Below are positions 1 to 64,000 of a stretch of 64,000 nucleotides of DNA, piece after piece; positions within the stretch are counted from its first letter, which is position 1; every line of letters begins with the position of its first letter. Made by a program: the position numbers and the translations under genes. The notes under the pieces were generated by a model, which was given only the letters and a program-made list of their open reading frames with translations, ran no database searches and was not told where the DNA came from. The stretch is from Pristiophorus japonicus (Eukaryota), in NCBI RefSeq assembly GCF_044704955.1, contig NC_091991.1:147622001-147686000 (forward strand), read 5' to 3'.

Positions 1-1318
1 CGGGACTTGATGCGAGTTAGGACATGAGCAGCTGAGTTTTGGATCACCTCTGGTTTATGTAGGGTAGAATGTGGGAGGCCAGCCAGGAGTGCGTTGGAGT
101 AGTCAAGTCTAGAGGTAACAAAGGCATGGATGAGGGCTTCGGTAGCGGATGAGCTGAGGTAAAGGCGGAAACGGGCGATGTTACGGAGATGAAATTAGGG
201 GGTCTTAGTTATGCTGCGCATGTGACCCCGAAAGCTCATTTCAGGGTCAAATATGACACCAAGGTTGCGAACAGCCTGGTTCAGCCACAGACAGAAGTTG
301 GGGAGAGGGAGGGAGTCAGTGGCTAGGGAACGGAGTTTGTGGCGAGGACCAAAAACAATGACTTCGGTCTTCCCAATATTCAATTGGAGAAAATTTCTGC
401 TCATCCAGAACTAGATGTCGAACAAGCAATCTGACAATTTAGAGATCGTGGAGAGGTCAAGAGAAGTGGTAGTGAGGTAGTGCTGGGTGTCATTAGCGTA
501 CATGTGGAAACTGACCCTGTGTTTTCGGATGATGTCGCCAAGGGGCAACATGTAGATGAGAAATAAGAGGGGCCAAGGATAGATCCTTGGGGGACACCAG
601 AGATAACAATGCAGGGGCGGGAAGAGAAGTCAATGCAGGTGATTCTCTGGCTATAATTAAATAAATAAGAATGGAACCAGCTGGATGACGGTGGAGAGGT
701 ATTGGAAAAGGATAGAGTGGTCAACCGTGTCAAAGGCTGCAGACAAGTCAACAAGGATGAGGAGGAATAGTTTGCCTTTGTCACAATCACAAATGACATC
801 ATTTGTGACTTTGATGAGAGCTGTTTTGGTACCGTGGCAAGCCCGGATTGGAGGGATTCAAACATGGAATTGCGGAAAAGATAGGCATGGGTTTGGGAGG
901 CAACAACACGTTCAAGGACTTTGGAGAGGAAAGGGAGGTTGAAGATGGGGCAGTAGTTTGCAAGGATGGAGGGATCGAGTGTTGGTTTTTTGGGGAGAGA
1001 GGTGATGATGGCAGATTTGAGGGAGAGGAGGACAGTACCTGAGGAGAGAGAACTGTTAACAATGTCAGCAAACATGGGAGCCAGAAAAGGAAGTTGGGTG
1101 GTCAGCAATTTGGTGGGAATAGGGCCAAGGGAGCAGGAAGTGGGTCTCATGGACAGGATCATGAGGGGAGATCGGAGAGAAACTAGAGAAAGATGTGAGG
1201 TCAGGGCTAGAGCAGGGGGCTTCCTTAGAGGAAGGTGAGCTAGGGGCAGGAAGAGAAGAATCAGAGGCGGCCGAACAGATGGTCTCAATCTTAGAGACAA
1301 AGAAGTCAATGAGCTCCT
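1..1318 (-). mobile_element. L2-clade LINE fragment (RT region)
   Basis: Frameshifted RT peptides (KKPTLDPSILANYCPIFNLPFLSKVLERVV, SGVPQGSILGP, LQLNIGKTEVIVFG, RNLGVIFD). Confidence 0.9.
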
Positions 1319-1576
1319 TGTAATGTCCTTACACACTACTATAAATTCACACGAGGCACATTCTGCAGACAAGGTCACTCTGTGACCTGAACCCTTATTC
1401 ACAGTACCAAGAAGTGATGACCCTGCGTGGGACCTCCCTTTATATACCTGGATGACCAGGTGAGGAGTGTCTCCCACAAGTTCACCTCCTATGATCAAGG
1501 TGTGCATTTCTTAGGTGTACACAGTATGCAGTGTTATTATGAAGGTTACAGTTACATGAAGGTTACATACATGACA
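1319..1576 (-). repeat. 3' LTR of Gypsy A
   Basis: TGTAATGTCC...CATGACA; adjacent purine tract (minus strand) at 1577-1597; aligns with 6660-6906. Confidence 0.85.
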
Positions 1577-3413
1577 TCACCTCCCCCCCACCCCCCCAAC
1601 ATCTTTTGGGGTCAAAGATTAAGTCTTTCAGGTGGTCGATGCTCTCTCGTGGAACGCCACAGTTGGGGCTCTGGTTGTTGAGCCTTGGCATGCGTCTCTG
1701 TCACCTGTGGTGATTCCAGCTTGTCCGGGCTGGCTGCAGGGATTGTGCATGCTGCATGCTGCTGCATGTTCTTGTTGCTCATTCACTGGCAATGGTGTGG
1801 GCAACATCTCATGATCTTCCTCAGGTTCCTCAGTGTCCATGCTGAACCTTTTTTTTACTTGGTCTAGATGCTTGTGGCACATCTGTCCATTGTTAAGTCT
1901 GACCACTATGACCCTATTCCCCTCTTTGCCAATGACAGTACCCTCAAGCCACTTGGGCCCCAAAGCGTGATTAAGAACAAATACAGGGTCATCGATTTCT
2001 ATACATCTCCCATTTGAGTTATGGTCATGGCACTCATTTTGGGACTGGCGCTTGCCCTCAACAATGTCTGACAGGACAGGATGACTACCCGGCTGCCCCA
2101 TAGTAGGCAGTCGGCTTGGATGGAGAGCTCATCCATCCGTCTGTGAAACGGTCTGACCTCCTCGAGGCATGCTCCGTGTGCGGGCGCCCAATCCCCAGTC
2201 AGGACACATTTCTTAATCAAGTATAGGAGGGGATCTCTGTTGGACCAGATTTTGATCTCGCGGGCTGTGATGGGGGAGCCTGCGCTGTCAAAGGCATCGA
2301 CAGCCATGACCATCTCAGCGCCTTGCTCCGCTGCCCCCTCAGTGGTGGCCAGTGGAAGCCTGCTGAGCGCGTCAGCACAATTTTCAGTGCCGGGCCGGTG
2401 CCGGATGGAGTAATCATAAGCAGCCAGCGTGAGAGCCCATTGCTGTATGCGAGCTGATGTGTTGGCATTGACAGCCTTGCTGTCTGACAACAGGGATGTT
2501 AATGGCTTGTGGTCCGTCTCTAATTCAAACTTCCTACCAAAGAGGTACTGATGCATTTTTTTTTACACCATAGACACATGCAAGCACTTCCTTCTCGACC
2601 GTCCCATATCCATGTTCTGCTTGAGAGCGCGACCTGGAGGCATAAGCCACAGGTTGTAGTTGACCCTCGGCATTGCCCTGCTGCAAAACGCACCCAACCC
2701 CATAGGACGATGCATCACATGTCAGAACCAATTTTTTTACAGGGGTCGTACAGGGTCAACAACTTGTTTGAACAAAGTAGGTTTCGCACCCGATCAAAAG
2801 CCCGTTCCTGACAGTCCCCCCAAAACCAATTGCAACCCTTACGCAGGAGCACGTGTAGCGGCTCCAACAACGTGCTCATGTTCGGCAGAAAGTTCCTGAA
2901 ATAGTTTAACAGTCCCAGGAATGAACGCAACTCCGATGTGTTGCAGGGTCTAGGTGTTCGTTGAATCGCCTCTGTTTTGGATTCGGTGGGCCGAATCCCA
3001 TCTGCAGCAACCCTCCTGCCCAGAAACAACCTCAGGAGCGAAGAACACACATTTAGACTTCTTGAGTCGCAGGCCTACCCGGTCCAGTCAGCATAGCACC
3101 TCCTCCAGGTTGTGGAGGTGTTCCTCGCTGTCTTGACCCATGATGAGGATGTCGTCCTGGAATACGATCGTTCCAGGAATGGATTTAAGCAAGCTTTCCA
3201 TGTTTCGTTGAAAAATCGCGGCGACTGATCGAATGCCAAACGGGCACCTGTTATAAATGAATAGTCCCTTGTGCGTGGTGATCAGTAGTTTAGATTCGTC
3301 AGCCAGTTCTTGGGTCATGTAGGCTGAAGTGAGGTCCAACTTGGTGAACAGCTTGCCGCCTGCCAGAGTGGCGAAGAGGTCCTCCGCTCTCGGGAGCGGG
3401 TATTGATCTTGTA

Positions 3414-4906
3414 TTGACTCTGGATCAGTTCCTATGGAGTGGAGGGTAGCCAATGTAACCCCACTTTTTAAAAAAGGAGGGAGAGAGAAAACAGGGAATT
3501 ATAGACCGGTCAGCCTGACATCGGTAGTGGGTAAAATGATGGAATCAATTATTAAGGATGTCATAGCAGTGCATTTGGAAAGAGGTAATATGATAGGTCC
3601 AAGTCAGCATGGATTTGTGAAAGGGAAATCATGCTTGACAAATCTTCTGGAATTTTTTGAGGATGTTTCCAGTAGAGTGGACAAGGGAGAACCAGTTGAT
3701 GTGGTATATTTGGACTTTCAGAAGGCTTTCGACAAGGTCCCACACAAGAGATTAATGTGCAAAGTTAAAGCACATGGGATTGGGGGTAGTGTGCTGACGT
3801 GGATTGAGAACTGGTTGTCAGACAGGAAGCAAAGAGTAGGAGTAAATGGGGACTTTTCAGAATGGCAGGCAGTGACTAGTGGGGTACCGCAAGGTTCTGT
3901 GCTGGGGCCCCAGCTGTTTACACTGTACATTAATGATTTAGACGAGGGGATTAAATGTAGTATCTCCAAATTTGCGGATGACACTAAGTTGGGTGGCAGT
4001 GTGAGCTGCAAGGAGGATTCTATGAGGCTGCAGAGCGACTTGGATAGGTTAGGTGAGTGGGCAAATGCATGGCAGATGAAGTATAATGTGGATAAATGTG
4101 AGGTTATCCACTTTGGTGGTAAAAACAGAGAGACAGACTATTATCTGAATGGTGACAGATTAGGAAAAGGGGAGGTGCAAAGAGACCTGGGTGTCATGGT
4201 ACATCAGTCATTGAAGGTTGGCATGCAGGTACAGCAGGCGGTTAAGAAAGCAAATGGCATGTTGGCCTTCATAGCGAGGGGATTTGAGTACAGGGGCAGG
4301 GAGGTGTTGCTACAATTGTACAGGGCCTTGGTGAGGCCACACCTGGAGTGTTGTGTACAGTTTTGGTCTCCTAACCTGAGGAAGGACATTCTTGCTATTG
4401 AGGGAGTGCAGCGAAGGTTCACCAGACTGATTCCCGGGATGGCGGGACTGACCTATCAAGAAAGACTGGATCAACTGGGCTTGTATTCACTGGAGTTCAG
4501 AAGAATGAGAGGGGACCTCATAGAAACGTTTAAAATTCTGACGGGGTTAGACAGGTTAGATGCAGGAAGAATGTTCCCAATGTTGGGGAAGTCCAGAACC
4601 AGGGGTCACAGTCTAAGGATAAGGGGGAAGCCATTTAGGACCGAGATGAGGAGGAATTTCTTCACCCAGAGAGTGGTGAACCTGTGAATTCTCTCCCACA
4701 GAAAGTTGTTGAGGCCAATTCACTAAATATATTCAAAAAGGAGTTCGATGTAGTCCTTACTACTAGGAGATCAAGGGGTATGGTGAGAAAGCAGGAATGG
4801 GGTACTGAAGTTGCATGTTCAGCCATGAACTCATTGAATGGCGGTGCAGGCTAGAAGGGCCGAATGGCCTACTCCTGCACCTATTTTCTATGTTTCTATG
4901 TTTCTA
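3414..4906 (+). mobile_element. 5'-truncated CR1 (HER1-like) LINE inserted antisense in Gypsy A RT
   Basis: 417-aa RT ORF (NYRPVSLTS, YLDFQKAFDKVPH, FADD); 3' tail (TTTCTATG)n. Confidence 0.95.
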
Positions 4907-6659
4907 CCCGATTGATGGTGGCCTTGTAGTCGCCTCAGATCCTGGCAGAGCCATCCGCTTTTAGGACGGGAACGCTGGGGCTCGCTCAGTCGCTGAATTT
5001 AACAGGCAAGATGATGCCCTCTCTCAACAGCCGATCCAATTCGCTCTCGACCTTTTCCCGTATCACATACGGCACCGCTCTGGCTTTGTGGTGCACTGGC
5101 CTGGCATCCGGGGTGATATGTATCACTTCTTTAGTGCCTTTGAAAGTCCCAACGCCAGGTTGGAATAGTGAATCGAATTGTTGTAGGACTTGTGAGCACG
5201 AACTTCGCTCCACAGATGACATTGCATGAACATCCCCCCATTTCCAGTTCATCTCGGCTAACCAGCTCCTCCCCAACAGTGCGAGACCATTACCCGGGAC
5301 AATCCAGAGCGGCGGCCAATTCACTAACCCATTGTGTGTGACAGCCAACATTGCACTATCTAGCACCGGAATGATTTCTTTAGTGTAAGTCCGTAACTGT
5401 GTCTCAATACGTGCTAATTTGGGTCTACTGGCTTTAAGTGGCCATAGCTTCTCAAATTGCTGAACGCCCATGAGTGATTGGCTGGCCCCAGTGTCCAGCT
5501 CCATGCGTACTGGGATACTGTTTATTAAAACCCTCATCATCATTGGTGGTGTTTTGGTGTATGAATTGAATATTCGCCACATGGACCCGCTGAACCTCGG
5601 CGTCCATCGATTTGCCCCAAAAGTCATCCTGCTTCAAAGACCCCTCTTCTGGTCCATCCACCTCATATATTAGTCTGGTTGCAGACTTCCTGCACATTTG
5701 AGCTAAGTGGCCACTGAGATTTCAATTCCTGCAGACAAACTGTTGAAGTCTGCAAGATCTAGCTGAGTGTTTTCCCCCACACCTCCAGCATGAGTTCAAG
5801 TTTCCATTGTTGGGAACAAAGGGACTATGGACAGGCATTCTGCGCTGACTGACCCTTTGACTGCTTTTAAGTACCCTATTAGTGGGTGTCAATAGCCCCA
5901 TCCCGGGCCGCATTGTCCACTGTGATGGCGTGAATGTCCGTTCAGCCTGCCATTGTCTCTGTTGAAGTCCTACTCTGGGGTCTATTGCTGCCTGGGGAAT
6001 GTCGGACTGCCTCTGCCTGCCTGCGGGGCTCTGAGTCACATTGATGATGTTGACTCCCTGATCCATCGCCACGTGAGAGGCAGCATTGCACGCTTATATT
6101 ATTTTCGTCTCTTCCTCCCGCGTCATGAAAGTTTGAGCTATCAACACCGCCGCTTCCAAGGTCAAATCCTTGGTCTCAATTAATTTGCGGAAAATTCCCG
6201 CATGACCGATGCCCTCGATAAAGAAGTCCCTTAGCATCTCCCCCCCTGCAGATGTCTGTGAACTTAGAGGCTGGCCAAACGCTGGTGGTCCGCTACAAAG
6301 TCCAGTATGCTCTGTCCTTCACGACGTCGGTGGGTGTAGAATCTGTGTCGGCCCATATATATGCTACTCGCTGGTTTGAGGTGCTCGCTGATCAATTTGC
6401 TTAGTTCTTCAAAGGTTTTGTCCGCCGGCTTTTCAGGTGTTAGTAAGTTCTTCATGAGTGCGTAAGTCTTTGGTCCGCAGCTGGTCAAAAGATGAGCCCT
6501 TCGCTTGTCGGCCGCTGCATCCCCCAGCCATTCTTTCGTAACGAAGCTTTGCTGAAGCCTCTCGACAAAATCGTCCCAGTCTTCCCCAACACAGTACCAT
6601 TCCTCTGTGCTACCGGTGGCTATTCTCGTGGGCCGTGAATTCCCGTTTCTCGTCACCAA

Positions 6660-6906
6660 TGTAAGGTTCTTACTCTACAGTATGAAACCACATGAGGCAC
6701 GTTCTGGGGACAAGGTCACTCTGTGACCCTAACTCTTTATTCACAGGACTCCAAAGACGATGCCCCTGCGTGGGACTTCCCTTTTTATACCTGTGTGATC
6801 AGGTAAGAGTGTCTTCCACAAGTTCACCCCTTGTGGTCAAGGTGTGCATCTAGGTTGAGTGTATGCAGTAATACAGTGGTGTTACATTGCGGTTTCATAC
6901 ATGACA
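6660..6906 (-). repeat. 5' LTR of Gypsy A
   Basis: TGTAAGGTTC...CATGACA; followed on minus strand by a tRNA-Ser(GCU)-type PBS. Confidence 0.85.
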
Positions 6907-9900
6907 ATCACTATACCAGGATGTGTACTGTGTAACTCACGCACAAATTTCTCTCTTCCTTTCTTAGGCATTACAACTCGATTGCCCCACAATATGCAAT
7001 CTGCTTGAATAAACAGTTCGTCCTTGCGACAAATGTATGGTTTGGCCTCCTCACACATTTGCTTAGGTATGGCAGACCAATCCCTTTGAGGATGCAACCC
7101 TTTACCACCGATAATACCGGGTCCTGGCTGGTCCACATCTTAACTTGTTGAGCCGTGACAGGGGTACCTTCACTCTCATTAAATCTGCTGGTTGTAGCGT
7201 TTCCACCTCCGGTGTGGGCAACGGCAACCGGCTCAAAGCATCGGCACAATTCTCTGAGCCAGGTCTTTGGCGAATGACATAATCATAGGCAGATAATGTC
7301 AGCGCCCACCTTTGGATGCGGGATGAAGCGTTGGTATTGATATCTTTGCTCTCGGAAAACAATGAAATGAGCGGCTTGTGATCGGTCTCTAGTTCAAACC
7401 TCAGACCGAACAGATATTGATGCATCTTTTTAACACCGTACACACATGCTAATGCTTCTTTTTCTACCATGCTGTAGACAAACTTTTGGATGCATACACG
7501 ACAGGTTGAAGTTTCCCTGACTCATTGGCTTGTTGGAGTACGCAACCAATTCCATATGATGATGTGTCACAGGACAAAACTAAACATTTACATGGGTCAT
7601 AATGTACCAGAAGCTTGTTTGAGCAAAGCAGATTGGGGTCTTTCTCGAAAGCTCTGTCTTGCAATGCACCCCACACCCAGTTGTCGCCTTTTCCCAATAG
7701 CATGTGCAGTGGTTCTAGTAAGATGCTCAATTTAGGTAGGAAGTTACCAAAGTAGTTGAGTAGACCCAGGAATGAACGCAGCTCCGTCACATTCTGCGGC
7801 TTGGGTGCATTCTTGATGGCCTTGGTTTTCATGTCAGTAGGTCTGAAGCCATTAGCGGCGATTTTCCTCCCGAGCAATTCGACCTCTGGTGCCATGAAGC
7901 CGCACTTCGAGCATTTCTATCGGAGTCCCACTCTATCCAAATGCAGAAGAACATCTTCCAGGTTGTTAAGATGTTCCTTGGAGTCACGACCGGTGATCAG
8001 GATGTCATCTTGGAACACGATGGTTCTGGGAATGGACTTCAGTAGACTTCCATATTCCTCTGGAACATTGCTGCAACTGAGCGAATTCCGAAAGGGCACC
8101 TGTGGTAAATAAACAGTCCTTTGTGCGTGTTAATGCACGCACTTTTCGGGTTAGAGATCGGTGGTTAGTGATGTGCCACAGGGATCGGTGCTGGGACCAC
8201 AACTGTTTACAATATACATAGATGACCTGAAAGAGGGGACAGGGTGTAGTGTAACAAAATTTGCAGATGACACAAAGATTAGTGGGAAATCGGGTTGTGT
8301 AGAGGACACAGAGAGGCTGCAAAGAGATTTAGATAGGTTAAGCGAATGGGCTATGGTTTGGCAGATGGAATACAATGTCGGAAAAAAAACAGTAAAAGGC
8401 AATATTATTTGAATGGGGAGAAATTACAACATGCTGCGGTGCAGAGGGACCTGGGGTCCTTGTGCATGAATCCCAAAAAGTTAGTTTGCAGGTGCAGCAG
8501 GTAATCAGGAAGGCGAATGGAATGTTGGCCTTCATTGCGAGAGGGATGGAGTACAAAAGCAGGGAGGTCCTGCTGCAACTGTACAGGGTATTGGTGAGGC
8601 CGCACCTGGAGTACTGCGTGCAGTTTTGGTCATCTAACTTAAGGAAGGATATACTAGCTTTGGAGGGGGTACAGAGACGATTCACGAGGCTGATTCCGGA
8701 GATGAGGGGATTACATTATGATGATAGATTGTGTAGTCTGGGTCTTTACTCGTTGGAGTTCAGAAGGATGAGGGGTGATCTTATAGAAACATTTAAAATA
8801 ATGAAAGGGATAGACAAGATAGAGGCAGAGAGGTTATTTCCACTGGTCGGGGAGACTGGAACTAGGGGGCACAGCCTCAAAATACGGGGGAGCCAATTTA
8901 AAACCGAGTTGAGAAGGAATTTCTTCTCCCAGAGGGTTGTGAATCTGTGGAATTCTCTGCCCAAGAAAGCAGTTGAGGCTAGCTCATTGAATGTATTCAA
9001 ATCACAGATAAATAGATTTTTAACCAATAAGGGAATTAAGGGTTATGGGGAGCGGGCAGGTAAGTGGAGCTGAGTCCACGGCCAGATCAGCCATGATCTT
9101 GTTGAATGTCGGAGCAATCTCGAGGGGCTAGATGGCCTACTCCTGTTCCTAATTCTTATGTTCTTATGTTCTTATGTAAGTCTCTTCGACGTCTCGACCA
9201 ACTCCTGTGTCATATAGGCTGACGTCAAGTCCAGTTTTGTGAATGACTTCCCTCCGGCTCGCATCACAAACAAGTCATCAGCCTTCAGTAATGGGTACTG
9301 ATCTTGTTTCGAAACCCTATTGATCATAGCCTTGCAGTCTCCACAGATTTTGACTGTGCCATCACTTTTCAGCACAGAAACAATGGGCCCATTCATTAAA
9401 TTTGACTGGTGATATGATCCCTTCATGCTGGAGTCTGTCCAGTTCAATTTTGACCTTCTCCCTCATCATATATGGCACTGCCTGAGCTTTATGATGGACG
9501 GGTCTTGCATCTGAGTCTACGTGAATCTACACCTTGGCTTCCGTGAAGTTGTTGATATCCGGTTCGATCAGCGAGGGGAACTTGCTCAATACTTGGGCAC
9601 ATGTATCTTCCTCCGACGACAACGCCTTTATGTTGTTCCAGTCGCATCTGATTTTCTCCAATCAGCTCCTGCCGAGCAGTGTTGAGCCATTGTCTGGAAC
9701 AATCCACAGCGGTAACTCGTGAACCGTACCGTTATACAACACATTAATTTGTGCACTGCCGATCACCTTTATCAGTTCTTTGGTGTACGTGCGCAGCTTG
9801 GTGTTAACAGGGCTCAGCCTGGGCCTCACAGTCTTCGTATCCCACAGCTTATTAAATGCCCTCTTGTTCATAATCGATTGACTCGCCCCTGTGTCCAGTT

Positions 9901-11073
9901 CCATCGATACCGGTATCCCGTTAAACTTCACGTTAATCAAAATTGGTTTACTCTTGGTTATGAAGGAGTACAGTCCATACATTTCCTCCTCTGGCATCTC
10001 GGATTGCGTATCCAGATATGCGCTAGTCTGACTCTCATCCTCCACGTGGTGTGTCGCAGCTCACTTGCTCATCTGCGGACACTTGTGCTGGAGATGCCCC
10101 ACTCTCAGATAACCTTTGCAACTATATTGCTTAAATCGGCACCGCTGATGCCGATGATTTCCCCCACAATGCCAACACGGAGAAGTCGGATACATTCCCG
10201 CTGGCGGACTTTGGGCAGCCACAGGTTTCGCAAACGCAGCCGGATAGGCTCTGCCGAACGCCGAATCAATCACATTTACAGTACTTGCCGAGGTTCGGTT
10301 CATCACCGCTATTTGCTTTAAATTCCTGTCCGTCGTCATACATGATTGAGCGATCTGGATGGCCCTTTTTAAATCCAACTCCTCCACCACCAGAAGTTTA
10401 CACAGGATCACCTCGTGGTTGATACCGGTAACAAAGAAGTCCCGCAGCATGTCTGCCAACACCGTTCTGAATCTGCACGGTCCCACTTGACGTCTCAGGT
10501 CGGCAACGAATTCCGCCGCACTCTGGCCCTCCGATCGAACGTGTGTATAAAACCTGTATCTCGAAATGATGATGCCGTTGTCTGGCTTGAGGTGCTCCCG
10601 TACCAATGTACACAACTCCTCGTACGTTTTCTCTGTTGGATCACTAGGCATGAGTAGATTCTTTATCAGACCGTAGACCTTTGAACCGCACACAGTGAGG
10701 AACACGGCCCGGCGCCGATCTGCATCGCTGACCCCCTTCATTTTGTTGGCCACAAAGTACTGGTTCAAACAGCTCACAAAGTCTACCCAATCTTCTCCCT
10801 CCACGAATTGCTCTAAAAATCCAATCATGCTCATTTTGCAAACAAAGGTTCTTGTATTCTCGTCGCCAAATGTCATGTATGCAATAAAGGTACAAAGTGA
10901 GTACTGTTTAACTGAACAAGGTACAATCTTGTTCATGCTTTATTACGGCCCAAAGTGCCTGACTCACAAAATGGCTGGCCTTTGATACCAGAGCAGCACC
11001 ATGTGTGTGCTGCTCAGTGGCCTCCAACAATGACACCATCTGGTGGCTACAAACAGCATGTACACACATGGCA
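6907..11073 (-). mobile_element. Gypsy (Mag-like) LTR retrotransposon B; 3' end lost, CR1 inserted
   Basis: 5' LTR 10871-11073; PBS TGGCGACGAG; gag 10061-10936 (CWHCGGNH), PR LDTG, RT FQDD, RNase H; integrase start (LHSTHPGIV) cut at 6907. Confidence 0.92.
8140..9178 (+). mobile_element. 5'-truncated CR1 LINE inserted antisense in Gypsy B RT
   Basis: RT C-terminus (VRPHLEYCVQFW...); tail (TTCTTATG)n. Confidence 0.93.
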
Positions 11074-11409
11074 ACTGCAAAAATACACTGGGACTCGATT
11101 CTGATTAGGTTTCCCCAAGATGAAGTGTGGTGAAGACATACGGTTTCTCTATGGAGTTAGCATGACCAATAGCCACTCGTTCCTAGGTCTGGTGTGCCAA
11201 AGTGTCCTTTCTCATCACTGTCACCTGGTGAGTGAGTGACACACTCTCACATTTTAGTTCAAACCATGCCGTGAAGTTCGAGCGGTCAAACTATAATCGA
11301 GTGCTGCACAGAACAGGTTCCAGAACCATGCTCAGTATATTGCAAAACTTACTGCAGCTTAAAAAAAAGGCTTAAAAATGTCAGAGGAAATGTATATCAG
11401 ACATAAATT

Positions 11410-11522
11410 TCTCCACATTACAACAGTGACTACACTACAAATGTACTTCATTGGCTGTAAAGTGCTTTGAGATGACCGGTGGTCGTGAAAGGCGCTATAT
11501 AAATCCAAGTCTTTCTTTTTTT
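11410..11522 (+). mobile_element. SacSINE1/DeuSINE-type SINE 3' fragment
   Basis: Matches the tail of the full copy at 29703-30144 in reverse complement. Confidence 0.7.
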
Positions 11523-11559
11523 CATAAATGAATTAAACTTTTGTTTTCAAGCCTACAAC

Positions 11560-11850
11560 AATAATTTGTATTTATATAGTGCCCTTAACGCAGTAAAACA
11601 TCCCAAGGCGCCTCACAGAAGTGTTAACAAAATTTGACACATAGACACATAAGGAGATATTAGGGCAGATGACCAAAAGCTTGGTCGAAGAGGGAGGTTT
11701 TAAGGAGTGTCTTAAAAGGAGGATAGAGAGGCGAAGAGGTTTAGGGAGGGAATTCCAGAATTTAGCACCTAGGCAACTGAAAGCCCGGCCGCCAATGGTG
11801 GAGGGATTAAAATCGGGGATGTGCAAGAAGCTAGAATTAGAGGAGTGCCT
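11560..11850 (-). mobile_element. L2 3' end fragment
   Basis: TIGGRAFSCLGAKFWNSLP peptide plus L2-type tail shared with 20630, 26735, 52640 and 59295. Confidence 0.75.
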
Positions 11851-12226
11851 AGTGGTGCTTAGTGTTAATAGTTTTCCAGGAATTCAGTTTCATATATGTG
11901 CCGTGATAAGTGTGATGGTAGGATTACATCCTATATCTGGACCTACAGTTTATTTTGTATTAGTTTCACTTTTTTTTAAAGTGAGGATTTGCACACAATT
12001 TGCGGTGTGAGTCCAGTCTACGGTTATGTTATAAGCAGTCTCAGATCTGTAAGATCTGGTGCTGTGGAGCTCAGCTCAAGTTATATGCCAGCCATACCAG
12101 CACTGAGTTCAATGGTGGAGGAGCTCTACATGTGTACTCAATGGTCGACTGAGGTTTCTAAATGTCAGACAGTATCTGGGTGGGTCTGCTTTCTCTGGAC
12201 ACAAACGTTGAAATACAATGTTTATA

Positions 12227-12678
12227 CCAAAGTAGGGGATCCCCATTCATACTTATGGCAATTTTGTATGTATGGAGCTGCCATAAGTATGAATGGGAAT
12301 ACCACCAAAAACACAGAAACATGAAAAATAAATTTAAAAAAACACATTACATATTTAAAACTAATTAAAATGCAACTGAATTTAATATTTTAAACAAAAA
12401 ATAACTTTTTTGATTTTTTTTAAATGTGTTTTAACAGGGCTAAGAATAAACTTACCTTAATGGACAGGGTTTTTTTTAATACCTGTATATAAATACATGA
12501 TAACATTTTATTTTTCTAATTTTTAAAACTCTTACACTGCTTTTACCAGAGTAAGAATTTCAAGGACATTCACTGGGCAGGGCCCAACTCTCCGCCCGCC
12601 CAAACCTGAAACTTGTGCAGCACCTACGGGCACATGCGCACCTCGTACGTGCCCGTAGGGGCCGCAAATTCAGGCCCT
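12227..12678. mobile_element. Truncated Harbinger-type MITE (one terminus)
   Basis: Ends GCAAATTCAGGCCC; similar to 29040-29700; absent from the paralogous segment at about 17310. Confidence 0.55.
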
Positions 12679-12714
12679 ATGTTTATATAAAATGTGCAGC
12701 AGTTTGTAGTTATA

Positions 12715-13643
12715 CATAAGAACATAAGAACATAAGAAATAAGAGCAGGAGTAGGCCATACGGCCCCTCGAGCCTGCTCCGTCAGTCAATACGATCATGG
12801 CTGATCCGATCATGGACTCAGGTTCACTTCCCTGCCCGCTCTCCATAACTCCTTATTCCCTTATCGTTTAAGAAACTGTCTATTTCTGTCTTAAATTTAT
12901 TCAATGTCCCAGCTTCCACAGCTCTCTGAGGCAGCGAATTCCACAGATTTACAACCCTCTGAGAAGAAATTTCTCCTCATCTCAGTTTTAAATGGGTGGC
13001 CCCTTATTCTAAGATTATGCTCTCTAGTTCTAATCTCCCCCATCAGTGGAAACATCCTCTCTGCATCCACCTTGTCAAGCCCCCTCATAATCTTATACGT
13101 TTCGATAAGATTACCTCTCATTCTTCTGAATTCCAACGAGTAGAGGCCCAACCTACTCAACCTTTCCTCATAAGTCAACCCCCTCATCTCCGGAATCAAC
13201 CTAGTGAACCTTCTCTGAACTGCCTCCAAAATAAGTATACCCTTATGTAAATATGGAAACCAAAACTGCACGCAGTATTCCAGGTGTGGCCTCACCAATA
13301 CCCTGTACAACTGTAGCAAGCCTTCCTGATCACTTGCTGTGCCTGCATACTAACCTTTTGTGTTTCATGCACAAGCACCCCCAGATCCCGCTGTACTGCA
13401 GCACTTTGCAATCTTTCTCCATTTAAATAATAACTTGCTCTTTGATTTTTTCTGCCAAAGTGCATGACCTCACACTTTCCAACATTATACTCCATCTGCC
13501 AAATTTTTGCACACTTACTTAGCCTGTCTATATCCTTTTGCAGATTTTTTGTGTTCTCCTCACACATTGCTTTTCCTCCCATCTTTGTCTCATCGGCAAA
13601 CTTGGCTACGTTACACTCGGTCCCTTCCTCCAAGTCATTAACA
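12715..13643 (-). mobile_element. CR1 LINE fragment
   Basis: RT C-terminal ORFs 12897-13696; (CATAAGAA)n tail on plus strand. Confidence 0.9.
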
Positions 13644-14079
13644 TACTGAACCCATCTGTAAATTGAAGCAACATAGCTACACAACCTCAGTCTCATGGTT
13701 CAGGAAAAACTTCTTTACTCAGAGAGGTTAGAATGTAGAACTTGCTACGATATTCTACCAGTTTATTTTTACTCGTTCATGGGATGTGGACATTGTTAGT
13801 AAGACCAGCATTTATTGCCCATCCCTAGTTGAAGCAAATAGCATAGATGCATTTAAGGGTAAGCCACACAAGTACATAAGAGAGAAAGGAATAGAAGGAT
13901 ATGTCAGTGATGGTAAGGAGATGCATGTGTCAGTAATCTCTTTCTTTTTGCAGACCTTGCTGACCATTCTGGTCAGAGTTGCTTATTTAATGGATTAATC
14001 CTTCCATCAGTCAATAGGGAGACGGTTTCCTGCTGGAGAGGATCTAATTGGACGCTGCGCCTACCATACAAGCCCCTTT

Positions 14080-15295
14080 AAGAACATAAGAATTAGGAGC
14101 AGGAGTAGGCCTTTTGGCCCCTCGAGCCTGCTTCGCCATTCAACAAGATCATGGCTGATCTTCTACCTCAACTCCACTTTCCTGCACTATCCCCATAATT
14201 TCAAAAATGTATCGATCTCGGTCTTGAATATACTCAACGACTGAGCATCCAGAGCCCTCTGGGGTAGAGAATTCCAAAGATTCACCACCCTCTGAGTGAA
14301 GAAATTTCTCCTAATCTAAGTCCTAAATGAACGATCCCTTATTCTGAGACTGGGACACCTGGTTCTAGACTCCCCAGCCAGGGGAAACATCCTCCCTGCA
14401 TTTACCCTGTCAAGCCCTGTAAGAATTTTGTATGTTTGAATGAGATCACCTCTCATTCTTCTAAACTCTAGAGAATATAGGCCTAGTCTACTCAATGTCT
14501 CCTCATAGGACAATTCCCCATCCCAGGTATCAGTCTGGTGAACCTTCGCTGCGCCATCTCTATGGCAAGAACATCTTTCCTTAGGTAAGGAGACCAAAAC
14601 TGTACACAATGCTCCAGGTGTGGTCTCACCAGGACCCTATATAATTGCAGTAAGACATAGTTATACTCAAATCCTCTTGTAATAAAGGCCAACATACTAT
14701 TTGCTTTCTTAATTGCTTGCTGTACCTGCATGTTAACGTTCAGTGATTGGTGTACAAGGACACCCAGGTCCCTCTGAACACCAACATTTCCCAATCTCTC
14801 ACCATTTTAAAAATACTCTGTTTTTCTATTTTTCGTACCAAAGTGGATAACTTCACATTTTTCCACATTATATTCTATTTGCCATATTCTTGCCCACTCA
14901 CATAGTCTGTCTAAATCCCCTGGAAGTCTCTTTACATCATCCTCACAACTTACATTTCCACCTAGCTTTGTATAATCAGCAAACTTGGATATATTACATT
15001 TGGTCCCCTCATCCAAATCATTGATATAGATTGTGAATAGCTGGGGCCCGAGCACTGATCTTTGCAGTACCCCACTAGTTACAGTCTGCCAACCCGAAAA
15101 TGGCCTGTTTATTCCTATTCTCTGTTTTCTGTCTGTTAACCAATCCTCAATCCCTGATGGTATATCACCGCCAATCCCATGAGTCCCAATTTTGTTTAAT
15201 AACTTCACGTGTGGCACCTTCTGAAAATCCAAATGCACCACATCCACTGGTTCCCCCCTTATCTATTCTGCTAGTTACAATGTCAAAAAACTCTT
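14080..15295 (-). mobile_element. CR1 LINE fragment
   Basis: Degenerate RT ORFs 14316-15247; CR1 tail at 14080. Confidence 0.9.
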
Positions 15296-15299
15296 TAGG

Positions 15300-15480
15300 G
15301 ATTTAGGCATTGAGGGACTGAGAGATTGTGGGTTGGAGGGACAAAGGGATTGAGGTCAGAGGGATTGTGGGAATGATGGACTGAGTGCACTGAGGGATTG
15401 AGGATCTAGGGAATTGAGGGACTGAGGGATTGAGTTATTAGGGACTGAGGGAATTGAGGTTGTAGGGCACAAGGGGATTC
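15300..15480. repeat. Degenerate short tandem repeat (GAGGGA[C/T]TGAG-like units)
   Basis: Repeated tgaggga/ggattg motifs. Confidence 0.55.
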
Positions 15481-15919
15481 AGTACAAAATCTTCCCACAC
15501 ATAGGTCTATAAAAGTTACAAGCCTTCGCTTGAAATATTTGTTGAGCATTTGTGGCCTCTTCCATTTCATTGTGATTACTTCTACAGAACTGATCAAATC
15601 AAGTTAAAAAAAAATCTATAAAACTGCATAAATGCAATTTAAGTTTCCAAATTCTTAACTGTTGATCCCAAATATTCTCCCGAATCATTGATGGCTTTTC
15701 ACATCCATCCATCTTTGGGCTGTTTAAAATGTGATAACTCCAACAAAAATAGCAGAGAAACAGAGATACTGCTTGTCCCCCAGAGGTGGGTTAAAGAATG
15801 GGAGTAACCACTCAATATATACAACCATATATCCCTTAATATAAAACCATACATTTTAAAGGTCACATTCACTAAACTGTTATTTACATTCAAGTTGCTC
15901 AGAGAAGTCTGTTCCTTTA

Positions 15920-16190
15920 GATATAAAAACAGATAGTGCTGGAAATACTTAGCAGGTTAGGTAGCATCTGTGGAGAGAGAACCAGAGTTAAGGTTTCAGG
16001 TCGATGTCCCTCAGTCAGAAATGGAAAAAGTTAGAGATGTAACAGGTTTTTAAGCAAGTGCCGTGTTCAGGAAAAGAGGTGGAGGGGGAAGAGCTAGAGA
16101 GAGAGTGGAGGAAAGATCAAACGAGAAGGTCTGTGAAAGGGTGCAAGGCAGAAGAGATTAAGAGACAAGAGTCTCTTTTCAAGTTCGTTA
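15920..16190. mobile_element. Penelope-like element terminal fragment
   Basis: AAAACAGA.A.TGCTGGAAATACT.AGCAGG...GCATCTGTGGAGAGAGA motif recalled from shark PLE ends; related pieces at 16560-16662 and 20940-21030. Confidence 0.5.
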
Positions 16191-18477
16191 CCAGGTCGCT
16201 GCCTATAAAGACCAGAGCAATGCTTCCCCTGCTGTTAGGAAGCTCATGCTTTGCATTGGAGATTGTCAACAGCCCCTTACAGGGATCAGCACTCTGACAG
16301 TGTTAAATCAGGGACCGAATTAGACCCCGGAACCTGCACTCGCCGCTGCATTTACCCATACGCGAGTTAGTCATTTAAAAAGTGACACAGTGAAAAGTTT
16401 TATTATTTATTCAATGTGGAAATACTCTACAGCAAACATTGAAATACATCTTTGTGACAAAGGGTCTCATTTTTTGGGGGGCGTCAACGTATAATTCCAG
16501 ACAGATTTCTTTGCCTGAAATAAATAGAAACTGATCAAATAACATTGGCTGATCAAAAGCAAAATGCTGCCGGACGCTGGAAAACCGAAATATAAACACA
16601 AAAAGATGGAAATACTCAGATCCTACTCCAGATGCTGACTATTTCCAGCATTTTCTGTTTATAAATACAATTGGCTTATGGTGACATTTTTATCATGTTA
16701 TTTGCCGATTGCAGATTTGTTCGTTACAAGTGAAAGATTTAAACTCGGACGAAGATTAGGCAATTAAATCCGAAGACATTAAAACTCCTAATTTAGGTGA
16801 TATTGCTATTATTTACTGAAAGCTCTTAGTCACCACGAGTATATAAGCAAATTACTGCAAATCGAAATGTGGAATGCATTTTAGCAATAGTTTGCATCAA
16901 AATATAACAACTTACTTTTCTTAGTGTCTAGTCTCTTGACACGGTGCTGTTGGTTCCCAGTGCTGAATGGCAGCTCCAGACATGGGGCTGGTTCGTTTGG
17001 AAGTGCAACTTCAAAAATACACTGGAACTTGACTCCGATTGAGTTTCCCCAAGATGAAGTGTGGGGAAGACATACGGTTTCTTTATGGAGTTAGCATGAC
17101 CTCATCTCGTGGCCACTCGTTCCAAAGTCTGATGTGCCAAAGTGTCGTATCTCATCGCTGTCACTTGGCGAGTGAACGACACACTGAGCTCGATGGTGGA
17201 GGAGCTCTGTCCATGAGCACACAATGACCGACTGAGGGTTCTAAATGTCAGACAGTATCTGGGTGGGTCTGCTCTCTCTGGATACTAAAACGTTGAAATA
17301 CAATATTTATAAAAAATATGCAGCAGACTGTAGTTATACTGCAAATTGAAGCAACACAACCTCAGTCTCACAGTTCAGAGAGGTTAGAATGTAGAACTTG
17401 TCACTACAGGGAGTTTATTTTTATTCGCTCATGGGATGTGGGCGCCAGTAATGCCAGCATTTATTGTCCATCCCTAGTTGAGGCAAATCGCATAGATGCA
17501 CTTAAGGGTAAGCTACAGAAGTACATGAGAAAGGAAAAGGATCTGCCAGTGATGGGAAGGAGATGCAGGTAGCAAGAGCGTCAGTAATCTTTTTTTGGGG
17601 GGAGGGGGGGACCTTGCGGACTATTCTGGTCAGGGTTGCTTATTTAATGGATTAATCCTTGCATCAGTCAGTAGGGAGACGGTTTCCTGCTGGAGAGGAT
17701 CTAATTGGACGCTGCACCTGTAAGGCCTAAAAATAGCTCAGCGGCTGTTAGGTGCTTCTTAGAGCTCTCATCAGTTGTTTCCACCTGGACCCCAAGTAAA
17801 CCATGAGCTGAAAATGAACAAACGTGTATAGTTGTGATTTGTTGAAACTTTCTTTTAGTCTCCATTTTTAATTGCATTTTCTCTGCTTGCAGAGACCAGC
17901 ATGGCTTCATCAATATTTGGTAATAACCAGCAGGAACTGCACAAGACTCTAGAATTTTATTTCTCCATTTCACTGCTTTCTCTTGCCAAAGATGAGAATA
18001 GGTAGTTGTTACATGGTGAAGTCACTAACATTTTGCAGCATAATAGCCACCCCGACTAAAATTGTTCATTGAGTAAAAAATCCTCGCTTTAGATATTACC
18101 AGTGAGCTCCTCGAGGGCAGTCGGTGGAAACGATGAGTGGGGTACATACTAATTATGAAACAAAGGTTTTTTCTCTCTTTTCATGACCATGCATGTGTGT
18201 GGGGTGAGGTGGGGGCACAGGAGAATGGTGCTGACGTTACACGGTGCTGAAATGGGACAAGCTTGATGGCCTTTCCTTTCCTGCCCATTTTTCTAAATTT
18301 ATAGGGTTCAGTACCAAGACATCCTAAACAAAATCTCATGCAGTGCTTCGGCCTGATTTATGCAATCGGTAAGTGTTAGAAAGTTTTGATTTAAAAAAAA
18401 ATCAATCTATTCCAGTATTCCGTTAGCATTTTTAGTGGTAGAGCAAATGTGAGAGAATGGGAACTTGATCATGCCTC

Positions 18478-19950
18478 TACAGGGTCTTAAAAGAAATGGC
18501 TGCAGAGATACTGGATGCATTGGTTGTGATCTTCCAAAATTCCCTGGATTCTAGAACAGTCCCAGTGGATTGGAAAACTGCAAATGTAACACCCCTATTT
18601 AAAAAAGGAGGCAGGAAAAAAACAGGAAACAATAGACTAGTTAGCCTAACATCTGTCGTTGGGAAAATGCTGGAGTCCATTGTTAAGGAAGCATAATTCA
18701 ATTAAGCAGTCAGCATGATTTTACGAAAGGGAAATCAAGTTTGACAAATTTGCTGGAGTTCTGAGGATGTAATGAGAAGGGTAGATAAGGGGGGACCCAG
18801 TGGATGTGGTGTATTTGGATTTCCAGAAGGCATGCGATAAGGTGCCACATAAAAGGTTACTGCACAAGATAAAAGTTCACGGGGTTGGGGGTAACTAACT
18901 AACAGAAAACAGAGAGTCGGGATAAATGGGTCATTTTCCAGTTGGCAAACAGTAACTAGTGGGGTGCCACAGGGATCGGTGCTGGAGCCTCAACTATTTA
19001 CAATCTATATTAATGACTTGGATGAAGGGACAGAGTGTAATGTTGCAAAGTTTGCTGATGATACAAAGATGGGTGGGAAAGCAAATTGTAAGGAGGACAC
19101 AAGAAATCTGAAAAGGGATATAGACAGGCTAAGTGAGTGGGCAAAGATTTGGCAGATGGGGGTATAATATGGGAAAGTGTGAGGTTATACACTTTGGCAG
19201 AAAAATACAAAATTAAATATTAATTTAAATGGAGAAAAATTGCAAAGTGCTGCAGTACAGAGGGACTTGGGGATCCTTGTGGATGAAACACAATCAGTGA
19301 GTATACAGGTACAGCAAGTAATCAGGAAGACAAATGGAATGTTGGCCTTTATTCCAAGGGGGATAGAGTATAAAAGCAGAGAAGTCCTGCTACAACTGTA
19401 CAGGGTATTGGTGAGGCCACATCTGGAGTACTGCGCACAGTTTTGGTCTCCGTATTTAAGGAAGGATATACTTACATTGGAGGCTGTTCAGAGAAGGTTC
19501 ACTAGGTTGATACCGGAGATGAGAGGGTTGACTTTTGAAGATAGGCTCAACCTATACTCATTGGAGATCAGAAGAACGAGAGGTGATCTTATCAAAACAT
19601 GCAAGATAATGAAGGGGCTAGACAAGGTGGATGCAGAGAGAATATTTCCACTCATAGGGGAAACTAAAACGAGGGGACATAGTCTCAGAATAAGGGGCCG
19701 TCCATTTAAAACTGAGATGAGGAGGAATTTCTTCTCAGGGTTGTAAATCTATGGAATTCTCTGCCCCAGAGAGCTGTGGAGGCTGGGTCATTGAATATAT
19801 TTAAGGCGGAGATAGACAGATTTTTGAGCGATAAATGGTTATGGGAAGCGGAGCTGAGTCCATGATCAGATCAGCCATGATCTTATTAAATGGCAGAGTA
19901 GGCTCGAGCGGCTAGGTGGCCTACTCCTGCTCCTATTTCTTATGTTTTTA
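18478..19950 (+). mobile_element. CR1 LINE fragment, degenerate
   Basis: RT ORF pieces 18496-19746; CR1 3' tail. Confidence 0.9.
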
Positions 19951-20629
19951 TATATGAACAACAGGTCTGGGGTATGTGATAACCAGTTAACCCAAGTACT
20001 TACTGTACTATAAACAAAGCGTAGCATAGAGGCAAAGGCTGAAAAGATTATAAGCTGCGGCCTCAGCTAAACAATGCATTACGTAAGCACAGGCCAAGGT
20101 TGTATTTATAATATATGAATAAAACCAGTTCTTCTTTAACTTCAGGGCTTTCGAGGGTCAGGTGCAATGCAGCCATACCAGGGCCTGGAGAGTGGTCACT
20201 CCAGGATGTGTGTTGTTCTCAGACATCAGAGAGTGTTGTCAGAGGTAGTCGGAGTCTGGGAACCAAGTTGTATTATTTGCATGTCATTTAGTATAAATGG
20301 AAGACTAAATCAGTTACTGAAATAAAGCTTTTTTTAATAAAAGCCACTGTGCGTGAATTCTAAGTGGAGTTATTGTCGGCGGACTAACAACCCTTTGTTG
20401 CGACGGTAACCAATAAGAAATCCGCTGACAGTAAGCATTCATCCTGCACCAGAAATGGAGCATTGGTTCCCAGACTGAAATAAGGGCAATACCATTCAGC
20501 CCTTTACTCCACAAGCCTACTTTTATTCGACTGTACAGTAGATGCTCAGCTGGATACACTTGGTTGACTAAACCTATTCAAGTCAGCCAAGCTAGCCATC
20601 AGATGACCAACTCCTAGATCTGAAAATTA

Positions 20630-21150
20630 TGTTAATCCATCACCCCTGTGTTTGTTGACCTACGTTGGCTCCCAGTCCACCAACTCCTTGGTTTTAAAAT
20701 TCTCATCCTTGTGTTCAAATCCTTCATGGCCTCACCCCTCCCCATTTCTGCAACCTCCTCCAGCCCTACAACAACGAGAACTCTGTGTTCTTCCAATTGC
20801 AACCTCTTGTGTATGTCCGTCTTCCTTTGCCCTACCATTGGTAGCTATGCCTTCAGCCATCTAGGCCCCAAGCCACACCTCTCCACCTCCTTTGAACCTA
20901 CCTTTTTGACCATGCTTTTGCGCATCTGTCCTAATGTCTCTGACAAAAGTAATCGATCGGAAATGTGACTCTTGTTTCTCTCTCCAGATGCTGCCTGGCC
21001 TGTTGAGTATTTCCAGCAATTTCTGCTTTTAGGTCGCAATATCTCCTTTAGCTCGCAATATCTCCTTTAGCTCGGTGTCAATTTTTGTCTGATAGTGCTC
21101 CCGTGAAGTGCCTTGGGATGTTTTACTATGTTAAATTTTAAGTTATTGTA
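20630..21150 (+). mobile_element. L2 3' fragment with embedded PLE-like piece
   Basis: [22 protein letters not shown] peptide; L2 tail. Confidence 0.75.
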
Positions 21151-21359
21151 GCTTCTGTGCTTATGAGTAAAGCAGCAATTCGTGACTAGAATACAGTACA
21201 TGGCTGCTTTCCTACTGGTGTGTAACAGCAACTGGTAAGCCTTTGAAGATGAATTGTGAGGAACTAAAATGAATTATGACATGTTGTAGCCAAACCATCG
21301 GAATTCAAGAAAACCATGAGGTGCTTAAAAAACACAATTTATAAGTTTTAGTAAAAACA

Positions 21360-21365
21360 TTTATT
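21360..21365 (-). terminator. Candidate polyadenylation signal of GTF3C1
   Basis: AATAAA on minus strand about 190 nt after the stop codon. Confidence 0.4.
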
Positions 21366-21550
21366 TCTTCACTCCCAAGTGCAATCCACCATTATTTCCC
21401 TTTAAATTTAACTCCAGCTGTTTGATAACAAATAGTTCCGGGTGGTCATGCAAGTTTGCAAACTTTGGAGAGCAGCTATAGGAGCAGTCACAGTGCCTGT
21501 AGAAAACATTCTTCATGTGAACACTGAAAAGTAATCCTCCAACTGTGGTG

Positions 21551-21760
21551 TTATTGTATCCATTTGTTCCAGTTCGGTTCATGCGGAAAGACTTTGCTGA
21601 GTCTTAAAACACAGTCTATGGTAGGTTCATAAAAAATGGTATAACTCTCCGACAGTTTGTGAACCTGCACCTCAGCAGCACTCGTCGGAGTGGAGAACAA
21701 GGACACGGGCTTGGCTTTGGTTAAGCAATGCTTTCTAATGCAGCCAATGGTTTCCAGACC
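21551..21760 (-). CDS. GTF3C1: GTF3C1 last coding exon ([11 protein letters not shown]...[27 protein letters not shown])
   Basis: Manual translation; acag acceptor; TAA stop at 21551-21553. Confidence 0.96.
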
Positions 21761-24700
21761 CTGTTAATGAGAGCAGAAATTCAAAATGAGAAAATGCCAT
21801 TCTTGTTAAAATTTAAGTTTAATCTCCAGTCAGTAATGGGAAGTAGAAATGGTTACAATATGAAAATAGAGACCATGTTGGAAACAGATGAAGAGTGTAA
21901 CCTTACAACAAATATTTTACTACAAAAAGAAAAAACACTGGCAATCTATAGCAGATCTTTCAGCATTTGTAGAGAGCAAACAGGTTAATGTTTCTGGAGC
22001 AGAACTCTTGTTAGCTCCAAATAATCAAATAATGGATTAGGGAATGGATGAGCTAAATGAACAGAAATGGAAAACCCCAACAACTTATGTAGTCCGGGGT
22101 AATATTCACTTATCAACATAAATGAGAGAGGTGCCATGTGTACAATGGGCTCCGAATGCCCACTTTCAGAACTTTAAAGGCAATTAACAATGTGAAATGA
22201 TGTGGAGCACAATTCCTGCTTAGCAAATTTGCTTCAGTGGCAAAGAAATGACTATGGTTTGAAATCTAGTCAACAGGTGTGTCACCAACAAATTACTTCT
22301 GAAGTGTTGTTCTACAGTCTTTGTAATTGCAATACTACAGGATTGGCTCATGTCTGAATTACCTCACTAAAGAACAATCACCAAATAAAACAGATTGGCA
22401 GAAGCAGTTTGGCAGAAGCAGTTATCGAACAATAAATCTATTTTTACACGACCTCTGTCTCGATGCAGTTTTACGGTCAATACTCGTGGGTTCACATCAG
22501 CACAACTCAAGCAAACTGATTTGTTTCTGAACATAAAGAAACCGATGGGTTGATAAAGTATATTTCCTTATCTAAATGTTTTTTCTTATTTAAATCCGTC
22601 TTTCAGATGAGATGTTAAAACTGCTCTCTCAGGTGGACATAAAAAATCCCATGGCACTATTTCGAAGAAGAGCAGGGGAGTTATCCCCGGTGTCCTGGCC
22701 AATATTTATCTCTCAATCCACATCACAAACAGATTATCTGGCCATTATCACATTACTGTTCGTGGGAGCTTGCTGTGTGCAAATTGGGTGCCACATTTCT
22801 TAAATTACAACAGTGACTACACTCCAAAAGTACTTCATTGACTATAGAGTGCTTTGGGAGGCCTTGAGGTCATGAAAGGTGCTATATATGTGCAAATCTT
22901 TTTTGTTTGCTACTAAATATGGTTGACACAGGTTCCTCCACCATGTGAAGGATGACTTTTTAAAATTCTAGTCATGAAAACATCGGGTTATTTGGTAACA
23001 AATTATGGAAAAGCTACACCTGAAAAACACAACTGCCAAATTGAAACTATAAAACATACACATTTACAACAAAGGTCATCAGACCGTTGTTCTACAGAGG
23101 ATAAAATTGCAAGTGCTGTGGAACCTCCATTACCTGTTGTTATGTAGAAGACCCACCTGGTTAAGTAACAGAATTGGCAGTTAATAAAGTCTCCAGAATT
23201 TGGTGTCACCATATATGGCAAGATATGGGAATAAAAATAAATACAATACAAACTATTAAATTCATTTCATTGCTCATGGGCTGTGGAGTTCATTTATGAT
23301 TAACAGGAGGAAATTGATAGCAGGCTTGGCAATGAAGCTGAGATTCATGCAAAAATTCATCAAATAATCAGGAAGGAGATTCCACTGCAATTCAAACTAT
23401 ACTCCTCCTCTATCCAAAATAATAAAAAAAAGTCACCTGTAATAATTCCAGTACAATAACAGGCTGCAGTACAGCATTGTAGTAGCTTAATAGTTTCTGT
23501 TCAGTGATCCCGGGTTTTGCCATAATATGGTACAGCACAGCTTCGATCATTCCCTTACACACAGGTTTATTCAGGCTCCCATCAACAATCCTCCAGGGAT
23601 GGCAGACAAAACGAATCTGTTCATAGTCACTAAGATTCAACGGAAAAGCAGTTACTTCATAAAAATGCCATGACTGTTTGGTATAAGTAAATGTAACAAA
23701 TGCAATAGTTTTGGCACTCCAAAGATTATTAGTGTAAATCAGACTGATTACAGCTTGTGCTTGTCTTGGCTTACCAGCAATGAAGGAAATTATTGGGACT
23801 GAGTTTGTACACTGTACTTTCACTTATAGGGGCAGGATTCAAATCAAGCTCAGACAGATCCGATGAAAGTCTCCTCGAGTCTCCCCTCTCTGGGAGAAGT
23901 AAAGGTCCCAGATGGCATGTTTGAGCAGTTTCAGTTATGCTGGTGATAGACATGGATCCACAGCACAAAGCTGCCTATAATTCAGTTTTAAATGGGAAGT
24001 TTACTTGGGGACGGCACAAGGGAAATGGCTGTGGAAACTAAGGTCCCATAGCTATTTCGAAGAAGAGCAGGGGAGTTATCCCCGGTGTCCTGGCCAATAT
24101 TTATCCCTCAACCAACATCACTAAAACAATTATCTGGTCATTATCACATTGCTAGTTGTGGGAGCTTGCTGGATGCAAATTGGCTGCCGTGTATATGTGA
24201 CCACAGCAATGTGGTTGACTCTTAACAACCCTCTGAAATGGCCACTCAGTTGTACCAAACCGCAACGAGAAACAGCAGTTCAAGGTGGCGGCTCACCACC
24301 ACCTTCTCATGGACAATTAGGGATGGGCATTAAATGCTGGCCTTGCCAGTGACGTCCACATCCCATAAGCGAATAAATTAAATTACCTACCTGTCTGATT
24401 GGGTTTGCAATGTACTTTCCATTTTGACATTCTCCTTAACTGTATAATCTCCTACAGAGAAAGATTAACAGCAACTTTAATTTGAATTCTAACATGCAAT
24501 GAAAATAACACAAAATATATTCATGTATATTTCAACAAGACCACACTTAAATGCAACTTTGTTTCTCTCCAGCCCCACAATCTTCATTAAATTAAGTCAG
24601 AGATTGAACATTTCTGTTACCCAGAAGTAAGAGGGGAGGGGGAAGATAAAAAATAAAATAAAAACGTGCATGGTAACACAGTAGTTTGGTGGCATGGTAA

Positions 24701-27700
24701 CTGGAGTGAGAGGGGAGAACAAGCAGAGCTGGTCTTTCCAACAGGTGGGGAAAAATGGCACCGAGCAGAACAGTTATTGGAAGCCACTTTTGCTCTGTAC
24801 AGTCGGTGGCAGAGCAAATTTGGTCAAGAGCCTTCAGAATGAGACAATTAGTGGATTAAAAAGAAAATGCTGCTGCATAAACTCGAGGGGTTTAATGAAG
24901 ATTTACAATCACATATCTTTGGCATTATTCGTTCTGCAGATCCAGCTCCTGCAAAGGTGCCAAACAATTTCAATAAATGTGTCATGGGACTGTGGTCTAA
25001 TAGGAGGAACCAGTGTACGGAGAAGGGTTGCAGCCAACACGAAGGACAGCAGAATGATTGATTTTTTTAAAGCTGGTGGCAGATGTGGGGTGGTAGAAGG
25101 AGGAGAAAAAGAGATAGGTCACAAGTCTGTAGACTCTGTTATATCATTAGTTTTCAAGCCCAATTTTTCTTCTGCTGAATTTTCAAATCATTGGGGAAAG
25201 GGGCAGGCAGCTTGCTACCAGACTGCCAATACCCAACAGTGTCAGTCACCATGAGAAAGCTGCAGTCTGCCAAGCTATGATGCTCGGCTCCATTCGTCCC
25301 CATCTACCACAGGGAGATGTTGTAACTGCTACTCTTCCTGTCTTGGCGAGGCTCAGCCTGGAGAGTCAGCAGGATGTGGATTGTAAATCCACCCATTACT
25401 TGTGTGATGCTCAGAGCCACCTCCATGATGGTATTTTCAAATATATTTATGTTCTGATTACTGGAGGATATTACAGTGTTGTGAAGAGATTTAAAGGATC
25501 AAGAAAGTGTAAGACTATAGGAAGTCTCCCCCCCCACCCTCCCCCCAAACACTACACAAGACAGAAAGGGTACTGGTAAACAAAGTTGCAGAAGACAATC
25601 AATTGAATTTTTCAAAAGCTGGGCTAGTTTTAAGTAACAACACTCAATGTTACCCTGTGCTGTGCCTAAGTGCAAGTTATGTGCTGTAGGCTCTGTAGAC
25701 TTGGATTACCTTCCTCCTGAAGTTTGGGTCTGTCCTGCCCTTTGCTTACTTGAAGACTTTTGTCTTGCTCGACATGTTCCTCTGGATTCACCACAGTATT
25801 ATTTTCCTTAAGCAGAACCTGCCCATCTGCAGGCTGAATCGCTTCACTTACTGCGGGCTCGTCTTGGGCAAATATCAAGTGTCCTTCTCTGTCTTCTCCC
25901 ATGGACTGCTTACCTGGCTGGCTACAGTGCTTCTCGGTCACTTCTGAAGAAATGCTCGGACCTTTAATGTCATTTGAAGAGCTAAACAGCTCTTCATCCT
26001 GACCGTGACCCGGTGAAGAGGTAGAAGATGGCAGAGGGAAGCTAGCCTTTGTTTCATCCATTGTGCGGTCTAGATTTTTCCTCCTGTCTGAGGAATCACA
26101 CCTCAAATCAGGTCCATCTCCCAGACAAGGCGTTTTACTAGGCAGTCCATGGTCAATCATTTCATCTTCAATTTCCTCAATGCTCCTTTTCCTACTTGCA
26201 CTCGGTGTCTGTATACTACTCAACTGAACAGCCTCAGTCTGTTCAGTAATGGGCTCCAATCTGTGCTGCTCAATTTCTTTCTCCATGACACTCGTGCTCG
26301 GATCAGGTTTTATACTCTCCCGATTGTCCTCTGTATTTTCCTCAATATTCTTTGCGCTGGATTCTGAATAGTTTACCTCAGTCCTACATTCGGATCTCAC
26401 CTCAGCCGGACTCGTTGGCACAGTTTTCTTGATACTTTTCTGTACACGGAATGGATGAAGCAGCCATGGGTGAGCGTGTGTTATTGCAACCAACCGTGCT
26501 GTCGAGCCACCAACTTCTATAATTTGGTCCAACGCAATCAAATCCTGCCAAAACAACGGAAAATATCGTGCTGAATCAAACTTCTTTAAGCAAAACTGCA
26601 AAATCGCTTTCCTCAATTGTAAACAGATTTACACGTTGACTATTAATGGACAGTAACACTAACCCATAATTTTAAATAGCAAAGAATATTATTAATTTCT
26701 GCAATTCTTTGAGCTGACGAATGTTTTTCGTCCCTCCATTAGCAGTTGTGCCTTCAGCTATCCAGGCCCGAAGCTCTGGAATTCCCTCCCTAAATCTCGC
26801 TCTGCCTTTAAACCCATCTCTCTGACCAAGTTTTGGCCATCAGCCCCAATAATTGCTGGTATGGTTCAGTGTCACATTTTGTTTGATAATGCTCCTGTGA
26901 AGCCCCTTGGAACGTTCTACCATGTTAAAGGCACTATACAAGTGTAAGTTGTTGTTTTAAGGGAGTGTTTATTCTGCCCTGGTTCAGGTACGGTCATATT
27001 CCTAGGGTCATTGTGAAATTGAAACAGTGTCATAAATAATTAGATTCAAGAGTGCCAACAAAGATATTCTTGCTGTTGCTGTGTGAACATGAAACTTCTG
27101 AACTATTTGAATTCCTCCCTATCCCCAAGCTAAGGTCAGAAAAGCAGGAATGATTAGTTGTAGTCACTGAATTACTCTTATAGCTGCTACCAGCCATCCT
27201 TCATGAGCAGCTGACAAGTGGCAAACATACAGCAGAATGAGCTACCTATGCAACTTTTTCCAAAGATGGAGCATTCCACCAGAACCAGGCACTCTCTTTA
27301 GCAAACAGAACAAGCAAAAACCGATTAAAAAAAACTTCATTATGAAGTAATGATAAGTTAGCTTAAATGCTTAAATCTGAAATAGTGACCACTTGGTTAG
27401 ACAAGAATAATATGACTACACAAACAATTTTTAAAAAGGTCACTGAATAATCCATTTATGAAACCTATATAACTGTATAGTTTTACCTCAGTTATACTCG
27501 TCATTGTGGTTAAAAATCAATCTAAATTTGACTGAAATAGAGGGGATAACCTGGGTTATCTAACAGTAATCTATTGCTCCTGGTTGGTTTTGCTCTGGTT
27601 TGCCTTGGAACTGGCTGTATTATCTACAAACCCCTTTGGGCACTAGAATTTAATACAGGTGGAGCGTCCGGAATCCGGAAACCTCGGGGCCAAGGGCGTT

Positions 27701-30700
27701 TCGGAGTTTGGGTATTTCCGAATTTCGGAACGTCTCTTGGACGTCCCGAAACGCCTGGGCCGAGGTAAGGGGGGAGGGGGGGGGCTGGCGGGGAAAGAGG
27801 TCTGGGTGGCCGGGAAGGGGTCCGGGTGGTGGCTGAGGTGAGGTAAGGTGGGGGGCGGGGAGTCCTGCAAGGTCCCAAGGTGACTGAGGTAGGCGAGGTC
27901 GGTCCCGAGGTGGGCAAGGTTCTGAGGCGGGCATGTTCTGGCGAGGTCCAGAAGCAGAGCGCAGGAGTCTGGCGACGAGTCTGGATTCTGGAACATTTTC
28001 CGGATTCCGGACAACCCTGCCACGGATCGACTTGGTGTCCAGATTCCAGAACATTCCGAATTTCGGAACTCCGATTTCGGACGCTGAACCTGTACACATT
28101 TACTGGAAACCACCATTGCACAGTTGTTCGGAAGCAAACAGTCTTCCGCTAGGCGAGAATAGATCTTCCATCGAGTCTCGGCAGGGTGGCAGAGAGAAAA
28201 AGCACAATTCTGTGGGGAGATCTCTTCTTGCACTGACTTGGAGCTGCTTTAAGAGAGATATCTGTGGACCTCTTGAAGAGCACAGTATGAAAACAGGTGT
28301 CAAGTTTGGCCGATGGGATGAGTGGTTCGAAGAGAAAAAAACAAAGACAGGAGAAAATAAACTGCTAGCAAACATCTTTGGAGTCCTCTACATTTCTCCT
28401 AAATGACTCAATGGGTGGCCGGGAAGGGGTCCGGGTGGTGGCTGAGGTGAGGTAAGGTGGGGGGCGGGGAGTCCTGCAAGGTCCCAAGGTGACTGAGGTA
28501 GGCGAGGTCGGTCCCGAGGTGGGCAAGGTTCTGAGGCAGTTGTGGATAACCCAGATTCCCCTATACCCAGGCAGCAGCTTGAAAGGAGTTTCTTCCTGGC
28601 AGAGTTGTCATTAGCACTTAGGCTGAAAATAGTGGAAACTTATTACAAAACATGGCAACTTTGTCTTAACTGCTCTATGAAGTGGCCTAGCAATCGACTC
28701 AGTTGTATCAAACCATTATGAAGGCGGCCTACTAGCACCTTCTCAGGGCAATTAGGGATAGGCAATAAATGCTGGCATTGCCAGTGAAGCCCACTTCCCG
28801 AGAATGAATTTTTAAAAACCCATCAGCTGTTAGCAAGACCTGTACTTATCAACACTATGCTACAAGTGACAATGTATTTAATTTCTGTCCTAAAATCCTA
28901 AAAATAGGTGCATTATATTAAGTAAAAAAGCTATCTTACAGTAACCACACTGGCCATAAAGCCAAGTTGCTTGACAGCAAACATTTGTATTGCTAATACT
29001 TTTGTTTACATAAAGTAAGTTTAAAAAATTGCATATAATGGGGTAGAAATTGCGATCGGAGATGTACCTCTGGAATACGCCTCCAGCCCACGAAACAAAT
29101 CCAAACCTACATCCAGGCTGCGGAGAATTCCGGTCTTGGGCCTCCAGGTGGACACCTGCGTAAAGGCCCACAGATCTCAGGGACGCAGACAGCTCGGAAG
29201 CGTCCCTGGGATCACGTGGGCCAGATCCTCCAAACACAAAGGAGGATTCCATTGCTATCATTTCTGAAGGGAATCCCCTAATGAGATGCAATGGAATCCT
29301 CAAATAATTATACAATTTACACAATTTTAATAGATATAAAATGTACTGAATTTTAATTTTATTCATAAGTTCCTTCATAAGTTCCTTCATTGCACCAACC
29401 TCGATAAAACTGTAATTTTTTGATAAATAATTTTAAACATCTTAATCCAGGCCAATATTTGCATAAACTCATTTAAAGTGTATGTGCCTCATTTTTTATT
29501 TTTAAATGTTTAATTTAAGGCTTATATATACACCCTTACAATGATGAAAGCGGGCCCTTTGCCTGCCGTTAGAGTCTGTGAACAGTTATTGGGCAAATAG
29601 CCCAACTCTGCACCGGCAGTATTGATTTTCCGTGCGGTTCGTATGATCTGGCAGTTCCGGATTTCACGCATGCGGAAACCCGGAAGTTGCGGGGCATTTC
29701 AAATAAAGACTTGGATTTATATAGCTCCTTTCAAGACCACCGGACGTCTCAAAGCTCTTTACAGCCAATGAAGTACTTTTGGAGTGTAGTCACTGTTGTA
29801 ATGTGGGAAACGTGGCAGCCAATGTGCACACAAGCAAGCTCCCACAAACAGCAATGTGATAATGACCAGATAATCTGTTTTTTTATGTTATGTTAATTGA
29901 GGGATAAATATTGGCCAGGACACCGGGGATAACTCCCCTGCTTTTCTTCGAAATAGTGCCATGGGATCTTTTACGTCCATTTGAGAGGTACGAAAGACGG
30001 CACCTCCGACAGGGCAGCACTCCCTCAGCACTGCACTGGAGTGTCGGCCTAGATTTTTGTACTCAAGTCCCTGGAGTAGGACTTGAACCCACAAACGTTC
30101 TGACTCAGAGGCGAGTGTGCTACCCATTGAGCCACAGCTGACACTATATGAATAGTAATCAATGGATTAATACGGCATACTCTCAGAGAGACTGCAATTT
30201 CAGAGCCATTATCTTAGGCAACTTATTTACTGGACTCATCAGTAGGTAATTTTAAGATGTTTAAATACATAAACTAAGATTTATTGGAACTCAAACATTT
30301 AGACACCTAGCAATTGGATCAATGTCCCTAAAAACCATGAATATTTTGTAGTTAAGACAAACCTGCAGATACTGTTTTAGCGTCCTGGTTCTTTCGTTCA
30401 GTGCCTCCTCATACTGAACAAATTTCTTGCCTAGTTTCGTTGTCTCCATCCCAAAGATAGAGCACGCTTCAACTGCACTGGAGATTTCCTGCATGGCAGT
30501 CAGGTCCTCGGGACTGTACCCGAGCTCCTCTACAAACTGCTTCTTAACGTTCTCTCCACCGTACCCATCAGTGCTGGGCCTCAACACCTTCGTGAATGAC
30601 TGAGGAAGAACGTCTGGCCCTGAAGCAGATTCAAACAAAGCAGCTGAACCTGTTTTGAGAGAGTGCAGGTTGTTGAATGTAGTTAGGATTTAACTGCACT

Positions 30701-33700
30701 TATCAAAACAATTATAGTAGAAACAGAAACCCTTCACAAAACAGGTCACTTTGTAAACAAGTACCATGTCACATTCTGCTGAAGAAAAACTAAATTGAAG
30801 AATCAAATTGCTCATAATAAGGACAGTAAAACAAAGTGGATACAAACCATAATTACAAATATTACTGCAAGAATTGCAATGAGAAAATTTGATATTTTCT
30901 TGTAACAGTACATTCTCTTTTTGAAAAGATTAAGTTTGAAACAAACAGCAAGAAACAGCTACAGGAAATCAGTAAAAAACTTTCACTAGTTGTGTTTGAA
31001 GGATGATATCGTCCCCACTGTGCATCATCCTGCTATAAAGCAGGCTGTGTAGACAAAATATAAAAAGGGACATACACTATTCCACAGGAATCAGTAAATT
31101 CTTACTACATGTACTACAAGCTGTCCACTTGTTAGTCAATTTAGTGACATCTAGTGGCTGCACTTTAGTACTGCACTGAAAAACAGTTTTAAATCAGACA
31201 GCTTCAGAGCGAGACAACCAGTTTACAAAGTACAGGTGGAGCATCCGAAATCGGGAAATCTTAGGACCGAGGCCATTCTGGATTCGGAACGTCTTTCCGA
31301 CGTCTCGAGTCCGGAAATGCCTGGGCCGAGGTAATGGGGGGGGGGATACCTGGGGATGGAGAAGTGGGGGAAGGGGACCTGGGGAGATGGCGGCAGGTCC
31401 GGGCCGGGGGGGGGGGGGAGAACGAGAAGAAAGAGTCTGGCGGCGGTGCAGGGGTGTCGATGGTTCCCGTTTCAGCAGAGTCGGCTGCGGGTCAGGGGTC
31501 GGGAAAAGCCTGCAAAAAAGGCAAGTTAAAGTTTTTATTTTTAAATTATTTTTCAGCGATTTAGTAGGTAAGGATTTTGTGAATGTTTTGAGAATTTTTA
31601 TTTTTTGTTATTTGGAATTTTTTGGGTGTGTTTTTCCCCCTCCCTAGGCTAAACTTGGTAATCGGTTTAAAAAAAATGTCCGGATTTCTGAACATTTTTC
31701 AGATTCCGGGCGACCCCGTCACAGATCGGCCCGGTGTCTGGATTCCGAAACATTCCGAATTTCGGAACTCCGGATTTTGGACGCTCAACCTGTATACCAA
31801 TTAAATAATTGTGGCAGACAAAGTTCTGTCAACTGTACAAGTTTACTCTTGTAGTTCTCTACAATTCCCACTTCCACTAGTAGCGAACATCACCACCACC
31901 ATAATGTGGCACTCCATCCAGTGGTTTGCAGGAAAACAGTTGGAATTTGCTTTTAAACTCTAGACGACCGGTTTCAATGCAGTCATCATATACTGGGGCC
32001 CGACAGCACACTGCCGTTGTCCACTTACAATAATTCTGTTAATTACTGTTTTATGAATCAAAACTTGACCTTCTGCACAATTTATCTATTCACCATTGGA
32101 GAACACACTGCAAAAGGGTGCGGGACACACAGTGTGTTTCCTGATCGCGCCGACTGATGGCGAATATCACGCTGACGGATCACTTGACAAAGCTAACAAT
32201 CAAATTTAAATGAGAAAAAAACCCAGCAAATATAATTAAATTATTCAATTAGGTTCAGTGTAGCCCATGAAACAATGAAACCTAAAAGTCTTTGCAATTG
32301 TTTTTAGTAAACTTTGACCATATATCTGAGCCCACCGATCGCTACATCGGCATGTGGCCATTGCCGGTTTGAGCAGGTAATCTCGCTGCCATTTTAATGC
32401 TCGAATCATATGACAAACCATTCACCTAGGAATTCACAACATTCATAGCAATGCTGCTATCAAAAGCTTTCCCTGCCCAAGTCTGAACTTGGGCAGAGAG
32501 CGCTTAGAACTGTACCTCAGGATCATGTGAGTGGGGTGAAAGGTTAATAAGTATAACATCATTGGTGGTGTATAACAAAAGGCAGAAAAAATCCAATTAG
32601 AAGACAGAAAAAAAACATGCATAATCTAGGATGAGAGAGATATTTAAATTGACAGATTCAATGGCTACAATAACACGAGAATAGCGTTCTGGAGATTAGT
32701 AACTCACCATCATGGGTGCTCAAGGATCCACAAAATGGTGCTGAGCGGACCTTTAATCTCACTTGACAGGAGTTGACTACAATGTTATCATTTGGGTTGA
32801 GATTGCGTGTACTAACAATGCCTGGTGCATAATATCCCCTCATTAGCAAGTAATTAGTATGCGAGGCCTGAGGAGCCTTCACTTCAAATTTGTGCTTATT
32901 TCCAGTTTCTTCTAAATCATCATCATCGTCGTCGTCTAGGCCTTCCTTCCCCAACCTAAAAATACCAAAGCAGATTTAATCAATTCTTCCCTTTCACAAT
33001 AATCAATTCAAGGCTCAAATTTATTTCAGTTGAGCTATTGCAGGAAAATTATTTTGCAAAAGACACAGACATGGTCCAATGGCCGCCTCCTGTGCCGTAT
33101 GATCTCACGCCCTATCTTGGCCATATCTGAATTCTGCCACACGGCTACAAAATAAGTAGAGTATGCACAAGAAGAAGACATTTCCATATTGATCCTTTAT
33201 TAGTGTTCATTAAGCCACACATTTAAATTCTGTACATGTTGTCTACATTAATATTTGCAGTTAGCTGCAGTGGGTTACTTTGTTAAAATGTTGTTCACAA
33301 TGATACACAGGCTTTATGACACCTGTAACTATGCACATCATTTCACTGATGAGTAAACTGTTGCACTCCCTGGATATGTCAGAGAGTAGATACTCAGTTT
33401 ACATAATTCAAAGTTCCTTAATTCACATAATTTGATAATTCATTATTTCTTTTTAAAATGCACTAAATTCATATTTTGTCTTTTTTTTAAAAAAAGTTGC
33501 CTGGTTTCAAATATTGGACAATTCCACATTTATCTCTCACTCAATTTGAATCTCAGTTTAAAAGGCATCAGAACAATGATTAGAAGTGAGCCCGTGTCTA
33601 TGTGCTGAGCTTGAACCCACAAACGTTTAAACCCAAAGACAACAGAACAACTAAAATACACAAATGACAGTAGGATTGACAAAGGTGTAACACTAGGTAA

Positions 33701-36700
33701 GCAGCGATAGATGGGGAAGTATCCATAATAACCAGATCCCCTTACCTTTTTATAACTTCGTTGTCCACAAGCGTGCTATCCACAACCACAATCTGCTCAG
33801 GAATTGTGACGTGGAATGAGAGCAGACCAAGGATAAACAAGGATATTGTAGCTACACAGTAGCCACCATTTCCATCCAGAGGGTAGGTGACCATGTCTGT
33901 CTCAACAGGAGTCTCCTTATCCTGGAACGAAATGGTGTTGGGGATGTCCGCCATTCCTGCACCTTTCAGCTTTTGAATAAAATTATACGACTCTGAACAA
34001 ATATTGCTGGGAAAACGCCAGATGAAGTTCCTAGAACAAATCATCCATGTGAAACATTACAAAATGTTCAAGAGTTGTGTGAATGTAAAATGAAGGCACT
34101 ATTATACATCAGTAACACGTGGAACAAATGAAATAATCAATCTTGTTTTTGACAACAAGGCCGATGGGAAAGCTCACTGCTGTGCACAAAACGCATCAGC
34201 AGGCAAAATTTGTCATCTGCTGCAGGCCAAGGCTGTTAATACTTGAAGCATTGATTGAAAGAATCATTCCCACCAATGCAGAGGGAGAAAGTCATTAATC
34301 AGCTTTAGCCAGAGAGCGAGGGTCACTTTACAGCAATCACAACTCAATTTTTCTTTTGCAGAAGATATGTTACACCACTCCTGACCAACTCGGTAGTTCA
34401 ATACTTGAAGCTGTAATCCTTTTGAGGTCTGCAGTTTGGGGTAAAGGTATGAACAAAATCACACTGCATTTTCTAAAACTTTAACTGAACATAATTTTCG
34501 CCCCAAAATTAAGTGGGTGCTCAAACGTAGGTTTCTAATTCACTCCACTCATATCACTCACTACACACAGTGACACTCTGCTCGGTGAATCGCTGCAGTT
34601 TGCAGGATCAACACCTCACATTAAGTACTGATCTATAAAAACTAAAAAAGTGACAAATGTTTGGAGCTTTAGCATTTCCATTTGAACAAATGTCACTGCA
34701 TACCTGTAGTACGTCTGTGACAATTGGTAAGACATTGGTGCGAATGGCAAGGCTCGGCTTTTCTTGGGACCCAAAGCTTTACTGACCCTGCGACGGTTTA
34801 CCAAGCTTCGCTGCTGGAACTCAAGGAACACTTTCACCAGTACCTCATCCTTGTATTGTTTGTACAGATGAAAAGTCTAGGGAAATAATAAAGTTTTACA
34901 CAAAACTACTACTACACTTTTTACATTAAACATAGAAACATAGAAAATAGGTGCAGGAGTAGGCCATTCAATGAGTTCATGGCTGAACATGCAACCTCAG
35001 TACCCCATTCCTGCTGTCTCGCCATACCCCTTGATCCCCCTAGTAGTAAGGACTACATTTAACTCCTTTTTGAATATATTTAGTGAATTGGCCTCAACAA
35101 CTTTCTGTGGTAGAGAATTCCACAGGTTCACCACTCTCTGGATGAAGAAGTTTCTCCTCATCTCGGTCCTAAATGGCTTACCCCTTATCCTTAGGCTGTG
35201 ACCCCTGGTTCTGGACTTCCCCAACATTGGGAACATTCTTACTGCATCTACCCTGTCTAAACCCGTCAGAATTTTAAAAGTTTTTATGAGATCCCTTCTC
35301 ATTCATCTGTTTAATGAGATTCACTATCACAGATACATAAATACCTGAAAAGATTGGCATGATTTCATCTGTGTATCCGAGAGAGCCAGGGTGCTCTGAA
35401 TGAAATTTTGCAGGACCAAATAATGAATATCATCGGTGCTACAAAAGGAAAAAAAAGAGTAAGCTTCATTCAAATCTATGATAGTTTGACACGCAGTACA
35501 TTTATAAGGCAAAACAGCTCAACTTCTATTGCTTGGTTTGTCAATAGGAGGTCGAAAAAGATGGCTGCTGTAGTTAATGTCACTACCAGCTAGACTCTAC
35601 TTCAAACTCTTGCTGCCAACTGCACTTTTACTTACATTTTAGTCAGTTTTATCGTGCCAACTCTTCACAACACTGTTCTTTTTAAATGGACAAAACACTG
35701 CCTCCCTTTTAAGGTAAGTTACATTCTTTGCGACTTCCCTACCACTCTAAAGAACAGATTTTGATATTGTGCAACTGTAAAACGGGCATTAGCAAATCAG
35801 CAGCCTGTGTTACATCTCTCCCGATTTTTATTTCCATTGAAGTCAATGGGGGGAAAAAAATGGGGAGATGAAAAAGGAGCTCCCGACTCTTTATCACCTC
35901 TTTTACACTGTCATGTAAAGTCAAAATCTACCCCCAAGGGTTTTTTTTTTGCTGGAGGAGGAACTTCAGATCAAAATGTACCTCCCAGAGTGTACTGTTC
36001 CTCTGTAATGATTCGTAGCATTTCAGATGTCTTATACCTCTGTACACTACTTCCATGTATATTAGACAACAAAACTACCAGAACCAGAAATCGCCTTGCA
36101 TGGATACAAGAATCTTTTGTTTTTCAAGATGCTGTTCAGTCGATGACGTGTCTTGCTACACCATTGCTTACATTTCACTATCTATACCTGATCTTTGAAC
36201 ATCTGTAGTCAAGTAAGAATGATGAACAAATTACCTTTTAATGTCATCCTGCTTCTGGTCTTCATTCCCTTCTTCCCCAACTACCAATATTTTGAACCTA
36301 GGTAAAGAATAACATCCAAAGCAAGGAACAGCATGTATTTAGAAGGAAGAAATCAGCAGTGCTTGTAATTACCTCACCCCCAGGTTTTCAAGTTCCCTTT
36401 CTTCCATCTCCTAGGCCTCCCTGCATGAGAGGATAGAAGAATACTTACTCCAAAGCACTATCTCCCCATCACCTTGGAAACCATCCCATGTCTGCTCAGA
36501 TGGACCTGATTGATACCAGGAATTCAATATGAGGTATTTCATGGAAGGAAGCATACTCCAATGTAGAGGTTAAACATGCAACTTGCTGATATTAGTTAGT
36601 GTACATTGTCACTCACCACATTTAGCTCCTGTAAAATGGTCATGGTATTGTTCCAAATGTAAAGCATTGCTTTGAATTCTTAGAACAAAAGAAAATTAAA

Positions 36701-39700
36701 CTACCACAAATGCTTGATTTGACACCTAGTTCTCCCATGTAAAATATTTTGATAAACACTACTGTGCACGTGGAAGATATTAAACTCACTCCGTAGGCAT
36801 GTAAAGAATTCAGAAAACAATTTAGTATTAAGACTTGCATTGAAATTTAAAGACAGTTATGTATAAACCCTCAGAACTTTACAAATATGCGCTCGCAACA
36901 TTACTGGGAGCACACTGTAAACAGAAAGTGCTGCTGCATCAATATTAAATGCTATTATTTCATCAGACCAGATACATATGGTCTCATATAAAAACATGTA
37001 ATCAGCACCTTACCTGGCAAATAATTCCTGCAACGTATTCGGAATTTCAATATTTCCAGATCCAATTGCAGAGCTGAATTTCTGCCTCAGTCTTGCTACA
37101 AATTCTTTAAACTCCTCTGCACAAACCTGTGCAATTTAAAGTAGTTGTTTCAACACAAGAGTATCTGGCTTCAAAGACACAGTGTACAGACAGGTGCCAT
37201 CCACAAATAGCACAGAAGGAATTAAAAAACACCCAGACCCCTCCAGCCATGGTCAAGCATGGTCCACCAACAGATTAGCAGTCCATTAGAAGAATCTTTG
37301 AACATTCCTCAGGCAGACCTCAGCATCACCAGCTCAAGGCAGTGTAAAATCCTTGGGTTGGCCATTTTTGTCCAACATGGATCCAGACAACTTGGGCTGG
37401 AATTTTCATCTTTGCATCGGGTTGGGTGTGCATGGGCGGCGTAGTGGGTCCGAAACGCGCTGCTTGGAGCAACTTTCACTTAATGACCCCAATTGAAAGT
37501 CATGCGGGCCCCATTAGATGCTATGGGTCTGATATCATCGATGACTCATGTTATGTAATGATGTGTGTATCGTCCCAGTACCTTAAATATAATGTGGTAG
37601 GAAACCTGGAAGTACCTAGAGCAGGCACTATATAAGGCTGACCACCACACCTGAGAAGCACTCTGGAGCTGAACAATAAAGGACAAAGGTCACAGCAGTT
37701 AGACTTATACCAGACCGTGTGGAGTCAGTGATTTGTGTGCTAGATACACCACATTGGCGACTAGGAAGCGGACGAACTCCACGCAACCATGGCTACTCTG
37801 GCTCGCTAAAGGATTTTACCGTGGGCAATGACTGGGAGGCCTTCACGGAAAGGCTCGAGTACTACTTCACAGCAAATGACCTGACGGAGGACACATACGC
37901 AATGAGAGAGAAGCGTAAGGCGATATTGCTGTCCAGTTGTGGAGATGAGGTTTACTGTCTCGTCAGGGATTTGCTGGCACCCGGGCGCGCCATGGACAAG
38001 TCATACGAGGAGCTGACTGAACTCATTCGTGACCAGTTGAAACCGAAGGAGAGCAGCCTCACGGCCAGATACAAATTTTGCCATCACTGCAGACCTGAGG
38101 GCCAGGATATCACCAAATATGCTGCGGACCTCAGGAGACTCGCGGTGCCGTGTGATTTTGGCGCACACCTTGACGAGGCTTTGCGGGACGTTTTTGTTAT
38201 GGGGATTGGTTCGAGGGACTCCTTCACAAGCTGTTAGCCACGGAACCCACAGTCACTCTGACAAAGGCCATCGCCATCGCCGAGCACATATGACCTCGAC
38301 TTGCAGCACCAAGCAAATAATCCACACATTCTTGAACCCGGCAGGCACTGTCCACAGGATAGCGCCCACCACGGACAAAACTGCAGAACGTGGCTCTGCC
38401 CGGGGCAGAGAGCACGGACCTCGGGGTCCTGGAAATCAGAGTCCGCTGAGGGGGCGGCAATCAAGCAGCACCATGCTGGCACTGCGGAGGAAGCCATGAG
38501 GCTCACCGGTGCAGGTTTGCGGAGTACACGTGTAATACCTGTCACGTTAAAGGCCACCTTCAGAAATCGGACTCACCATGTGGCTGAGGAGATGGGGGAC
38601 TGTTCAGCGAGGAGCAGGTATTTGAGGTGTTTGGACTGTACACGTGTACTGTCGATTCGGCCCCAGTGATAATGGAAGTAAAAATCAACGGAGTCCCAGT
38701 GAGTATGGAAGTGGACACGGGCTCGGGTCCGTCGTTGATGAGTCGGAGAACTTTTGATAAACTGTGGATTAACCCAGCTGCACGACCCAAGCTGGTCCCG
38801 GTCACGGTGAAGCTGCGTACCTACACCAGGGAACTAATACCTGTTCTCGGCAGAGCGATGGTGCAGGTATCCCACGAGGACGAGACGCACGGTTTACCTT
38901 TGTGGGTCGTTGCAGGCGATGGGCCGACACTCCTCGGCCGGAGGTGGATGGGGAAGGTCCGTGGGAGCTGGGAAGACTTCATCACTCCACAAGCAGCTGC
39001 TCCCCGGGGTGCTGCCGTGCCCCGGGTCCCCAGAGAGCAGCGCCGACCGAGCTGGAGCTGCAGCCTCAATCCACCCACAGGCAAGTCCCAGCCCCGGACC
39101 TCACACAGAGATCATGCAGCCTCAGCCCCCACAGGCAAGCAGCCCTGCAGAGGGGGGCCTAGTTGGGGGGGGGGGGAAGGGGGGTGAGCCGGCGGGGTGC
39201 GAGCGATCCAGGATGGTCGGCGGATCGGAAGAGCCCCGCCGAGGAAGTTGCCGTTAGGCGGGCCCCGCCGAGGAGCTGTTAGCGTCGGGCGGCGGCAGCA
39301 GCTGGAGGTCGGCGGCCACATGGGAGGCGGCAAGTCAGGTGGCAGCGGAGAGGAGCGGAGGCTGCGACGGCGGAGGGCATCTGGAACGGCGGAGAAGAAG
39401 ATGGCGGCGGCATCGTGTTCAGAGCAACAGAGCATCAAAGATGGCGGCGCCCAAGGAGAAGCCTCGTGGAATCCTCCTGCATCAAAGATGGCGCCTTAAA
39501 AAGGAAATGCACCCGGGAGTCTTAAAAGGGCCTTACCAAGAGGTGGTCCCCACAAAGGACTTCTGTAAGGCAGAGCGAGTCTAAAATGAGCTATGTTAAT
39601 GTGAGATGGCGAATTTATAATAAGAATTAATTTTTTAATGCTGAATGGCCTCTGTATGTGTGTAAAATAATGGATGAAGTACAATTAATGATAAGGGCTA

Positions 39701-42700
39701 ACAAGGAAATCAAGGATCCGTTACCAGTCAATAACTAGTTAATGTACCAGATAACATGTACCATACTAACGCGCTGTCCATGCCTACCTGCCTTCCGTTG
39801 GACAAGTGTGATGTTATGTAATGATGTGTGTATCGTTGTCCTGCGTCCTGGTGGGGGGTGGGGAAGGTGATGTTATGTAATGATGTGTGTATCGTCCCAG
39901 TACCTTAAATGTAATGTAAGCACTATGCCACACCACAGAGGGTGCTGTGGTGGGAAACCTGGAAGTACCTAGAACAGGCACTATATAAAGCTGACCACCA
40001 CACCTGAGAAGCACTCTGGAGCTGAACAATAAAGGACGAAGGTCACAGCAGTTAGGCTTATACCTGACCGTGTGGAGTCAGTGATTTGTGTGCTAGATAC
40101 ACCACAACTCATATCCAGCACCCATATTTGAAGCAGCCTTGCACTCAACTCAAAGGTTTCCAGAGGAGAAAGAAAGATGTGCATTTATATAGTGCCTTTC
40201 ACGACCACTGGACGTCTCAAAGTGCTTTACAGCCATTAAAGTACTTTTGGAGTGTAGTCACTGTTGTAATGTGAAAATGTGGCAGCCATCTTACGCACAG
40301 CAAGCTCCCACAAACAGCAATGTAATAATGCCCAGATAATCTGTTTTTGTTATGTTGATTGAGGGATAAATATTGGCCAGTTCAGTGGAGATAACTCCCC
40401 TGCTCTTCTTCAAAATAATGGCATGGGATCGTTTACGTCCACCTGAGAGAGCAGACGGGGGTGGAAGGTGTGAAAGAAAGGTTGCAGGAGAGATAAAACT
40501 TTTGAAACATGGATTGCCAAAGGCAGAGGGCTGCACCATGGTTCTCAGATTATTCCTTGCACACTATGGTGGAGGCAGTCAGAGCACGTAGGGAGGTCCT
40601 CTTCCCTGCTGACAGGCAAAGGGAATGTCCACAAGCAACAGAGCGAGCCTGGCTGGATGTTGCTGAGGAGGTCAGCAGCAGGGATGTGGTGAGGAGGACC
40701 TGGTTACAGTGCAGGAAGCGCTTCAATGATCTCATGAGGACAGGAAAGGTAAGCACAATGCCACACTCACCCTCACCCTGAAGTGCCCGTCAGCACATCC
40801 CCATCACTCTGCCTTTCCAAGCCTGCACATCATTCCTCATACCAACATACCTTGCACATCCACTCACCCCTCTCTCCCTATGTATATACTCGCATTCTCA
40901 TCTGACTAACCACCCCTCACACATCACCTTCATCCAAATGCAATCATAGAAAGGACGCCATTTGGCATTGGCACCCCACTCCCTCAGTCACCCTCTACAG
41001 ATATAACCCATCCATTCCTTACAATCATGGCATACAGCAGTCACCCATATAGTGACCGATATCAGCAGACAATGAAATGTCATCATGTGCATAATGGTAA
41101 TGTTGCCCATTGTTATTATAACACTTCTAATTCATCTCTTTACTCTTTCACAGGTCCATCAACTGCACCCCTTCCCACTGTCTAGCCAGAGGAGGATGAT
41201 TCCTTAGAGAAACCTCCAGCCTCTGAGGGTGCACCGTCAACAGACCCAAGCACACTCAGCACCAGCGCAGATACACACACCTCGGTGAGTCCTGTGCACC
41301 ATAGAGTAGAGTTGTCACATGCTGTTTCACAATTCCCAAGTGAGCAAAAGCAGATGGTGTTGATAGGGACAGCAGTGGAGACTCCTTGTTGGAGGGTGCA
41401 GGACACTCCAAGCTCTGCTGAGCTGCATGCAGATGCTGAGCCTTGGAGGCCATCAAGAAAGAGGGTGATCCTGGAGAGGCAGCAACAATTGCATGGAGGG
41501 TCTGGCATCTTTGCAGCCGTGATGTCTGCAAATGTGCAGAGAATGGAGCAGTCGATCTCCAACATGAGCACCACCACGTCACAGGCAATGGTGATGATGT
41601 GCTATTCCATGAAAAGGATGGCTATTCACATCAGCACATGCTAGCTGCGGACAACAGATGTAAACGTAGACTTGGGCCTTCATTGCCCCACTGCTGTGCA
41701 GCAAGGTGCTCGCCAACTCCTTGCTAGCAGGGAAATGCGGGTGGACCATGAGAGGGAACATGAGAAGTGGAGGCTCTTCTTAAAGTGCTCCCACAGCTCC
41801 CATGTTGGCTTCCCCTCAGTCAGAGCTCCACATGCTTCCTTGGATCGCGATGGCCAAGTCTGCTCCTGCACAGTTGCAGGAGGAGCAGACTTTGGCGGGG
41901 TCATCACATGTTCCAAAATCCAGAGGATGTCCACCAAAAGTATCTGACTGGTCACAGCAGGGAAGTGAGCAGCCTGCCTCTACCTCTGCTGAAGCCCCAG
42001 GGGTTGCATCTCGTAGAAGTCATCGCAAACAAAAAATGAGAAGTAGATGCTCAAGGGTATACACATGAGTGTAACAACAAATGTTAGTGTTAAGTTTCAG
42101 TTGTTTTGATTGCACACATAAATGGTTTTCTTTGCACCACTTTTAGGTCTTGTCCATTTTTGCCTCAAATCTTGAAAGTGACTTTCTCACCTGGAGTGAA
42201 TGGTGATACATAATTTAACCTTAATCATTGGGCCTTTGGGTGAGAGCAATGGTGTGGGTCATTGTAGGGATGCTTTATGTTGTTTCCGGGGTTGTAGGGT
42301 GGGGGGAGGTTAGTACAGCATGTGACTGCATTGGAGCCAGTTAAGCAAATCTGGCCATGATGAGGCCACCCAGGCAGCAATGTGCACCACTACTGGTGGC
42401 ATCTGCATCTCAGGTTCCTCCTCCTCATCCTCCACTTGCTCGTTCTCCTCCTCCTCTGAACAGGCGGTGTGCTGTGCGACGCTCCTCCTGCAGCACCAAT
42501 CCTCGCTGCTGTGTTATGTTGTGCAGCATGCAGAATACAACAATGATTCTAGAGACCCTGGCTGGTGTTTACTGAAAACCTCTTCCAGATCTGTCAAGGC
42601 ATCCGAAGTGCATCTTCAGCATGCCTATTGCTTGTTCTATGAAAACATCTGGTGGACATGTGGCTCTCATTATAATGCTCCGCGGCCTCAGTACTTGGCC

Positions 42701-45700
42701 TCCTCAGGGAGGTCATGAGCCACATCTTTAGTGGATAGCCCTCGTCGCCAAACAAGCAGCCAGCCGGTAAGTGTATTTGGTGCGAAGAGCCGAGGGAGGA
42801 TGGAGTGACGCAGCACGAAAGAGTCATGGCAGCTGCCAAGGAATCTGGCACACACATGCATAATCATCTTTTTATGGTTGCAGACGAACTCCACTTTGGA
42901 GGGAGTGGAAGCCCTTGCAGTTCATAATCACTACTGGGTGATGATGGGGCACCTTCATGGCCACATGTGTGCAGTCAATGACACCCTGCACCTGTGGGAA
43001 GTCAGCCTGAGGATGGCTCAGTAACATGTGAAACATGACATCGGTGATGTGTGTGATGCACCTGTGGGCGGCCGACTGGGAGATCCCACAAATGACTGCT
43101 GCACATTCCTGAAAGGAGCTGGAGGCGAAGAGGTCGAGGTCGGTGGTGACATTGACAGCCACTGGTAAGGTGTGTCCACCAGGACCTCTGGGCTGCAGGC
43201 CTTGCTCCTGTGACGACCTGGCACGATAGCCTGAGCCTTCTGAAGCACTGTTGCTCAGTCATGTTGAGGAAGCTCATCCTCTGCCTGTATACCCTGCGCT
43301 GGAGGTATCGCCTCCGGCACGCTGCAGACCTGTGGTGCCCCCTCTCTCCTGTGAAGCATCAGGTCATTGCGGAGAAGAGCTGGTGTTGTTTTTGCTGGTG
43401 CTCATCTTGGTCTGTTTGAGGACCACGGTGAAACAATACAAGTGGCACCCCTGCTGATGTCGTAGATGGCAGGTCAAGTCGCGATCAGAGGGCCAATCCT
43501 TGACTAGCAATGTGGTGAGAGTGGCTTCCGAAGTTGCAGAAATGACCTGCAAACTCCAAAAACCTAAAATAAGTGCACATGGAGTCAGCAACAAATAGCC
43601 TTTCCCTTTGGCAACTAATGAGGTGTAAGGTGTGTGTATTTATCTGGTATTCCCATCTGTTAATTAATGCCCTCACACAGTGGCCTCTGTGCTTCTGCCG
43701 CCCCTTCACAGGTGAGGTTCCCGAGCTGCGTGCTTCCCATGCTCATGCTGTTAAATTCAGAAGCTGCAATTAAAAAGCCTGTTCAGGGTCTAATAACAAG
43801 CATTTAATGAGTTTAGTTAGGTCGCCCAACTCTCCTGATTGGATCCCCAGCACGCTGGCAAACCAGCCAGCGTTAAAGGCGCGAGGAAGCGGGATGATGG
43901 CGGGTTCCTGACGAGCTGCCTAGTTTCGCAATAGCTGACTCACCTCCAAACCCGCAAGCACGGCAACGGGAAAATTCCGGCCTTGTTCTTTAATCACCTG
44001 AAACCCATTTTGATCGATTTTCCAGCCGATGAAGAATCAGAATAATCTAATTTGGTCAGGTTGCATCATCACAGTGATTAGGTCAAACAATAAGTATTTT
44101 AGGTGCACCTACTGAGAGCATTTAATGACCGAGAGATTTTAATCTACCCTTAGGGTTTAGATGGCAGCTCTAAATCATTTAGGATGCTGTCTGCAACGCT
44201 TGAATAGACAATTGTCTTGTAATTATTACCACACTGAATCTAGAATACAAAGACTAGATTCTCTACATTATTCAATGGTCCGCCTTGAAAGAAAATAATG
44301 CACAGCTGTGCTCCTGGTTACCTTGCCGTCCTGATAATTGTGCTTTTTGTTCATAATTTCATCAATTAAAGCATGGTCTTCATAGACTTCAGCAAGACAA
44401 ATTCTGCGAACATTAAAAAAGTAGAATGAGCAAAACATTTAACATTTTGAAAGCTACACTAAAATAGCCAGTGGACACACTTGGAGATGCCGAAAATTAT
44501 GTTTATTGATGCAGCAGTGATTCATGTAGTCTACTCGGAGCTCCTTCACGGCAAACGAGCCAAAAGGTGAACAGAAGAAACGTTACAAGGACACCCTCAA
44601 AGCCTCCCTGATAAAGTGCGACATCTCCACTGACACCTGGGAGTCCCTGGCCAAAGACCGCCCTAAGTGGAGGAAGTGCATCCGGGAGGGCGCTGAGCAC
44701 CTCGTGTCTCATCGTGAGAATGCAGAAATCAAGCGCAGGCAGCGGAAGGAACATGCGGCAAACCAGTCCCACGCACCCTTTCCTTCAACGACTATCCGTC
44801 CTACCTGTGACAGGCACTGTGGTTCTCGTATTGGACTGTTCAACCACCTAAGGATTCATTTTCAGAGTGGAAGCCAATCTTCCTCGATTCCGAGGGACTG
44901 CCTATGATGATGGTGATTCATGTAATATTGTGTTTCAGACTGTATCATTACATAAGAGTCTACAGAACGAAACAGGCCATTTGGCCTGACTGGTCTATGC
45001 CGGCATTTGTACTCCACACAAGCCTCCTCCTACCCCTCTTACCCTATCAGCACATCTTTCTATTCATTTCTCCCTCATATGTCCATTTAGCTACCCCTTA
45101 AATGCATCATATTCAACATTTAACATAATTTTCATAATCACATCTTTTGGAATGTTATTATTTCCCAGGGACATCAACTGATCATGCATGAATTGAAAAA
45201 GAAAATCAAAGAGGTCATCTACCTTTTCTGTTAAAAGTATTTCTCTGCTTTCCCTTCCCAGTGTTCTGCCCTCCAGAAGAGGATGGGCTGGCTTCTGCCC
45301 ACAGCAGTGACTGGGGAGCAGGAAAGATGTGGAGCAGTCTATGTGACTCTCCTTTCTGTATGCAAAGAAACTACTTGCCCTCCACATAGTGCCACCCCAC
45401 AGTAGAGATTAAGAATATCCCAGGACACGGAGACGTACAGGTGAAAACTTGTATTCTGCCACATGGTGATGCATCACTCTGGGTCTCCCCTATGACAGAA
45501 CACCACAGATCCCTCGGCAAAAATATATCTCTCAAAATGTGTGTGTTCATCATGATGTAAGATATTAGTGCTGTGTAATTTTAGGCACTTCGTATCAGTA
45601 AACAACCCCAGACGACAAAGCTAGATGCAGTGTAAAAAGCTCCCTTTACTCTGTCCCAATCTCAAGATATTCCCCCCACCCATTTCCTACAGCATCCTTA

Positions 45701-48700
45701 GGCCTGTCTGGGTGGCATTGTAATTGGTGCTAAATTAGGGTCAGTTTTGTGCTGTAGGCTTGTGCTGACTTTGGAGCTGTATTAAGTCCGCCCAAACTAA
45801 TTTGCCATAGGACCCTTACAGTAAGCCGGCAGAAGAGATTTACATCCGTCAATATGGGCTGGATTTAAAGCGGATCACAGAGGTGAAAGAGAAGGTCCAA
45901 CCAACAATGTTATCCATTCCACAACAAAAATACTTATTTTGTAGGCCAGTGTTCCATAGGTATGTGTATTTCAATTGGTTGGAAAGTGTGGTTACTTTGA
46001 CTAAAATTAGCTGCTTCTTATTTACAAAATGTTCTAATTGATTACAAGCCTACATTTGGTTATGCAAGGCAAATGAGTAGGGGCTTCCTGAGTGCAACTG
46101 TTAATATGGTGGGAGAGAAGAGGGGAGAAAGAAATGTTTTTCTTGAATCATAGTTAAGTGAATCACAAGATTGGCCCATATGACTTTAATGGATGTATGT
46201 AATTTAAGAACAATTGTTTATATGACTCAGTGGCAGAATCCTGTAAAGTCTCTGGTCCAGATCACAAAAACATCTGTACAGCAGAGGGGAAGTACAAGAC
46301 TAGACAACTCTCGAGTTAGATTGGTAGTTACAAAGAATGTTCTTTTGCTGCTCTAAAACACTCAATGGGATTGGTTCTGAAAAAAGTTCACAATGTTGCA
46401 GTATCTAGAAAAGATTTAAATATTATAAAATGTAGTGCATTGCCACGTCATGCTCCAACACTTCTTGTGACTGTTACTTGCCACTATTTACTCTTCAGTA
46501 GCAGTGACCTCACCTGTAGTTAAGCATCGTCTGTGGATTCTTGAGGATGTAGCGGGATCGACGGCCGACAGCAAGAGAGGTTTTATCCAAAGCCACTTCA
46601 AAATAATCGTGCATGACATCTCTCACCGTTTGCCAAGTAACAAAGGGCCCCTTCACCTAAATGCAACAAGACATTTTGTTTTCAAATTTGTGTTTAACCC
46701 AGCTTTGCCCGTGCAAGTTTCCTGGTCTCGTCTTATCACAGACTGGTTGAAATACCATTCTCCCCCTGCCTATACCACCAGGAGATTTGGTTCAGTGATG
46801 ACATGCTGATTGCTATAAGTTCTCCCCACATCTTGCATGATAGCATGCCCAAGATCGGCAATTTAAGATCAGGAAAAGACGTGGGTATGGATATCTGTAG
46901 AGACTGGGATCTGAAGCTGGAGTTAGCCCATGGCCAGGATCACCTGCATGGTCCAACAGACTGCAGTCCTTTAAAGGAATCTTTGAACATTCCTTAATTA
47001 ACAGAATAGATTACCATACTATTATAAGGTCTTACAACATTTACAACTGTATGTATGAAAATGCCAATAGCAGCTCTTGAGTATAAAAGCAAATGGAAAT
47101 TAAAATACATACAGGGACCATGTCTTACAGGGAGCATCTGATTGAATGGGCTGGAGGGGCTGAATGGCCTATATCTGTTCCTATTGTATTCTCAGCAGCC
47201 CGAGGACAATATTTGGCATTGCAGGTGTCCCAAGCCACCTTCATACATGGTCATGACTTGACCTGAACAGGGAACTCAAAACACAATTAAGAGGGCAAAA
47301 TTATATTTTTGAAAAAAAATAAAGCGCTAGAATATCTAAAACAATTCCAAATTTTTAAAATGCTATCAAAGTAACTTTGAGGCAGTTTCTATGGGCTCAA
47401 AATTGCCCAGGAGTTGCTCTGGTTTTTTTTGGAGCAACTTGATTTTTCTGTAGTATCTTAAAAATCCCCATTTTGCACATTCAATTTGCGCCAGTGTAAG
47501 TGACTTAATTAGGATTTTTTAAAGTTTAGTTTAATTTTTTTTCAAAAGGGGGCGTTACCGCCACCTATGCCCATTTTGGCCATTTAGGCCACTTTGGACA
47601 GCTAACAGTTATTCCAAACGAACTTAGGCCAGCGTATGTGGCCACTTGTGACTGCACAGAAAACCCTTGGAGCGTTAAGAAATCAGCGCAGATAGGTACA
47701 TCGGAGGCCAGCAGAACTTAATGATTTGACTAAAGAATGTGAATAGGATCAAACAGCTATACAGGACATCATATGACAAACTTCGCAAAGTTAACTTACT
47801 ATACAGCAGAAGCATTCATGGAAGCTTAAACTACAAAAATAAAAGTAGTAAAGAGACAAAACATAATTTACATAATTTTTTCCAAATAAAAAAATAGAAG
47901 TACCTCCTGCTCGTAATTCTTATGTTCTCCCAGCCACCGAAGCTCACCCACCATCATAGAAATATTTTATACCATATAGCCAGGAAATTTACTATTTGTT
48001 TTATGCTTTTAAATATTTTGAAAATTCAAGTAAAATTATTCCACCAAATCTAATGTTCAAGAATTGATTATGATGTATTTGAAAGTATTTTCTATCAACT
48101 TGGTTAGGAAAGTATTTTCATTAACAGGGTTAAGGAAAGTCTTGAGTCAGCTCATTAAAATTACTGGCTGCACAGTTATCACCTCCCCCCACCCACCCTG
48201 CCCCGGCTTACGTCCTGTGGCCTACTGGCCTGGGAAGGCAGCGGGCCGGCCTGTGCGGCAGGCCACTCAGCCGGGACAGCGGCGGGACGCATTGGGCAGC
48301 ATGCACACAGAGGCTGGGGGCAGGAGCTACTGCGCATGCGTACACACTTCAACGCACATGTGCAGAGCTGCCAGCACTGTTTCTGGTGCAGGGCCCTAGC
48401 TCCGCCCCCCCCCAATCGACTGGCCACACCGCGCCAAGCCCTGGGAGAGGCAACACAGCGGCCAGAATCGGGAGAGATTTTTTAGGTGCCCCTTTCAGCC
48501 CACAAAGTCGGCACATCTCTGGTGAGTGCGCCGAAAAAAGGGGTGGGCCAAATTTGAGCTCTATACTTTCCAGTTGTTGCTTTTTCTGTTCACAAGAAAT
48601 ATTTTGAAAGGACTGAACATATTGCTTAGAATTATCATCAAACACGGTTTGTATAAAAAGGTTAAAGGTAACTTGAATGTGAAGAGGTGGATTGAAGCAG

Positions 48701-51700
48701 TTCTTGATTCACATACATTTTTGGAGTCTAAGTGTAAGCTCCCTCCCTCCATTTTTCTTCCACAGGTCACACATCACATGGTCTGTTGCCAATGCCTCTC
48801 TGAACCACTCTTGAAGCAGGAGTGACCCAAGAGCAACTCTCTCTCTCGCAAGCAAAGAAAAAAATTCCCTCTACTCCATCCCAATCACCATGAATCTTTG
48901 CAGTTCCCACACTTGGCATCCTTATTCTTAAGTGAGATTAGCAATTTAGTTCAAATCTGTTATAAATTATGAGCAGTTTTGTGATGCATGGCCAAATCCA
49001 TATGGAACTGGGTAAAGACTACAATCCATTTCATGCTGAACCAGTATGACTGTCAGACAGCAGAAACTTTCGTCCCATTAATTTGGGCTGGATTCAAATC
49101 CAGGTCATGGAGGCTAAGGGATCAATGCAATAACTCACTGCACTATTAACATTATTTTGCTATGTTATACATTTTTCAAAAAGAAAAATGCTTACTTTTT
49201 TATTAAGAACATGGCTGGCTACTCGACAAAGCATAAGCAGACTGTCTTCCTGTGCGGTCCAGGTTACACGGAGTTTGGTCATGCGACGCAGCGCACTCCT
49301 ATCAGCATCATCTTGGAAGCGAAATCTCTTTGGTTTTCCCTGTTGTGGTACTTGCTCTGCAAATATCAGTGAAGAATTGTTATAAAAGGGGAAAACATAC
49401 AACATTTATTAAGCAGAAGAGCACTGAAGCCAGAGAATCAGAGTTCACTTCCCAACTTTAATTAATGTTTGCTCATAATATTCACTCTCTCCATACACTG
49501 TACTTTAAGTTAGCAACAGAAAATACTTTCTGATGGACCTCACAGTATTTACAGCAATAAGACCACATGGCTTTAAAAGACAAGCCCATGTGATACAAAC
49601 CCCACCCACCCCCCAGCATGCAGAATAATACATGACACATTAGATGGTATTAAATACATATCTTCCAATTTAGCATGAGCAACCCCAAGGGAAATAAGCT
49701 ATTTTGCACAATAAAGAAACTGCCAAAAACACAAATAGGCATATATTTGTTCTGAAATAATTATTCCTCGGTCTTTAAAAGACAGAACTTAATAGGCTAA
49801 AGTCTGCAATGATAAAATCTCACCTTTCCTTTTCTTTTTCCTTTGTTTCTTCCCAATCTCCTTTTCAGGTCGTTTTCTTTTCTGTCCTCTTCCACCAGCT
49901 ACTCTCTTGTTTCTGCCCACATTATATTCTTTTTCAATTAGAATTTCTTCCCTATTTTTGGCAAGAGGTCCTTGCACAGACCTGAGCATCCCCAACATGT
50001 TGAATTTATTTCCTGGATCAAAAAAGCCACAAGAAATAAAAAGCAATTAAAAACCACAGAATCCTGTGTCTATAAAGTAATGCTTATTAGCACTATGTCT
50101 ACCTCACACATACACGAATATATATATAATATGTATATATATATATATAATATATATCTCTGTCTATATACACACAAATAAATAAATAAAATAACTAGCA
50201 GAATAAGAGATATCTGTTGCTTACTGTTTGGTACCCAGCCAAATACTGACACATTCCTGGAACCCCCTATTCTCCCTTCCAGAACCGTGTCAACTAACCA
50301 AAGGAAACCACTACAATTATAAATAATGTTTCTCTTCCCTCTCTCTCTCCCCACCCCTCACCCCCCCCATCCCCAGATATAATGTACTAGTAAATTAACA
50401 AATACATAACCAAAATAAATATCTGAAGAGACACAAAGAAGCCTCGAACAAATTATTGGTATTTTCTTAACTGGCAATGACATGTGACAAATGAAGACCA
50501 GCAGGAGGAGGAAGGGGAGAAAATAGATTTGACCATAAAGGGAAAGTTTCACCCTTATTCTTAAGGGAAGAACATGCAAAAAAAACAAAACATTTAATTT
50601 CCTCCCTTTGGCGTTATCAGCACCAATCTCTTGGCCACGAGAGAAGGCAGGCAGATATCTCCCAAACATCAGCCAATATTGAGGTGTCCACTAGTTCGGC
50701 CCCAAGTTTCCCCAGGAGTTGCTCCATTTTTTTTTTGGAGCAACTAGATTTTTTTGGAGTTACTTAAAAATTGCAATTCTCCCCATTTAATTTGCTCCAG
50801 TGTAAGTGAGTTAGTTTTAAAAAAAAAAGTTTAGTTTTTTTTCCAAAAGGGGGCGTCACCAGCCACTTACGCCAGTTTTAGTCATTTAAACAAGTTTAGT
50901 CAGCTAAAACTTACTCTGGCCTAAGTTAGTTTAGAGTAAGTGGCCACTTTTGTACATTCTGAAAAACCCTGTGGTGAATTAAGAGATCAGCGCAGGTAGC
51001 CAGAGATAGTGGGGGGGAGGGGGGAAAGAGAAATTAGAGGACTTTGTAGTAGCAATTTTAGCCAAAACAGATCCTAGAAACTGCTATTTTTTTTTCATAT
51101 GAAAAGCATGTGATTGAACAAGTGTTCCTTTTACCAAAGAGTTTGTATATTAAACTGAGAACGGGGGGGGGGGGCGGGGGGGCAGAAGAGACATTCCGGG
51201 AAGGGTGGGCCGGCCTGTGCGGCCCGGGATAGGGACAGTGAGCATCGGGACGCACTGAGAGGGCGAGGAGCTACTGCTATGAGTGTAAACCATCAACCTC
51301 TGTCCAGCACATTCTAAGCAGCTCACAGTTTCTATTTTAAAGTTTTTAATAATTTCTATCATCGCTTTAGTTTGTGTAACACTTGGTTCTTTAAAATGCA
51401 GCAACATCATCAGGTATCATATAAAATCTTTTTTAGCATAGGCACCCGTGCGATAGGCCACTCAGCCCGGGGTAGGGGCAGTGAGCATCGGGACGCGCTG
51501 GGAGGGTAAAGAGCTACTGCGCATGCGCAGACTTCACTGCGCATGCGCACAGCTGCCGGTACTGTTTACGGTACAGGGCTGTAGCTCCGCCCCCCCACTC
51601 ACACAGAAACGGCGCGCCAGGACCAGGGAGACACAGAAGAGCTGCCAGAATATGCAGTAATTTTTTTGGCGCTGTTTTGAGCGCACAAAGTCGGCGCATC

Positions 51701-54700
51701 TCGTGTTAGTATGCTGGAAAAAGGGGTTGGGGAAACTTGGGCCCGTTAAGTGCAAAAGTATTGCCCTCTGATCTTCCCTCTCGATAATTAACTAGACCAG
51801 CCTCTGGAGTGACTGATATCAGCATCGCACTTTTCAAAAAGGATAGAAAGCAGAAATGTATATTTCTGAATAACTCCAATCCAGTTAGAGCATTTCAAGT
51901 CCATCTGGAAAATAGATATATTTTGGTTGTGGCTTCAGGACAGGCTAATTTGGTTGAGATTATGCACAATTTATATTCACATTTGTCCTTTGAATAGGCT
52001 TGGTCATCAGAACGTTCCAGCTTGCAAGACATACTGATGTATGTAAATCTGATTATCCAAGAAAAGATGAGCTACAAATCAGCTTCCATCTCTTCAGTGG
52101 CACTGTCTGCGATGCTTTTCCACCGTGTCAGCATCACAGAGGGATTTGTATGCAGATAGCATGGTTTAAGCTCTTCAAAAACTGCCAGAGACTTGAATTT
52201 CACCATCTTAAATCACTAAAATCCATGTATAATGTAATTTTAAAAGTTTTTATTAAACATCCTGAGCTCTTGACATTTTCAGGAATATATTTCAGTCTCA
52301 CTTCAACATTTAGTGATGGTATTATCTGGGTTCTATATTCCCATGCGAGGCCATTAATCCAGGATAATATGATAACCATTCAACAGATTCGAGAAATTTC
52401 ACAGAAAATATATAATACAGAATCATATTGTACTGAGGCTCATTCCCAAGATAAATATTTCACCTGCAACACCGAGGGGAAGGGAATGTTTGTTCAGGAA
52501 ACTCTGCAATCGCACGGAGCTGCTCTCAGGGATATTGAGGCTCTATAAAAAGAAGCAACACTGGGTTAAAAGAAGCAGTTTGCTTTAACCTGACCTAAAG
52601 CAAAAATAAAATTGTTCTGTATTCACACTCCTGTGGACACTTGCATCTATATAGCATCTTTAACATAGTAAAATGTCCCAGACGCTTCACAGTAACGAAT
52701 ATCAAACAAAAGTTAACTGAGCCACATAAGGATATATTAGGACAGATGCTCAAAAACTTGGTCAAAGTGGTAGGTTTTAAGGAGAGTCTTAAAAAGAGGA
52801 GGCAGAGAGATGGAGATTGCAAGATAGTTAGGGGTGAGGAAGGCCATTCAACCCATCCTGAAGGATCCCTTCATTTCAGCCTCCAACTGTTCTTAAAAGA
52901 TTTCAAGGATTTCGCCACCAGTACTCTTCCTGGAAATCTATTCTATGCACCAATCACCCTGTGCAAAGAATTTCTTGGCAATAGTCTTAAATTTACCTTT
53001 TAATAGGTTGAATCTAGGTTTACTTAACTTAAATATTCACAATTTAACATTTCCATTTCCTTAACCACTTTGTATACATATAGATCACCTCTCAACGCCT
53101 CCCTTCCAGGTTGAAAAGCACAAGTTTCTCCAGCCTTTTTCCATAACTCAGATCATTGGCACAAGGGATCACCCTTATAGCCAGTGTGTGCACTGCTGCC
53201 AGTACCCGAGTGTCTTTCCTGTGCCTCAGCGACCAGAACTGGGCACAGTACGCAACATGTGGTGTGACCAGAACACTGTACAGTTTGGTCCTGATTTCCT
53301 CTGACTTCTGTTCTGTCAATGTAATTCCGTGTGCTTCTGTCCTGTTAATTCAGTGTTCTATTGGCTTTGTTGGTTGTTGCTCTGCATTGGTTGAAGATGT
53401 CAAGCAATGGCTCTGCTATGACTTATCCTTCACTATTTCAATGCATTTCATGGAGTACCTGTGTGGCTTATATTTATTCTTCCTATGTGCAGTACTTTAC
53501 ATTTGTCTGCATTAAATTGCTTGTGTCATTTTACTGCTCGCTCACCAATTTGATCCAACCCATTCTGTCATTTCAGCCAGTGTTGCAGAATATATGCATC
53601 ATTCAAACCTTTTCAGAATATAAAGACAGACATAATAAAGATAATAATCTGTAGTTAATTTTCTGTTACCCGACCCTGACATCCAAACCAAAGTTTGCAG
53701 TACCCAAAGTAAAATGGTTGCTTCTAATCTCTGAACTTCAGTCACTGGAGGCCATGGAATCAAAATTTCCAGGTGTTTATAGGGTGAACTCTCAGTTATC
53801 CTCAGTCAAGGATCAGGATGAAATTTCTCAGGCAATTTAAAAACTGGAACTGTAATCGGAAAAGCAGGAGGGAAGTGACGATGTGCTCAGCAACCTTAGG
53901 TTTTACAGATATTGCTGCATCAGTCATTTTGTACTTTGCAATAACATCCAATCATCCAAGGCAGCTTCCGTTGTACGAGTTGACAATACAAAGAAGTGGT
54001 GAAGTGGCAGGCTCCAGCCCGGAGTCCAATAAGAACCTCTTGCCCCTCCAGAATTCAGGCACATTTTAATCCACAACTTGGCACTAGGTTAAAATAATTA
54101 GCAAGATGTCCGAGAGAGATTAGTGGAACTAGCTGTGGCATGTATCAATTCTCATAGCCAGTGAAAGTGGATCCTGTATTGCAGAAGTTGGTTTAATGTG
54201 ACAGATGCTGATAGCAGGGGAAAAGTAATTGAAGGCCATTAAACAGAGAATGAGGTAAAGAAATATCATGCGGCAGACAATACATTCAGCTTAATACAAG
54301 GCGGTGTCTCGAAAACGCTCCCCAAAAACGAGCTTGAATCATTACCGATGGCATCTCATGAAGATGAAAATGAGATCATTTTTTTTTAAATGCTATCACC
54401 TGTCCGCTAAATAATGATTAAATACAGAGATAGTCCGGCAGCTGAACTACGGCTCCATTCAGCTCCAAGTCGCCATATCCTGTTGAAACTATATGTCAAC
54501 TATAAAATGTTTGCTTCTATTTACATTTAGAACACTTACCTTTTTAGCATTGTTAATAATGTAACTGGTCCAGATCCAGTTTCGTTTCAGATGTCCAAAG
54601 AAACTAGAATCTAGTCCAGCTGCTCCAAGACCATCACCAGGTAGTTTCCCATCATCCATCAACTTCCGACTACCCCTGGAGGGATTGAGGAACAGAAATC

Positions 54701-57700
54701 ACTGAAAATAATATTGCCCTGTTCCAATCTGAAATTTAGCGGCAACTCAAACTGGCTATAATTTAACAGAATGAATGGTGAGAAAAGGGAGAAAGCTCGA
54801 GTGGAGCATAAACACTGGCATTGACTGGTTGGCCCGTTCCTGTGCAGTTTATTCTATGTAAGAANNNNNNNNNNNNNNNNNNNNNNNNNNNNNNNNNNNN
54901 NNNNNNNNNNNNNNNNNNNNNNNNNNNNNNNNNNNNNNNNNNNNNNNNNNNNNNNNNNNNNNNNNNNNNNNNNNNNNNNNNNNNNNNNNNNNNNNNNNNN
55001 NNNNNNNNNNNNNNNNNNNNNNNNNNNNNNNNNNNNNNNNNNNNGCGAGCGCGAGGGAGAGAGAGAGAGCGAGCGCGAGGGAGAGAGAGAGAGCGAGCGC
55101 GAGGGAGAGAGAGAGAGCGAGCGCGAGGGAGAGAGAGAGAGCGAGCGCGAGGGAGAGAGAGAGAGCGAGCGCGAGGGAGAGAGAGAGAGCGAGCGCGAGG
55201 GAGAGAGAGAGAGCGAGCGCGAGGGAGAGAGAGAGAGCGAGCGCGAGGGAGAGAGAGAGAGCGAGCGCGAGGGAGAGAGAGAGAGCGAGCGCGAGGGAGA
55301 GAGAGAGAGCGAGCGCGAGGGAGAGAGAGAGAGCGAGCGCGAGGGAGAGAGAGAGAGCGAGCGCGAGGGAGAGAGAGAGAGCGAGCGCGAGGGAGAGAGA
55401 GAGCGAGCGCGAGGGAGAGAGAGAGAGCGAGCGCGAGGGAGAGAGAGAGAGCGAGCGCGAGGGAGAGAGAGAGAGAGCGAGCGCGAGGGAGAGAGAGAGA
55501 GCGAGCGCGAGGGAGAGAGAGAGAGCGAGCGCGAGGGAGAGAGAGAGAGCGAGCGCGAGGGAGAGAGAGAGAGCGAGCGCGAGGGAGANNNNNNNNNNNN
55601 NNNNNNNNNNNNNNNNNNNNNNNNNNNNNNNNNNNNNNNNNNNNNNNNNNNNNNNNNNNNNNNNNNNNNNNNNNNNNNNNNNNNNNNNNNNNNNNNNNNN
55701 NNNNNNNNNNNNNNNNNNNNNNNNNNNNGAGCGCGAGGGAGAGAGAGAGAGCGCGCGAGGGAGAGAGAGAGAGCGCGCGAGGGAGAGAGAGAGAGCGCGA
55801 GGGAGAGAGAGAGAGAGCGCGAGGGAGAGAGAGAGAGAGCGCGAGGGAGAGAGAGAGCGCGAGGGAGAGAGAGAGAGCGCGAGGGAGAGAGAGAGAGAGA
55901 GCGCGAGGGAGAGAGAGAGAGAGAGCGCGAGGGAGAGAGAGAGAGAGAGCGCGAGGGAGAGAGAGAGAGCGAGCGCGAGGGAGAGAGAGAGAGAGAGCGA
56001 GGGAGAGAGAGAGAGCGCGAGGGAGAGAGAGAGAGAGCGCGAGGGAGAGAGAGAGAGCGCGAGGGAGAGAGAGAGAGCGCGAGGGAGAGAGAGAGAGCGC
56101 GAGGGAGAGAGAGAGAGCGCGAGGGAGAGAGAGAGAGCGCGAGGGAGAGAGAGAGAGCGCGAGGGAGAGAGAGAGAGCGCGAGGGAGAGAGAGAGAGCGC
56201 GAGGGAGAGAGAGAGAGCGCGAGGGAGAGAGAGAGAGCGCGAGGGAGAGAGAGAGAGCGCGAGGGAGAGAGAGAGAGCGCGAGGGAGAGAGAGAGAGCGC
56301 GAGGGAGAGAGAGAGAGCGCGAGGGAGAGAGAGAGAGCGCGAGGGAGAGAGAGAGAGCGCGAGGGAGAGAGAGAGAGCGCGAGGGAGAGAGAGAGAGCGC
56401 GAGGGAGAGAGAGAGAGCGCGAGGGAGAGAGAGAGAGCGCGAGGGAGAGAGAGAGAGCGCGAGGGAGAGAGAGAGAGCGCGAGGGAGAGAGAGAGAGCGC
56501 GAGGGAGAGAGAGAGAGCGCGAGGGAGAGAGAGAGAGCGCGAGGGAGAGAGAGAGAGCGCGAGGGAGAGAGAGAGAGCGCGAGGGAGAGAGAGAGAGCGC
56601 GAGGGAGAGAGAGAGCGCGAGGGAGAGAGAGAGAGCGCGAGGGAGAGAGAGAGCGCGCGAGGGAGAGAGAGCGCGCGAGGGAGAGAGAGCGCGCGAGGGA
56701 GAGAGAGCGCGCGAGGGAGAGAGCGCGCGAGGGAGAGAGAGCGCGCGAGGGAGAGAGAGAGCGCGAGTGAGAGAGAGAGCGCGAGGGAGAGAGAGAGCGC
56801 GAGGGAGAGAGAGAGAGAGAGAGAGCACAAGCAACAAAATTATGTTACGTAGTACGCTCATTTCAATTTTCAGGAATATTGCCAAACCACTGGTGAAGGC
56901 AGTAAATGAAACAACACAGGACACCATGTTTTCATTTGAATAATTCAAAGTCTAATAAGAACTCTGATTTGATCACATATATTAAAAGAAAAACGCACGT
57001 AGTGTATTCCAGCAGGGCACATTTGTGCTCCAGGGTGTTCTTAGCAGTTGTGTCCTGTTCCATCACAGAGTTAAGCACAGTGTCTTCTGCTCCCTCTGGT
57101 GTTGCCTGACCACCATTTTTATGTAAGCGAGGAAACCGAATAACTCCTGGAAACAGAAACAGCTGCGTTATTTGTAAGAATTTTTTTAAGAGAGGGGAAA
57201 GGCCATTTGGTCCAATAATCCTGTCCATTTTTCACAGATGAAACTCGCCTACCTGTCTCCTTGCCATATCCCTCAAATAATCTGCTCCATAAAGTAGACC
57301 GCATTGTTTCTTGAATCCAGTGATAATGTTTATTCAAAGGCTTTCCCTGATAACTTACTTCACACTCAAAAGTTTTGGGTAAAAGAGTTCTGTCCAACTA
57401 CCTGAATTACTCCTATTTAATAAAAAGAAAAATTGCAAATGCTGGAAATTAGAAATACTTACTTTTCCCCCCGTGTGGACTAATCTGCTCTGCAATTCCA
57501 GCATGTGTGCTTTTATTCCTAATTTTTTTAAACTTGTGTACCTTGTCATCTAAATCCTTGCCATAGTGAAGAGTTTGCTTGGATCAATTTTGCCAATCCC
57601 TTTTATTATATTGCAAATATTAATTAGGTTTTCTCAAAGTTTCCTCTTTTCCAAAGGAAACGAGTTTCAACTTAAATTTAAATCCCTGATACCAGAAACA

Positions 57701-60700
57701 ATCTATTTTGCTCACCTCCATAAACCATTAAAGAGAGTCCTTTAAGTTGGGTGAACAGAACCACACAAGATAAGATTCGACTAGTGCCTTATACAGCAAC
57801 AGCACAATCTTTTTTGATTTGTCCCGATCCCTCTATTAATGTACACACTATCTTATTTGTCTTTTTTACTGCAGTAGATTTGTGCACAATAATCCCTGGA
57901 AGCCTCTCCTGACCAAAGCACTATATTGCTGTCCCATTCAACACTTGTGTTTCCTTGTTCCCATAGTAATTACTTTACATTTATGAAAACTGCCACCAAT
58001 TTAAAAAAAGGCAAGATAAATTTGATTTAACAGCTTACAAATAACAAAATAAATCCTTTCAGTATGTTCACTTGCTTCTGTAGAAACAGAGCAGAACCTG
58101 AAGAATCCTAAAACACAGATAAGCACACCAGTGCAAAGTTGCAAGTGTCTATGTCAGGAGATACAGAACGTTGCTCACAGCAGCACATTCACCGTCCAAT
58201 GGTCCAGAGTAAATGCTCTACTGTGAATTTTGTGTGTTTATGGAGGTGTCTCACCATCAGTGCACTTTTAAAAAGTTTTACTGCAATGAATTAGGATTAA
58301 CTCCACCTTTCTTTTTTCTGGCTATTCAATTGATTTTCAAACCATTTTTGTTAAAAGGAGAAATGACCAATAAGGTCCAAGTTATTAGGCAATACTGCAT
58401 TTCTGGGCTCCTCAATTTCCCCAATAAAAGAGTGGCGTTTCCATGACGTTAGTCAACAGAATCTCTATACATGACATCTGCTCCATCAATGGTGTCAATA
58501 CTCTTGGTCTATTTTCACACCAATTGCAAGCCATTACACTCCCTCAGTTTCTAATGAGTGTTTTCCGTCACAGTTACATGGATGATCTTATTAGGACTGT
58601 ATTCAACCAATCTGATGTGCTTTGCTCCAAACTCAAAGTGGAATTGAGTAGAACGATTGGGCATTTTCAAATCTAAACCTTCATATTGGTATTGCACCAC
58701 AGAAATCACAAGACATTGAAGATCAGGCAAGTGAAGCTGTAGCATGCTCAGGTAATAATCTTTTCAATTTCTAAGTAGTTTCATTAATTAAAACTCAATT
58801 AATTTGTGACCTGTAAATTAGAGCCAGTTCAGAGGGAAGGTAACTAGCAAACATATCTAAATAACTTTCTAAAACAGATCACAATGAAACAATTAAGACA
58901 TATAAAGAAATGAATACAGTGCTTTGTTTTATAGATACACAGAAAAGCAATACAACTTAAATGCAGAAATATACCAGTATACATTGTGGTCTTTAACAGC
59001 TTCCTTTAAAATAAAGTTTGAAGTAAATAAAGACCTTCATGAAGAAATTCTAAACCAGTCATTAAAATGTTTTTTCCCCCATCATCTTCATCATCATAGA
59101 TAGTCCCTCGAAATCGAGGAAGACTTGCTTCCACTCTAAAAGTGAGTTCTCAGGTGACTGTTCAGTCCAATACGGGAATTACAGTCTGTCACAGGTAGTT
59201 TGAGTTAGTGACACCATATGGCCAAAACATGCATTGCAGTGTAGCACAAAATTTATACAAAGGCAGTCAAGATTCTTCACCAATCTAACCAAATCCAGCT
59301 TTGTATTTATATACCTTTAATGTAGTAAAACATCCCAAGGTGCTTCACAAAAGTACTATGAGACAAAAAATTTGCCAACGAGCCACATTAGGGCAGATGA
59401 CCAAAAGGAGGTAGGTTTTAAGGAGTGACTTAAAAGGAGGAAAGATTTTTTTAAATGTATTCGTACATGAGATGTTGGCGTCGCAGGCAAGGCCAGCATT
59501 TATTGCCCATTACTTATACTAGCTTTTTATTCCAGATTTTTAATTTAATTAACTGAATTTAAATTCCCCAGCTGCCGTGGTGGGATTTGAACTCATGTCT
59601 CCGGATCATTAGTCCAGGGCTCTGAATTACTAGTCTAGTAACATAACTATGCTCCCGTTCCTGGTAGAGAAGCGGAGAGGTTTAGGCAGGAAATTCCAGA
59701 GTTTAGGGCTTAAGCAACAGAAGGCACGGCCACCAATGGTTATTATAATCAGGGATGCTCAAGAGGAACACAGATATCTCTGGGTGGGGGTGGGGGGCAG
59801 TTGTGGGACTGAAGGAGATTACAGATAGGGAGGGGTGCGGCGTTTGGGATTTGAAAACAAGGATGAGAATTTTGAAATCGAGGTGTTGCTTAATCAGGAG
59901 TCAATGTGGGTCAGCGAATACAGGGGCGATGTGGGAGACAAACCAGCGTTGGAATAGTCAAGTCTAGAGGTCACAAAGACATGGATGAGGATTTCAGCAG
60001 CGGATGAGCTGAGGCAAGTGTGGAGATGGGCGATGTTACGGAGGTGGAAATAGACGGTCTTAGTTATGCTGCGGAAATGAAAGCTCATTTCAGTATCTAA
60101 TATGACACCAAGGTTGCAAAGTGTGGTTCAGCCTCAGACAGATGTTGGGGAAAGGGAGATAGGGAACAGAGTTTGTAGTGTGGACCGAAAACAATGGGGA
60201 AGAAAATGATTATTGCCCTGGTTGGGGGCAGTAACTTTTGAGGTGGGAAAGTTAGCACCAGGCGCTAATGTTTCCCCGCTCTCAAAATATTGGCTTTAGC
60301 ACTCCAGGAAGGAGGTGGAGCACTAAATCAAGCACACCACTCGCTTCTTGGAGCTCAGCCTTCAGCAGCGCTGCACACTGGGCCATGCAGTACTGTCGCG
60401 TTTAAAGGGCCATCGCTGCAGGCTCTGCCATATAAAATGGACCTGCCTGGACCACCAAGGGAGCGATGGACCCGCGCGATCAGTCCGGCACTCAAGCAGG
60501 TTGCCTGTCTGAACTATCGCAGACAGGAATCTGCAAAGTAAACGGAAGGGGAATCAGTAGCAAAGATAAGGTTCTTACCTCGCCTTTAATTATAGAAACA
60601 TAGAAATTTACAGCGCAGGAGGCGGCCATTTTGGCCCATCGCGTCCGTGCTGGCCGATAAAAGCCGCACAGCCCTCGGTCAGCAGCCCTGAAGGTTACAT

Positions 60701-62539
60701 ATAAACCAATGAACGATGGCGGAAAGGTAAAGAGCATCCAGCTCAACCAGTCCGCCCTCCACAACTGCGATATCCCATGTATCGCAACATTTTACACTCC
60801 ACCCCACCCGGAGCTATGCGATCTCCTGGGAGAGGCAAAAACAGATTAAAAACCCAGGCCAATTGGGGGAAAAAAAAAACCTGGGAAAATTTCTCTCCGA
60901 CTCATCCAGGCGATCGAAACTAGTCCAGGACATCATTCTGGCCGTATTAGATTCCCTGAAGTACTTACCATCGTATATCATATTATCGCCCGGCCGCCCG
61001 ATCCACGCCTCCGACAACTGACGGTGTTTTCGCCCGGCGCTGCTGCAGGGGGCAAAAGTGAATTTTGGGTCCGGAACGCTAACGGGGCGATGCGCACAGC
61101 GATGATGTCACGATTTCTGGGCGCAACACTGTAGCTAAACCTCCATCCAATATGGCAGGAGTCATTGTCATTACCCCGCCCCGGACACAAACGCATTTGT
61201 GCCTCGTTAATGAGGCGCGCAAATGCACCCAATTTCTAGGCCAATGGCTTCGGTCCTCCCAATATTTCATTGGAGAACATTTCTGCTCATCCAGAACTGG
61301 ATGTCGGACAGTGGAGAGGCGTTGGAGGAGGATGGAACGGTCAAATGTATCAAAGGCTGCAGACAAGTCAGGGAGAACGAGGAGGGATAGTTTGCCTTTG
61401 TCACTGTCACAAGGGATGTCATTTGTGAATTTGACGAGAGCCATTTTGGTACGGTGGCAGGTGCAGAAACCTGATTGGAGGGATTCAAACATGAGGTTGC
61501 GGGAAAGATGGGCACGGATTTGGGAGGCAACAACATGTGCAAGGACTTTAGAGAGGAAAGGGAAGTTGGAGATGGGGCAGGAGTTTGCAAGGACGGAAGG
61601 GTCAAGGGTTGGTATTTTGAAGAGAGGGGTGATGACGGCAGATTTGAGGGAGAGTGATTACCTTCGGGATTTCTCCACGGTGCTCCTTCTGGACCAGAGC
61701 ACAATTCCTCCCCACTACTGCATATGAAGAAAGCACACTATTCATCAGCCTCTATTCTCTAAACTTTACAACCAGGACTAACATTATTAAGGGATCGAAT
61801 AATGTTGCTCTATTTTGTGCAAGGTACTGTGAAAGTGGTACTCTCATCAGCTACAGCATGAGACTCAGGAAAAAGAGCCCAGCCACAGAGCTCACTGAGA
61901 CTATATGTATGTATCTAACAATATTGAATTCACTGGTTGACAGTTATCTGGTAGATTGATATGGAGCTGGAATATGTATCTGTAAAAATATGTGATTTAT
62001 AGAGTACCCAATCATTTGCTGGACATTTCAAAGACAGTAATGACTGTTTTCGCACAAGTATAACCAAACATTGATTAAACTACAATACCTTTAACTTACA
62101 ATGAGTTTGAGAAGAAAAAGAAAAAAAAAAAGAGCAGGGACTACTGAGCAAGAACGGATGGGTCTGGCACTGTGCTTACCCAGCGGTGTATTCAGGCAGA
62201 CACACATAAGGTCAAACCAGAAGCTTTCCACATCTTGCAAACAGTTGAGAGCATAGCAACGATTATCAAATGGCCGGCTGCTTCTGGCCAAGTTGTAATG
62301 TGGATCACAACTAGTAGTATCGACAATCATGGCATTCTTTTTGATGCGAATGAAAATCTAGTAAAAAAAAAACAAATCACAGGTCAATTGGCAGTTTCAG
62401 GTTTCGTTTTATGACCAATAATATTGAAACAATGTGGAATTATTTGAGCAGTTCAGTATGGTGCATATTGGTGTAGGAGTATAGCTAGACCAAGGTGGGG
62501 AGGGAAGAAGACATTGCAGGATGAATTTCACTAAATAAA

Positions 62540-62570
<31 letters not shown>

Positions 62571-63524
62571 TAGTGTTACCCATCACTCATCAAGCCAAGC
62601 CTTCAAAAATAATCAAGTCATTACAAAAATGAATAGTTTTGAAAATTGCACAGCTTTAGATAGACTCTGTTGCATGTTTATTTATATTTTATTTAAAATA
62701 AAATTAGAATATGTTATTCAGAAAAAAAGATGGCACAAAACATTACAGGCCAACATAACTCCAAGTACTTTTTCTCTGAACCTAATTACAAGTGTAATTC
62801 CAGGTATAAGCTTGTAGAAAGGTTACACGTTACATGGGATTTAGATGCTAACCAACCAAACTGACCCCACGACACTTGAATGGGCATTTTTCTCAGTTAA
62901 ATGGCTTTCTATTGTATTAAATGGAAAATAAGCATAGTACATTATGTAATATGATTTTTTCTCCCTACTTCTAGTTAATCCAACAGTAACCCTCAGTTTA
63001 GAAAGCATCCTGCTGCAAGGTGCCTGCAATACCAGATACTAACACAGTGCAGAGAGTGATTTATGTCTCAATTTCTCTCGTGTGGGAAATAATCTAATGT
63101 CTTTTTAGTAGCTCCTCCTCTACTTCCAGTAGAATTGTGAACTTGCCATAGGAGGAGACCGGCTGTGCATGATGTAAGCGAATGTGTATGATCGTGCTGC
63201 CAACAAACCCCCATTCAAATCATAGGGGGGGAAAAAACAGTAACTCGCCAAGACAGCCCTGCAACCATGAAGTTCTGAAACGGAGTCACACAGCCCACTT
63301 ATATGGACACTGGACTGCTCAGAGATGGGGGTTAAAACAGCACAAGCATTATTCAGAGCCAACAATGTAACATCTACTAATTCTTCTCTGACTTTGTAAT
63401 CTTCAACGGCATTCACTGAAAGCCTACCTGATCTTTTTCTTGAAATTTCTCAGTTGGACCAAACTGCAACAATCCCATGTAACACAGACGTTGCAAACTC
63501 TCAAAGAAAGAAAATATATATCTC
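21551..63524 (-). CDS. GTF3C1: General transcription factor IIIC subunit 1, 3' 20 coding exons (gene continues beyond window end)
   Basis: Exon peptides match recalled vertebrate GTF3C1 ([76 protein letters not shown]). All introns are GT-AG and exon phases join into one frame. Confidence 0.97.
22597..22905 (+). mobile_element. SacSINE1/DeuSINE-type SINE (core plus tail)
   Basis: CCCATGGCACTATTTCGAAGAAGAGCAGGGGAGTTATCCCCGGTGTCCTGGCC core shared with 24048, 29900 and 40370. Confidence 0.8.
23437..23629 (-). CDS. GTF3C1: GTF3C1 exon ([26 protein letters not shown]...VLELLQ)
   Basis: ttag acceptor, CAG|gtgac donor. Confidence 0.95.
24048..24195 (+). mobile_element. SINE core fragment
   Basis: Same Deu-like core. 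Confidence 0.7.
24391..24451 (-). CDS. GTF3C1: GTF3C1 small exon ([19 protein letters not shown])
   Basis: Pyrimidine tract plus gtag acceptor, AG|gtagg donor; supplies the needed phase 1 to 2; weak sequence similarity. Confidence 0.7.
25710..26544 (-). CDS. GTF3C1: GTF3C1 large exon ([20 protein letters not shown]...PWLLH plus low-complexity acidic/Ser-rich region)
   Basis: ggcag acceptor; G|gtaatc donor chosen because it gives the phase required downstream. Confidence 0.85.
26735..26955 (+). mobile_element. L2 3' tail fragment
   Basis: Similar to other L2 tails in the window. Confidence 0.65.
27656..28092. mobile_element. Tigger/pogo-type MITE
   Basis: TIRs CAGGTGGAGCGTCC / GGACGCTGAACCTG; TA target duplication. 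Confidence 0.85.
29040..30207. mobile_element. Harbinger-type MITE with inserted SINE
   Basis: Imperfect termini GGGGTAGAAATTGC / GCAATTTCAGAGCC. Confidence 0.5.
29703..30144 (-). mobile_element. Near full-length tRNA-headed SINE (SacSINE1/DeuSINE-type)
   Basis: A box TGGCTCAATGG (30124-30134), B box GGTTCAAGTCC (30079-30089), Deu core, L2-like tail. Confidence 0.88.
30363..30649 (-). CDS. GTF3C1: GTF3C1 exon (LPQSFTKV...[10 protein letters not shown]...[10 protein letters not shown])
   Basis: acag acceptor, CAG|gtttg donor, phase 1 to 0. Confidence 0.93.
31144..31175 (-). promoter_or_regulatory. Candidate CTCF site with upstream motif
   Basis: Minus strand TGCAG-TACTAAAGTGCAG-CCACTAGATGTCAC. 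Confidence 0.5.
31233..31792. mobile_element. Tigger/pogo-type MITE, second copy
   Basis: TIRs CAGGTGGAGCATCC / GGACGCTCAACCTG; TA TSD. Confidence 0.85.
32708..32955 (-). CDS. GTF3C1: GTF3C1 exon (LGKEGLDDD...[27 protein letters not shown])
   Basis: ttag acceptor, G|gtgag donor. Confidence 0.95.
33746..34030 (-). CDS. GTF3C1: GTF3C1 exon ([14 protein letters not shown]...[19 protein letters not shown])
   Basis: ctag acceptor, AG|gtaag donor. Confidence 0.95.
34704..34876 (-). CDS. GTF3C1: GTF3C1 exon ([15 protein letters not shown]...[11 protein letters not shown])
   Basis: ctag acceptor, AG|gtatg donor. Confidence 0.95.
34929..35305 (-). mobile_element. CR1 3' fragment, same subfamily as 3414-4906
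   Basis: RT C-terminal peptide nearly identical; (CATAGAAA)n tail. Confidence 0.9.
35345..35438 (-). CDS. GTF3C1: GTF3C1 exon ([31 protein letters not shown])
   Basis: gtag acceptor, CAG|gtat donor. Confidence 0.95.
36235..36297 (-). CDS. GTF3C1: GTF3C1 exon ([20 protein letters not shown])
   Basis: Similar to human [20 protein letters not shown]; phase 2 to 2. Confidence 0.88.
37014..37126 (-). CDS. GTF3C1: GTF3C1 exon ([19 protein letters not shown]...[12 protein letters not shown])
   Basis: Manual translation; acag acceptor, AG|gtaag donor. Confidence 0.95.
37549..40106 (+). mobile_element. Non-autonomous gag-protease-only Gypsy LTR element C
   Basis: LTRs 37549-37753 and 39871-40106; 5-bp TSD ACTCA; PBS TGGCGACTAGG; PPT 39851-39870; gag and PR (VDTG) only. 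Confidence 0.92.
40170..40460 (-). mobile_element. SINE (SacSINE1-type), headless
   Basis: Matches 29703-29985. Confidence 0.8.
40509..40748 (+). pseudogene. Harbinger Myb/SANT-like DNA-binding protein, exon 1
   Basis: FSD...[11 protein letters not shown]...[13 protein letters not shown] tri-helix motif; gtaag donor at 40749; probable later exon from about 41154. Confidence 0.85.
42340..43460 (-). pseudogene. Harbinger (HARBI1-like) DDE transposase, frameshifted
   Basis: [51 protein letters not shown] motifs. Confidence 0.9.
44322..44403 (-). CDS. GTF3C1: GTF3C1 exon ([27 protein letters not shown])
   Basis: Manual translation; gcag acceptor, AAG|gtaac donor. Confidence 0.93.
44529..44911 (+). 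mobile_element. RTE (BovB-like) LINE 3' end
   Basis: [21 protein letters not shown] and [14 protein letters not shown] remnants; (TGA)n tail. Confidence 0.8.
46514..46656 (-). CDS. GTF3C1: GTF3C1 exon ([13 protein letters not shown]...[10 protein letters not shown])
   Basis: Manual translation; ttag acceptor, AG|gtgag donor. Confidence 0.95.
47393..48561. mobile_element. Harbinger-type non-autonomous element
   Basis: TIRs GGGCTCAAAATTG / CAAATTTGAGCTC; TAT TSD. Confidence 0.8.
49196..49356 (-). CDS. GTF3C1: GTF3C1 exon ([33 protein letters not shown])
   Basis: gcag acceptor, AAA|gtaag donor. Confidence 0.95.
49824..50012 (-). CDS. GTF3C1: GTF3C1 exon with basic NLS-like stretch ([15 protein letters not shown]...KKKRK)
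   Basis: ccag acceptor, G|gtgag donor, phase 1 to 1. Confidence 0.92.
50697..51744. mobile_element. Harbinger-type non-autonomous element, same family as 47393
   Basis: TIRs GGCCCCAAGTTTCCCC / GGGGAAACTTGGGCCC; subterminal regions similar to 47393-48561. Confidence 0.8.
52464..52542 (-). CDS. GTF3C1: GTF3C1 exon ([27 protein letters not shown])
   Basis: Similar to human VRLQTFLSKRPMPL; atag acceptor, G|gtg donor, phase 0 to 1. Confidence 0.88.
52640..52810 (-). mobile_element. L2 3' tail
   Basis: Similar to 11560-11740. Confidence 0.65.
52830..53570 (-). mobile_element. Old CR1 fragment
   Basis: [18 protein letters not shown]...[16 protein letters not shown]. Confidence 0.7.
54540..54675 (-). 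CDS. GTF3C1: GTF3C1 exon ([45 protein letters not shown])
   Basis: Manual translation; tccag acceptor, AAG|gtaag donor. Confidence 0.95.
55044..56824. repeat. GA-rich micro/minisatellite with about 20-22 bp units (GCGAGGGA(GA)nGC) and assembly gaps
   Basis: Direct inspection; N runs at 54864-55043 and 55589-55728. Confidence 0.97.
56999..57146 (-). CDS. GTF3C1: GTF3C1 exon (VIRFPRLH...KCALLEYTT)
   Basis: ccag acceptor, AC|gtgcg donor, phase 1 to 2. Confidence 0.92.
59082..59195 (-). mobile_element. RTE-tailed fragment
   Basis: Reverse complement of the 44865-44911 tail. Confidence 0.6.
59295..61655 (-). mobile_element. L2 LINE fragment split by nested insertions
   Basis: Aligns with 90-1030; RT peptides at 59894-60088 and 61240-61655. 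Confidence 0.8.
60196..61242. mobile_element. Harbinger-type MITE inserted in L2, itself carrying a CR1-tailed insert (about 60592-60975, minus)
   Basis: AAT duplicated at both junctions of the L2 sequence; G/C-rich imperfect TIRs; internal ATAGAAACATAGAAA tail. Confidence 0.7.
62180..62357 (-). CDS. GTF3C1: GTF3C1 exon ([15 protein letters not shown]...CLNTPLG)
   Basis: tag acceptor, G|gtaag donor, phase 0 to 1. Confidence 0.95.
63428..63524 (-). CDS. GTF3C1: GTF3C1 exon ([33 protein letters not shown])
   Basis: ttgcag acceptor, CAG|gtagg donor, peptide match. Confidence 0.93.
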
Positions 63525-63774
63525 CTGCAAACATCAAAAAAAAGTCGAAGATGAGATTCTGTTGTTGTTTTGCGTTTCAAAGGAGCAAAGTGTTCAATTC
63601 TCAGGAAGCTCACAGCATTTCCACACATAAATATGATATTATTGCTGTTTATTGGGATGCCTCACTTCTGTGCTTGGCAAATGATCCAGGTTCTTCTCAC
63701 TGTTACGTAAAAGTCTTTAACAAAAGTGCTTTGTGTAACAGAAAGTGGTATTTTGATAGATCCAATAGATAATC

Positions 63775-64000
63775 GGCTGGAAATTCATCAAAAACCACCA
63801 CCACCGGTTTACCACCAAAATAAACCGCTATGACTCCGCTATGAATTCTCCGTGGAAAATTCACGGGAAAAAAAATCCGTCCGGCGGGAAAAAAATCAAC
63901 ATTGCACGAGAATTCGCGGTGGAAACCGCAGATCCTTGTCAACTTTAGTCAGAGGCCGATTACCGCTGCGAGTTGGAGCTGGGGGGGGAACAACATTTTT
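63775..64000. mobile_element. Start of another Harbinger-type element
   Basis: GGCTGGAAATTC terminus similar to 37395; GC-rich; runs off the window. Confidence 0.45.

Follow-up and report, generated by a model that had tools for sequence, protein, structure and literature searches.

The minus-strand DNA directly downstream of GTF3C1 in Pristiophorus japonicus raises the question of whether a row of exon-like pieces found there is the wreck of a receptor gene and, if so, of which one. The window is the whole stretch analysed, 64,000 nucleotides of contig NC_091991.1. A preliminary description had pointed to six peptide snippets on the minus strand; all were found again at or near the same positions, in several frames and with stops. 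The locus is best presented as seven exon-like pieces with their surroundings.

21551..21763, minus strand: last coding exon of GTF3C1, an intact neighbour outside the fossil (tblastn, 74-80% identity)
20392..20443, minus strand: putative signal-peptide exon (AG acceptor score 5.1, GT donor in phase 1)
20130..20255, minus strand: putative domain 1, first half (AG at 20256, GC 52%; 3' end uncertain)
18547..19951, plus strand: LINE insertion in a putative intron (reverse-transcriptase-like ORF, many copies in the window)
17944..18148, minus strand: putative domain 1, second half (AG at 18149; resemblance by eye only)
17622..17807, minus strand: putative domain 2, second half (AG score 4.4, GT donor in both copies)
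17150..17284, minus strand: putative domain 3, first half (AG acceptor, GC 53%; donor decayed)
16916..17082, minus strand: putative domain 3, second half (open frame, GTAAGT donor)
15491..15623, minus strand: putative domain 4, first half (AG acceptor; GC only 33%)
11071..14062, minus strand: partial second copy of 17719-17005, in four pieces
1..11069, minus strand: nested elements truncating the second copy, presumably Gypsy-like LTR and LINE elements to judge from ORFs and sequence

These pieces are very probably the remains of a class I cytokine receptor pseudogene. The reading that we favour, with some reserve, is an unprocessed, long-dead receptor of four FN3 domains (two tandem CHDs), probably of CSF2RB type; it is likely a paralogue in its own right, located in the IL4R/IL21R neighbourhood. 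Six of the eight expected ectodomain exons are suggested, in order. The hydrophobic core of the putative signal exon ranks within the highest 0.7% among 3242 stop-free 12-mers, and an ATG at 20442 lies one frame off the hydrophobic stretch. By eye, TTHI, SWSD and LHLTL in the first half of putative domain 1 resemble beta-common CHD1 rows; the first Cys of this domain is retained and the second has gone through a short deletion. Its second half is the weakest segment, with 3 stops, at least one frameshift and no identified donor. This segment had been described earlier with a different start, in place of which an AG at 18148 is likelier, and the tail once read as YYQ...W (about 17937-17850) cannot be interpreted. 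Domain 2 lacks its first half, or has it in collapsed form, and the second half has an alternative phase-0 acceptor at 17784. Putative domain 3 shows CSW, then SVSF past a 1-nt shift, and two later Cys 17 residues apart; the first Cys of the domain is not intact. The corresponding stretch (17284-16916), which had been taken for a single exon, is present and probably comprises two exons around a short decayed intron (about 17150-17083); a phase-2 acceptor AG directly ahead of the third Cys of domain 3 survives in the second copy and reads AA in the first. The first half of putative domain 4 contains 2 stops and 2 frameshifts, and its donor is decayed. A count by eye gives some 9 stops and some 10 frameshifts in total, and the claim that the gene is dead is upheld: if these pieces ever were a gene, it is clearly a dead one.

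In class I cytokine receptor genes, each FN3 domain is encoded by two exons, with the phase pattern 1-2-1-0-1. Natural AG/GT sites join the domain-2b piece to domain 3a, and domain 3b to domain 4a, in frame and both in phase 1; phase 1 is found at the signal/1a, 2b/3a and 3b/4a junctions, and the remaining junctions are decayed. The GTAAGT donor is preceded by 58 open codons in phase 1; the two remaining phases have 4 and 1. Of the proposed boundaries, a simple splice matrix flagged just two acceptors (20443 and 17807) and one donor (16915). The GC content of the putative exons (44.9%) was higher than that of the remaining non-repeat DNA (39.0%; p 0.021 by random placement), and a similar comparison for GTF3C1 gave 44.5% in exons versus 36.9% in the flanks. 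As introns are present, a processed pseudogene was rejected.

The spacing of conserved residues was compared by eye with a published receptor alignment of 23 rows, with reading frames and frameshifts picked after the sequence was seen. On these terms, four spacings are identical to those of the beta-common chain and occur in the right order. In domain 2b, the distance from Val to the Trp position is 17, with Pro at +14, as in beta-common CHD1. The Cys-Cys spacing of 17 in domain 3 is that of beta-common, with 7 of 28 residues identical. After one 1-nt shift, the spacing of 9 from Trp to SVSF equals that of human CHD2, as does, for the domain-4a piece, the spacing of 20 from Ile to Trp across a junction. 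The alignment has Pro for the first Trp of WSxWS in 4 of its 23 rows, every one of them beta-common; the PSxW position here reads P-T-D-stop in copy 1 and P-I-D-stop in copy 2, and the following Ser is lost. In a rough hand sum, alignment scores against one mammalian chain stay below significance without the splice sites and the synteny.

The proposal of a beta-common-like order is thus backed by in-frame junctions, GC content and spacings judged by eye, but by no statistically significant alignment. The preliminary description had made its case depend on a cytokine-receptor or FN3 match, and within the power of the searches run none of significance was obtained. Pfam searches of stop-masked frames (27 frames, 19 frames and 6 pieces), in which profile power is low on frameshifted half-domains, gave no FN3 or cytokine-receptor match; the few matches were all below the cut-off and unrelated. 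Searching the PDB by sequence returned 0, 4, 2 and 0 weak, unrelated matches and no cytokine receptor. A word-index search of 5.8 billion proteins, chimaera and ray included, left none of 20 and none of 581 candidates with a score, and a full phmmer scan of 1.84 billion proteins had no matches; neither an intact orthologue nor any other relative was found in the protein libraries searched. In a simulation, the most sensitive search recovered all 60 relatives set at 60% identity and 19 of 60 at 40%. Rfam gave no matches, none of 289 pattern matches in metagenomes was confirmed, and no exact DNA match occurred there. The 18 pattern matches in viral contigs included 4 that passed, but over no more than a 10-residue stretch, and these were rejected as chance. 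A single-sequence structure model reached a pLDDT of 32.1. The generic motif-chain test scored 26 versus a shuffle mean of 29.8 (362 of 500 shuffles as high) and did not select the proposed exons. Internal similarity between domains 1 and 3 was not significant (p 0.34 and 0.26), although the top-scoring alignment of domain 1a with 3a used the frames that were expected. In an internal repeat test, 1 of 21 pairs reached p<0.05, in frames other than those proposed, and was rejected. A search of the supplement of PMC3964593 gave none of the receptor names, and the literature searched, which covered few subscription papers, holds no report of such a fossil receptor.

These results bear directly on chance resemblance, in which an old unclassified repeat, or intergenic DNA, has been read with frameshifts picked at will. 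In favour of it, all similarity tests, by database or by statistics, came out blank, about 10 frameshifts have to be assumed and most boundaries score weakly. However, it also requires that the in-frame junctions, the phase-specific open frame, the GC enrichment, the four spacings and the neighbourhood all coincide, and the only other copy in the 64 kb is a local duplicate. We therefore give chance a small but real share of the probability.

This local duplicate was absent from the preliminary description. It lies in four pieces (14062-13719, 12715-12679, 12226-12101 and 11245-11071), with intervening insertions of roughly 1003, 452 and 855 nt, and is 11% diverged from the first copy (76 substitutions in 668 aligned bases). 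Where the two copies share domain-2 sequence, each of the three frames carries the same stops in both. Transduction at the 3' end of a LINE was rejected as its origin, as no LINE abuts the source position. The segments had been called free of transposable elements, and within the 64 kb they do match the local duplicate only; intronic 17480-17406, in turn, is a repeat. An assembly artefact as the source of the lesions was also rejected: it is unlikely because the neighbouring GTF3C1 exons are clean, and the stops are common to both copies. No WSxWS exon was found within the window, in which the sequence is interrupted at that place by satellite, LINE and LTR elements. No transmembrane or Box1 exon was recognised in 1-15490, nor any further receptor exon in 1..11069; the transmembrane and Box1 exons could lie past the left edge of the window or could have been deleted.

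The neighbourhood bears on the identity of the gene. Chimaera and ray GTF3C1 proteins matched 17 GTF3C1 exons across the window by tblastn, and the fossil does lie just downstream of the last one (21763-21551), as had been claimed. No read-through fusion model was present among 100 GTF3C1 proteins. The flanking of GTF3C1 by IL4R and IL21R holds for human, in which CSF2RB is located elsewhere. The fossil is oriented head-to-tail with GTF3C1; human IL21R, unlike it, presumably faces GTF3C1, which counts against the favoured reading. Beta-common adjoins NCF4/PVALB in human and mouse, and pvalb in zebrafish. This synteny, expected of a CSF2RB orthologue, is not seen in the window, where the neighbour is GTF3C1; the gene on the far side of the fossil falls beyond the window. 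The pieces could still represent a dead copy of the lineage's own CSF2RB, moved or segmentally duplicated beside GTF3C1, with no ancient separate paralogue. Beta-common itself accounts for most of the motif resemblance, and mammalian beta-common genes do duplicate and die, the second copy of mouse being a pseudogene in human according to PMC1963337. Nevertheless, a young copy should give a chondrichthyan protein at the detectable 60% identity, and none was retrieved; a chance landing beside a neighbour of IL4R/IL21R is itself unlikely. The probability left to such a copy is small.

Synteny, which indicates IL4R/IL21R, also speaks for a wreck of single-domain group-4 receptors (IL21R, IL4R, IL9R or IL2RB type), arisen either from two tandem genes that a deletion collapsed or from one gene by internal duplication. 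Zebrafish has two il-4r alpha copies, one of them mutated, the region is prone to duplication, and YFKRRL in the domain-4a piece is identical to the human IL-2R beta motif at 4 of 6 residues. On the other hand, the domain-2b and domain-3a pieces are only 337 nt apart and splice in frame, the interval contains no signal, transmembrane or tail exon, and the alignment shows the Pro-type motif in beta-common rows only. This explanation has a slight probability, and a separate beta-common-type paralogue appears somewhat better than an even choice.

When alive, such a gene would have encoded a type I membrane signalling chain, pairing with an alpha or gamma chain and acting through JAK-STAT, and its ligand may have been a short-chain helical cytokine of the IL-3/IL-5/GM-CSF or IL-4/13 family. 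Its death would have been followed by local duplication of a part and by insertion of transposons into both copies. With the stops, the frameshifts, the loss of most of the first exon of domain 2 and, within the window, no exon for WSxWS, the transmembrane segment or Box1, no receptor would be made. As a dead gene in one genome with no function of its own, the fossil has an evolutionary value: it bears on how the beta-common chain with its double domain arose in relation to IL4R, IL21R and IL2RB. To our knowledge, the receptor chains for the IL-5-family and IL-4/13 cytokines of elephant shark are poorly mapped. If our reading is correct, a second beta-common-type receptor was lost long ago, its position by GTF3C1 would trace both receptor clusters back to a single ancestral pair, and other sharks, rays and chimaeras could be searched at a concrete locus for an intact receptor. 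A more doubtful extension is that CSF2RB had a sister from genome duplication, since lost, and that the fossil is this gene: a second four-domain chain of the jawed-vertebrate ancestor in the IL4R/IL21R-GTF3C1 cluster, mirroring CSF2RB-IL2RB. Some cartilaginous fishes may still have the sister in intact form, as a receptor for their IL-5-family or IL-4/13 cytokines, and IL4R may be its halved relative. According to PMC4690019, elephant shark has IL-5-family and several IL-4/13 cytokines.

Among known systems, IL2RB shares with the fossil the six-residue domain-4a motif noted above, but it has a single receptor domain and a TST/TMPRSS6/C1QTNF neighbourhood. IL4R and IL21R are group-4 receptors and, in human, neighbours of GTF3C1; unlike the fossil, they typically have one receptor domain each and the standard Trp-type WSxWS. 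Mouse Csf2rb2 (beta IL-3) and the human CSF2RB pseudogene are, according to PMC1963337, losable duplicates of a beta-common-type gene; however, they are tandem copies at the CSF2RB locus, whereas the fossil occupies another locus and is far more decayed. From CSF2RB itself (beta-common, IL-3R beta c, group-4 class I), the fossil differs in being dead, in adjoining GTF3C1 in place of NCF4/PVALB, in the lack of a significant alignment, and in that no first half of domain 2, and nothing beyond the first half of domain 4, was found. Judged by eye, the two are nevertheless alike in the signal exon followed by the order of tandem receptor domains, in the position of the Pro-type WSxWS variant in the first domain pair, and in the four matching spacings.

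The large minus-strand gene of the window is GTF3C1, of which 17 exons were placed by tblastn. With one of these exons as the query, 113 candidates yielded 100 protein matches, and ray and chimaera GTF3C1 ranked first of those with names; the 5.8-billion protein library therefore includes chondrichthyan proteins. These results bear out the proposal of the preliminary description that the receptor-like fossil adjoins GTF3C1. The introns of the gene contain Gypsy-like gag and protease remnants (37680-39500, plus strand; by eye), broken ORFs at 41186-43358 that by eye resemble a PIF/Harbinger-type transposon, and a 2-kb array of purine-rich simple repeats, interrupted by two N gaps (54763-56950), that gives long spurious ORFs. 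Downstream of the last exon lie seven broken exon-like pieces, named after four expected FN3-type domains (1-4) and their first and second half-exons (a, b).

Last GTF3C1 exon and putative exons of the receptor-like fossil
21763-21551, minus strand, last GTF3C1 exon (tblastn)
20443-20392, minus strand, putative signal-peptide exon, AG/GT bounded, strongly hydrophobic
20255-about 20130, minus strand, putative domain 1 first half
19951-18547, LINE filling the space between the putative domain 1 halves
18148-about 17944, minus strand, putative domain 1 second half
17807 or 17784 to 17622, minus strand, putative domain 2b
17284-about 17150, minus strand, putative domain 3a
17082-16916, minus strand, putative domain 3b, GTAAGT donor at 16915
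15623-15491, minus strand, putative domain 4a

All six segments described earlier were recovered, over several frames with stops; the fifth is preferably divided into two exons, and the third starts about 90 nt further upstream than had been given, its last 90 nt being uninterpretable. By-eye counts gave about 9 stops and about 10 frameshifts, and exons are missing, which indicates that the fossil makes no receptor now. No WSxWS, transmembrane or Box1 exons were recognised left of 11069.

The former exon character of the pieces is indicated by splice phase and composition. With natural AG/GT sites only, two junctions are in frame, both in phase 1: that of the domain-2b donor with the domain-3a acceptor, and that of the GTAAGT donor at 16915 with the acceptor at 15623. 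That the pieces represent collapsed single-domain receptors is the least likely of the readings considered. The phase-1 frame upstream of the 16915 donor stays open for 58 codons; the remaining two phases reach 4 and 1 codons, and the other two GTAAGT sites in 15400-20600 have at most 25. The GC content of the seven pieces (44.9%, 1004 nt) exceeds that of the other non-repeat DNA (39.0%, 2774 nt; p 0.021, random placement), a contrast similar to that of GTF3C1 exons (44.5% vs 36.9%), with domain 4a as the exception (33%). The signal-like piece is in the top 0.7% of 3242 stop-free 12-mers for hydrophobicity, its ATG lying one frame off. Only three of the proposed boundaries stood out when scored with a simple splice matrix. 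The strongest acceptor-like site of the region (score 8.3) lies at 16514-16400, minus strand, inside putative intron 3b/4a; the frame behind it faintly resembles a receptor second-domain start, probably by chance.

The stretch 17719-17005 is duplicated at 14062-11071, which the preliminary description lacked. Three insertions, of about 1003, 452 and 855 nt, divide this second copy, which differs from the first at 76 of 668 aligned bases. The 97-nt domain-2 part common to both carries identical stops in all three frames, and the domain-3a stop is also shared; the reading frame was therefore already lost when the duplication took place. The 11% divergence between copies already dead, in a group described as slowly evolving in the available text of PMC3964593, suggests that the gene was lost long ago. 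Immediately ahead of the third domain-3 cysteine, the second copy retains a phase-2 AG where the first has AA. The 97-nt exon part (17623-17719 vs 13966-14062) is 96% identical between the copies and the adjoining intron 86%, an excess attributed to chance or gene conversion since all its frames are broken. Directly after the last receptor-like piece, a satellite (15311-15467; 8-nt unit, about 18 copies, 61% matches), followed by a LINE, marks the junction of the copies. Left of 11069, LTR and LINE sequences are nested in one another: a pair of decayed Gypsy-like LTR elements (1322-11069, minus strand), one interrupting the other and each with a LINE insertion, overlies an older LINE.

The similarity searches gave zero relevant Pfam families in 27, 19 and 6 pieces, zero cytokine receptors among PDB sequence matches, zero matches among 20 and 581 word-sharing candidates from the 5.8-billion library, and zero matches when 1.84 billion proteins were scanned in full with phmmer. 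The significant cytokine-receptor or FN3 match sought in the preliminary description is thus absent from all four. Simulated indel-free relatives were detected by phmmer in 60/60 cases at 60% identity, 48/60 at 50% and 19/60 at 40%, which makes a close intact orthologue in the library unlikely, whereas a distant one may be present. Six generic motifs of the family were also scored as a chain, a test whose power on decayed genes is uncalibrated: the region reached 26, as high a score being given by 362 of 500 shuffles, and the sites picked were other than the proposed exons. Domain 1 and domain 3 pieces showed no significant likeness, and the predicted fold was unusable.

The fossil was also compared by eye with the 23-row group-4 receptor alignment (Additional file 7 of PMC1963337), its frames and shifts being picked after the sequence was seen. 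In the second homology domain (CHD2) of human beta-common (CSF2RB) and in fossil domain 3, CSW is followed by SVSF nine residues on, the fossil needing one 1-nt shift; two cysteines are 17 apart in both in domain 3b (7/28 identities, gapless), and the Ile-to-Trp distance across the domain 3/4 junction is 20 in both, with only 3/21 identities. In beta-common CHD1 and fossil domain 2, Val lies 17 from the Trp position with Pro at +14, the fossil Trp being TGA; Pro occurs there in 4/23 rows, all beta-common (PMC1963337). In fossil domain 1, TTHI, SWSD and LHLTL echo the beta-common CHD1 rows; these begin at the first cysteine, and the N-terminal match is therefore the one proposed in the preliminary description. 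For one domain-4 motif, IL-2R beta is nearer than beta-common. By rough hand estimate, the likeness in amino acids to one mammalian chain does not by itself reach significance; chance resemblance as the whole explanation is considered improbable. The beta-common-like order claimed earlier is favoured by spacings, in-frame junctions and GC, whereas none of the searches (Pfam, PDB, protein libraries, motif chain) matched.

Resemblance, splice phases, composition and neighbourhood in combination make a dead cytokine receptor the probable, not proven, identity of the fossil. A separate beta-common-type paralogue is the reading we favour, with moderate confidence; the fossil is likened to the beta-common gene, and membership is not established since no profile matched. 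When intact, it would have been an unprocessed gene encoding a type I membrane chain with four FN3 domains; if of the beta-common type, such a chain would respond to IL-3/IL-5/GM-CSF-family cytokines and signal by JAK-STAT. According to the available text of the respective papers, group-4 chains have long tails and group-5 partners (PMC1963337), elephant shark has IL-3/IL-5/GM-CSF-family cytokines (PMC4690019) and nurse shark expresses Il21r (PMC10529500). No double-domain receptor neighbouring shark GTF3C1 is described in the available text of PMC1963337, PMC4690019, PMC8226699, PMC6238376, PMC7274943, PMC9465101, PMC3295810, PMC3964593 or PMC10529500, and the parts of the supplements of PMC3964593 and PMC4690019 searched held nothing relevant. 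Literature searches, which covered neither subscription papers nor database gene annotations, gave no such report, and in the genomes of other sharks the gene may thus already carry a beta-common-like annotation.

In the synteny supplement of PMC1963337 (decoded from a garbled font, without its digits), human IL4R and IL21R stand together with NSMCE1, JMJD5, KIAA0556 and GTF3C1, which confirms for human the neighbourhood stated in the preliminary description. The neighbours given there for beta-common are NCF4/PVALB in human and mouse, and pvalb in zebrafish. The fossil, which echoes the beta-common chain, lies at a locus different from that known for CSF2RB in human, mouse and zebrafish. A moved copy of CSF2RB is slightly less probable than chance resemblance, and a separate paralogue remains the preferred reading.
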